A DNA stretch of 63,179 nt, filler included, from Hyphochytrium catenoides (Eukaryota > Protista > Hyphochytriomycota), in NCBI GenBank assembly GCA_900088475.1. It is 5 parts of 5 records of this genome, joined end to end, with 100 filler letters (N's around TTAATTAATTAA, not from the genome) between each part and the next. Parts side by side here need not be neighbours in the genome. Positions count along the whole stretch, not along the records: positions 1 to 29,190 come from FLMG01004394.1; 4 more parts are not named here. The stretch is one strand, 5' to 3'. A program made the translations under genes and the position numbers. This document shows positions 1 through 63,179 of this stretch, in pieces. How positions within the stretch are numbered: position 1 is the stretch's first letter; each line of letters begins with the position of its first letter. The notes beneath the pieces were generated by a model, which was not told the origin of the DNA, searched no databases, and was given only the letters and a program-made list of their open reading frames with translations.

Positions 1-1
1 T

Positions 2-1735
2 GGAACCCCTCTGTTTAACTTCATCAACTCGCAGGCTCTTCGAGCGTTAGCCAAGCATAACCGCAGGCGAGCTTCGTCAACAGGGCAGCAAGCCGTTATC
101 CTTTCACAAGCGGGAGAGGCGACCAGCAACAACCAGAGACTGGGGATCTTTGAGCTGCACGCGTCGCTCAAGAGCAGACTAATTGATGCGCTTTTGTGCA
201 ACCACACGGNNNNNNNNNNNNNNNNNNNNNNNNNNNNNNNNNNNNNNNNNNNNNNNNATCGCATGGAAGTGCTTGGCATAAACAGCGTCACAGCCCTAAT
301 TTTTCGAGGAGGAGCTTCGACTGATAGCTATGATGACCCTATCACCGAGTGGATCTTTTTCAATGTACGCTTGGGAGCTAGCGACTTTGACAGAGAAGAG
401 ATGCAGTGGCTCATCCGCCGTTTGGTCCCGGTATGGGACAGGATAAAGGCGAGTGCTGTCGTCTGGATATTTCTCTCTATTGCAATGAGGGTGGCCTACT
501 GGATGACAGTCGTGGAAGTGACCAAGAGAAGTGTAATGCACCTCAACTCTGAATGCCCAGCGTTTCTGGAAGAACTATCGGACAGGAGCCCAGAAAAGAA
601 CGCACATAACCATGGAGCTAAGAAAAGGCTCCAGAAGGTTGCTGGAGCAACAACAGGCGCTGGGGCTGTGGGGGCCATGAAGGAGGAGGAGAGCGAGGAG
701 CAAGCCATTAAGGAAGACCAGCCTATGTTGAGAAAGCGCGCAACTTTCAAGGAGTTCCTGACGGCTGCATCGATCGGGATTGCCTGTGCAAACAATGATT
801 GGTTGTACCTAGGAATAGCGGTAGTCAGACAGATTGTCGGTGCGGTATATGGAGAAATATTGACCGCTGGTGCCGTTACCACTACGCTGGCACTGTGGCA
901 AGCCTTTAGCATTGTCATCTACAATCAGGCAATCGTGCGTCTCATCTTCACTGGGCTCGAACAACTATTTAGAAGGAAAGAGGCAGTGCGAGGCATTGCG
1001 GACGTCGGTGTCTTAGGATACATCTCCTTTCTACTCTTTGGCGCAGCAACGCAGACCAACCAACTTCTTGCGTTTGACCTTCTACGTTTCTACACAGTCA
1101 CCAACAGCGCTCTCTCGACCTTTAATTGGCTTGCCTTTCCGACCTGTGGAATTGATGGGCCGTGCATGCATCTGCGCGGTGACACAATAATGCACCTCGT
1201 GGCGTCATTGTATGTCTCTATCATGGTGCTGTTTGTCTCAGGACTTCTTTTTATATGGAGGAGAAGGCGAAGGAACAAGGCCCTTGCATCCATCAACCCC
1301 GCATCGATAAAGGTTCAAAGTTCGCAAGCGCCTTCAGATCCTTCTCATACTTCTCCTTATAATGTGGCGACTGATGAGGATAACACTAGCTGGATCTCCC
1401 TCGGCATAGTAGGCTGTCCACACTGTGGACAGAGTATTATCAAGCAGACCACTCTTACCACCTCCTTGGCTTATAATACCCCTTCCACGTTGAAAAATAT
1501 GAGTGGGGGAGCCAACCCTCAAAGATCGGAGAACAACAAGGAGCAGTTCCAGGGAAAGCAGGCATCCCCACCAACAAAAATCGAAGACACAGATAGTGAT
1601 AAGCCAAGGGATGAAAGGGGCAGTTGTTGTCTTTGGCGGCAATGCCTCCACCGAGTCCCAGAACCAAAGACGCAGACTGGAGACGACGTACATCCTGTGG
1701 TGGTGGTTAGCCGCTATCGTTTCATGACCCTATAA
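2..1735 (+). CDS. Uncharacterised Cys-rich multi-pass membrane protein, family paralogue 1 (5'-truncated by the window edge, internal N gap 210-257)
   Basis: Frame 2 is open from position 2 (GTPLFNFINSQALRALA...RLIDALLCNHT), matching paralogue motifs YIY.G.QAL and LLDLLLCN. Shares FLTAASIGIACANND, DVGVLGY, CGIDGPCMHLRGD, LGIVGCPHCG and terminal RYRF with the other three copies. Confidence 0.85.
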   Translation, partial: GTPLFNFINSQALRALAKHNRRRASSTGQQAVILSQAGEATSNNQRLGIFELHASLKSRLIDALLCNHTXXXXXXXXXXXXXXXXXRMEVLGINSVTALIFRGGASTDSYDDPITEWIFFNVRLGASDFDREEMQWLIRRLVPVWDRIKASAVVWIFLSIAMRVAYWMTVVEVTKRSVMHLNSECPAFLEELSDRSPEKNAHNHGAKKRLQKVAGATTGAGAVGAMKEEESEEQAIKEDQPMLRKRATFKEFLTAASIGIACANNDWLYLGIAVVRQIVGAVYGEILTAGAVTTTLALWQAFSIVIYNQAIVRLIFTGLEQLFRRKEAVRGIADVGVLGYISFLLFGAATQTNQLLAFDLLRFYTVTNSALSTFNWLAFPTCGIDGPCMHLRGDTIMHLVASLYVSIMVLFVSGLLFIWRRRRRNKALASINPASIKVQSSQAPSDPSHTSPYNVATDEDNTSWISLGIVGCPHCGQSIIKQTTLTTSLAYNTPSTLKNMSGGANPQRSENNKEQFQGKQASPPTKIEDTDSDKPRDERGSCCLWRQCLHRVPEPKTQTGDDVHPVVVVSRYRFMTL

Positions 1736-3353
1736 CGATATCCAGCCCTAATGCGCCTATCCTAAGAGCAGAGAAGACAGTAGCAATGACCGGCTTTTCC
1801 TAATTGGCGACTCGCATATTCGTACATTGTATAGAAACATTGTCCTCTTCGATGTCAGTCACTAGCAATCATAAAAATATAAGAGAGCCAAAAGCTGTCA
1901 CAAGCAGCGCAATCTAATTCTTCGTGATGGTCCTACTTTGACGATCCTTCTCCCTCCCGTGGCCAGCAGCAGTTTCTCAGAGGGTAAGGTAGCCACCAGT
2001 AAATAACAGGAGAGATCACGTAGTACACGACACAAGCTACTTCTTCATTCTCAAACTATGAGGTGTTCCGTGGCAGCCAGGGTCTGCTGCTGCTCTCCTC
2101 TCTTCCCGTCGCGGCTGGTTCCTACTACTGCTATATATGCTTTAATAGCTCCAAAGCTCTGTGCCTGGTGCTTCAATATGAGAACTCATGGTCGGGCCTG
2201 CTGCAGAGCGTAGTCACCTTCTTGCAGCGGTTATCACCGCACAGCAGCAGGAGGTCTGCTCTGGTCTGTTCTGCCAGTTGTGTCATCGCCCATCTTCCTG
2301 TCTGTCTGATGAGTGCTGAGAGAGGTCGATGGTTGAATCAGTTCCCCTCTCTCCCTCCTCCCTCCCTCTCCCTCTAAGAGCATGTCGTCCAAATCATCCG
2401 TGTAAGGCCGTTTCATTTTGGAGTGTGAGAACAGCAAAACGGATCATTCAAGCCATTTTCACCCTTCATTTTTCGCGGCCCCGCCATAATTGACAGTGTT
2501 TCCAGCATACGTTTCGCAGGTCAAAGAGCTTGAAAGTTGACTGGACGTGCCTAAATTTGACATTATTCGATAATCTACAAGTCATCATGCTGATCCTCTG
2601 TATGACGCACTTCTTGTCTGGCCGATGCTGGTCCGTCCCCATCATCATCGTGCATCTCTCCTCCCTCATCGCTCCTCCCGCTTCTTTTTTTAAGGCTTCT
2701 TGTTGCCTGGATGCAAGCCCGGCGGGTGATAAAGGATAGATCAACTCCTCCAGGACTGAAGAAGCTGGCAAAGGACCATGGATAGGAGGGAAGGATGTAA
2801 GAGAAAACACCTGCTGACAGAGCTCCGAAGCAGTGTCTTCTTCAGTGCTAGGGATTCTGGGGATAGAGGAAATGAGAGGGAACACGACTTCCCGCCCTTC
2901 ATCCTTCGTAGCGCCAGTCGGCATATGATGGGAGCACAATATGTGTAGAAGGACCTTTATCAGATATGATGAAGCTCCAAACGCCTTTCATGACAAGCGA
3001 AAGCCACGGACGGGGTTTGTCCCTCCTGCTGGGCCCTTCTGTGTACACCAGGATAAAGCAGCGGCAATCTTACTTTGTCGGCAGGTTATTGGAATAGCTT
3101 GAAGAAGCAACATACGTAAGGGGTGGGCCCAATCCTGAGACGCGGACGATAGTTGTTGAGCAAGGCAAAACGTGATGTCTTCGATTATACTCTGCCCCAC
3201 CACCACGGCATAGTAGTGGTGGATGAGGAAGGAGATCTAACCCTCTCTGCGGAGCAAACGGTGTGAGTCGAAGGCGAGAAATTTCATTCTATACTCCTCT
3301 CGTTCCTAGCTCTGTTGCCTCTTAGCTGAGAGAGAAAAGTGAGAGCTAGTAGA

Positions 3354-5564
3354 ATGTCGTCAATCCGGCAAAGTATCAGCTCTCTGTCCGGCGTTGTGCT
3401 TTGCAGAGACTCAATGGATGTTCGAGCAGATACCGCTATTCGGTTGCCTCGCTTCCATTTGCTGGGTCTTCTTTGGACTGTGGTTGAGCTTGCTATCTTC
3501 ATTGTAACACTGGTCAAGACGGATTTCTCGTTTGAATCCTCTGATCTAACGAGCCAGATGCTAAAGTCGGCCATCAACAATGACTTCCATGACGCAAATC
3601 TGACAAAAGAAGCTGCCCAAAGTCTGGGCACTTTAGAAGGTGGCTCGGTACTTGCGATGACGGTGGGCTCCCTTCAGGCAAATTCGGAGCACTGTGGGCC
3701 CGCTGTTGGCTCTCCCTACTTCATCTACACTAGTATACAAGCTCTACTCGCTATCGCCCATACGACGGAATGGAACTGGGATTTCCCAGGGGTCACCAAG
3801 CAAAGTGCCGCTTCTGCCACCAGTCTCTCCTCTCTTGCTGCTGTCGACGTGGATCATCCTTCTATCACCACTATAAACTATAGAGTATTGGATCTTCTTC
3901 TATGCAATCGCACAGAGCCCCTTCTGGACCAAAGATATAGTGTGAGCGGTGTCAGGCAATCATGCAAGGCTCCTGCAGTCCATCTAAACGCGAGTTTGAC
4001 AATAGATCTCTGCAACCACAAAGAAGACTTTGTCTTTCGCCTGCAAGTAGCTGGAGTTAAAAGCACCTGCCTTTTCAGCTTTCAACGCCGAGATCCTCTG
4101 TCTCCTGGCTCATTCGCCTTCTGTATCCGGTTTGGGAGACATGACTTGGATCGCCCAGATATGCAATGGCTTATCCGACGTTTACGGACTGCGTGGAATC
4201 GCATCGTCATATCCGCTTACATATGGATCCTCTCATCGGTTGTCATGAGAATCCTTTATTGGAGAACGCTTGTGAAGGTGACCCAGCGAAGTCTATGGCA
4301 TCTAAGGTACGAGTGCACCGATAAGCCGCGGTGCAATGGTACTCCAATTGTCAAAATGAAGGTATCCAGGGAGAGCAATGCCAGTAAAGTCGTACCTGGT
4401 CCAACATCAGCATCGTCACGCAGCAAGACGAGCTTGAGGAAAGCCACACTCAGCGGCACTTCCTTCCACGATTTCCTTACGGCTGCGTCCATTGGCGTTG
4501 CTTCCGCTAACAACGACTGGTGGTATTTGGGCCTTTCTATCGTCAGACAAGTACTGGGTGCTCCATACGGTGAGCTGATGACCGTCTCTTCAGTTACAGT
4601 TCCACTAGCAGCTTGGCAAGCCTTCGGAATTGTCGTCTATCACCAAGCAGTAATCCAGCTCTTCTTCTTGAGTTGCGGTCAGCTGTTTGACAGGCGTGGG
4701 CCCACTCTCCCTATCATTAGGGATGTCGGAGTGCTCGGCTATACGTCACTGATTTATTTGGCCGTGGTCGTGCAGCTAAATCAACTCTATAATTATGACC
4801 TCGGTTATCTCTGCACAGCTATTACCCGCGTTGTAGCTTCATGCTGGTGGTTGGTCCTACCAGCCTGTGGTCCTGATGAGCCCTGCTTATACATCCGAGG
4901 AGACATTATCGCACACCTATTGGCCGCTATCTATGTCTCAATTGGTGCACTGCTGATCCAAATGTTCGTTCGTGGAAAATTGACGCCCTTCAACCTCCTG
5001 AGAAGGAGATCAAAAATGTCAGTACAGGATGTCGACAAGCGTCCTTCAGAGAAAGAAACGTTTTCAAAGGCTGTTGCCAACAACAAGCCGCTGAGGAGCA
5101 GCAGAAGCAACAAGGGGCACACCTCCTGGAACCCCCTCGGGACTGTCGGATGCCCACATTGCGGCTATTGCCTTGTAGAGCAGACTGCTCTTCTATCGCT
5201 TACCTTAGCAACTTCTTCCTCCTCGATAGCATCCTCTCTTATTACGGATGTCAGTGAGCCCACCGCAAAGAAGCAGGAAGTAACTCATTTCGTTGCCAGT
5301 GAGCAGAACGGCCACATGACGAAGGAAGACGGACCTCCCAGGGACAGCTTCGGAAGCTGCGCCCAGCCACATCGGAACTGTTGTCTAATCTATAGCTGCT
5401 CTCCAAGTAATGACGCATGCTCAGGCGGCAGTATTGCGCTTCCTCGACAAGGGCAGGAGGAAGATAAGAAGACGATGCTATGCTCCCATCGCTTTGTTTC
5501 TCCTGCAATACTAGAAGTTCATACTCAAAGCATAAGGGGAGTTCGCCCAGGGCTGTCATCATGA
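3354..5564 (+). CDS. Uncharacterised Cys-rich multi-pass membrane protein, paralogue 2
   Basis: 741-aa ORF (first ATG at 3354). Motifs PRFHLLGLLW, DFSFESSDLTSQMLKS, LDLLLCNRTEPLLDQRY, HLRYEC, ANND, RGD, GCPHCG are shared with the other paralogues. Confidence 0.9.
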   Translation: MSSIRQSISSLSGVVLCRDSMDVRADTAIRLPRFHLLGLLWTVVELAIFIVTLVKTDFSFESSDLTSQMLKSAINNDFHDANLTKEAAQSLGTLEGGSVLAMTVGSLQANSEHCGPAVGSPYFIYTSIQALLAIAHTTEWNWDFPGVTKQSAASATSLSSLAAVDVDHPSITTINYRVLDLLLCNRTEPLLDQRYSVSGVRQSCKAPAVHLNASLTIDLCNHKEDFVFRLQVAGVKSTCLFSFQRRDPLSPGSFAFCIRFGRHDLDRPDMQWLIRRLRTAWNRIVISAYIWILSSVVMRILYWRTLVKVTQRSLWHLRYECTDKPRCNGTPIVKMKVSRESNASKVVPGPTSASSRSKTSLRKATLSGTSFHDFLTAASIGVASANNDWWYLGLSIVRQVLGAPYGELMTVSSVTVPLAAWQAFGIVVYHQAVIQLFFLSCGQLFDRRGPTLPIIRDVGVLGYTSLIYLAVVVQLNQLYNYDLGYLCTAITRVVASCWWLVLPACGPDEPCLYIRGDIIAHLLAAIYVSIGALLIQMFVRGKLTPFNLLRRRSKMSVQDVDKRPSEKETFSKAVANNKPLRSSRSNKGHTSWNPLGTVGCPHCGYCLVEQTALLSLTLATSSSSIASSLITDVSEPTAKKQEVTHFVASEQNGHMTKEDGPPRDSFGSCAQPHRNCCLIYSCSPSNDACSGGSIALPRQGQEEDKKTMLCSHRFVSPAILEVHTQSIRGVRPGLSS

Positions 5565-5873
5565 CCTGGTTAGGAGTCTGTCCACGTATGAGCCAGTATC
5601 CCAGGAGCAGACCCTAGGATTTTCACCAAAGCAGCGACGGTCTCCTCCTCCTTCCTCTCAGAGATTGCGAGCTTTAAGTGTAACCCCACTATTTCTGCAA
5701 AGAGCTCGCTAGATGCTGTCTATGATGGGAGAAGCGGAGTAATATATTCGACCAATTGATGGGCCTCAGCACCTATGATAGAGCTCGTAATTATTATGAT
5801 GTTAGCTTTAGCGAGCCAGTGCCCCTTTACTCTTTTGGTTATACGACCAATGAAGAAGATAAGCAGTGTGCGC

Positions 5874-7041
5874 CTACGTCTTTCCAGCGCTATTTGTGGC
5901 ACGGCTCGAAGGAGAAGCAGCACTAGGAGAAGTAGGAGCGGAGGCGCCCGGTTGTTTCTCATCATCAGTCGTCTCCATCACGCTGGTCTTGTTCGAGGAT
6001 TGCGCCCGCCGGGTCTGAGCCATCTTCTCTGAGAATTGCTTAGACTCATTTCTCTTTGATTGAGCTCTGCCCTTGAAGTCAACTGCCTTGCTTCCGTCTG
6101 TCGTATTGACGAACGTCTGGATCTTTGTAATCTGACACTCCGTTGCATAACAGTTTCCTATAATTGCTGGGCCAAGCATATGTCTAAGGACGTATCCCAG
6201 AACGTTGCACCAGGCCTTCATCAGACTTATGGTCGACTTTTCTTCCAGTGCAAGGGCTAGGGAGTTAAGGAGTGTCTCGCAGTATACACTGTACATCCAG
6301 GGACGAATGCCGCCCTTCGTGCGATGAACAATGCCCATGTCTAAACAAAGAACCATTAGAGTGTCAGTTGCGGAACAAGCCAGGGTTCAACGACGGAAGC
6401 AGGAGAAGTTGGAAGAAATGGAAGAGCTACGATCGCTGTTCAAGTAGCAGATGCTCTTGGAGTGATTGGCACCAACAAGCACAAAGCCAAGATTAAAGGA
6501 AAAAGGCAGCGATCTTGCGTGACTCACAATAAAGCTTCTTCTTCGCATTTTCCGGGTCAGATACGTCCAAATGCGTCACAAACTCCAACACTGTGACTAG
6601 CACTTCTCCTTGCTTCTTTAGGTCGCCATGGAAAACTTCTGTGAACTGTTGGGAGCGGTCGTAGAGCTGCAAGTAGAAGTTCGTGTAGAGAAAGGCTAGC
6701 CTCGATACATTGTCGTGGTTAGTCATCTTTGTTGTCTTCACTTGGTGCCAGGCCTCTCTGGTAGTGCAGAGAATTCACAAGGTATGATTGTTAGTTGCCC
6801 CGCTTCCAGGGTGCAAGAGAAATACGATACGTAGACCCTACCGACATCGCTGGACCATGTCTGTGGATATTTCTGGATGGATTGGAAATGTAGGTGGATA
6901 ATAGTGCTCCGCAATTTGTTTCTCAGAGTACCGATCTAGAGCATTGTAGGCTCGCAAGGAGGAATCGTCACCATTAGCACCGTCGGCCCCCGCAGGACAG
7001 AAACCTCCACCAGGAGCGCAACCCGGTTGGCATTGCCCCAT
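5874..7041 (-). CDS. Single-domain globin with N-terminal Gly2/Cys motif; exons 7041-6842, 6757-6528, 6340-5874 (298 aa)
   Basis: GT-AG introns join three ORFs in frame (200+230+467=897 nt). Globin landmarks: A-helix W (EAWHQV), B10 Tyr (NFYLQL), CD1 Phe (EVF), E7 Gln (KKQGEVL), proximal F8 His (GIVHRTKGGIRP), H-helix KAWCNVLGYV. Confidence 0.88.
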
Positions 7042-8149
7042 CTTCTATATCCAAATTCTAGTTTTCTAGCTACACGTTGCTACTGCAGAGGCAAAGTGGG
7101 AATGTAATTAGTGTATCGAGGTATCAGCTTGAAGCTATTCTTTTATTTTGCGACTATGAAGTGGTCGCGCTAGCGGTAGGTGACGAGCGTGGTGATCGCC
7201 GCGCTAAATAGACTCTGTGGGGAACTTGTGGGTCCTTATGTATCTGCCCGCACTTGGCAGAGGAGGGGACAAAACATATCGGGAAGCCCGCGAATGAGGG
7301 CCAGAGAGCGGATCCCTTTCTTTCTGTACTCCCTACCTTACGTGCAAGTGGTGCAACACCATATGTGAGACCGACGGAGGTATAGCTCGGACAAAGGAAG
7401 CGTACGAAAAGCCAGACAGACAAAGGAAATAGGGAGGTTGTAGGAACAAAAGCTCGGTCACGACAATAGCACGCTGCGGACAAGACATGACTCCTCTGTA
7501 GAAGCAACACCCATCATCATCTCTAGGCAATGACTAATCAGCAACGGGAGACAGACGATGGTGTGTAAATAGGAGATATAGGACAGCTATCCCTGTGTGT
7601 GCTATCCCTGTCTTTCGAAAGTACATTTGACATTTTGTATAACTCTGGGCCCTGTCAGCTTACAGCGTCAGTGACATCACTCTGTTCCATGCCACGCCAG
7701 TACAGTTCTATGTACAAAGTACCATAGCTTGCTTTATTTTGTTCGCACGTAACGTCTTTTTCCTTGGAGTGACCGGCAAAGCGAAATCGGTCTCTTCCAC
7801 TGTCCACTAGTAGTATGTAGTTTTCTGGAGAAAGTTTCCGTCAGTAGTGCGGTAACATCTTCCGTCATCAGTAGGACAGTAAACCCTGATTATTGAACAA
7901 AGGGAAGAGCACCCGGTGGTTGTGGTCTGTTACCATCATTGAGAACTTTTCCTGAAGGGAAGATGTCAGTCTACGTCCGTTTTTACACTTCGTCGTTATA
8001 TGAATTACACATCCTCATGCCAGTTTCTCTTACTTCCGCGGACCTAAAAGATGCTCCGCAGCCGGTCCATCGATCTAGTAGGGCGTCGGTGATCTGTCAC
8101 CCATGTCACCAGTGAAGCTTATTGCCTTATTTATGAGGGTGGACGGTAC

Positions 8150-9800
8150 TGCAAGGCATTTCCAAGCGTGGAATGATTGTAACAATAATCTATCTCATCG
8201 ATTCGTTTCCAGCAGAATATATGACACAGATGGAGTGGTAATGGTGGATCGAGGCGTCGTTCTATGGAGATGACACACAGAATGATGAGGCTGACCAGGG
8301 CAAAACTGTACTCCAGAGTAGTTGTTGGTAATGCTTACTATTTTAGGGTGGAAAACGTGTGAAGCAGACAACAAGAACACAATTCGGTTCTGCCGCCATA
8401 AATTTCTGTACATTTGGGAGAATCTGAGGTTTGCTGGGTGTTGGCATATCGGAGGGGGAGTGCCAACAGGTTCCTAGTTCCTACTAGGGACTATTACGTC
8501 GTGTGTCCTTCTTTTCGGTATAGCCGTGCCCTCACACCTATCTCCGTGTCTCCTACTACGTCAGACAGTCGGGTAACTTTATTTTCGGAAAGTCCATGAA
8601 GATGTAACTTCGCTGCTAAGACAGGGATGTGCAACACGAGCTTCTACGAGGGAGGGAGCCGTGGTAGTTCTACAAAGAGTTAGTCTTCTTCCGCTGTGAA
8701 GTCTTTCTTTGCTGCTCCTGTGACGGTAGAACGAACCACTTACTAACAGTTTTATAGTGGTGCTTCCCTCAACCTTTGACAACGACCTTGCTTGTGCCTG
8801 TGCGTCGACTCTAACCTGTCCCAGGTGCTCTCTTTCACCTGAGTCATCACTTCAGCAGCGACAGTAATCCCGACAGCAATCCTGACGAGCTTGAGAGAGC
8901 AGTAGCCACACAGACTTCACTCACACCTGTACAGCTAGTGGTGAGGAGGGAGTGGCACAGACGGGAGAACTGGTAGTAGAGGGCGAAGACTTTCCACTTA
9001 GCAGGATAGTCCTTCCACATCGTCACCACCCATCACAGTGACTCATCTCCTTATTCCATATATATGTATACATATTATTAGCTCATCAACGGAACTGACT
9101 ACGCTAAGGTTCAAGCAGCAGACGCCACTTCTCCCTGCGCGCCCGCTTCGCCTCTTTTCAGCCTCAGCTTTGTATTTGAGCCAATAACATTTGGAGAGAG
9201 TCTCCTAGTATTTATTATGGTGTTATAGAAGCACCTCCTAGCTCGTCATTGCGAAGCTGTGAATATGATGAGCTCTACGGGAAAAGGCTTTCTTGAACAC
9301 CGTCAGCCTTTGGCGGTCGTATTAAAAGTGTCAATGTCAACGTTTTCGCCATCATTGCTGAAAGAAACAGCTGAGGTTTGCGGTCATCCTGTCTCAGGGC
9401 CATTGCCAAGGTCAGTCCAAGCAGGCAAAGTTAACCCTAGGTCAACCAAGAGCCACGTAGAAGTTGCTTCTATTATTACGACTAGGGGTTCTGCTTGAGC
9501 AAGGCTAAAGAAGTAGTAGGGATAGACGTCAGATTGGGAGGAGGTACGATGAATGGAGGAGCCAAAGCATTCTGGTACATAGATCAACGTGTGACAAGGG
9601 CCATCTACTAGGGGAACATTTTTTGGAGTCTTCTCCTTGCCCTGCCGTCTTTTTGGGGATAACTTCATGGATTAAACGCTCTTCTCCGAACCCTGAAAAT
9701 GGGTTATGGCGGTGGAGAAGAAATTTCGTTAGTCCTGCTCTCGTTTTCAGGAACTTTGCCACCGCTATTCTTCATCGCGGCTCTTCCTATAATTGGCTCA
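8150..9800 (-). mobile_element. Highly decayed Ty3/Gypsy-like pol remnant
   Basis: Scattered minus-strand fragments in PR-RT-RH-IN order: PIIGRAAM, LIHEVIP..SRWPL, EKWRLLLE, YIFMDFPKIKLP, PKIVSITNNYSGVQF, YCYNHSTLG. Many stops and frameshifts; no LTRs identified. Confidence 0.4.
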
Positions 9801-10268
9801 TCACTCTTTTATCACTCGCCTGGGCCAGCAGAGGTGCTCGCTAAGCTTGCTTAGATGGTGGCCCCACTTTGGAAATGCATCAATCGCCTTCTAGGAGTGA
9901 TGATATATTGATTCACTAGGCAGCGCGAATATCCAAGATGCAACAGGAACTTGGCAACGCTTCTTCTTTATCATGAACTATTATTGCAATTGTGCTTGGA
10001 TCGTTGGCTAATCCAGGGCAAGTGTAGACCTTTTCTTTCCTAGACTAAGTGGCACGAGCTCTAACATAAGAACATTGTCTCTAGCAGTCATACTTCAAGA
10101 TGCAAGAGGAACTGACCGAACTCTCTCCTTTACCGCCGTAAAGCGCTATACATGGCACTCACAATAGTTCAGCCAGGGCAGATTTAGATCCTCTCTCGAC
10201 TGAGGTGAATCGCAAAGGCTCTACTGAAGGAAAACTGTTCACTTGGCGGGTATTTAGTGAGAAAGCCC

Positions 10269-12569
10269 TTAAGTGTGCACCGGCATAAACCGGTAGCCAT
10301 TCCAGATCTGCGGTGTGCGCTGATTCTGCTCTCCCGCCTGCTTAGAGGGCCTACTACTGTCGACAGGAGCATTTGTTTTGGCGTCACACCACTTTGTGCT
10401 TTCAATCACTCGACGTTGGCTGTCACTCTTCTGCGACGCACTGCCCCCGTGTATAGTCTCTTCTTCACGGCATTGACTCTCTGCTCCGCCTTGAATCGTT
10501 GCTCCGCCAACCAGCACATTGTTTAAGGTTGAACTTTCCCGGACTATCCAGTTGCCACATTGAGGGCATCCCACTCTGCCAAGGTAATGAAGCCAATCTC
10601 TCGTCCCGCTGCTGCTACTCTTTGACACTGTTTCTTTATCATCAGTGGCCTCTTTTGTAGGGATTGCCGCTGGAACATGGATCCTACTTTGGCCTGTGGT
10701 CCCGCTGGCCGGGATCACTATCTTAGAAGGGCCAGTCTTGTTCCGCTTCTTCTTCCAGAAGTAGATTGAGCTCTGCAAGGAGAGACAAAGAAGTGACGTG
10801 TAGATTGGTCCAATCGTGTGCACGACAACGTCACCTCGGAGGTACATACAAGGTCCAATATCTACGCCGCAGCCAGGCAACACCAGCCACCAGAAGGAGC
10901 TAACCACCCAGTTACTTAGGCGGAAGAAAAATAGGAAGTCAATATTGAGTAGCTGGACGGACTGAACCGCAGTTCCAAGCACTAACATTGAGATGTATCC
11001 AAGAACTCCGACGTCCACTATTCCAGTGAGTCTTCTCCTGCCGAGCCATGTACTTGCCAGGCGATCCAAGGCGTGATAGATCACCTGGAGTGCGGCCTCA
11101 TGGTAAACTACCATTCCCAGGGCTTGCCAAGCAGCTAGGGGCATTGTCACCGCTGAAGCAGTCAGGATTTCTGAATAGATGGCGCCCAACACTTGTCTCA
11201 CCACGGCCAAACCAAAATACCAAGGATCATTGTTGGCCACAGCTACACCAATGGAAGCTGCAGCAAGTAGGTCCTGCAGGTTATCTAGACCTCCTGGACT
11301 CTTGGCGTTTGCTCTCTTTGCGCCAGAAGAGACTTCTCTTCCAGCGGAAGGTACGGCCTTCTTTGGCGCTCTGGAGTGACTGAGATTGCCCAGTAGTCCA
11401 CTTGCCCTCCACCACCCTGCCTTCTTCTTGGGTGACTTGGATGTAGAAGTTGACCCGTCTCGGTAGTCTCGTTTTTGGGCCTTCAGCTTTCGGTTGCATT
11501 CGCCCCTGAGATGCGCTAGGCTGCTCTTAGTGACCTCTATGGCAGTACGGAAGTATGCTATTCTCATAGCGATGGAAAGGAGTATCCAACAAAGGCCAGA
11601 CGCCCGGATGCGGTTCCAAATAACCTCCAGGCGCTGAAGTATCCACCGCAAATCGTCACGTCTCATGTCCGTATCGCTAAAGTGAATACATGGGAAGGAC
11701 CATCCTTTCAAAGGATCCGGCCTTGTGATGGCCCATATGCACACACTCTTGACTCCAGCCACCTCGAGCCTGAAGTAGTACTTCTCTCGCTGATGGCACA
11801 TGGCCATAATGTCAGTAAGGTTTGTAAATACAGCCGAGCCCTTACAAGGATGAGATATGTGGCTCACAATATACCTCTGATCAAAAAGCAGTTCGCCGTG
11901 CCTGTTACAGAGAAGGAGATCCAGTAGTTGGTTCGTGAGAAAGCTGCCGGTCTCTTCCAATGAGCTATTTTTTAGGTCTAGATGAACGGGTGCCCCTCTT
12001 CTTGCCAAGTCTTGCTCGATCTTGTTCGTTCTCGCCATCACCGCATTCAGAGCCTGGAAGCCTGCATAGATGTAATACTGGCCGCCCGGCACAGCACCGC
12101 AGTAGTCCGAGCCATCATCCTTGATGAACCCCCACGCCATAGTGACAATGGACATTTCTTTAAGAGCGGATGGAGAGATGCCTGTTGACTGCTCATTTAA
12201 CACATTCGAGCTTGACTTGAGCATCTGCGTAGTCATATCCATGGACTCAAAAGAGTAGTCTAAGCTTGCAAGCGTGACAAGGAAGATTGCCAACTCAATA
12301 AAGATCCATAGTGTGCCCAGAAAGTGGAATCTGGGCATTGAGAAGACTATCTTTTGGCGCACATGGAGATGGTCTCTCTCAAACAGAAGTCTTTTCCAAG
12401 AAGGCTCCGTGTTGATGGCCATGACCATGCTGGTGGGTATCGGCTGTGCAGAATAGTCTCCCAAAGCCCCTCCTCTGTTGAGAGACGGTGCCTCATCATC
12501 CTCTTCACTTTGATAAGGTCTGCAACTTTTATCTCCAACTTTGATTGACTTTTGCTTAGCGCTGCTCAT
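10269..12569 (-). CDS. Uncharacterised Cys-rich multi-pass membrane protein, paralogue 3 (766 aa)
   Basis: ATG-initiated ORF with PRFHFLGTLW, DYSFESMDMTTQMLKS, DYCGAVPG, FDQRY, HLRGEC, ANND, DVGVLGY, RGD, GCPQCG and terminal GYRF. Confidence 0.9.
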   Translation of the reverse strand: MSSAKQKSIKVGDKSCRPYQSEEDDEAPSLNRGGALGDYSAQPIPTSMVMAINTEPSWKRLLFERDHLHVRQKIVFSMPRFHFLGTLWIFIELAIFLVTLASLDYSFESMDMTTQMLKSSSNVLNEQSTGISPSALKEMSIVTMAWGFIKDDGSDYCGAVPGGQYYIYAGFQALNAVMARTNKIEQDLARRGAPVHLDLKNSSLEETGSFLTNQLLDLLLCNRHGELLFDQRYIVSHISHPCKGSAVFTNLTDIMAMCHQREKYYFRLEVAGVKSVCIWAITRPDPLKGWSFPCIHFSDTDMRRDDLRWILQRLEVIWNRIRASGLCWILLSIAMRIAYFRTAIEVTKSSLAHLRGECNRKLKAQKRDYRDGSTSTSKSPKKKAGWWRASGLLGNLSHSRAPKKAVPSAGREVSSGAKRANAKSPGGLDNLQDLLAAASIGVAVANNDPWYFGLAVVRQVLGAIYSEILTASAVTMPLAAWQALGMVVYHEAALQVIYHALDRLASTWLGRRRLTGIVDVGVLGYISMLVLGTAVQSVQLLNIDFLFFFRLSNWVVSSFWWLVLPGCGVDIGPCMYLRGDVVVHTIGPIYTSLLCLSLQSSIYFWKKKRNKTGPSKIVIPASGTTGQSRIHVPAAIPTKEATDDKETVSKSSSSGTRDWLHYLGRVGCPQCGNWIVRESSTLNNVLVGGATIQGGAESQCREEETIHGGSASQKSDSQRRVIESTKWCDAKTNAPVDSSRPSKQAGEQNQRTPQIWNGYRFMPVHT

Positions 12570-14892
12570 CTTATCTATGTCTGAGCGCTCGCCGTTAAAC
12601 TGAAGTGATAGGTTGACACTGCCTCCTGTCCACGCTGGCGGTGTCTAGGTTTTCGTGGAGGTCTTCCAGCAGCAGGGCGTCAAGCGGTAGGGCACTCTCA
12701 TGGTCCTTAGAGGCAAAATTCCAGCCATGATGAGGTGATTGATGAGGCCCTGATAAGTAGTCTTCCCGTGAGCTCTTCCTTTTCAGCATATACTTGCGGC
12801 CCAGCCAAGGTATACCTATCTATCTCATTCATCCAAACCTCCGCTGGCCCTAGTACCCGTCGATGCAGCACCTATGAAGAAGGTGGCCACCACTAAAGAA
12901 CGGTCGTGGTATCCACCTCCCTTCCACTCTGCAGCGGATGCCTTCTAGCGGATGCCTTCACTCTGCAGCGGATGTTCTCGACGAGCTCCTCATCCTCCCT
13001 TGAGTGCAGGAGTTCCTATGTTGAGTCAATCACTCTTCTAATCGAGGATCCGAGATCGCATCGAGCAGCTTGCGAGGATGGGGCAACAACTGGCGACAGA
13101 CAGAGAAACTTATCGCCATCGGAGCAACGCTGCGCTATAGTTTGTTTGTCCGCGCTATTGTACTTTCTAGTGCTTTGTTCCTGTCTCTTGAGATTCAGTG
13201 CGGGCGGTGGTAACAGGACAACAGACATGTAACGGCGAGCGGCACAGGGTGGATGGGCACTCGGGCATCAGACCGGATTGGAAAGCCTTAACACATTGTG
13301 AATTCCTGTCGAGGGCTGGGTGGGTTTACAGTGTAGATAACCTGAGCTCTAAAGGAAGATGAGGATTGGACTGAGTGCTCGGTTTATGAAAACAATTGGT
13401 TGATCATCATCACAAGGGCGGCATTGCTGTTGTTGGCAGCGTCTCAGGCCTCCTGCTGGTCCTGGCTCCTGCTGTCGGGGAGATGGCGGCAGGAACGAGG
13501 GCTGGCTTGTCATCTTGGTCTCCAGGCGTCAGTAGCCAGTTGCCAAATCTCAGCATAATGCTGCTATTCTTCCATCCAGATAGCGACCAGGTAGTAGTAT
13601 CGACAGCGTCAAAACCGATAGCAGGAAGCGAAGAACCTGCCTGCTGCTGTTAATTATAGCTTGAGAGGACAGCAGCAAGCACTAACAGCCTGCTGGTGTG
13701 CGCAGCTACTGTAGATGCTGCGATGCCAAGAAGATAATCGTCGGTCACCTGTGCTTCGAGGCCCAACTGTGTCAACCCTTACTACCCTATTTGTATATGA
13801 TCTCTTACGGTCGCTATAGTCCACCGGAGCTTGCTCTTCTTCATCACTACCACCACACCCGGAGAGTGTGCGAGAGTAGTGTGCGCTGTTAAGAGCCCTT
13901 TCCTTCTAGAGTCTCCATAGCAAGCAATATTCCTCTTCTTTATCTCTTGTTCCCACGCTCTTCTTGGCCTATTTCTTGGAATTTTGTCCTTGCTTCCATG
14001 ACCTTTTTCTCTTTCTTCCGCCTCTTTACTTCATCCCCTTTCTTCTACTAGCCATCAGTTTATTGGCGTTTCTCTTGTCCTCTGAGACGATAGATCTCTT
14101 GGTGACCATTCAAGGGTTCTATATCACTTCTGTTCTACTCTTACGTAGAGTGTTTTTCTATCTCCTTTCTCTCTGCATCATATCAACCTCATCGCTTTTC
14201 ATGCTTAGGATTTATAGTACGTAAGGTTCAGTAGTCTATCAAGCTCTTCTCTTTGAGCTCATAATCTTCATTCATCTCATTCTGCTGTTTGCACTACGAT
14301 CGAGAAGGCCTCTCAAATGCTTTGCCATCTCATCATGCGACAGCGGTTGATGTGCCAACAAGGAATCTGCCAAATTTCAATTGCCTTGGCTTTGTACGCC
14401 CGTCATCAGTTGAAGTCGCTAGCACGCGAGAGCAGGAGAGTCTAAGGCACACAAACACAGCATGGGAGGCTGCTACCAACGCAGACTACCAGCAAGTCCA
14501 TTGACCCCAATCTAACACCATCCATCGTTAACCAATTGGATTATTCTGATCTCACTCGGGAGAACTGGACTGACAGCCAAGTATTATCCGGGGATAGATT
14601 GTCTGCTGGACGGCCGTTGGCTAAATGTAGGAAAAAGTTTCACTCATCTAGCACTCACTTCTCATAAAGGCAAGCAAAAGGTTGACCTTATGCAATAGGC
14701 GCAGAATGGATTGGCTGAATAAGAAAGAGCAGGGTTGAGGCTAAGAAGTATGGGCGCAACTCTCTCGCTGCTACCATTATATATGGACACTGCGTGGCGT
14801 TTGAAGCGAATGGACTCAAAACTGGAGTGCGCCGGTAACAATAGCATCTGGAGGAGGAACTTATAGCGTAGCGGTTATTACTAGGGTGTGTC

Positions 14893-15285
14893 GGCTGGGT
14901 CAAGCGAAGGGAGGCTCTTGGCCCAGGCGCATTATTTTAAGTTATAGCCGTGTCCTAACTCACTCACTAACGAAAAACAACTAAGCGTTAAGTACGCACT
15001 CCTTACCACCTCACCTACATAAATAAATACCTACTATCATCTACCTCTAGCATTGGTCCAAGAAAGCCGCATCGATGGCCGCTCGGTTGACTGTTCTGCG
15101 GCAGTGCATAGCTCTAGTCACCGTTGCTTCTTCTATCCGTTGCCGCTGTGTCTAGATTTGAGCAGGCGGCAGAGGCTGAGGCTGACCGAGGAAATCTGAA
15201 AGTGACGTAGGAGGTCAGCCCCATCCTACACCCGCGCCAGGAAAACCTAATATCTCTCCCTGAATATTCCACCGTCCCTAACAAT
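14893..15285 (+). repeat. Dispersed ~400-bp repeat family A, copy 1 (possible solo LTR or non-autonomous TE)
   Basis: Blocks ggctgggtcaagcg..ttggcccaggcgcat, ggcggcagaggctga and gaggtcagccccatc recur at 20268-20675 (+) and 23095-23449 (-). Confidence 0.7.
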
Positions 15286-17276
15286 CACCAACTATAGAAA
15301 TGATCTCAAACATACCTACACCCCTGCTTCTCTAGTTGCATCCGCTTGTCGACCAACAGTAGAGGAAGGAAGCAATGGAGGTTGATATATCAAAGAAACC
15401 ATTGAACGACAAGGGGGCGCAACCAAAACCATCTTGACATACAAGAGGATGTACAAAAACCTTCGGACAGATCTGTGTGACCACCTGGGACCTGTGGCCA
15501 CTCGCCCATTTGACGCAGTACTTGGCCTACGGCGGAGAGTCTTGCTTAATGCTTCTCTAGTCTGATTATATTCCTTGAAGCTTGTAGCTCTAAGATCAAG
15601 AGATATCCCCTGGTGGCACCGACACAGCTCGCCGCTGCGCCAATGAATCGCACCTTCTCATCTTCTATTCGTGCGATGTCCGTTTCCTTATGCTGTGAGT
15701 CACACTCTGATACACATAGGATACGAACCGAGGAGAGAAGATGGCGACAGCATAATAGATCCTCTCTCTTCTCTTTCCCGTCTTTCCCTACGATAGTATC
15801 GCATCATGGCTTTTCGAGATCTTTATTTCTTCATCACTCTGTTTCCATGAAGCTACCATCTTATACTATTGTCCCGCTACTCCTCCCCATCCTCCTCCGC
15901 TTCCCTCTCGTGTCATCGTCTTCTCTGATCATCGCTCTCGCCGTCCTACTATTATGGATAGTAGTGAGTCCTCTTCTTCTTTCATCTGCTCTGCTACTTC
16001 CCACTTCTGTGTCCACTCGACCCTTTAGCCCTTCTGCCTTTCTCCTCCTCTAGAAGCTTTATTTTCCTCCGCCGTCTACAAGTGGTCCTTTGCTCTTCCT
16101 GCGTCCACTTTCCTTGCTCGTCTTAGGCTAGCTGATGACGTCTTGTTGTCTAGTAGTACCGGTCTCCGTTCTTCTCTTCTTCAATCTTTGGTTTTCTTCA
16201 GGTCAAGTGGTCGTGGTGGGGGATAGCTGCTGCTTTTGTTGCGAGCTTGATGGTGATGAGCTTTTGACAGCTCTGAAGTTCTTAGTGGTCATCAATGAGA
16301 GTGATGGTAGGAGGAGCTGCCGCCTTTAGCTATAAAAAGAGAGACAGAGCCCCTCTTGCGTTTTCGCTTGTTATTAACAGCGGTCAGTCACTCCAACAGT
16401 GCGGCGGGTGGCCGTTACTGGCATGACAGGCTGGCCGTTACTAGAGTGCTATTTTGGTGGCTCAGCTCCCAACCTCAGCCCATCATCAGCAGGATCCACC
16501 CCTTCCCTTCCCTTCTGCATAGCCTCATAGTTATGCCCAGCCGCTTTCCTTCTACACAGAGAGAGGGACGGCCCTGCGACTAGCTCCTAGTAGTGGCCTG
16601 TCGTGCTGATACGCTTTCCTCCTTCTTTCATTACAGATTCCCTTCCCTGCTATATTGTAAATTCTTGTCGTGCAACCTTCGGATCTCTTCGGTACTGGCC
16701 CGATGCTGTCTACCACTCGTGGCGAGATATGCCTCTGCTAAGCTGCCCATTTGTCCCTTAAGCTCAGCTGCAAGTGTCCTCAAGTGGACGGCTCTATGTG
16801 CAGGGCTCTATGCGCACGGCGTGCGTGAGGATGCCTTCTCCCGACCTGGTCGGGCATGTCATCGGATGCGAAGGAGATAAATGAAATGACCTATGCCGAC
16901 TAGCTAGACCCAATCGGCCTTTTCTTCGATGGCACTGAGCCGTGATTCTAGCGCCGCTTCTCTGTCCTTTGTACGGAACGTTGCCGCACTCCTTCGTCAA
17001 GGTCATCCTCTTCTTGTTTACACTACAGCGTCTTTATAGGTGGCGTAAAGCAAGATTCACTGACGTATGTCGGCATGACACAAACTGCATAAAAGCGACT
17101 GCGAAGTCAAGGACCACGAGACGGTGGACAACCTTCCCTTACCGTCTTAAACGCGCGGTTCAGGCTAGGCAATGGCTCTCCCAAAGAGAGGCGATCAACC
17201 GTTGGGTCCCTCCTCAGCTTAGACGAAGCTTCTCAGTGACAAGAAGGAGTTTGCCAAAGTTAATTCATGGTCTAGA

Positions 17277-19394
17277 ATGGGAGACATGTCAGGCCAGGAA
17301 GCAAAGAAGAGTTCGCAAGCGCATGGGTTCATTTCCCATCGCCTCTCATCCTGCTGGAAAAATGTTATTCTCCACCGCAGGGACGTCCATATAACGCCTG
17401 GCCAATTGTCGCTACCGCGGTTCCACCTTTTCGGTGCTTTATGGATTGGACTGGAGCTCCTTATCTTCATTATTACACTGACGCAGATGGACTACTCCTT
17501 TGAATCGATGGATATGACCACGCAGATGCTGAAGTCACGCTCAGACCAACAAGCACTTCTTCAAAATCAAGAGCAAGAGCTCCGAGAAAGTGGAAAAAAG
17601 CTGGAAGACATGTCATTTGTCACGATGGCGTGGGGCTCGGTTCGAGACCCATCAGACTATTGCGGAGCCATACCAGGTTCTCAGTACTACATATACGCAG
17701 GATCACAGGCACTTCGGGCTGTCCTGGCCTCCTCTAGCAGTGATCATGACCACCGCAGCCTGAGCGAGAGCATAGTTTGGCCAATTACTCGGCAAGCAAA
17801 TCGAAGACAACCTAGCGCTGAGACTAAGGGTGCAAATAGCATTACTTCTTCACCAGCTTACGTAGATGGAGAGGAAGAGGCTTTCACGAGCAAGCTTCTA
17901 GATTTGCTTCTCTGCCTGCGAATGGATGAACCACTTTTCGACCAGAGGTATATTGTCAGCAATAGCATTCATCCTTGCAAGGGGCCCGGAGTCTTTCTAA
18001 ACCTTACCGCTGTTTTGGGGCTCTGCAAGAGCAAAAAGGACTTTCACGTGAGACTGGAAGTTGCAGGCGTCAGAAGTCTATGCATCTTCGGCATATCAAA
18101 GACGGATCCATTGAGCAGCTGGTCAGTTCCGTGTATAAGGTTCGGGACAAAAGATATGGAAAGTCCCGATCTTTTGTGGATTCTCCCTGAGCTTGAAGGA
18201 TTGTGGAACCGGATAAAACTTTCTGCTTGGTCTTGGATTCTTCTCTCCATTTTGATGAGAACGGTGTACTGTTGGACAGCAGTACAGGTCACGCGGAAAA
18301 GCTTGACTCATCTGAGAACCGAATGCCAAGCTTATTGTGTACGTCCATCCAAGAGTAACTCATTTCAACTGGCTAAAACAGCAGAAGAGTCAGTGCTGTC
18401 ATCTGTAGGGGAGTCAGAATTCGAAGAATCGAGACAAGCAGACCCGTGTGCTATATTTGGCATCTCGAGTGTCGATCTACGAAGGTTTTTAACAGCTGCT
18501 TCGCTCGGTGTGGCTTGCGCAAACAACGACGCTTGGTATCTGGGACTAGCGGTGCTTAGACAGATCCTCGGCGCAATATACGGCGAAATATTGACAGGCT
18601 CGGCGGTGACAACACCATTGGCCGCTTGGCAAGCCCTTGGCATGGTCGCATATCATGAAGCAGTCATCAAGCTTGTGCAGTATGGACTAACTACTTACAG
18701 AATCACCGGCAGGAATAGAGCACCATTATCTGCAATTACCGATGTGGGCATCTTAGGTTACATGTCGATGTTACTATTGGCAACGACAGTGCAGCTGATC
18801 CAGCTATTTGATATTGACCTCTTCTACTTCTTCCGCTTGGTCAACGCCATCATCGCGGTCAGTTGGTGGCTCATCTTTCCTGCTTGCGATGTTGATGGGC
18901 CTTGTCTCTATATGCGAGGAGACATCATGATACACACACTTGCAGCTGTGTATACCTCCATCTTCGTGATAGCTTTATTCGCCGCAAAGAGGGCTTGGAG
19001 GGGCCGATTGTGGAGCCATGCATTTCACCCCGACGTGATCTTTTCCTGGCACCACTACTTGGGAATTATTGGATGTCCACACTGCGGCTGCGCGCTGCTC
19101 CGGGCGAGCGCGGTACTAGAGAATTCTGCTATAAAGAAGAAGGAAGAAATTTTCCTCTCTTGCAAGGACCAAGTCTATCTCGGGTCTGCAGCGGATAGTG
19201 AAGTCAAAACCACTTCTGCAGGAATAAAAGGACGTCCATTACGGAAGGAGATAGGTATCTATGAAGAGGAAACAAGCATAAAGACGTCGAAAGTAGTAGC
19301 GCACCGCCTGCCTCCTCTTCCACGACGAGAGGTCAGGAGGTATAGCTTCCTGCCAATGAAGGAGATAGAGACATTCTTCGGCTACCCCGGCTAA
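17277..19394 (+). CDS. Uncharacterised Cys-rich multi-pass membrane protein, paralogue 4 (705 aa)
   Basis: ATG-initiated ORF with PRFHLFGALW, DYSFESMDMTTQMLKS, DYCGAIPG, EPLFDQRY, HLRTEC, ANND, DVGILGY, CDVDGPCLYMRGD, GCPHCG and RYSF. Confidence 0.9.
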   Translation: MGDMSGQEAKKSSQAHGFISHRLSSCWKNVILHRRDVHITPGQLSLPRFHLFGALWIGLELLIFIITLTQMDYSFESMDMTTQMLKSRSDQQALLQNQEQELRESGKKLEDMSFVTMAWGSVRDPSDYCGAIPGSQYYIYAGSQALRAVLASSSSDHDHRSLSESIVWPITRQANRRQPSAETKGANSITSSPAYVDGEEEAFTSKLLDLLLCLRMDEPLFDQRYIVSNSIHPCKGPGVFLNLTAVLGLCKSKKDFHVRLEVAGVRSLCIFGISKTDPLSSWSVPCIRFGTKDMESPDLLWILPELEGLWNRIKLSAWSWILLSILMRTVYCWTAVQVTRKSLTHLRTECQAYCVRPSKSNSFQLAKTAEESVLSSVGESEFEESRQADPCAIFGISSVDLRRFLTAASLGVACANNDAWYLGLAVLRQILGAIYGEILTGSAVTTPLAAWQALGMVAYHEAVIKLVQYGLTTYRITGRNRAPLSAITDVGILGYMSMLLLATTVQLIQLFDIDLFYFFRLVNAIIAVSWWLIFPACDVDGPCLYMRGDIMIHTLAAVYTSIFVIALFAAKRAWRGRLWSHAFHPDVIFSWHHYLGIIGCPHCGCALLRASAVLENSAIKKKEEIFLSCKDQVYLGSAADSEVKTTSAGIKGRPLRKEIGIYEEETSIKTSKVVAHRLPPLPRREVRRYSFLPMKEIETFFGYPG

Positions 19395-20267
19395 ATATTA
19401 AGAATTCGTTCACTGACTGTACGATGAGTCCTCCTTGCATCTGTGACGACGTCTCCTGGGCAGCTACTTCATACTTCCTAGGTCAAGCTGAGTTGCAATC
19501 GGCATTGTCTGCGTTGTCCTTCTTGCTCTCTTGCAGTGGTGTACCTCCAATTAGGGCAGGTTAGCTTGGCGCTAAGGAAGGAACTTCTAGGCTGGCACAG
19601 ATAGACTGCTTTTGGATGTTAAGTTAGGGTTGCCTCTCCATGATTACATGCATACCCTAGCACTAAGAGATTTTCTCCAATAAGCCACTTCCTCCAATTG
19701 CTGTCCTTATGCCCACGCTGCAAAGTACGAGAGGCCCCTCATTGGTGGTTGTGGTTGACGCGTGTAGTTTAAGGTTTGGGCGTATGTTCTTCGAACGCCA
19801 AGTACGGTGCTTGCATTCTCAGTATCAAGGAGGAAGCCTTTCAAGAATAAATGCCCAGAAGAGAAACCCAGACATCCAGGCAGAGTCTCCGTCGGCCTTT
19901 ACTGGATATGATCCGAGTATTCGCAGGACCTATATCTATGTATAAATTTATTCGGCCCGCCGGGTTACCTGACTCTCCCGTCAATTTGCTGTCCGCCAGT
20001 TCAGAATGAAACGACCTTGCAACTGAACCCTATATCCTACTCTCAGCTTCTCTTGGCGTTCGGAAGGAATTATCCTGCTGTCTGGACCGCAGACGTTCCT
20101 ATCAATCTCGCTTTTTCTACACATAAATAATCATCTTGCAACAGTTTCTTTCTTGTGAACCGCCGCGCCCCGCTGTTCTGAAAAGAGCACAGGGATGTAT
20201 AAGCCTCAGGCTTGGGGATCAAACTTTCACGCTTGCCATACTAGCCTGGGAGCTTTTCTTGCCGGCT

Positions 20268-20675
20268 GGCTGGATCAAGCGGAAAAAGGCTATTGGCCCA
20301 GGCGCATAATTAATAACACTCGTGTCCTAGCCCATTCAGTAAAGAAGAACTAGGGCGTTCGGTAAAGAACATACTCCTTTCGAGCACGGGTAACGGGCAC
20401 TCTCACCTGTCTACCGGGTTATATAGTTAAGCACCTCTGGTCCAGCTTGAGGAGAAATCAGGGAAAGGATGGGCAGGCTCCGTGTTGACTCTTCTTCAGT
20501 ACTGCATAGGTGTAATTAGCTGTGCCTCCGTATCCGTGGCTTCTGTGTTCTCCGTTCTGAGCCGGCGGCAGAGGCTGAGACTGACTGAAGCAATTCTGAG
20601 AGTGGGCGAGGTCAGCTCCATTCTCTTACCGTGCGAGGGGAAAATAATTATGCCCCCCGATCTACCGTGCTAATG
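20268..20675 (+). repeat. Dispersed repeat family A, copy 2
   Basis: Colinear similarity to 14893-15285 (ttggcccaggcgcat, cgtgtccta, ggcggcagaggctgag, gaggtcagc). Confidence 0.7.
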
Positions 20676-20699
20676 CCAATATCTAGCCTGAAGGCTAAT

Positions 20700-21830
20700 A
20701 ATAATACCTGGAGGGGGCTGACATCTAGACTGGCTTAGGCTGGCAGCTAAGGCGGGCACTTAGGGTAGCGCCTATTTTGGCGCCTATGCTGGCGCCTACT
20801 CTGGCACCGAAGACTGACAGAAAGCAGGTAGTTAGCACGAAGACGTATTCCAATAAGGTTGGCGCCAAGGCAGTTTAGAGTTAAACTGAGGCCTATGCTG
20901 ACATTCTCGGCTGCTTTAACGTTAGGATAATAGAACCCAAGTGGTACACATGATGGCAGGGAAGAAAGGGCTAGTCCAGTGTATTTCAAGAGAGCGTGTA
21001 GGAGATTTGGAGCAAGTCTGTTTCTTCCCATCATCATCATCATATACGTTTGAGGTTCTAACCCTACGAACTAGCTGTTGGTTCACTCTAATTCTAAAGG
21101 GGCACCAGGCGGGCATCAAGGCGAACACCACGGTTTCCTGGTAAGACTGACACGACGCGCATTACTGTTGTTGGCACTTAGAGCTTCCACCAAGACCGAT
21201 ACCAGAGTTGTTTGGCACCAACGTTAGCATCTAGACTCGCTCTTAATGCGGTTGGCATCAAGCCTGGCACTAAGCGAGATACGTAGACAGGCACCTTCGG
21301 TCGGCATAAGGTGAAGTGGCCCAGTTGGCACCGGACAACACCCATCGGGGCTTGTGGTTATGTACGGTACCTAGAAAAGTACTTAGACTGAATCTAGACA
21401 GCTAACGCTGGTAAGAAAGCTGGTACCGACCCGGAGACCTAGGGTGCATCTAGGTTAGTCATACCCTACTGGTACTTAGATCATGGACACCTATTAGTAG
21501 ATGGGCACCTCGGTTTCTGGCGGATCGCAAAAGCTGGCTACCTACGCTGGCACCTAGAGCTGGTAACAGCCCTGGGTTAAGCCGGCACCCAGACCAGGAT
21601 CCCCGTCGTGAGACCTAGGCTGCCAACTACGCGGCACTGCTAATATGGCGCCTCGTAAAGTAAGTGTGGCGCCTGAATATGCATGGTAGCTACCCTGGCA
21701 CCTATGCTGCTATCCCCTCGCCACCTAGGTTGGCACCTAGACTGGCACCCTGGCACACCATGGTTAAAATTTACACTGGAAAAGTGGTCTGGCACCAAAG
21801 CTAGCTGGTTTCTAAGCTGGTAGGTAGGGG
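20700..21830. repeat. Degenerate minisatellite built on a ~12-nt GGCACC(C/T)AGGCT-like unit
   Basis: Dense recurrence of ggcacc, ctggcacc and cctag motifs; a related block occupies 25140-26160. Confidence 0.6.
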
Positions 21831-22457
21831 AGGTTAGCGTTCATCAATGCAGCTGATAATTACTTCTTGTATACGTGGTACTATCAAGCGTCGTTCTTGC
21901 AATCTCTAGTGACCCCAGAAAGCGAGATCCGACGGGCGAGGGTAACGGCACAGCGCTGAAGAGTGGCCTCAACGTTGAGTAAGCGCAGAAGAGTAGGCCC
22001 GGGACTCGGCGTCAAGGAGTGTCTCATTTCCAGAAATGAGGCTTCTCTTCTTTTCCCTCGTCTCGCTCTTTGTCTCCGCTCCCTCTGAAAGTGGTCTTAC
22101 AATCTTTTTTCTCTATTCCTTTCCACTTCTTCTTTGTTCTCTATTTATTATCTAAGAGGGGTTCCCGTTGCTGCTATTTTTGACAAGTCCAGCTCTACAT
22201 AATTCTTCTCTCTCAAGAAGCGTCGACAACAGGACGAACAAACCTGGTAAGTCTTCCTTCTGCCTGGCTCTCTTAAGGCAGAGACTTAGGGTGGACTTTA
22301 GGTTCGCCCTGAGGTGGCTATAACGCTGGTGCCTATAGTGCATGTAGGCTAATCCTAGCCCAGAATCTAATAAGCTGGTTCCAGACTGGCCCGGTAGGGT
22401 ACCTAGGATCAAGAACCTAGATTGTCATTTTCTAGGCTGGCAGGTAGATTGGCAGCC

Positions 22458-22606
22458 TCCATCCAGAGCTTAGTGAAGGCTTAGGGTTAGGCTAGGGCAT
22501 TGGCAGCCTCACCCAGCCTAGGCTTGCAGGTAATTTGGTAGCGTCATACATCCAGAGCTTAAGTGACGACTTAGGGTTGTGGCTAGGGCATTGGCAGCCT
22601 CACCCA
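22458..22606. repeat. Local ~60-bp direct duplication containing TTAGGG
   Basis: catccagagctta..ttagggtt..ggctagggcattggcagcctcaccca occurs twice. Confidence 0.75.
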
Positions 22607-23094
22607 AAGCTTATGGAAAGGCCGTCATCATGGATGGCTGTTAAGGCAGGTGATTACCCTTTCGCATTCTCTGCTGTATTTCTCCTTTTCCTCCTTGACT
22701 CACTTTGGCGCATCCCATCTCGATCCCCTCTTTTCAGTCTTTCTCTCCCTCTTTCTCCCTTCTTGTTGGTCTTCAAATTTTGCCAACAATAAGTCACTGC
22801 TCCCGGTTCCCTTTTGAATTCTCTGTCCTCTTGCTAACCCACCTGTCCGTCTCCTCCTCCTCCTCCTCTTCTCTCTGTGTCTCTCTGTGTCTCTCTCTCT
22901 TTCTCTCTATTCCTCTCTCTCTTTTTCTCTCTCTCTTTTTTTCTCTCTCTCTCTTTTTCTCTCTCTCTCTCTCTTTCTCTCTCTTCTCTGTCTCTGTCTC
23001 TCTCTCTTTCTCTCTCTTTTCTCTCTATATTCTCTCTCTATTCTCTCTCTTCGCTCTCTCTATACATATGTATTGTATTCCTCGGTTAAATATC

Positions 23095-23449
23095 GGGGAA
23101 GGAAGGTGGGAGGAAGTAGGTGTTCCTGACGCGGTTAGATGATGGGGCTGACCTCGCGCCTCAGTCTCAGCTTTGGTCGGTCAGCCTCTGCCGCCTGCCC
23201 ACACTTAGACACAGCGGCAACGGATAGGGGAGGTACAGCAGACTGCACCTATTCGGCGCATCAGGAACAGTCAACCGCGCGCCCGCCCTTTCTTCGCTGC
23301 GCTAAACCTATGGTAGAGGAGAGAGTACGTAGTTAATGTGTAGCCTGGGCGGTAAGGGTTAGTTAGCTTACTACTTGTGAGTTAGTCGTAGAGTTAGGAC
23401 ACGACGGCGATTACGAACGGGCCAAGAGCCTCCTTCGGCTTGACCCAGC
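23095..23449 (-). repeat. Dispersed repeat family A, copy 3 (inverted)
   Basis: Reverse complement contains ctatccgttgccgctgtgtcta, ggcggcagaggctga, gaggtcagccccatc and gctgggtcaagc..gaggctcttggccc as in copy 1. Confidence 0.7.
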
Positions 23450-24690
23450 TAGGCGGCAAGGAGAGCTCGCAGGCTAGTAATGTCCTGCGCCAGTTTGAGC
23501 CCCCCAGCCAGAGGATTATCATTCATCTGCATGCTCTGTCACCGTCATCCGGGTGAGCAGAAGGGAACCGTCTTTCTGCTATCCTGTCCTACTGCTAGTT
23601 TAAAAACGGCAGACCTTGCTTGCCTCCGCCGTTTGCTCTCTCTCTCTTGTCCGGTCGTACCTCCATTCTTCCTAGATGCTCTACCGGATGGGTCTTTCAC
23701 TTTTATCTAAAAGAGCTTAAATAGTACGCCGCCTTAGCCGGTTTTCTCCTTAAGTTCTCTGCTCTCCCTGCAATACTCTCTCTCAATATGATCGGACTAA
23801 ACAAACGCTATACGTTGCTCCCCTTCTTATTCTTCAAAAGCTCTCTCTCCGAGCTCTCATTCCATCTCGCATCTGCCTCTACTTCCCGTCTCCTATTATC
23901 TCTCAACTAGGCTGAGAACAGCGGCCCTCTAGTGCTGTCTATGAGTTAGCGTTTTAAGGCTATTTCTTGTTCACTCTTTCTCTCCTCTCTCTTTGTTTTC
24001 TCTCGCCTGTCTCACCCTGACTTCATCAGCCTCCATAACCTCTCTTCCTAGCTCAGCATGTCATCCCGGTTGGTATCGCAGATAGACCAAACTCTTCACT
24101 CTTTTTCTCAAGATTTGACTATTGCTGCTTACTGCTTCACCTCCTGATTGTACGACCTGTCCTTTGCCGTTCAGCTTCTTCCTCTCTCTAATTTCATTGT
24201 TCAGTTGCCCCGATTTCGGGGTTGCTCTTCACCCACGATGGTCAAGCCATTCTTCCTATCTTTTTTCTTGAATGGTTTCCTGCGCAAGGACTGGACCAAC
24301 AGCCACTAGTACAAAACAGCAGTCACCACCAGTATCTCAAAACCAGGTCTCACCTCGGCAGCCATCAGGGTTTTCAGAAAGAGTTGCAACTCAATAAGGG
24401 GTCAAGAGGCATCACTATTCGGAGAAGTTCGTCGTGAACAGCCACCTGTACCTCAGCAACACTCGATACCTCAACAAGCACCCCTAGCTTCTCGTCAGGA
24501 ACAACCACACCCTTACCAAGACCAGCCACTACCTCCTCACCAGGAGCAGCCTGCATCACATCACAAGAACCCTCAGATTGTCAGAAGCAGCAACCACCAC
24601 CAACGGCAGCAGCACCAGGACCATTTAGAGCCTGAAGCTTCTGAAACTCCCCCAAGTAGACTCTGAGGAAGCTTCTAACCCTAACCCTAA

Positions 24691-25018
24691 GCTCTTGGTA
24701 TTCTTTTGATGGGTTATAGAGTCATGGCCATATTGGGCAAGGACATCACCACTTTCAACTATCACCGCTTATCCTGCTCCGAGCTTGTTTCCGTCAACCA
24801 CTGTAGTCGTTGCCTCAATTCTGAAGCTTCCAGTTTCTTCCACACACTGTCAGGTCGGCGCCGTCCTTGGCCTTGGTATCGCTGCCGCCTTTTGCGTAAA
24901 GAAAGTTCAGTGGAGCCTTATGGGTAAAATCGTTGTTGCCTGGCTCTTCACTGTTTCTGCCGCTGCACTCGTCTCAGGTGTGCTATCTTGGCTTGTCCAG
25001 TTTGCCTTTAGGACTTAG
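24691..25018 (+). pseudogene. C-terminal fragment of a PHO4/PiT-family phosphate transporter, frameshifted
   Basis: ALGILLMGYRVMAILGKDIT, then a frameshift near 24790 to TTVVVASILKLPVSSTHCQVGAVLGLG...VQWSLMGKIVVAWLFTV, the PiT C-terminal signature (PVSSTH). No upstream part is present. Confidence 0.8.
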
Positions 25019-25139
25019 CAAGTTGTAGAAGATTGATTTTGCAGTAGATTGCTTGGACGGCCACCTTGCTAATAAGACACTCTCAGTAGAAGAGTAACAT
25101 GTTAAATCCAAAACATCTCTACCGGTCACCTAGTCTTCC

Positions 25140-26160
25140 AGCAAGAGGATGAGGGGCAGTAATATTGGATGGCGTTTAGCCAGGTAAATTAAGTTTGCAT
25201 CCTGGCACGACGTAGACTGACACAAAAAGTAGCAGGTCATATCTTACCATGAGAACTCTGATGGCAACTCAGGTTGGCACCTGCTAGGCTTTCACCTAAC
25301 TTGGTGAAACAGAATATCGTGTAGCCTAAGGATGGGACTTAGGATGGCCTCAAGAATAGCACCTTTTGGCTGGTACCTAGGCGTACCTCGGACTCCTTAT
25401 CTCTGTCAGTAGGCTGGCAACGAAGACTGACATAAAAGCTGGAACAATAGCTACTCAGTAGCTCTCGCGTGCAGGGTTATGGCACCTAGGCTGCTCATCG
25501 TCGGGTTTAGTGATCTAAAGTAATGTATATGTGTGACTCCTAAGGCTGGTTCTAGACTGATTCCAATGCTACTCATACGTAGAATCCATTAGTAAAAGTA
25601 GTACCTAGGTTGGCACCCATCCGAGCACCTACGCTGCCACCTACAGCCGGCGCATAAGGCTGGCATGAAGGCTGCTGGGACAAAGAACGGCACCAACATA
25701 GGCAATTAGGCTGACACTTGAGGTTGACCCCGGACTGGTACAATCTAGGTTGTTACCTAGGCTGGCTCTCGCCCCTATTCTGTTAGCTAGGGTGGCACCT
25801 ATGGGCCCTCGCATCAAGACTGGCACCGCAGAGTTGGTATCTACGCCGCGCCTAAGGTCTGCATAAAAGGCAACTCCCCAAGCCGGTATCAGGGCCAACA
25901 CTGAGTTGGTACCTACTAGGTTGGTGCCTCATCCGACGCCTCTGATAGACTAGAAGCTAGAGTAGTGCGACCTGTGACTTGCATCAGTACGTGCTTGACA
26001 GAGCTGGTAAATATATGTAGGCGGCTCCTGAGGCTGGACTCCAGGATCCTGTTAACTGGTACCTAGGGGCAGAGCGAGGCTGGCTCCTCGGGTGGCACCT
26101 AAACTGGCAACCTATGGCAGGCACCACTACTGGCGCCTAGCTGGTTCTTATGTTGGCTAC
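25140..26160. repeat. Second block of the degenerate GGCACC(C/T)AGGCT-like minisatellite
   Basis: Same motif as 20700-21830, including shared gaagactgaca and gtagactgaca submotifs. Confidence 0.6.
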
Positions 26161-26471
26161 GTAGACCTATATGAAAGACGGGTTGAATTTCTCACCTGCG
26201 TCCCTCCTCATCTTGCCCTCTCCTGGTCTCAAAACCCTTCTTATTCTGTTCTCTCTTGCCTCAATGGCTAGACAGCTCTTTGTTTCCTCCTCTTCGTTCC
26301 CGGCAAGCTTTCTGTCCTATACTTAGCATACTCTATCTCTTCTGTCTTTCCATCAGCCCTAGCCAACGCTTAGATAAACTCATCAACTTCTATTGGCCAC
26401 CTCTTGACTTTGCTCCCACCTTATCCAACCTGCCTCTCCCCTCCATCACTCTTCTTCGCTTGTTCCTCTCT

Positions 26472-26514
<43 letters not shown>

Positions 26515-29190
26515 CTCTCTCTCTGTCTCTCTCTCTCTCTTTCTCCCCATATACGTACCATATATACATGACGTAGCGTCTACTTTTTTCATTGATATTT
26601 ATTTTCCACTTCTTGCTCCAAGCATTCCCTCTCTTCCTACCGTCTCTCTCATGCTCTCACTCTGTCCTTCATCCTTCTAGTCAATTTCTCCATCTATCTT
26701 AATCTTATACTCTCCAAGAACGAATATTCAATTTATGTACCTCTTCTCTCTCTGTGGTTCTGTCACCCAAATTTAAGTCGCAGCCTTCTTCTTTATTCTA
26801 GCCTACTTTTCCACCCTTTCCCAGCTAAAGTCCCAGGCGTACCTAACGTCAGTATTCGCCTCTAACCTCATCAATTCTCTCTACAGCGGCTTCCGATATA
26901 GCACTCTTTTTGTCTGCTCTCCTATGCACAGGTTCTTAGTGCTATTAGCATTTCCTTAGTCTCCTTCATCTCTGAAAGAGCACATATCTCATCCTCATCT
27001 GCAATCTACATCGTCGTTAGTAAAGTTTATCTCTGACTAGCGTTACTCGGGTGATCAAGAGTTGCGTGAAAGGATCTCATGGACAGACTCAGAGACTGAA
27101 GAACGAGACCAGCAAAAAACAGGAAGCTCTGCACCGACAACTAGGAACCTGTTGCAAGCTGAAAAGCTGAGGGGAAGGAAACCGGTAGCGACAGGAAGAT
27201 AAAGGATCAGAGGGTAATAGGTTTACGTAGCCAAGAAGCGAGGAGGGAGCACTCTTCCGGCGTTATGGGATGATACCATGCTGATGATGTCTGATAGGCA
27301 TATTAAGTATTTCGTACCTACCGTTGGTCCCAACGTATTACTTCCCGCAGCATTTCCCAGTCTCTTCCTTTACACCGCTTTCGGAGCAACAAGGTGATGT
27401 TTTCCCGAGAACCTCTTCCTCCTTGAACTGGCGATAGCTTTTGTATTCCAGCTCGTATAGCTACAGTGCCCTGCTTTTCATGCTATCCCTCAAATCTGCG
27501 TCCTCTTCTCTTTTTTCATCAAAAACATTGCCTGGAGCTCATGAGCCTCTTCGGTCAATGCCCGTGCATCCGAGAAAAAGGAGGGGGATGAAAGGAGGGA
27601 GGAAAGCTTCGCGGAGACATCTTCAGCAAGAATCCTGCAAGCAGGTAATTGAGACGGCAGAAGGGGTCTGTCCTCTCCAGCGCGCGTCGGACAAAGGAGA
27701 GCGAATAGAAGCAAACGCAACCTACCTTCTCTATGTTGCCTGTGCCATGAACCCAACCTTCTCTCTGCTGGAGAAGTTCCAAGCATACCCTATCTAATCA
27801 CTGCAATAACCAGGAAGAGCGAGAGAGAGAGATAGAAAGAGAGAAGAGATTGAAGACAGAAGGGAGTGAAGTGGATGAAGGAGCCAGAGGAAGAAATTAA
27901 TAAAAAGAGAAGAATGGAAAGAGGTATGTATGGAATGCAAGGCAGTCAAAGGAAAGACCCCCAGAGCTATGAGGGAGGAAGGGAGGAAAAAGAGGGAGAG
28001 GAGGGAACTCAGAAGCTCCTCTCGCTTATGAAGAGGGAGTAGGGTATTGTTTCTCTCTGCTCTCGTCAACGGCCTTAAGATAAGAGGACATCTTCTCCAC
28101 GTTGAGGCACTTCTTGCTCTTTTAACGGTACCACTCAGGAGATACAGTGGCCATCTGTTCTCTGCTCTCTCTGTCCCTCTATCGTTCTCGCTCCTACTTT
28201 CTGATGCGCTCCTTGCTTAGGAAGAGGGAGTGGGGTAGTGTTTTTCTCTGCTCTCGTCAACTGTTTAAGACAAGAGAATGACAAGTTCTCATTTCATGTC
28301 TAACCAGAATTTCTAGCGATAACGGTCAGGGAGACACAGGGGATGTCCTCTGCTTCTGGTTCTCTATCTCTCTGTTCTTCTCTTGTCCTCTATTCTTCTC
28401 GCTCCTTCTGATGCTCCTTGTTGGCTTTCTCTTCTTGTCCCTCTATCGTCTATTAAATGAGGGAGAATACGGAAGGTTGTGTGTGTTTTTTTACACGAAG
28501 AAAGAAATCGAAATAAGAATAGGAGAGAAGGACAATTGATAATGGGGACCTCTCTTCCGTCCCTCTCTCTCTCTCTTCACGATTCTCCTTTCTTTTCCCC
28601 ACCATTCCTTCTTGTTTGAACCACTATGTTCTATTCTTGAGTACGGCTACGCTCGATCTGTCTACTTAGGATTCTCTAGTCATTGATAGCCTTGTCCAGC
28701 ACTTGCTTTCCTGCTGGACTATAACCTGGAACAACAGTAAGGCGCAAGTCTCCAGGTGGAACGCACGGCAAACGCTCGACGGTGTAGCGCTGAAGGAAGG
28801 TGGAGAGATCTGAGATCTGCTTGTCATTCAAAGACGCACCTTTCCTGCAAGTTGGTTTGAGGGCATACACTCAATGCAGTACAAGACTGTTTCCGGCTGC
28901 CTTGGATCTTTTTAACCTAACATGGCCCCGCACACCTTGCAACCGGAACAGATACTGCTTGCAGCTCCACACTAGTCTTCAAAGCATTTGTCAAGCTCTG
29001 CAAGTCTATCTGCTGAATGTTGATAAGAAAGGGAGCTTTTATCAAGGTTTTGGAAGCTAATGAGGACGGGAGTTGTTGCCAGGAGGGAAAGAGCACCAAC
29101 AATATTTGTCCGGAGGATGGATATCGCGAATAGGGGTAGATGTAAGGAATGGGACTGTGGTCTAAGGGGAAAATCTATTAATGAGAATGA

Positions 29191-29290
29191 NNNNNNNNNN
29201 NNNNNNNNNNNNNNNNNNNNNNNNNNNNNNNNNNTTAATTAATTAANNNNNNNNNNNNNNNNNNNNNNNNNNNNNNNNNNNNNNNNNNNN
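29191..29290. other. Artificial contig spacer N44-TTAATTAATTAA-N44
   Basis: Identical 100-nt structure occurs four times; TTAATTAATTAA gives stops in all six frames. Confidence 0.95.
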
Positions 29291-29726
29291 CCTGCCTCTT
29301 CCTCTTCTACTTACTCCCTCTTTTTATCTTTCCCCCTCTAACAAGTATCCGACTCTCTTTCCTCTCTCCTCTCTCTATCAATTCATTCTCTTCCCCATAG
29401 TGATCCCTTCTTTTCTTTTCTGCAATCCTCTCCCTTTCGCAAGTTTACCTCTCTCTCTCTCTCTCTCTCTCGTCTCTCTCTCTTATGCCTATCTCTTTAT
29501 CATTCAAGGTCTTCCTCTCTCTCTCTCTCTCTCTCTCCTCTTTTTCTCTCTCCCTCACCTTTCTCTCTCTCTTTCTCTGATGGCTATCGTTCCCCACGCA
29601 TTCCCAACTCTCTCTCTCTCTCTCTTCTTTCTCTCTCTCTTTCTCCTTCTGTCTCTTTCTATATAAACTATCCTTCTCTACGCATTCCCAACTCTCTCTC
29701 TCTCTCTGTCTCTCTCTCTCTCTCAC

Positions 29727-29901
29727 CTCTGCGATCCTGGTAGCGAGAGAGAGGTCGACGAGGTTGTCCTCAAAGTAGACTTTAAAGCCTCCGATGATGG
29801 AAGGATCCACCTCCACCTCGTACTCCAGAGTCTGCCACTCTTCCAAATATTTCTCTCCGATCGTTGACGCGATCTTCTCCACATCTTCCGCAGAGCGCTC
29901 C

Positions 29902-29942
<41 letters not shown>

Positions 29943-32312
29943 ATAGAATCAAGGGAAAAGAGCAGGTAAGAGCAAGGGGAGAGAAACAATGGTGCAAGGA
30001 TAAGGGAAGAAGACAAGGAGGAGATCCGAAGAGGATGGAAATATATAAAGAGAGAGAGAGAGAGAGAGAGAAGGAGAGGGAAAGAAGAAGAGATAACTAA
30101 TTGAATGTATCAAGAGAGAGACAAACAGAGCGAGTCGGCCAGCACTAAGAATAAAGGAAAGAATGGGAACAGAGAAAACGCAACTTTTTTAGAGGAAAGA
30201 GAAGGAAAAGGAAGGTCCCTCACTAGGAATGAGAAAAGAGAACGAGGGGAAGAGAGAAAAGGAGAGAGAGAGAAAGAGAGACAAAGAATGAAAGAGGCAA
30301 GAAGGGTCTAACAAAATGTGAAAGGGAGGAAAAGTCGGACAACTTCTCAAAAAGTGTAAAGGTAAGAATTAGAAAAGGACCTAAAAAAAAAAGAGAGAGA
30401 GAGAGAGAGAAGAGTGAGACAGTAAGAGCAAAGGGGGAGAGACACTATCAAAGGAGCCAGCTCTAAGAGAGAGTTGACTAAAAAGAGAGAGCCGATAAAG
30501 AGAGAGAGAGAGAGAAACAGAAAGACACAGAGCGCGCAAGACAGCCCGCCAAAGACAGAGAGAAACCACAAGAGAGGGAGAGAGAGAGAGACTTCTCTCT
30601 TCCTCTTTCTAACTTCCTCACCTCTGCAAGAACAATCTTAGCATCCACAATGCCTTCATCGGCCTTCACGAGCTCCTCAAAGAGCTTAAAGACCTGACGA
30701 TACTCCTGCATTCTTCCATTCTCTATCAAGGTAGAGAGAAAGCCTGAGAATAATTCGCTCAGTTCAATTTCTTGGGCTAACTCGCGGAACTCTTTAAGTT
30801 TCTCAGCCGTGGCGACGGTCGGGTTGAGAATCTCTTCCTGGATGTCAATGCGCTCATCCAGAGCAGCGATAAAGGCCTGGAAGAGAGAGAGAGAGAGATT
30901 AAAGGAATAAAGAGAGAGAGAGAGAGATTAAAGGTTGCGAGAGACAGGGGCAAAGAGAGAGAGAAAGGAATGAAGGGAGAGACGTGAAGCTATGAGATGT
31001 TCGAAGGATTTAAAAAAGATGGCAACCATAAAGAAGAGGAAGAAGAGACAACCGGAGAGAGAGAGAGAAAATGAGAAAGAAGAGAGAGTCCCAAAAAGAA
31101 AGAAAGAGAGAAAGGGGGAGATATCGAATAACAAGAGGAACGAAGGTCTGCATCAGGCATATATAAAGAGAAATGGCAGAGGGGCGGGAGAAGCGCAGAG
31201 GAGAGAAGAAAAGAATGCAGACGAGGAGAGAGAGAGAGACAGAGAGAGAGTGTGTTACTTCTTCCTCTTCTCCCTTACCTCATACTCCGCATAGACTTCC
31301 TGGACCCGGTCCGCATCAGCTGCTGCCAAGTAAAGAGCAGAAGCATAACGACCGTGGATGCCGTACACCTTGGTGGGAAGCTGAGAGAGAGAGAACGAGA
31401 GAGAGAGGAGAGAGAGAGAACGAGAGAGAGAGACCACGACAGAGAGAGAGAAAGAGAGAGGTTAAGTGATATAGAACTGGCACTTCCTTGTACTTCACCC
31501 TCTTCTCTCTTTTCTCTTTCTCTGTCATTCCTATCTAGCTTTGGCTCCCTCCGCAAACAACCGCAACCACTTTGTCTCTCTCTCTCTCTCTTTTTCTCTC
31601 TCTCTCTCTTTGACTTACCTCTGAGTTGACACCAACATCGAAGTCCATCTCATCGTCCAAATCATCCGCGTTTCCTGAGGAGCCTCCTACGGCGCTGCCA
31701 GGAGACATTGGAGCCGTTCCTCTGTCCGTAGCATTGGGATTCCCAGAGAGACCAGACTGGAAGCGACGAGGGAGGAGAGAGAGCTGACGAGAGAGAGAGG
31801 GAGAGAAGAGAGGGTCAGCCATGGCTTTGTTCAATGGAGTAGTGGAGAGACAGAATGAAGAGGTGAAAAAGTGAGGAGAAGGGGAGAGAGAGTGAGAGAG
31901 AGAGAGAGAGAGAGAGAAAGAAAGAGCAGATACTGAGAGAAAGAGACAAGTACCCAGGAGAGAGTGGCAGAGAGAACTAGGAAAAAGGTGATAATTGGAG
32001 ATGCATGACGAAAGTGGTGTTCTTAAGAGCATTAGGAAGAGGGAGAGAGAGAGAAAGAGAGAAAGCATAACCACAAGATGATCATTGCTCCGAAAGAGCA
32101 TAGGAGAAGAAGTAAGAGAGAGACATATGGAGAAGCAAAAGAGGAGAAAAGAGAGAGAGAAGTCCGAAAAGAGGGAGACATTGAGAGAGCGGCAATGGTC
32201 TAACACTTCTTACCGCAGGTTTGGCCCCAGAGAGAGCTACAGTCTGGGAAGGAGCGACAACGGCGGCGCGCTTGGCGGCGCGAGCCACGACGGGAAGAAC
32301 TTTACGGAGCAT
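29727..32312 (-). CDS. ATP5PO: Mitochondrial ATP synthase OSCP (delta family) subunit; exons 32312-32214, 31783-31619, 31380-31279, 30876-30622, 29900-29727; last exon not found in this contig
   Basis: Five exons joined by phase-0 GT-AG introns. Basic presequence MLRKVLPVVARAAKRAA; OSCP motifs VYGIHGRYASALYLAA, LIENGRM, EVDPSIIGGFKV and VDLSLATRI. Confidence 0.9.
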
Positions 32313-33466
32313 GTTTGTGCCTCAATAGCCTGAGAATGAGCGCATTAGTGTCTCTCTCTCGCTCCTCTTTCTCTCTCTCTCTTCATGCCGGCATACACAA
32401 GGGTCCAAAAGACAGTCTCTTCACCACCTTCTCTGTCCATATTTTGCCTGTGAGTCTGCACCCTCTCTTCTCTCGGTCTTTAAAGCCCTAGCCTTGTAAA
32501 GGGCTAGACTATCCTTACCGCTAGCGCCGCGAGCTTCAGATCCGTCAATAGAGATTCTGAGAGTGAAGATCTGAATTTCCAGATGAAGATTTTCCCAGAC
32601 GCCACCTCGGACGGAGACAGAACGAGAGAGAGATTTGTCATGCTAAGGCAATTGCTTATAGTTCATATCTAATTGTGGCATATCCGATGTGAGACAGATT
32701 AAAGTGAGAGATGGATCTAGCCTCCCTATCCTTGTCCGAATAGAGCGCAAACTTGTGAGCCAGAGACTGGAAGAGATATCTCATAATCACAATAATTCGG
32801 TACTACCAGAAATCAGAGTGGGCTAGAGATATTAGGGTACTAGAGAGACATGAACATGAGGGAAAGAGCGACATCGCAAGAGCCAGCAGCTTTGCAGGGA
32901 CGTAGTAATGCCAAATAATATTCAATGTCTATATAGTTTACGGTATAATATTCGATAGTAATATGTCCACAAGGCTACAATAATACCTACTTAGGACTCC
33001 GAGAAACTGTGTCTGGAACCTCTAGGTTCGGGACACAACTATCAATTTATAGCTTCCGAAGAGAAGAAAGGAATATCGGACTTCCCAGCAAGTCAGTTCG
33101 ATCTACTCCTGGGGGATGTACAGATCCGCACCTCTAAGGAATAGACGGAATGGAGGAAGATTTGCTGCGACAATAAACGGACTATAAGTCATCCTTAGAT
33201 TCCCTCTCCAATACTATGAAGAAATAGTGTACCTGCTATAGCTGCACGCCTTTAAAAAATACGACATGATGAGGAGGTATGAATCAGTGTGCGGATAGGA
33301 TGTGCGCACGCACCTATTTGGTAGTTAGTTCCTCTTATAATTGATCCGTAAATTGAAAATGAGCGCACCATTATCAATTGGTTTCTGGCTATTGCCTCTA
33401 CCTACCTTCACTTCATGCGCTCTCTCTTGTTCTCTGTTTCTCTTTCTCTCTCTATTTATCTCCCTC

Positions 33467-33497
<31 letters not shown>

Positions 33498-33706
33498 TCT
33501 CTCCTCTCCCTGTCTGATGTTTAAGATGTATTACTCGCGTGGTAGTCACAACAGGCGTTGAATTGTCTACCTATCTTTGCAGTCATCTGAGAGATAGATA
33601 GGAAATCATCATGAATCTTTGTAGTCATCTTCTTCTCTTCGTGGTGCTATCTAGCATGTTCTTGGAGGCTACCCTTTCCGTCCTCCTCCTGTTGTCCACC
33701 CAGCTT

Positions 33707-33842
33707 ACACTGGTGAATAATCTCTTCTTCTTCCTTTCCCTGCTGTATAAATTACTCTTTCTTTCATGGTGATACACTGGTGAATAATCTCTTCTTCTTC
33801 CTTTCCCTGCTGTATAAATTACTCTCTCTTTCGTGGTGATAC
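33707..33842. repeat. Tandem duplication of a 67-bp unit
   Basis: acactggtgaataatctcttcttc...tggtgat repeated twice with two mismatches. Confidence 0.9.
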
Positions 33843-34322
33843 TTTTATATCATCTTTCCGTTCCCTCTCTTCTTCTATTCTTAGTCCTTCTCCTTTCTCT
33901 CCTCTTTTCTCTTAACTCTTTCTTTGTCTCTCTCTCTTATTAATATTTGACGTCAGCATCTCTCTTTTCTTCTATGTCTTTTCTGACTCCTCCTGCCAAA
34001 CAAAAAGATCGACAGCATCATAATAAACTTTTATCTTTATTTTCCCTTGTCGTCGCCCTCTCCCATCTTTATCTTCTTTTTATGCTCCATTTTTTCCTTT
34101 CTTCTTTTTACCAAATAATAACTCTTTTCCCATGTTTTATTAGGCTTTTTTATAATTATATATTTGTTGAAACGATCTTTGTTATGTTGCAACCATCATT
34201 TTATTCAATATTATTTGAGAAGGAAGAATAATAATAGGAGGAAGGAAACGAAGAAGTGAAGACAAAGGAAGAAGAAAGTATTACCAAGGGAGAGAAGTAC
34301 TTTTAGCCTTTATTTTGTTATT

Positions 34323-46393: not shown

Positions 46394-49300
46394 TCACTGA
46401 CGGTTTGAAATGGAGGGCAGCACGCCTCCTGAAGCGGTGTAGCCAGAGATAAAGCCTGCAAAGTATATGAGGAAAAAACCAAGAGAAAGGCTGATGTGCG
46501 TGTAGAGAGGCGACATGCCATCTTTCGGCAGGAAGTCAGTAGACATCACACGCGCCACGATGACCAAGAAGAAGAGTGCTACTGCTTGGCAGGTCACCCA
46601 GAATGGCGTCCGATCTAGAAGAGACATTTGGGTTGGAGCAAGCCCCTTCTCTTTCTCATGCTCTTCTCCTGCTAATAGGGTGTGTAGAGCGTTCTGCTGC
46701 CCAAATAGAGCTGCCCTTCTCTCTTGTCTAACCAGAATCTCGTGCATTCTCCACCGGATATCCTCATAAAACTCTGGATTTGCGTTGATGCGTTCCTGGT
46801 AGGGATAGATATCGAACTCGTCCAGAACTTTAGTTAGAAGGTGGAAGATACGTCCGGCGATCGCTTTTGAGAAGATCTTGAGCATGGATTGGGTGACATG
46901 AACCTGCACAGACATACAGGTAATGTCAGAGAGCAGCTCTGGTTATAGCGGAGTTTCCGACTGTCAAAACGGAAAGTATAGACTTCCCAGAGCTAACATG
47001 AGGCCAAAACGGGGCTGACGGGAGAGTTGAACAACAGAAAAATAATTGAAGACTTGAGGGCCAAGCGTGAACTTATTCTGGGAGCATCGATGCAAGAACG
47101 AGGAGAGACGGAGATTACCTTAGGGTCGACGTTCAAGATCAGTCTTAACGCCGCAGTGTGCTTGTCAATGAGAGTGAGGTGGAACCCTCCATTCAGGTCT
47201 ATCCGAACGTAATCACGGGTCGGAGGAGGAATCTCAACCTCCTCGGACGAAGATATGGTACTGAGAGCCAACATCATCGCATTGCGCTCTAACAGATCAA
47301 TTCCTAACACGTGACAGAACAGGTCAGATTGACGTGGAAAAAATAGAGATGGGCATGCGCCAAGAGCGGACTGCCGAGGCGTGGGGCAGTGGAGTCAACC
47401 CTATGGATAGCGAAGCTGGAATTTCATCTCTTCTATCTCTTGCGCGTCAGCTCGTTCCTGACAGAGTGCCTGTCACTGTTCTCTCTCCTCTGACCGATAG
47501 TCTACGTAATCCATGGATGCACTCTTCAAGCTTCTGCAGTGTCGACCGTCCGTCTTACCTCGTCCCTCCACGACAAAGTCCCTATTGCTAAGTGGAAAGA
47601 ACGACGGAAAGTCCATCTTAAGATGCGCTATGCCGTGCATGTTCGTCGGCTTGGCCAGAAGGACGGCCTTCCTGCAGAACGGCAGGTAATTGTGTGCAAG
47701 GTCTGCCTCTGCTACCACTGCCACTAATCGCACAAAGTCGCATTTTATGATGCTCTCGACTTTTACACTGCCACTTGCTTTTCCCGAAGGATCCAAGCTA
47801 TTGCTGGGGAGGAATAGTGCATTCCGGGTCAGTGCAAGAAAAGAAAGGACTGTCAATGACCCAAGAGGAGAACGTTACGGTTGACTCATTTGGTCAGATA
47901 AGATGAAATAGATTGGAAAGGCAGAGAAAAAAGTCTTCCATGAATCGACTCATATCGTGGGAAGAGAGTAGCTGAAGGATATGCTGCCGGAGAACTTGGA
48001 TCACTCGAAGTTGAAAGATCAGCTTGCGCCATGATCACAGACCTGATGTACGTCTTCTGGGGTCCATGTGTTGAAGCTAGAGTCCAACCTTCATCTGTCT
48101 CAAACTGTCGCAGCGTTCTCTCCGCCCAATCAGATATGTTTATTACCTGTCACGCCAAAAGTCGCGTAAGAGGCGACAGGAACTCTCATCAATGACGGTG
48201 AAGGAAGAAGTAGAATAAACTAGTAGAACAGAGAGGAGAATGGACTGATATTGTGTTGAGGTAGACCCAGGACGTGGTAGACGAGAGAAAGAGAAAGTCT
48301 CAGCCAGAGGAAGCTACCTTCTTTCTCAGTGGAAAGCCATGCACCTGGACCACTAGTCTTGCCAGGAGCTCCTGCCTTTGCGGATCTAGAGCAAGGATGC
48401 CAGAGAAGGTTTATATTCCGTGTCGAACGAAGAGGTAAAATGAAGAAACAGGCGGGGGAGAGTGGACAGAGTTAGCAAAAAGAAATGGAGACTAGTGGTA
48501 GAATAAGGGATGGCTCTAAGAACAACAACAATTGTAGCCAAACCTAATGAATGGACAACGGCAGAGAGAAAGGAACCTTACTAGATGTAGGAACTGGAAG
48601 CCCTTGTGGAGAAAGGTTCATGGCTTACCAGTTTCGGTGTCTTCTAGATGAGCTATCAGCTTATCCAGTCGATTGAGCTGTCGGCGGGCAATGAGCCACC
48701 GGTCCATATGGACAGCCTTCCCAACACCCTCAAGTAGTGAGGGCAGTTGCAGCTCCAGTTCGTGAAGAGTGAGATGGAGATCTTTCTCCTCCGCAACGTC
48801 CAGCGCCCCTATAGCGAACATTGAAGTCATAAGAAGTCAGGTTGAGGCAAAGAAGAACGTTGGGAATGCTAGAATTAGAATTTTGGCGGGCCCTATTCAG
48901 GACTGAGCGCAACGAGAGCTGTCCAATACAGTGAGGTTTGACTAAAAGATGGGCGGTGCAAAAGAGGACGTTGCTTGCTCGACAGCAGCTTGTTTCTTGT
49001 CTAGAAAGGCCAAGAACTGAAGATAGAAAATGCGAAAGCCGCAATAACTTATAGCATTGTGTGGAGCTTTCTTCTGGCACAACGCGGAGACCAAAGCGAA
49101 GGACGAATGAAACTTACCGACGGTGCGGTGAAGAATCTCTATCCATTCCTTAGCGTCCTCCTCTTTCTCTGCGTAGAGTTCTAGCCTTTTCTTCCTTTCC
49201 CCGTCCTGAGAACCCCAACCGTGAGGAGTAGTGAATGCATTCACAGAGCCACCATGTTAGTAGTTGCTAGCCCAGATGCGCGAGTAGTAAGGACGCGCAA

Positions 49301-50160
49301 GACGTACCGCGGCAGCATGAGAGGCACAATGTACACAAACAGGACGCAAAGGACAACGAGACAGGGAGCCGAACAAGAATTAGCGGCTGAACAGCTACCT
49401 GGATGATGAACTTGAACATCATATCGTACTTCAGGACTGCCTGTCCACTGCCTGTGCCCTTAGACCGCCTCCTCTTACCTATCGCTTTCACCGCACCTGG
49501 TTTCATGTTAAAGGAGAGCCAAGCACAAGTGGATTAAATATGTGCGGAGTTGACGCGGAGAAGTCTTAGTAGCAGGGATAAGATAGCACGATGGAACGAG
49601 AGTGGTGGCTTGCGTCTCCTAGAATAAACGGAACGATTGAGCTCACACCACCCATAAGGAGTCTGTAGGGGAGGGAATGCAACGCAGAAAACGAGGTCGG
49701 AGAGAGAGAAGAAACCGAGTTGAGACTACCTTCATACTGAATATCATAGGTGGCATCAAGAACAGCAAAGACTCTTCCTTTTCCGTTGGGGGTCAGCATG
49801 GCCTCATGACTGTGGTAGTATACAAGACGCTTGCCATCCAGGATAAAGTAGCGCCGCCTTGCAAAAGGCACCATCTTATAGCCCTGGAACAATAAAAGGA
49901 GAGACGTGTTAGAGCCCCACAACAAAAGGGTCAGGGCTAACCTTACGAGTCCAGAGAGAAAGAGACAGAGAAAGTCCGGACAGTGAGAGGTAGAAAGAGA
50001 TATGTTACAGGGAAAGAGAGGGTGAGAGAAGCAAAATGAAATTAGGAGAGAGACAGATAATGAAAGGAGTTTGCGCAAAGACAGAACATCCATATGCTAC
50101 GCGCAACAAGGCGGACAAGGAACTCTGAAAGGTACCGATACATAGAACTACCTTCACCAT
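46394..50160 (-). CDS. Multi-exon PH-domain + START(-like) domain + two C-terminal TM helix protein (5' end and some middle exons uncertain)
   Basis: PH fragments RRRYFILDGKRLVYY and LELYAEKEEDAKEWIEIL. START fragments EGWTLAS..KTYI, VKVESII, EADLAHNYLPFC, FPLSNRDFVV, IPPP...VRI, ILNVDPK. GT-AG boundaries keep frame where I checked them. The last exon has two hydrophobic helices. Confidence 0.8.
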
Positions 50161-52589
50161 CGCGCGCTCTCCCTCTCTTTTGCCACTCAACCCGATCACT
50201 CCCCCTCGTGCCTCTCTCTCCTCTCTCCACCCAAGCCACCGCTGTGCTGCCTTTCTCTACTCAACCCGCAAACGCTCAGCCTCACTCTCTCTGGACGCTC
50301 AGAGACTCTCTCTCTGGACGGTTATTGTCCTCCCTTCTTAGGTCTCCTAGCTAGTTGCAAGATCTACTGTACCCAGTTCTATCTCCCACTAGATGAGCCC
50401 TCGGTGACAGGTCAACTACTCTTTTTCTTCATCGCCACTTAACTCTTCTCCCACCGCGAAGCTGTCAGCCTCCCCTAAATTTTGTCATTTCCTCTCGCAC
50501 TGATCCTGCAGAAGCACTCGTACCGTTCTCCAAAGATAGCCTGCCGCTGTGACATTCGACACATCATCCACACAATGGAGAGCACCTCCATGAGACTAGA
50601 AAGCGCGATAGAGGCGTGTTAGAATAGAGACAGAGGAGGACAGCAAAGATAGAACGAGGAGACAGGGTTGGTGAAGGCATCTAGCAGCCCACTTTTGTTA
50701 GCGCATTAGTTTACTTAGCGGAAGAGGACAGACGGTGCGGGAGAGAAAAAGAGACACCATTGAACAGGAGGATAAATGGAAGGTGCAAGAAGGAATTTCA
50801 TCTTTAGGGAGGTCAGGCAAAGGTCAACCACGTTATCCTAAAGGGCGAAGGTAGGAGCGACTAGAAAATGCACAAGCGAATAAAGAAGTCCATCACCTCA
50901 GTGGTGGCATCAGAGCGTTCAGACGCTCCCCGTTCTCTGCCGCTTGAGAAGGCTTGAGAGCCGGTTCGCGTCCTTTCCCTGCCTAGCTCGGCCTCATGCC
51001 CCTCTGAAGGAGCCTCCAAGGCTCTTCTTCTCCCGCTCTCCGATTCATTCATATGCTGACCGTTGATCTGCTCCCCCAAGTCATTCTTCATACTTCTATC
51101 TCCTCCGGCTATCGCGCCACGGGATAAAGCTTGGGACAACGTTCCCCTCTTTTTTCTTGTTGTTAGACGGTCGCTCAGGTCTCACGCTTCCAGTGATCAG
51201 AGTAGATAGAAGAAACAATAGAAGGAGGGCGTAATGCTATGCACGACGATGAGCGCTGCACCGGCACACGCTACAGCGCAGCACCGTGGGACGTAGCGAA
51301 CAGACACAACGAAAGACAAGGATGGTGACAGAGTAAGAGACACGGAGGAACGAGTAGGGAGAGCGGTGTGAGACGGCGTCTGCGCTAGTTGAAGGTCAAG
51401 AGACGAGTGACATTGCGGCCTGCACCATCATTGACCTTCATCAGAGCTCTACCTTGAGTTGAGGCATCTGCAAAAGTTTGGGTCGCACCCACGTCGAATT
51501 CAGGCCAAGTAATGGCCGAATCTAAGTGAAGAATCCTAGGGTAAGAAGACAATTGGTACAAGCCTACCCAAAAAAAGAGCAAAGTAAGGTTAGAGAGTGA
51601 GGACGTGAGGGACAGTCTTTAAATTCGGTCGTTTGTTAACGAAAGCCGAGAAGTCAGTTTCCTCTAATTTAGTTCTCTATTCCAGAGGGCCCTAAATTGG
51701 GGGCTCCAGTAATCCATCTTGCTGGTTGTTGCTCTTACCTTCGGTAACCTCTCCTAATAATTGTACAACCTCCGAAAGTAACGATCCATCAACAAGAGCA
51801 GGAGGTTGAACTTGAAGTGATAACGCCGCCACAGCTGCCGCGACTGTAGACAGAGATGTTGTGGCTCTCAGGGAGAAGCTGGATGCGAAGACTTGCTGCT
51901 TGTCGCTCGGCGTGAGTTAAGCACTGGCAGGTTAGCACGTGCCACGGACCCGAACGAAGAAAGAGCTCACTTCCATTGATTTGAACTACTATTAGGCAAA
52001 CTGCTCGTTGATAGGAAGTTAAGTCTCATCTGCAGCGTTTATTAATCATCCATTCACCAGGTTATTATGGTTCCAGACACTGAGACTCTCACTGACTCAA
52101 ACAGCCGGGGGTTGGCAGGAAGTCCTGTCTCTGCTAAACCTTGTAGTCCATGAGGCCTGTTCAACGACACCCACGAAAAAACCTGGCCGGATGCCTCTGC
52201 TCTGACCAGGGGACAAGTAACACCTAGCACAAGACTCCTGTCGTACCAGAGGAACGCTCCGTATGTACTATACAAAGCTTCTGCCTATCATAGTCAAGGC
52301 TAATAAGGATTGCATAGGTGTCAGGGCCATTTTCCGAGACGGTGGACGGAAGATCTTGTCCTCCTTTCTCTAATCGCCTTGAAAGTATGAGCTCCATGTC
52401 CGACGAAGCTTTGGTAGCAGAGCCTACCGAGGTCGGCGAAGACCGAATCAGAGACATCAGCGATCCGCGTCACGACTTGGCCAAATGAAGGCCGGGACGG
52501 TTGGGCTGAGGTAACGCCGTAACAGTTGGTAACATGGGACTAATGTCTGGCTCCGGTTTGGTAGGCCGTGGGGTCAGGACGGTGCTATC

Positions 52590-53700
52590 CTTAAGTTAGC
52601 ATTGCTTCATTGATTCTGTGTGTCATCAAAGATTCTGCCGGTGGACATCGTGCCTCATAGAACAAAAGTGGGTAAATAGACCAACTTTTGGCTCCGAAGA
52701 CCAAGCAAGGGAAAAGATAATAAGCTTGCATAATAACAAGTCGCTGAACGGATAAGGCAGAAATTGCTTGATAGTGGAGCGCTGCCACAGATGATAGGAA
52801 GAAGCCGGTAGCATCTTTCAAGCGGGTTCTAGGTAGCAATGAGAGGGCACATTCTCTTGCTTGCCTTTATCCCTTGTTATGTTTAGGTCCTCACAGCCAG
52901 TACTGCTGCTTCAAACCCGGGGGGATGATCACGTAGATCACATAGGTCCTATGTCTGAAGCTTGCCTTCAGGAAGGAAGAGAAACACTTTCGACGAAGAG
53001 GTGGCCGCAATGCAGAAAAGGCAAAATGATGACAACCTCTTATTATACCACGATCTCAAAGAGTAAGCCTTCTCTCCTAAGCTCAAACACACTCTGGCTG
53101 TTGACTGGACAATTGCACCTCTTCTCCAGAGCTAGGGAGGCTCTTCAGCAGTCCGTCTACTATTCCCAGAGCAAATCCTTGTATGGGCCCTTACGACACT
53201 ACTGACACGAACTTAGCCAGCACATAACAAGAGGCAATCGGGATTCTGGTGTTCATCGCAGGAGCTGTCTTGACTGCCTTCTTTAGCACACGCATATAGG
53301 ATCTGCCTGGGATGGCTAAGGAGGATAAGTTGTAGCTAGGATGGGCTAAATTGAACACTCATAGAGCAAATACCATATGCAGCATGGAACACCACGAAGA
53401 GCTAGTCCTTGAATGTAGACGCGCTAAGTTTGATGTTGTAAGAGATTATCTCAAGATACACACGAATGTACCTAAAATGACTGAACTGATTGAGAAGGGA
53501 AGCTTTGTTCTCTTGTTTGTTCCATATTTCCTCCACGCACTTCACGTGGTGCGAGGAGTACACTATCATCTGGATGGACAAGATCAGAGATTAATTCGCA
53601 AGCATTCCGCCGCCGAAAGCCGTTCGTCGTGACCATCATCAGGATCTGGACTATGCTTGTCGCACAAACAGAATCGACACTGAAAAAAGAAACTCTTGAA
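52590..53700 (-). pseudogene. Decayed protein kinase fragments
   Basis: Interrupted motifs resembling subdomain XI (HDERLSAAECLR), V (EVVIILPFLHCGHLF), VIa (DATGFFLSSVAALHY) and VIb-VII (HDVHR / ESLMTHRINEAMLT). Confidence 0.35.
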
Positions 53701-54308
53701 TCTCTAACAGTCAAGGAGCTGCCATCCTGGCTGATAACCGACACACTTTTTTCAAGAGCTCTTCTTCACGAAGGACACTTCAAATTTATCGAATTATGCC
53801 TACCACGCTTTGAGGCACCATCATGGTCACTCAGATGTAGTAGTTCTATGCCGCCGACTTCATGAAAAAATATGAGAAAGCAAACGAGCACAGCGAAAGA
53901 AGGCCAAGCGCCTCTCGAGAAAATAAGACCGCGGGGCACCTCTATTATAAGGCTAGGTTTCCATTTTGCTATATTTCCACTAGAATCATGGACAGTGATG
54001 ACTCACAACCACCCTCAAAAAAGAAAACTTATTATAAGATCATCAATAAGATTACAGAGATAATAAGCAATAGCAAGCCAAAGAAGTTGAAAGTAAAGCC
54101 CGCAAGCAACTTCGCTTTGCTCAAGAAGGTAAAGATCCCATTCGAAGCTATAAAGCATAAAGCAAGCCCATTCGTTTTTTATAAAAGCCGAGTAGAAGGT
54201 TCTAGTTTTTTTTTTGAGTTAATGTGGCCTTTATTACTAGAAAAAATTAAGGAGTGATGACTAGTAGACTACTGTTTAAAGAGGAAGAGAGATATGAAAT
54301 ATGCACTA

Positions 54309-54408
54309 NNNNNNNNNNNNNNNNNNNNNNNNNNNNNNNNNNNNNNNNNNNNTTAATTAATTAANNNNNNNNNNNNNNNNNNNNNNNNNNNNNNNNNNNN
54401 NNNNNNNN
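54309..54408. other. Artificial contig spacer
   Basis: N44-TTAATTAATTAA-N44. Confidence 0.95.
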
Positions 54409-55508
54409 TCGTCCTTTCATACGTTTACCCAATGTTGCCTCAGAGTTGACCCAAACTTTACTGATGTCGTTTTACAGTGGATGGTGATGGGCACGGGCAG
54501 CAGGCGGAACAGCTAGGTAGAGCAGTCCTTGCTACACTTCTTGAGACTTCTTCTCGTGGCAGCCTAACAACAAGCACCAGGCAACAGCGCTGCTGCCCCA
54601 AGACAGTGCACTGCTGGTCTGAGATTGTGATTTGGGCTGTGTCTCGATAACTAGGAAGTACGGTCGTTACAATCTTGGAAGGTTGCTTGATGAGAGTGAA
54701 GGAGAGAGGAGGGAAACAGGGTAGGTGACAGACGGCGTGCTTTCTGACAGCATCAGAGGTATTGTGCCGTCCCACTACATTACTTGCTATGTATCCTCTG
54801 CGCTATCCAGAATGATCCTATCCATCATTGACCTTATTCCTCATGATCCGAAGGTCTCACAGTTCTATCTAGAATATCAAAGGTATATTGGTTCCCACTA
54901 CACACCCAACCGATCGACCTCGTTTCTATCAGAATCGCCCCTTCCCTAGCCGCCTTGGTTGACCTCCCAGACAACTGCTAAAAGAGCAACTGCACCGGGA
55001 CACTGTAAACGAAACTTTACCTTTAATTTAAAGTTTCCCAGGATTTCAATCCCGCACCGGACCCTTTAATTGACCCTTTAACTGTAAATTAAAGTTAAAG
55101 GTTCCGCTGACTCTTTAACCGAGCCCGATTTTTAAAAAAGAGTCTAGACCTGACCCTTTATATCAAACTGGTGTGGTAATCTAGAGGAATAACTAGAAAA
55201 AGCAGTTTGGTAGACCGACCTTTTCTGATTTTCTGATGAAGATCTGAAGGGAAAACGCGGGAGCTTTTGAAGTTGAAACACTGCTAGCGGCAATCGCGCG
55301 CTCATCATCAAAAAAGAAGAATTAGCTCCTGCTTGCGTCCTGAGTGCATGGTGAAAATAGGAGGGGCGATGAGTCAGCAGGAGGGCAAGCTGCAATAAGA
55401 GGGAGCATCTCAATCAGCAGCAACAACTTCACCATCCATCATCGATCACAATTCTAACCTCCAACCACCACCACCAACAACAACAATCTACTATTATTTG
55501 GAAACAAG

Positions 55509-56388
55509 ATGGGCAAGGGATAGAGCTGGACTGCAGTTGAGGATGAACAACTCTGCCGTTCATGGTTGAATGTGTCTCAGGACCCCATCACTGCCAACTC
55601 ACAGAAGGCGCACACCTTCTGGTCTCGAGTTTGGACTCATTTCAACGAAAATCTTCCTGGTGACGTGATCAGTGAGAGATTAGAGAAAGCTCTTCAACAA
55701 CGATGGGGGACCATACAGCATGACGTCTCAAAGTTTGCTGGAGATTTTGCAAAGGTGATTGCACTTAATGAGAGTGGGAAAAACGAGGATGACATCGTTA
55801 AAGATGCCCTGCGGGTTTACCAGGAGACGCACCCTAAAAAAAGGTCAACGTTTCTTGTTTATCCATTGTTGGTACATACTACGCAATGCCCCAAAGTGGG
55901 CTGACTATACCGTGGCAAGCAAGAAGAAAAAAACGAAGGTGATAAGCATCGAAAGTAGGAGCAGAGGACCCCAGTCTTCTAATGGATCTGATGATGGTGG
56001 AGAGGCAACACGTAACGAGTCTCCTGCAGGTCTCGAGGAGAAGAGCGTCACTCACATGATGGACGGCCCAGAAAAAGACGAGAATCATCAAGACAGCAAC
56101 GGGGCCACGATACCGAACGTCATAAGTGGCAGGAAGCGGCCTGCTGGAGTCAAAAAGGCAAAGGCTGATAAGAAAGATGACCACTTTAACACAAAATACC
56201 TTACTCTTACGGAGGATATGGCAGAGTCAGCTCGGAAGAAGGTGAAAGCTATCGAGGATCACTTCGCGTTGCAGCTGTTCAGCTTAAGAGATGATCAGAT
56301 ACCACCAGAATCGAAAAGGTTTTTTGATCTAAAGCGACAGGCCATTCTCAGAGAACTAGAGAATTCAGTAAAGGAAAAAGGTTGCTGA
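55509..56388 (+). pseudogene. Harbinger Myb/SANT-like + NAM-associated ORF with a premature TAG (55521) and a frameshift (~55845)
   Basis: MGKG*SWTAVEDEQLCRSWLNVSQDP...FWSRV...RWGTIQHDVSKF, then a frame change at the A-run to F.FIHCWYILRNAPKW...RPAGVKKAK. Confidence 0.85.
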
Positions 56389-56447
56389 TCAGCAGCACCA
56401 GACCCAGAGACGTCGCTACGTGATGAATTCGTTGAATTAATGGTACT

Positions 56448-57143
56448 CTAAAGTGCTCGCCTTTGTCTTTTGTTAGCCTGACTTTGTTCACTACCCTTTT
56501 GGCGCCAGAGATGTTCAATTAGCTCATCTCGGAGCAAATAGTGGGCCCTACTGTCATGAATGTTCTTGATATCCTGTATCAATCGTGTGAGGGACCCAAT
56601 ACTATGTGCAGTACCCTCTCTGTCAACGGCGTCTACTAACGGCTGTCTAGCCCATGCACCCACGGCCTCCTCTGTGCCGTCATTCTCTCTCGGACCTTGA
56701 ACGTCATGGTGGTTACTTGCTTGACTGCCGTCATCGTAGATAAATTGGATGATATCTGGGTTGTATGTCTCATCCTCCCTTTCGTCCTCGACAATCATGT
56801 TATGCAGGATGGTGCATGCTCTGATAACGACATCCATTCTTTCTTGGAACCAGAATCTGGAAGGCTGCTTGAGTATACGGAAGCGGGCTTGAAGGACGCC
56901 AAAGCAGCGCTCAACATCCTTTCGAAGTGCTTCTTGCATCTTTGCAAAGTGGACTCGTTTGGCGTCTTGCGGCTCTGATATTGTCTGAACGAAGACAGAC
57001 CACTTCGGGTAGATCCCATCAGCAAGATAATAACCTTTCTTGAAGGCCGTTTCTCCAAGGCAAAAGTGCGCATCTGGGGCATTACCGCGGAGAAGATTTT
57101 TGATCAGCGGAGACCTGTCAAGGATGTTGATGTCGTTGTTGGA
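56448..57143 (-). CDS. PIF/Harbinger DDE transposase, C-terminal part (plant-transposon type)
   Basis: Open frame from the contig edge: SNNDINILDRSPL...GYYLADGIYPKW...QEALRKDVERCFGVLQARF...ACTILHNMIVEDE. Confidence 0.92.
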   Translation of the reverse strand, partial: SNNDINILDRSPLIKNLLRGNAPDAHFCLGETAFKKGYYLADGIYPKWSVFVQTISEPQDAKRVHFAKMQEALRKDVERCFGVLQARFRILKQPSRFWFQERMDVVIRACTILHNMIVEDEREDETYNPDIIQFIYDDGSQASNHHDVQGPRENDGTEEAVGAWARQPLVDAVDREGTAHSIGSLTRLIQDIKNIHDSRAHYLLRDELIEHLWRQKGSEQSQANKRQRRAL

Positions 57144-57243
57144 NNNNNNNNNNNNNNNNNNNNNNNNNNNNNNNNNNNNNNNNNNNNTTAATTAATTAAN
57201 NNNNNNNNNNNNNNNNNNNNNNNNNNNNNNNNNNNNNNNNNNN
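57144..57243. other. Artificial contig spacer
   Basis: N44-TTAATTAATTAA-N44. Confidence 0.95.
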
Positions 57244-57934
57244 CGAAGCTCGCTAGCAAAGGAACGATAAGGAAGAACGACCGTGCGCTTCTGCTAGAGG
57301 CTCTCCTGGCTTGTGATGATAGATACACGCAGAGGCAAGCAGAAAGTTAGCCCAGGATCAGAAGTCTTACGGTTGGAGCATCTAGAAGGGGAAAGTCACA
57401 GACTTGTAAGCCATTCCGGATGGCTGAGCCGGTGCAAAGAAGGACCCTTTGACCAGGACGTGCAACAGTGATATTCAGAGACAAGTGGGTTTACTGAGGG
57501 ACAGTGAAGAAGAATCTTTGATCAGGAGCAAGAGAGAAACTCAGAACCAACTCGGAAGGAGCTGTATCGAGTGAGCGCAGGGCCCTTGCGCGCCGCTACC
57601 GAGAGCTTAGAGCGCGTTAAGGCTAGCATGACGTTGTGCATCTGGCTCTATTTCTATAAGTTCATAAGTGCAATAAATAGGGGCGTTGATACCCACTCTG
57701 TGCTCTAATTAGCCTCCTTTGAGGCCACTGCCAGCTATCCCCAATAAATTGTCTCTCTCTCTCTCCCCTCTTCTCAGAGAAGTTGCAGCCTGCAGAATAA
57801 TCTCGCACGTCGCTTGTTGGCCCATACTAGTACCTCTTCTCCGATGACAAACTACTGCGAAGTCCTGTGGCATCCCTGACAGTCAAGGTCAGAAGCTAGA
57901 GGATCGGAGCCGTCACTCTTTAATGCCGCTGACC

Positions 57935-59134
57935 CTAAACCCCCACAAGAGGCGTATCCAAAGGCTTTAAGACCGGTGGAGGACGTTTCGACCGCTTCGA
58001 GATCACGGATGGCTGCCGGAAGATACTAGCGCCCGCCGGGAAGAGGGATGATGCAGGAGGAAGCTTGGTCTGAGGTTGAAGAGAGGTCCCAGATGGAGGA
58101 GCAGTAGCCGCAGAGGATACAAAGAGGGATGTCTGTAGAAACCGATGGTGCTCTGTGGGCGTGCTAGAGTCCCTTTGCTGGTTGTGAGCCGCCAAAGAAA
58201 AGTTCATCAGCAGCTTGGCAGAGTCCAAATCCATTTGTGAGATGCTGGAAGCCACTTTCAACGCTGCTTTGCTGGATGATATTTTGGACTTGCTCGGGTA
58301 GGATTGTACCTCACTCTTGGTAGTGGGGTCTAGAGGGCGCTTTCTGGAGATAAAGTTTCCACTGCCCTTGGCTCCAGAGAGAAGCTTGAGTTCAATGTTC
58401 TCACTTCCAGAGGAGGAGTCTTCTCCTTCGCCTTTACTTAAGCCTCCGAATCCTGCCGGCCCGCCGCCTCTGGAAGAGAGGGTGTTTCCTAACCCTGCCT
58501 CTAGCTTTGCAGCGCTCTTCGCCGAAATCTGCTCCAACCTTTGCTTGAATTTAAGTTCCAGTTCTGAAAGCTCTGCAAGGGCTTGTCTTCGCTTTTCTTC
58601 AAGTTCTTCAGTCACCTCAGGAGGGTGATACATTTGCTTGCCAATGCACTCAGAGCCAACAAACTTTTTCGTTATTCTCATCGGCTCACAGTTGAGTTTG
58701 TCGGCAAGATAGTTCCGTAACGACGTTCCCTCTTCTAAGGGAATATACCCTAACTTGAAGTACTGAATGATCTTTGTGCAGTACTGCTCTTCCTCGGCAA
58801 TCCACTTGCCTCGCCGCAGACCAGGTGCAGCCTTGGACTTGGTACATCTCGACACCTTTGGAGTTGCAGAAGGCTGACTGGAGGTTGTGAATGAGGTCGG
58901 CGACTTTCTTGAGAGTGACCCCGCACTCTCAACGGTGGTAGTTGAAGTCGCAGACTTACAAGGCGACATGGCAGGAGAGGCCATGTCTGAAGCCGCCTTG
59001 GCCCTAAGCTGGGAGTCTAGAGGGCTCGTCGGGCTCTTCACTATAGCGTCAGAAGAAGGATGCAGAGGTATAATGCCCTCCTGACTTCGATCAGTAACAG
59101 CCATCGTGATGACTGGTGGCGGCTTCTGAAACAT
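57935..59134 (-). CDS. Myb-like putative transcription factor of the stramenopile LRRGKW...CxPMRITKKF type (399 aa)
   Basis: LRRGKWIAEEEQY..II..F..G.IPL.EGTSLR.YL..KLNCEPMRITKKF, followed by a coiled coil and Ser/Pro-rich disorder. Confidence 0.8.
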   Translation of the reverse strand: MFQKPPPVITMAVTDRSQEGIIPLHPSSDAIVKSPTSPLDSQLRAKAASDMASPAMSPCKSATSTTTVESAGSLSRKSPTSFTTSSQPSATPKVSRCTKSKAAPGLRRGKWIAEEEQYCTKIIQYFKLGYIPLEEGTSLRNYLADKLNCEPMRITKKFVGSECIGKQMYHPPEVTEELEEKRRQALAELSELELKFKQRLEQISAKSAAKLEAGLGNTLSSRGGGPAGFGGLSKGEGEDSSSGSENIELKLLSGAKGSGNFISRKRPLDPTTKSEVQSYPSKSKISSSKAALKVASSISQMDLDSAKLLMNFSLAAHNQQRDSSTPTEHHRFLQTSLFVSSAATAPPSGTSLQPQTKLPPASSLFPAGASIFRQPSVISKRSKRPPPVLKPLDTPLVGV

Positions 59135-60920
59135 CTGGGCAAGTTTGCTTCTTATCGCGGTCGCTCGGTTAAAACGAATCTATCGCAGAGTCGTCTTATC
59201 GCATGCACCCCTGACCTCTACCACTCTATCAATCGTTCTTCTCTATTTCTTCACTCTCTAGGGGCCCAATGAGTCTCTGTCTCCGTCTCAACCAAGGTCT
59301 CTGGAGCTTCGTATGGTATGTGAAGTTGAACTGCACTCCTGACGAAAGATGAAGAAAGACTTTGCATCGCGCTTTTCTCCCCTTTCTCTCTCTCAAGGTC
59401 CACAAACCGTACAGTTGGCGGCAGCCTACTATTGTGACGTAAGGCCAATAATTCAGTCATTGTAGAATCAAGTAAGTATGTCGGAAAAGTATTACTACGC
59501 CTGGAGGTTGGGCGTGAAGTTGATGCCTTCCTCCTTGAAGTCCTGGGGGAGGAGTGAATCAATGGCTTCTTCAACCTGTCTGATATAATTCCTCCTGGGT
59601 CTATCTGCAACCCATGTAAGCTTCTTATCGCGGAACCCAGGTAACTCTTTCCTGTTATTATGTCTTAAGCAATAGTGGGTCGCCCCGTTCTTGATCCATA
59701 TGGATATATGGGTCTCTGCTGAGAGCTACTGGTTCAAAGAGAGTCAGTGATTGAGAGGGAGGTTCTGTCACCTGACCTGTCTTGGAATGCCTTTCGGATC
59801 AGAACCCAAGCTCCAGAACACGCTGTTTCCTAATCCTACTCCGCCTTTCTCGTGGTTCCTATATACACCTTGGAATATTGTTCTCCAGTAAAACTTCAAT
59901 TTCTCATGACCGGCAGACAGAGAATTCGTATATTTCATTAGAAGGGGAAAGCTTCGAAGTACACCTCTGCCGCAACATGCATTCTTGAAACATACATAAA
60001 TAAGTTGAAGTATTTCAGAATGTTTCACCCGGCGAGATTGGTCATAGGCAAAAAAAAACCTTTGGGTCTGGAGTTTCCCTGACTGTTTGTACCTTGGTGG
60101 TTCCCACTTCCTCTCTTACTCATTATTACTACAGTAACAATGTGAAGATGACAAGTCTCTGGAAGATTCTTACCGACAGAAAGGGAGGAAAGCAATCAGT
60201 GGAAGAGAGACGAGTGGCGGTGTGAGGACACAGAGAGAATAGAAAGAGTCAGATGCGCTGATGACTCACCTCCCAAAATCCGGATTTGTGTTGTGTCTCG
60301 CAACCTCACAAACGGCATAAGGAATAAAGTACTGTCCAGAACCTTGAAAGCCAAAATTAACCCGATAATGCCTAAAAAATCAACATGTGTCGGTTATCAA
60401 TTTATGTGGTTTGATAACCAATCTCTGTATTTGCAGAACTTTTGATAATCAGACAGTTGAAGTTTACTCCTTCAAAAGTCTGGAAGGCCAAAAGAGACAA
60501 GAATCGCAATAGAAAATCTCTGCGTGGACTCTGATAATTGTGCATTTATTATCTCCAGAGGTCTGCATGTCTGCATGCCATCGCCTCTGCGAAGTCATCT
60601 CAGTCTGGCGAGCCTACTGGCCTAGAGGAGAAGTATAAGGAAGTGGCGCTGGTCGCCATCCAAGCAGAAGAGATAGCTTCCAGGTTGCGTCAAAGCAAAG
60701 GGGCTGTGCGATGTTACCTACATACAGAGCCTGTGATTTGATGAGAAGAGTTGGGACCAAAAGTGTTATGAGCTAAGCCAGTGGCTTTATGAGGGAGCTG
60801 GACCCCTAGGCTGAGACCCAAGGACATTATTCACGCCCAGGTAGACGCCGCCTATCTGTCCCAACGGCAAGAAGATTGGTAGCGATCGTATCGGACCATT
60901 GTGTCGTTCTTGCAGCTGTG

Positions 60921-62567
60921 ATGGACAAGGTAACCAGAAGAGGTCACTCAGTGGCCTTACCTGACGTTGGCAAGACAAGAAGGCCTCGGCCAGCTCTTCA
61001 GCCAAGCCAGAAAAGTCGATCGCTACTTTCACAGCTTGTACTTGGAGCTCTAGTCATATGTGTCCTGGTCTTCCTCTACAACGCTAGCCTCTTCCTTCGG
61101 CAGCACACTTCAGAAGTCGCAGGGCTACCTAAGGATGAAGTCAGCACGAGTGAAGGTGCCGATTCAAACACAGAAGATGTCGCACAGGAAAGCCCTAACG
61201 ATGCTCTGAAGCTTCCCTTTGAGGTCCAGCTCCTGGCTCAAGAAGAGCAGGACAAGGCTGAGCAACCACACGAGACAGCGAAAAAAGAGTCTTCTGAGTC
61301 GCCTTCCAGGGATAAGAGGCACCTGATATTTCAGTTTGAGCAGAAAGATTTGCTTCCACCAGAGTATTGGGACCAACCCACCGCGGCTGCCCCCTTGAAG
61401 GCAGGAGAGGAACTAGGGGAAGGGAGAAATGGATCTTCAGCGCTGCGAGGCTCAGCTCCAGGACAAAGTGGGGACGGGAAAAAGGAAGATAAACCGCCTT
61501 TATCAGACCTAGAGTTTGATTGGTGGCAGTACACCTACTTCCAGCAGACGCGTCACATTGCGAGTCAAGATGTATTGGGAAAGGTCAAGGTTCAGCCACT
61601 CAGAGACGATGCGCCCCCGATTCTCTGCGTCGTCAACACTGTGCAGCCTTATCATAGCTCGCGTGGGGTGGCCGTACGGGACACCTGGGGACGGAAGTGC
61701 GACGAGCTAATCTTCTTCAGCAATGCCACAGATCCTTCACTGCCAGCGGAAGCAGTAGAGGCTGATGATACGCACACGGGTCTCTGGATGAAGCACCGAG
61801 CATACATGAGGACGCTATATGAGCGGTATCTAGACAAGTATGAGTGGTTCTTCAAAGCAGACGATGACGCCTACGTCCTCGTAGAGAATCTGAAGAACTA
61901 CCTCGCATCTTCAGAGATCCAAGAGAACAGGGAAAAGCCCCTCCTTCTTGGGCATCGTCGTGTCCTTCCTCCTGGTTCTCTTCTGTATGAAATGCAAAGA
62001 GAAGGCGCCAAGCTATCAGAGAAAAGCAAGAAGTGGTACTGGAAGGTCTATCACAAGTATCCCAAGGGCTTTGCCTTCACGGTTGGCGGCTGCGGCTATG
62101 TGATGAACAGGGCTTATGTGAAGCTGTTTGTGGAGATTATGGACGAAGACTATTGTCTCCCAAACGACCTGGTTCCGGACGACTGGGCCATACAGTTCTG
62201 CATGCAGTTCAAGGATGTCCACCCTCTAGATACAAGAGATAGCAAAGCAGAAGAGAGGTTTCATCAATTTGAACCGTGGAGAGTAATGAGGATACCTACG
62301 GATGAGTTCACATTCAATCTTGACCATCCTTGGGGGTATAAAAACGGGAAAGACTGCTGCTCTACAGACAGCATTGCCTTTCACTATATGTACCCGCCGG
62401 ACATCTATATGCTGCACCACCATTTCTACCAGGAACCTCTCCAGAAGCCAGAGACTCCATATGTCTGTCCTCAATGCTATAAATATAGAGGTCACCCGCC
62501 TCAAGAGAGACCAAACTTCGACAAAAGAAAACAGAGAGAAAGAAGATTAAAGTTTGCAAGTTCATAA
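60921..62567 (+). CDS. GT31 glycoprotein-N-acetylgalactosamine 3-beta-galactosyltransferase (core 1 synthase, C1GalT-like), type II membrane protein
   Basis: N-terminal TM, stem region, ILCVVNT, DTWGRKCD, WFFKADDDAYVLVENL (DxD), GGCGYVM, DTRD..ERFH, DCCSTDSIAFHY. ATG at 60921 is in frame with the listed ORF. Confidence 0.9.
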   Translation: MDKVTRRGHSVALPDVGKTRRPRPALQPSQKSRSLLSQLVLGALVICVLVFLYNASLFLRQHTSEVAGLPKDEVSTSEGADSNTEDVAQESPNDALKLPFEVQLLAQEEQDKAEQPHETAKKESSESPSRDKRHLIFQFEQKDLLPPEYWDQPTAAAPLKAGEELGEGRNGSSALRGSAPGQSGDGKKEDKPPLSDLEFDWWQYTYFQQTRHIASQDVLGKVKVQPLRDDAPPILCVVNTVQPYHSSRGVAVRDTWGRKCDELIFFSNATDPSLPAEAVEADDTHTGLWMKHRAYMRTLYERYLDKYEWFFKADDDAYVLVENLKNYLASSEIQENREKPLLLGHRRVLPPGSLLYEMQREGAKLSEKSKKWYWKVYHKYPKGFAFTVGGCGYVMNRAYVKLFVEIMDEDYCLPNDLVPDDWAIQFCMQFKDVHPLDTRDSKAEERFHQFEPWRVMRIPTDEFTFNLDHPWGYKNGKDCCSTDSIAFHYMYPPDIYMLHHHFYQEPLQKPETPYVCPQCYKYRGHPPQERPNFDKRKQRERRLKFASS

Positions 62568-63179
62568 GGGCAGGGAGCAGCTGCACTCGCTAAAAAGATC
62601 CAGGAGAGTTATACTGAAAGAGTCGCATATCCCTAAGAGGTGACACTTGGCAAACGAACGGAGAGCTGCAGTCAAGATGACAGCGGGATGCCCTTCAGAG
62701 AGAGAGAGAGATAGGTAACCTAGAGGTGTCTTTGTACCCTTAGAAAGAGACAGCAAGAGGGAAGACCCGACAGAGTTCAGCAGACTTCATAGAGCAAACA
62801 GTTCATTAACTCGTTTAACTGCTGACATTGAGGGGCAGCAGAGAAAAAAATAAGAAATAACTTAGACATTGAAAAGAAACTAGTCAAGCGGGTAGGGAAG
62901 AGAGATCTCTCTTTCTTCTCCATTTTTAGGTTGGCACTCCGCTATCCTCTTTCTTTAGTGCACTCTGTTGGCACTCGGTCTGGACAATACTCACGGTCTA
63001 GTGGAAGAGAATGCCCCCGAAGGGTGAAGCCTAGGGAGATGGTGCAAATGACATGTGAACCTAGTACTCAATGAGCTATATGGCCCCAAGTCATCCTAAC
63101 CTTGGCTAGTGATTCTTATTTTCCCCTTCTCTCGCTCGCTCTGTCCTTCACTTGCTTGGGGTCAGTCCCTGCGTTTTAA

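Follow-up and report, generated by a model that had tools for sequence, protein, structure and literature searches.

A cluster of long, mutually similar open frames in the genome of Hyphochytrium catenoides (assembly GCA_900088475.1, record FLMG01004394.1) raises the question of whether these frames are genes and what kind of protein they would encode. The stretch analysed, called the window here, comprises 63,179 nucleotides. An ORF scan detected four paralogous long frames at the positions where the original prediction had placed them, three on the plus and one on the minus strand (Table 1). The family frames span 705-791 codons, whereas the longest frame obtained on shuffling the window 200 times had 175 codons on average and 286 at most; elsewhere in the window, with the four genes excluded, the longest real open frame has 173. 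Exactly four family copies were returned by tblastn and by a family HMM run on all six frames of the window, and no fifth, decayed copy was found by either. All three complete starts (C1, C2 and C3) carry an A at -3, and no upstream motif common to five family starts rose above shuffles. The frame of C1 opens at 3339, 15 letters ahead of its first ATG (3354), and a GTG start at 3339 proposed by the ORF tool was rejected as an artefact of the bacterial code. Scans of the window for tRNAs, Rfam families and tandem repeats yielded nothing relevant.

Table 1. Positions of the four family copies in the window, and of the regions of C2, whose residue numbers are used throughout.
Feature	Position	Strand	Description
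C0	2-1735	+	Family copy without 5' end; the edge of the piece cuts inside the ectodomain
C1	3354-5564	+	Complete, single exon, 736 aa counted from the first ATG
C2	10269-12569	-	Complete, single exon, 766 aa; reference for residue numbers
C3	17277-19394	+	Complete, single exon, 705 aa; nearest copy is C2
TM1 (predicted)	12261-12323	-	C2 83-103; preceded by PRFHxxGxLW; from hydropathy
Predicted outer (luminal or extracellular) domain	11607-12260	-	C2 104-321; net acidic
TM2 (predicted)	11535-11606	-	C2 322-345; WILLSIxMR, then invariant HLxxEC
Variable linker	11280-11534	-	C2 346-430; follows the EVTxxSLxHLxxEC block
Membrane core	10764-11279	-	C2 431-602; most conserved part; four to five predicted membrane helices
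Tail	10272-10763	-	C2 603-766; basic near the membrane, then variable
CPxC	10554-10568	-	C2 668-671, in the tail; position includes the following G
YRFM	10284-10295	-	C2 759-762, in the tail, five residues before the end

The translated copies align colinearly from a start of the form SW..L..R...HV/PRFH through to a Y-x-F that lies a few codons ahead of the stop, and every motif block that had been listed beforehand was recovered in the translations and alignments. The blocks are PRFHxxGxLW, D(Y/F)SFESxDxTxQMLKS, CGxxxGxxYxIY, LLC, DQRY, WxRI, HLxxEC, AAS(I/L)G(V/I)AxANND, RQxxGAxYxE, DVG(V/I)LGY, PxC..D.xPCxxxRGDxxxH, LGxxGCPxCG and a terminal Y/H-x-F; in the tail of C1, HRFV stands in place of YRFM and is followed by 27 further residues. 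Identity to C2 is 46-47% for C3, 38-39% for C1 and 34-36% for C0, and tblastn comparisons between copies gave E values of 1e-72 to 1e-155. Both the resemblance of the four frames and their length are far above chance. In the tree, neighbours pair with each other (C2 with C3, support 98/97; C0 with C1, support 86/87) and are each other's closest kin, which points to old local duplications.

To describe the selection acting on the copies, pN and pS are reported instead of omega because dS was saturated for most pairs. Between copies pS is saturated at 0.72-0.81. pN, by contrast, amounts to 0.29-0.47 for ectodomain, TM2 and core and to 0.52-0.74 for linker and tail. This supports an old origin of the duplicates and constraint acting on the protein, and the old duplication and purifying selection put forward in the original prediction thus held up. 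Its suggestion of diversified ectodomains did not: among the full-length copies the conservation of the segment between TM1 and TM2 comes close to that of the membrane core (pN 0.31-0.42 vs 0.29-0.37), and the outer domain, with a pN of 0.31-0.47, is at about the level of the core and shows no accelerated replacement. The parts that cannot be aligned are the linker from TM2 to TM3, the N terminus, one insertion-prone stretch of the ectodomain and the C-terminal tail.

An N gap at 210-257 interrupts C0. In DNA run X1, one Logan contig matches both 1-209 and 258-1996 and has 126 letters where N fills the window, so that the 48 N stand for 126 in-frame letters; since 48 and 126 are both multiples of three, the frame of C0 is kept across the gap. 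The missing stretch amounts to 42 codons, or 43 with the two codons split at its edges, compared with 41-42 codons in the homologous stretch of the paralogues. A loose end of run X3 continues past 209 in frame as G-P-I-I-D-Q-R-F-I-I, and as this reads PIIDQRF, C0 also carries the DQR(Y/F) block. The family sequences of the window recur in three independent DNA runs. The variants listed between runs cover 40 of 128 SNPs and 12 of 22 indels; among these, all three indels within frames (711, 3736 and 5421) are multiples of three, as are three of nine in the spacer between C0 and C1. Of the 15 coding SNPs listed, eight are synonymous and seven nonsynonymous, where the ratio of replacement to silent sites would lead one to expect about 3.3 : 1. 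Contig mismatches amount to about 0.5% of coding positions, vs 3-5% in the spacer 2400-3412. The variation between runs of the same organism therefore fits coding constraint. On these grounds the four frames are very probably real, intron-free protein-coding genes of an orphan family that arose by old local duplications and has been kept by purifying selection.

How widely this family is distributed was assessed with its profile. An exhaustive HMMER search of 1.84 billion representative proteins returned a single match, P0001 (E 3.8e-193), in agreement with the lineage-specific distribution proposed at the outset. P0001 is a true, though unannotated, member of the family: it has 764 aa, is 35% identical to C2 and possesses every motif block, as well as CPxC, all six cysteines of the ectodomain and YRFM at its end. 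It departs from the window copies in a shorter version of the DYSFES block, DFEALD, and in lacking the G that follows CPxC. It is encoded on the 7.2-kb contig L001 (Logan assembly of run SRR28521206; G+C 50.4%), where a second family copy follows about 1.3 kb downstream on the same strand, a tandem arrangement that this contig shares with the window locus. In the tree P0001 is not orthologous to any particular window copy. Pfam, scanned with five members of the family, and NCBIfam returned no match at E<=10, so the earlier failure to recognise a Pfam family was borne out, and PDB sequences gave no match either. Searches of 2.9 million viral contigs, of prokaryotic genome contigs and, with profile-derived patterns, of metagenome contigs were equally blank; with the pattern I-x-DVG(V/I)LGY, tblastn of at least 120 metagenome loci likewise returned no relative. 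Searches of a word-indexed protein collection with whole C2, with alignment A3 and with the core at E<=10 were blank, and these blanks weigh little because P0001, which is in that collection, was missed as well; the exhaustive HMMER search is the result to rely on. With one match in the databases, pN far below saturated pS and in-frame indels among those listed, the data describe a taxonomically restricted family under selection and support a lineage-restricted orphan family of very narrow distribution. The orphan status may partly reflect database coverage, as the lineage is possibly poorly sampled.

Each gene encodes an integral membrane protein of 700-770 aa, whose layout was read simply from hydropathy peaks and from the counts of K+R vs D+E in the loops. 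Six to seven membrane helices are predicted in this way, TM1 being the strongest hydrophobic peak in each full-length copy. The protein would probably begin with a cytosolic N terminus and pass through TM1 into an outer domain of about 220 aa, return through TM2 to a basic, disordered linker, and end with a core of about 170 aa and a basic cytosolic tail. Six conserved cysteines lie in the outer domain (157, 221, 242, 258, 277 and 294), together with one to three N-x-S/T sequons per full-length copy. In C0, C277 and C294 are both replaced, as expected of a disulphide pair. The linker, polar-rich and mostly basic, cannot be aligned from one copy to another (pN 0.59-0.74); by prediction it is cytosolic and disordered. 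Judged by their basic, polar-rich composition, linker and tail are most likely both cytosolic. The core carries the invariant polar residues N446, N447, D448, R458, Q459, E467, Q482, D519, Q536, Q539, D544, R578, G579, D580 and H584, and its acidic loop has invariant C567 and C574 bracketing D570. Conservation is strongest in TM3-TM4, not in the putative pore loop. In the tail the two cysteines of CPxC (C668 and C671) are invariant, and a second cysteine group, CC..C.H, occurs in C0, C1 and P0001 only; a zinc ribbon would call for two knuckles of the CPxCG type, which together provide four zinc ligands. The proteins had been called Cys-rich, which is true to a modest degree: 11 columns of the alignment hold a conserved cysteine in each of the copies that extend over them, and the second tail group adds three cysteines in the members that have it. 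AlphaFold2, run on the five-member alignment, gave a pLDDT of 33 for the full length (and also over the ectodomain) and of 46 for residues 298-612, with a pTM of 0.22-0.24, and both models were unusable. Foldseek of the better, still poor, model against the PDB found no match at E<=0.001, and its TM-scores (<=0.18) were noise.

The outer domain between the first two helices invites comparison with known families. The group II TRP channels comprise the polycystins (polycystin-2/PKD2L) and the mucolipins (TRPML) and are represented in Pfam by PF08016, PF20519 and PF21381. Like them, the family would have cytosolic ends, a large domain of about 220 aa that separates TM1 from TM2, bears disulphides and can be glycosylated, and, before the last helix, a hydrophobic segment and an acidic loop reminiscent of a pore helix and filter. 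It differs from them in the 85-aa disordered linker between TM2 and TM3, and in a conservation that peaks in TM3-TM4 instead of the pore. None of the five members matched PKD_channel (PF08016), Polycystin_dom (PF20519) or MCLN_ECD (PF21381) in hmmscan at E<=10; the resemblance is one of layout alone, and membership in group II TRP is not supported. The choline transporter-like proteins (SLC44/CTL) are about 700 aa long, have ten helices in the membrane and keep both ends in the cytosol. Their TM1 and TM2 are joined by a large glycosylated loop with cysteines, and a Pfam domain at the C terminus (PF04515) is well conserved. The family is similar in length, predicted cytosolic ends and Cys-containing domain, but has six to seven predicted helices, and PF04515 was not matched at E<=10. 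In the ESM Atlas the clusters nearest to the whole protein, and to TM1-ectodomain-TM2, were unnamed 'transmembrane proteins' of Oomycota. These are similar in length to the family (562-790 aa, the top clusters 710-790 aa), and their score of 0.73, with 121-137 of 256 features shared, lies below the chance line of the tool and is a feature score without alignment or E value; the exhaustive HMMER search found no relative among such proteins. Mucolipin ECD and Polycystin_dom clusters scored lower (0.56-0.59, below chance), as did DC-STAMP (PF07782) and Meckelin (PF09773), two Atlas leads (0.58-0.60) whose Pfam models had no match at E<=10. The shared large loop, the predicted cytosolic ends and these Atlas clusters would be expected if the family were a very divergent member of the polycystin/mucolipin TRP channels, of SLC44 or of the unnamed oomycete proteins, lying beyond the reach of sequence profiles. 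However, all Atlas scores are below 0.8, a level that shuffled proteins reach one-third of the time, and together with the blank Pfam, PDB and HMMER results this makes such an origin unlikely. A confident full-length match to a characterised family was thus not found in Pfam, NCBIfam, PDB or by HMMER. Kinship with PiT/PHO4 transporters, suggested by the ANND residues and by a PHO4 remnant in the vicinity, was also considered and rejected, as PF01384 matched no member at E<=10 and the motif is G(V/I)AxANND, not GANDVAN.

It is also conceivable that the proteins serve at the surface as receptors, as sensors or in adhesion. A ligand or partner would then bind to the outer domain, the role of the core would be limited to anchoring or signalling, and linker and tail would recruit cytosolic partners. 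A conserved outer domain with disulphide-type cysteines and sequons, long predicted disordered cytosolic segments, a YxxPhi-like endocytic signal and a tandem expansion typical of recognition families speak for such a role. We nevertheless regard it as doubtful, since the best conservation is found in the membrane core with its invariant polar residues and not in the outer domain, the pN of the outer domain is close to that of the core, contrary to diversifying recognition, and no known signalling domain was found with Pfam. Intron-free, multi-copy genes, short dispersed repeats in the window and matches of the core to arterivirus envelope glycoprotein clusters in the Atlas (0.71-0.72) could in turn suggest envelope-like or viroporin-like cargo of a mobile element or virus, multiplied with its carrier. 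This idea was rejected as very improbable, because no element gene or border was found: the 76 open frames of at least 70 aa outside the family contain no reverse transcriptase, integrase, transposase or capsid domain, no terminal repeats surround the copies, their flanking DNA is not common to them, and G+C is even across the window. The viral contigs held no relative, and the Atlas scores are below chance. The decayed transposable elements reported in the original prediction were not recovered, as none of these 76 frames has a transposon Pfam domain; the only remnant seen is that of a phosphate transporter (PHO4) at 24691-25015, a feature separate from the family. That the frames are non-functional, either dead copies open by luck or an assembly artefact, is barely credible. 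An annotated protein of this genome is absent from the databases, as would be expected in that case, but frames of more than 700 codons far exceed the shuffled maximum, saturation is seen for silent differences but is far from reached for replacement differences, three independent DNA runs carry the same sequences with in-frame indels only among those listed, and a fifth and a sixth member exist in another sample.

The best explanation overall, which we hold to be somewhat better than an even bet, is an orphan membrane family with the layout described here and a role as channel or transporter; that role taken by itself is a guess that we consider less likely than not. The outer domain would be held by up to three disulphides and could act as a gating or recognition module. 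The core would consist of TM3, TM4, TM5, the hydrophobic segment 545-565, an outer-side acidic loop (C567..D570..C574) and the last helix; a layout of six helices, a re-entrant loop and a large TM1-TM2 domain is compatible with the simple hydropathy and loop-charge reading, and the charge pattern fits best with six passes, the last of them preceded by a re-entrant-like loop. With the many invariant polar and charged residues in its helices, the core may conduct or bind ions or small solutes, and the tail, which has a CPxC(G) knuckle and a C-terminal sorting signal of the YxxPhi type, may direct trafficking. Taken further, the family could be a new class of ion channel in one lineage of soil eukaryotes, with six passes, a Cys-bracketed acidic re-entrant loop and, after TM1 and before TM2, a gating domain stabilised by disulphides; it would be either independent of the TRP/polycystin superfamily or diverged from it beyond recognition. 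We consider this distinctly improbable. In tetrameric P-loop channels conservation is usually found at the pore, whereas here TM3-TM4 is strongest, which counts against the channel reading, and such channels have no counterpart of the linker between TM2 and TM3.

Where eukaryotes are poorly sampled, tandem families of orphan genes are common; the novelty of this one lies in the lack of family membership by any test, not in a demonstrated new mechanism. A multi-pass protein of about 700 residues with a strongly conserved polar-lined core and, save one, no detectable relative among 1.84 billion representatives is uncommon. If its members act as channels, transporters or receptors, they would form a protein family, and possibly a fold, new to every current database, and would also represent lineage-specific membrane biology in a soil eukaryote.

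The four paralogous membrane-protein genes C0 to C3 lie on contig FLMG01004394.1, which makes up window positions 1-29190 and has a G+C content of 46-52% throughout. They comprise 705-791 codons, and the longest frame elsewhere in the window has 173 codons. When the window was shuffled 200 times, the longest open frame had 175 codons on average and 286 at most, which rules out that the four frames are open by chance. Their translations are colinear on alignment (identity to C2: C3 46-47%, C1 38-39%, C0 34-36%) and contain all motif blocks named in the original prediction. Searching the window by tblastn with each copy and with a family HMM yielded exactly four copies, confirming the earlier count. 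No decayed family remnants were detected in the window by tblastn or by the HMM, which was applied without filters to every six-frame open stretch of at least 25 codons. The alignment spans from a conserved block ahead of the first predicted membrane helix (TM1) up to Y-x-F, a motif lying a few codons ahead of each stop, and the frames therefore represent complete single-exon coding sequences; C0 begins mid-protein because the piece of the contig starts at that point. All three complete starts carry an A at -3.

Positions of the family genes, of protein segments predicted in C2 and of other contig features
Feature	Position	Strand	Description
C0	window 2-1735	+	long open frame
N run in C0	window 210-257		48 N
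C1	window 3339-5564	+	long open frame; first ATG at 3354
C2	window 10269-12569	-	long open frame
C3	window 17277-19394	+	long open frame
First copy on L001	L001 2985-5279		same strand as second copy, head-to-tail
Second copy on L001	L001 6601-7230		same strand as first copy, head-to-tail
N-terminal segment	C2 residues 1-82		variable, net basic
Predicted helix	C2 residues 83-103		strongest hydrophobicity
Ectodomain	C2 residues 104-321		net acidic; six conserved Cys (157, 221, 242, 258, 277, 294); one to three N-x-S/T sequons
Second predicted helix	C2 residues 322-345		followed by HLxxEC
Linker	C2 residues 346-430		unalignable, polar-rich, mostly basic
Core	C2 residues 431-602		best-conserved part; predicted helices ~436-457, 468-491, 517-539, 545-565, 581-602
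Tail	C2 residues 603-766		basic by membrane, variable beyond; invariant CPxC 668-671
PiT/PHO4 remnant	window 24691-25015	+	frameshift near 24790
CT dinucleotide array	window 22866-23061		~101 units
CT dinucleotide array	window 26466-26545		~40 units
Repeat	window 22432-22606		91-nt unit, repeated twice
Inverted repeat pair	window 15108-15256 and 23110-23252		~150 nt, 77-79% complementarity
Direct repeat pair	window 14893-14936 and 20268-20311		44 nt, 84%
Direct repeat pair	window 28009-28070 and 28200-28261		62 nt, 84%

Three DNA runs of the same organism supplied Logan contigs, which were aligned to window 1-5900. In a 2379-letter contig of run X1, letters 312-520 correspond to window 1-209 and letters 647-2379 to window 258-1996, so that the true length of the gap in C0 is 126 letters. 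As this and the length shown are both multiples of three, the frame relation across the gap is the true one. From LLCNHT to RMEV C0 has 43 codons, with the bases of the two edge-split codons included, and the homologous stretch has 41-42 in C1 and C2. A contig of run X3 with a loose end past place 209 reads in frame G-P-I-I-D-Q-R-F-I-I, the family block (E/G)(P/L)L(L/F)DQRY. Taken together, the X1 spacing and the X3 reading indicate that both gap sides are continuous and in frame and that C0 also carries the DQRY block.

Silent sites are saturated between paralogues (proportion of silent differences, pS, 0.72-0.81), and the proportion of replacement differences (pN) stays at 0.29-0.47 across the ectodomain, TM2 and core, which supports the proposed purifying selection. 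It nears saturation solely in the tail (0.52-0.59) and the TM2-TM3 linker (0.59-0.74). The suggestion of diversified ectodomains did not hold, as conservation in this segment is similar to that of the core, and most of the variable parts are predicted to be cytosolic. Variation between runs also fits real genes: among the indels listed, all three within frames are +/-3 letters, and the nine in the C0-C1 spacer include six of 1 or 2 letters. Among the coding SNPs listed, 8 of 15 are synonymous, at a ratio of replacement to silent sites of ~3.3:1. Contigs mismatch the window at ~0.5% in coding parts versus 3-5% in the spacer at 2400-3412 between C0 and C1, where they also show many 1-2-letter indels. 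X1 and X3 come from the same sample but differ in their variants, suggestive of heterozygosity or of a mixed population.

In a maximum-likelihood tree built from the five long members, neighbours form pairs (C2 with C3, support 98/97; C0 with C1, 86/87), and all terminal branches are long, at 0.75-1.27 changes per site. This indicates that the cluster expanded through old local duplications, including an inverted one; the predicted age is likewise supported by the saturated pS.

The protein layout was inferred from hydropathy, loop charge and conserved residues. Invariant polar residues of the core are N446-N447-D448, R458-Q459, E467, Q482, D519, Q536, Q539, D544, D570, R578-G579-D580 and H584. 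The linker, the loop at 492-516 and the beginning of the tail are basic; acidic segments comprise the ectodomain and the loops at 540-548 and, bracketed by Cys, at 566-580. These charges agree best with 545-565 not crossing the membrane; the protein would then pass it six times, with both termini on the inside and a re-entrant-like segment ahead of the last helix. In C0 other residues stand in place of both C277 and C294, as would be expected if the two formed a disulphide. Y-R-F-M at 759-762 (YSFL in C3, HRFV in C1) is shaped like a tyrosine-based YxxPhi sorting signal. Two AlphaFold models reached pLDDT 33 and 46, and Foldseek with the latter returned noise and no usable match.

No member matched Pfam, as originally stated, or NCBIfam at E<=10, and a profile search of PDB sequences gave no match. 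No relative was found on scanning viral and prokaryotic contigs, or in metagenome contigs among the matches listed. Among 1.84 billion cluster representatives, an exhaustive HMMER profile search matched only one (E 3.8e-193), P0001, a 764-aa protein with 35% identity to C2 and all blocks present. It is a singleton cluster from the Logan assembly of run SRR28521206. Its contig L001 (7.2 kb, 50.4% G+C) carries a second copy ~1.3 kb downstream, which ends at the contig edge and shares 58% identity with P0001 across 137 residues. The family therefore comprises six or more members, arranged in two tandem arrays, and the L001 pair, much closer than any window pair, indicates that duplication continued in at least one genome. 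Word-indexed protein searches were blank and missed even P0001, which is in that collection, also with P0001 included in the query alignment, so for this family these blanks say little about absence. C2 words occurred in a rhizosphere (X4) and a soil metagenome (X5) from 2024, at ~5% of those sampled each, and the organism or a close relative is probably soil-dwelling; no X4 contig matched window 1-5900 at 90% likeness.

Elsewhere on the contig, the presumed decayed transposable elements were not borne out, as no element domain was found. The short dispersed repeats, none of which flanks a family gene, may be fragments of small non-autonomous elements. The CT arrays and the 91-nt repeat all lie in the gene-poor right third. 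A phosphate transporter remnant covers only positions 256-350 of the 350-position profile (E 4.7e-17) and is split into two frames by one frameshift. No upstream part was found in open frames of at least 70 aa. The remnant could represent a pseudogene fragment, or else the final exon of an intron-rich gene that contains a sequencing error.

As to function, a channel or transporter role is tentatively preferred, with weak support, and a receptor role comes next as an unlikely reading. The predicted layout, in which a large domain separates the first helix from the second, resembles that of polycystin/mucolipin-type TRP channels, whereas the present family differs in its long TM2-TM3 linker and in conservation peaking in TM3-TM4. 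Membership of that group was unsupported by any profile, feature or fold test. An ESM Atlas feature search returned sub-chance scores only: 0.73 for unnamed Oomycota transmembrane proteins of comparable length, 0.72 for arterivirus envelope clusters, and 0.56-0.59 for mucolipin and polycystin domains. The family may represent either a new fold or a divergent offshoot of a known superfamily. C0 to C3 are best read as members of a real family of multi-pass membrane glycoprotein-like proteins that is lineage-restricted and, at the level of protein families, undescribed.

Follow-up and report, generated by a model that had tools for sequence, protein, structure and literature searches.

The window, that is, the whole 63,179-nucleotide stretch of Hyphochytrium catenoides DNA that was analysed, carries four diverged members of one gene family. 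One of these, at 17277-19394 on the plus strand, is an intact, intronless open reading frame of 705 amino acids. Its predicted features (numbered by residue of the 705-aa protein) and its three relatives in the window are as follows.

17277-19394 (+): gene for a polytopic membrane glycoprotein of an orphan family (open reading frame and paralog alignment)
17424-17492 (+): TM1, residues 50-72, signal-anchor type (strongest hydropathy peak, 2.2-2.3)
17493-18212 (+): ectodomain, residues ~73-312, ~240 aa (paralog alignment)
18213-18293 (+): TM2, residues 313-339, with invariant M327, R328 and Y331 (hydropathy, alignment, core-model pLDDT 86-91)
18327-18467 (+): hypervariable K/R/S-rich loop, residues 351-397, predicted to be disordered and cytosolic (alignment, model)
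18468-18704 (+): most conserved core, residues 398-476, 55% identity (alignment, AlphaFold helices)
18705-18743 (+): short variable basic loop, residues 477-489, GRNR in the 705-aa protein (alignment)
18744-18875 (+): helix 490-511 (D489, G494, Y495, S497, Q506, Q509), acidic turn (D514) and helix 515-533 (W531)
18876-18923 (+): acidic Cys-pair loop, residues 534-549, PxCGPDGPC...RGD (alignment)
18924-18995 (+): last spanning helix, residues 550-573 (H553, Y559), with a K/R-rich stop-transfer stretch behind it (hydropathy, alignment)
19047-19391 (+): cytosolic tail (alignment)
194-1735 (+): paralog missing its 5' half because of a scaffold gap (a run of N read as X)
3339-5564 (+): intact paralog, 736 aa when counted from the first ATG; identity to the 705-aa protein 39%
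10269-12569 (-): intact paralog, 766 aa, 47% identical to the 705-aa protein

The nearest relative of the gene is the paralog on the minus strand at 10269-12569 (SH-aLRT 99 in the family tree). At least 17 substantial copies are found across the genome (61 Mb in 4759 records), arranged in arrays on many contigs, partly in tandem and intronless; at least nine full-length paralogs are intact open reading frames of 705-882 aa that are only 35-47% identical. According to the tree, the arrays are the product of old local duplications, and the terminal branches reach ~1.4 changes per site. One neighbouring gene in the window, which encodes a phosphate transporter, is ordinary and multi-exon, and an Rfam search of the window gave no match.

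Paralogs differ from one another at saturated synonymous sites (pS ~0.78) and less at nonsynonymous ones (pN ~0.46), and identity varies by region: it is 28% in the N-terminal and 37% in the C-terminal half of the ectodomain, 11.7% in the cytosolic loop, and 55% in the core. Because the features listed above have been retained across copies with saturated synonymous sites, they lie far beyond chance. Moreover, a metagenomic copy (P0001/L013) and the paralog on contig C4617 (C4617:771) are 98% identical in coding DNA but 90% identical, with 35 gaps, in the upstream flank; dN/dS between the two is 0.37 overall, with values of 0.12-0.30 for the ectodomain and core. The family consists of genes under selection. 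It is very probably a real, selected family of polytopic membrane proteins with both the N- and C-terminus in the cytosol.

Searches for relatives were almost entirely negative. Pfam searches with the 705-aa protein and 11 paralogs at E<=10 returned only single chance matches, none of them relevant; there was no match in a PDB profile search at E<=10, in a word-index protein search, or in a JGI metagenome scan with family patterns, and no usable match in an ESM Atlas feature search with either the whole protein or residues 396-582. When 1.84 billion representatives were searched exhaustively with hmmsearch, a single match emerged, P0001, a protein from a rhizosphere metagenome that is a 96.6%-identical copy of another paralog; beyond it, no homolog was found among ~15 billion public proteins, viral ones included. 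Three small sequencing runs of the same species gave no family match, and a rhizosphere run yielded one 207-nt contig that is 99.5% identical at 17447-17653. Judged by these comparisons, the proteins form a lineage-restricted orphan membrane-protein family that has no detectable membership in a known family and appears to be confined to the hyphochytrid lineage of H. catenoides, a restriction that applies beyond this genome and very near ones. The genome's mitochondrial HSP70 comes closest to oomycetes (74-77%); the lineage markers SRS, AMA-1, and elicitin gave no hits in the genome, which is uninformative because their controls were negative as well.

The gene had previously been read from the sequence alone, with motifs quoted from all four window paralogs, and every sequence feature listed in that sequence-only reading was recovered, only the helix count at residues 398-476 being partly right. 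In particular, TM1, a Cys-rich ectodomain with conserved sequons, TM2, and a basic loop are all present according to hydropathy and the paralog alignment. Upstream of TM1, a conserved motif, W-K-x-L-L..R..LHV..LPRFH, is assigned to the cytosol. The ectodomain had been put at ~230-260 aa with about six conserved Cys; the alignment sharpens this to ~240 aa and exactly six, C129, C213, C234, C250, C269, and C286, which are invariant in all 14 paralogs that cover the domain. Two sequon positions are also conserved, one near residue 214 (CNRT/CNRS, seven paralogs) and one near residue 242 (NLT/NAS, eight paralogs). TM2 is followed by a conserved SLxHLRxEC motif (H345, C350), with ~7 K/R on average in the 21 residues after the helix, and then by the hypervariable loop, which ranges from 45 to ~120 aa among paralogs.

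The core at residues 398-476 contains the conserved helices A (LTAASIGIACANND), B (YLGLAVLRQILGAxYGE), and C (PLAAWQAFGIVVYHEA), and residues N416, R428, Q429, Y435, E437, W451, Q452, and Y459 are invariant within it. Two helices had been counted here; helices are indeed present, but AlphaFold draws three or four of them (398-416, 419-431, 433-442, and 446-476). The polar motifs that had been singled out, NND (416-418), RQ (428-429), YxE (435-437), and RGD..H (547-553), were borne out, as every position is invariant or at least 90% conserved in the 11-16 paralogs aligned. The short basic loop that follows carries the motifs reported for it, GRNR in the 705-aa protein and RRKE, DRRG, and GRRR in the three other paralogs of the window. 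Further on, the Cys pair (C537 in 13 of 16 paralogs, C543 in 14 of 16), which probably forms a disulfide, and a last helix with basic residues behind it were found as described: the 18 residues after this helix contain 9.5 K/R on average, for example WRRRRRNK and WKKKRNK in paralogs. The tail contains a conserved W591..LG.VGCPxCG segment that resembles a zinc knuckle (C600, C603) and ends in a Y-x-F-[LMI] motif, YSFL in the 705-aa protein and YRFM/L in most paralogs; a CCLxxxCxH motif, carried by eight of the nine other tails, is absent from that of the 705-aa protein.

The distribution of positive charges bears on topology. Counts of K/R are 3.8, 6.9, 3.9, and 9.5 in the loops proposed to lie inside, as opposed to 0-1.6 in the proposed outside loops and turns; the exception is the ectodomain stretch just before TM2, with ~4.0. 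This bias favours a 6-span topology with both termini inside as the best fit, and the conserved features of extracellular type (the invariant ectodomain Cys, the sequons, and the Cys-pair loop) agree with that order. It had been suggested that positive-inside parity works best if the penultimate segment is re-entrant, and the charge bias favours a topology in which residues 515-533 do not span the membrane. This segment, described as amphipathic, has the highest hydrophobic moment (0.30) among the hydrophobic helices, yet its hydrophobicity (0.53) equals that of a spanning helix. An 8-span topology would therefore be an alternative, with both short helices crossing the membrane, the same ends, and one basic loop misplaced.

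In functional terms, that alternative would describe a secondary transporter or intramembrane enzyme, acting as a monomer or dimer, in which the invariant buried Arg, Asp, Glu, His, Asn, and Gln residues form a substrate or catalytic site and the ectodomain serves as a lumenal accessory or quality-control domain. The eight long AlphaFold helices with tight hairpin turns of 3-5 residues (A-B, B-C, and 511-515) speak for it, as do the hydrophobicity of helix 515-533 and the many invariant charged or polar residues within hydrophobic helices; N-in/C-in ends are retained, and the Cys-pair loop lies outside. However, eight spans would place the K/R-rich loop 472-490 (mean 3.9 K/R) outside, against the positive-inside rule, and helix A has only ~14-17 apolar residues. 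Moreover, comparison of residues 396-478 with 486-580, and of TM2 with both, revealed no internal repeat of the type common in transporters; neither family nor fold searches matched a transporter or enzyme, and at least 17 diverged copies with a fast-evolving ectodomain would be unusual for a housekeeping enzyme. A transporter or enzyme of this kind seems unlikely.

Structure models (pTM 0.47-0.51, built on 11-16 paralogs) were compared with known folds. The full-length model has a pLDDT of 51, with the ectodomain at ~35-75 and modelled as mixed alpha/beta, while the core model reaches 69.5 (pTM 0.51, helices 76-91). With either model, Foldseek against the PDB gave no match at E<=0.001, and the best hits of a wide VIA fold search (Z 6.6 and 7.6) were short helical hairpins; a second VIA look reached Z 5.9 at best, an Atlas fold search gave TM-scores of at most 0.27, and the viral BFVD structure search gave no match. 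The core as modelled matches no solved or predicted fold, a result that may reflect model error because the models are moderately confident and built on few paralogs. An aquaporin-like arrangement of two half-helices was also considered and was dropped because no aquaporin turned up in any fold search.

The earlier reading had likened the predicted layout to that of TRPML/TRPP channels. TRPML (mucolipin) and TRPP/PKD2 are 6-TM P-loop tetramers with a large S1-S2 domain on the lumenal or extracellular side. The layout predicted for the family shares with them, in the same order, a cytosolic N-terminus, TM1, a disulfide-bonded, N-glycosylated loop of ~200-250 aa, TM2, and a cytosolic loop; then a pair of helices, a short linker on the cytosolic side, one helix, a stretch of ~37 residues made up of an amphipathic helix and an acidic loop, the last helix, and a cytosolic tail. 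Mapped onto a channel, residues 50-72 would be S1, 313-339 S2, 398-476 S3-S4, 490-511 S5, 515-533 the pore helix, and 550-573 S6, with the acidic CGPDGPC..RGD loop as the filter and the ectodomain as the S1-S2 domain. The protein would then be a tetrameric 6-TM P-loop cation channel gated by its ectodomain and either convergent with TRPML/TRPP or extremely diverged from them. Segment order and sidedness fit, the 37 residues between helices 490-511 and 550-573 are P-loop-like in size and content (amphipathic helix, moment 0.30, and acidic loop), and the short basic loop 477-489 resembles an S4-S5 linker. The life cycle of H. catenoides also includes a zoospore stage (PMC5795050), which would suit such a channel.

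Beyond the layout, however, the likeness to TRPML/TRPP found no support. Neither Ion_trans (PF00520) nor PKD_channel (PF08016) matched any of the 11 paralogs in hmmscan at E<=10; run over the whole genome at E<=1, PF08016 picked up the true PKD genes (contigs C4384, C1935, C48, and C244) without a match at any family locus, and when the family's TM3-TM6 profile was compared by hhalign with the pore exons of these PKD genes, the probability was 0.09%. These results uphold the earlier remark that no sequence similarity to TRP proteins is seen. At the structural level, the core model (pLDDT 69.5) aligns with TRPV6, TRPV5, TRPV2, TRPV3, and TRPC at Z 3.5-4.7 over 61-85 residues, but the aligned part (model residues ~4-138) comprises TM2 and the next two helices, A and B, rather than residues 490-573, and Foldseek scores the core model against TRP channels at E 3.4 and a TM-score of 0.11; the quality of the model limits what these alignments can show. 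PKD2 (6wb8_A) aligns with the full-length model at Z 5.0 on 73 helical residues; with the ectodomain at pLDDT ~35-75 in that model, no match to the PKD2/TRPML ectodomain or to a TOP/polycystin domain was obtained. The family further differs in having three or four helices, not two, at the S3-S4 position, a disordered loop of 45-120 aa at the S2-S3 position, and no turret before the putative pore helix, because just 3 residues separate the latter from helix 490-511. A four-copy prediction of residues 396-582 (ESMFold2, run without an alignment) scored 0.00 with pLDDT <50 and an uncertain fold, which weighs neither for nor against a tetramer. The results neither support nor refute a channel; the tetrameric 6-TM P-loop channel, convergent with TRPML/TRPP or extremely diverged from them, is very unlikely.

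It is extremely improbable that the genes are cargo of a mobile or viral element, such as the integrated giant-virus DNA reported for this genome, which would account for their intronless, multi-copy state and for arrays on many contigs, since saturated synonymous sites and terminal branches of ~1.4 changes per site mark the copies as ancient rather than recent insertions, no viral structure (BFVD) and no homolog among 15 billion proteins, viral ones included, was found, a neighbouring gene is the multi-exon phosphate transporter, and no transposase or integrase was seen among the window's other open reading frames; this origin was rejected.

The best explanation, to which we give a little less than an even chance, is a diversified family of sensor-type orphan membrane glycoproteins. 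The N-terminus would lie in the cytosol, with TM1 acting as a signal anchor for a ~240-aa ectodomain that carries three probable disulfides and N-glycans. After TM2, a disordered cytosolic loop would lead into a tightly conserved core of six helices with many polar residues; four of these helices probably span the membrane, and the other two, 398-416 and 515-533, probably sit in it without crossing; the cytosolic tail would contribute a CPxC zinc-knuckle-like motif and a sorting-type motif of the form Y-x-x-hydrophobic. From this architecture and the dynamics of the family, we infer a diversified sensor at the cell surface or in endomembranes. Binding of external cues would fall to the variable ectodomain, the invariant polar core (R328, N416, R428, Q429, E437, Q452, D489, D514, and R547) would pass a signal, a small ion, or a solute across the membrane, and the variable cytosolic loop and tail would serve in regulation and sorting. 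A sensor or channel-like function, rather than that of a housekeeping transporter or enzyme, is proposed tentatively, at somewhat less than even confidence, and the conserved polar core would suit a transporter or an intramembrane enzyme just as well. A bolder version of the sensor reading, which we regard as decidedly unlikely, is a new class of membrane signalling protein with an unseen fold, a ligand-gated channel or receptor that arose and diversified in hyphochytrids. Gated by its ectodomain, such a protein would have a polar pathway lined by two half-embedded helices, 398-416, capped by ANND, from the inside, and 515-533 with the CGPDGPC..RGD loop from the outside.

The proteins can also be compared with known receptors. 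With Wntless/GOST-type receptors they share a signal-anchor TM1, a folded lumenal domain, a helical bundle, and a tyrosine-based sorting motif in the cytosolic tail, as far as these are predicted. However, Wntless/GOST proteins have a 7-TM bundle, whereas in the family the ectodomain is followed by at most seven helices, parity is even, and the C-terminus is placed in the cytosol; the family's ectodomain is modelled as mixed alpha/beta and not as a GOLD beta-sandwich, GPCR-like structures align at Z 3.5-5.4 only, and there is no Pfam match. Mammalian odorant receptors, insect OR/GR channels, and fungal PTH11-like receptors are expanded, lineage-specific chemoreceptor families. By analogy, the family resembles them in its many diverged, often intronless paralogs in tandem arrays and in having a membrane core that is conserved while the exposed parts evolve fast, although no homology or fold relation connects them.

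Hyphochytrids are a sparsely studied sister group of the oomycetes, and a conserved, selected family of 17 or more members with neither a relative among ~15 billion public proteins nor a recognisable fold is a candidate for a lineage-specific invention. Its newness lies in the placement of family and fold and not in a demonstrated mechanism. Should the core prove to be a diverged known fold, the value would be smaller, namely an annotation for a large block of 'hypothetical' genes. A core with a novel fold for permeation or signalling would extend the short list of independently evolved membrane-sensor architectures, and if the new-class reading is true, a zoosporic soil organism would have evolved its own way of sensing the environment, independent of TRP channels. 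The family may bear on how a free-living zoosporic saprotroph senses, and exchanges with, its surroundings.

The gene under study shares the 29-kb first record, FLMG01004394.1, with three paralogs that are 38-47% identical to its protein, and no other ORF of more than 160 aa was found in that record:

17277-19394, + strand, gene under study, 705-aa ORF without a stop
194-1735, + strand, paralog, long ORF with its 5' half lost in a run of N
3339-5564, + strand, paralog, long ORF
10269-12569, - strand, paralog, long ORF

In the 194-1735 copy, a scaffold gap (the N run, read as X) at ~200-260 inside the ORF has cost the copy TM1 and the bulk of its ectodomain; the lost sequence may be within the gap or past the contig end. 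A six-frame search of the organism's own genome (61.0 Mb, 4759 contigs) yielded 38 stretches matching the family, which comprise 17 or more substantial loci, two stop-containing copies, and fragments, on C3358 (the contig of the present gene), C4617 (four copies), C441, C1634, C372, C2609, C3894, C1787, C1543, C1066, and others. In at least nine copies the ORF is intact and runs without interruption for 705-882 aa. The Hyphochytrium catenoides assembly consists of 4758 scaffolds, each 1 kb or longer, and a mitochondrial record, and its genes carry 3.64 introns each (PMC5795050); uninterrupted family ORFs of 2.1-2.6 kb are thus atypical for the genome. Oomycetes (Pythium, Albugo, Saprolegnia, Aphanomyces, Lagenidium) supply the top named matches to the genome's intronless mitochondrial HSP70, at 74-77%, and nothing nearer turned up. 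The family is absent from the text of the genome paper, where neither "orphan" nor "tandem" occurs and "transmembrane" appears three times, reference titles included (PMC5795050). Fragments with in-frame stops (TGA and TAA) at C4017:4626-5108 and C441:113196-113753 adjoin intact copies and are probable pseudogenes, which suggests birth-and-death turnover in the arrays. In a quick tree, terminal branches reach ~1.4 changes per site and neighbours in the window pair with each other: 10269-12569 joins the present gene (support 99), and 194-1735 joins 3339-5564. This pattern argues that the arrays grew by old local duplication.

All the sequence features listed in the sequence-only reading (TM1, the Cys-rich ectodomain, sequons, TM2, basic loops, motifs, and the Cys pair) were recovered. 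In residues of the present protein, the order is:

50-72, TM1
~240 aa, ectodomain with six Cys invariant in 14/14 sequences covering the region and two conserved sequon positions
313-339, TM2
351-397, K/R-rich loop, 11.7% identity
398-476, core, 55% identity
490-511, helix, preceded by a short basic loop
515-533, helix
C537/C543, Cys pair
550-573, final helix, followed by a mean of 9.5 K/R

The paralog alignment establishes that the predicted membrane core is highly conserved and polar; every position of the NND, RQ, YxE, and RGD..H motifs is invariant or at least 90% conserved. The N-terminal half of the ectodomain (28% identity) and the cytosolic loop (12%) evolve rapidly, as does the tail. 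Within the tail, W..LG.VGCPxCG is kept in 16/16 sequences and CCLxxxCxH further downstream in 8/9, being missing from the present copy; together they look like a zinc-binding knuckle. The conserved C-terminal Y-x-F-[LMI] matches the pattern of tyrosine-based sorting signals, which speaks for an end that lies in the cytosol.

Basic residues are abundant ahead of TM1 (mean 3.8 K/R), downstream of TM2 (6.9), within loop 472-490 (3.9), and behind the final helix. The turns at 414-421, 440-447, and 510-516 have almost none, and the Cys-pair loop has few. If the glycosylated, Cys-rich domain and the Cys-pair loop face outwards, both termini would lie inside, a position with which a 7-span topology conflicts. 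The helix triplets 398-476 and 490-573 are each flanked by inside loops; thus, one non-spanning helix per triplet is expected, the best candidates being 398-416, which is short and ends in ANND, and 515-533. The proposed six-span layout with a re-entrant penultimate segment agrees with the charge bias and with the hydrophobic moment of 515-533, the largest at 0.30; however, the hydrophobicity of this helix (0.53) equals that of the spanning helices.

The conserved core, the fast-evolving exposed parts, and the tandem intronless arrays resemble diversified receptor or ligand-gated channel families, and a sensor or channel-like role is therefore tentatively ranked first. Second comes an 8-span transporter or enzyme, which is rather unlikely; its predicted topology would keep the same ends and place one basic loop on the outer side.

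A TRP-like tetrameric P-loop channel, counted within the sensor or channel-like role, is improbable, and membership of the TRP/PKD group is not supported. The PKD_channel model recognises genuine PKD genes on four contigs elsewhere in the genome (C4384:60105-60455, C1935:17028-17438, C48:3690-4097, and C244:7705-8550; best exon E-value 4.6e-23); these polycystin-type genes are unrelated to the family. The same model has no match at the family loci at E<=1, and a profile of family helices 396-582 against the genome's PKD pore exons gave a probability of 0.09%. TRP structures align with 61-85 residues of the core model, at Z 3.5-4.7, and the aligned model residues (~4-138) correspond to TM2 and helices A and B of the core, not to the proposed S5-P-S6.

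AlphaFold2 gave pLDDT 51 for the full protein with 11 paralogs, and pLDDT 69.5 and pTM 0.51 (helices 76-91) for core 296-625 with 16 sequences; the alignments are shallow and contain paralogs only. Foldseek returned no match at E<=0.001 among PDB or viral models, the top TM-score of an Atlas fold search was 0.27, and the best exhaustive structural alignment (Z 7.6 over 65 residues) falls in a range deemed uninformative for helical proteins. Beyond the genus-level neighbourhood, no relative was found in Pfam, a word-index protein search, an ESM Atlas feature search, a PDB profile search at E<=10, or a JGI metagenome scan, and hmmsearch of 1.84 billion cluster representatives found nothing but the metagenomic protein P0001.

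Downstream of the array, an ORF at 24785-25015 (+) matches the C-terminal end (290-350 of 350) of Pfam PHO4 (E 5.4e-17). By this match it is evidently the final exon of a multi-exon gene for a PiT-type phosphate transporter, and the region is thereby marked as ordinary intron-bearing host DNA. A viral or mobile origin of the family is very unlikely. Between the second and third paralogs sit ORFs 5874-6356 (-; 160 aa) and 6493-6741 (-; 82 aa), which have no significant Pfam match and could be either noise or exons from an unrelated gene. Repeats at 22432-22606, 22866-23061, and 26466-26545 comprise one 91-bp tandem repeat (two copies, containing the telomere-like TTAGGGTTAGG) and two long (CT)n microsatellites, one of 101 copies and one of 40. 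The gene-poor right third of the record shows strong strand asymmetry, with AT skew down to -0.37.

P0001 (764 aa, Logan assembly of run SRR28521206), the sole match of the exhaustive profile search, shares 96.6% identity with the C4617:771 paralog; their coding DNA is 98% identical and the upstream flank 90%, with 35 gaps. Logan contig L013 (SRR28521206_32006) covers the C4617:771 paralog, with 94.8% identity along 3.9 kb, and also the beginning of its neighbour. Since the heterozygosity of the reference strain is reported as ~2.75% (PMC5795050), the P0001 copy may represent another allele or strain and not a different species. Run X4, labelled rhizosphere metagenome and presumably the same run as SRR28521206, holds one 207-nt contig 99.5% identical to 17447-17653. 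Both metagenome sources date from 2024, and their near-identical DNA suggests that the organism, a "pseudofungus" that lives free in soil and forms uniflagellate zoospores, or a close strain lives in plant-root soil. The pair P0001 and C4617:771 has an overall dN/dS of 0.37, with values of 0.12-0.30 across the ectodomain and core. Between paralogs, synonymous differences are saturated (proportion ~0.78), nonsynonymous differences stand at ~0.46, and the frames are still open. At the level of sequence, these proteins are established as a selected, ancient, expanded, and apparently lineage-restricted family of predicted polytopic glycoproteins.
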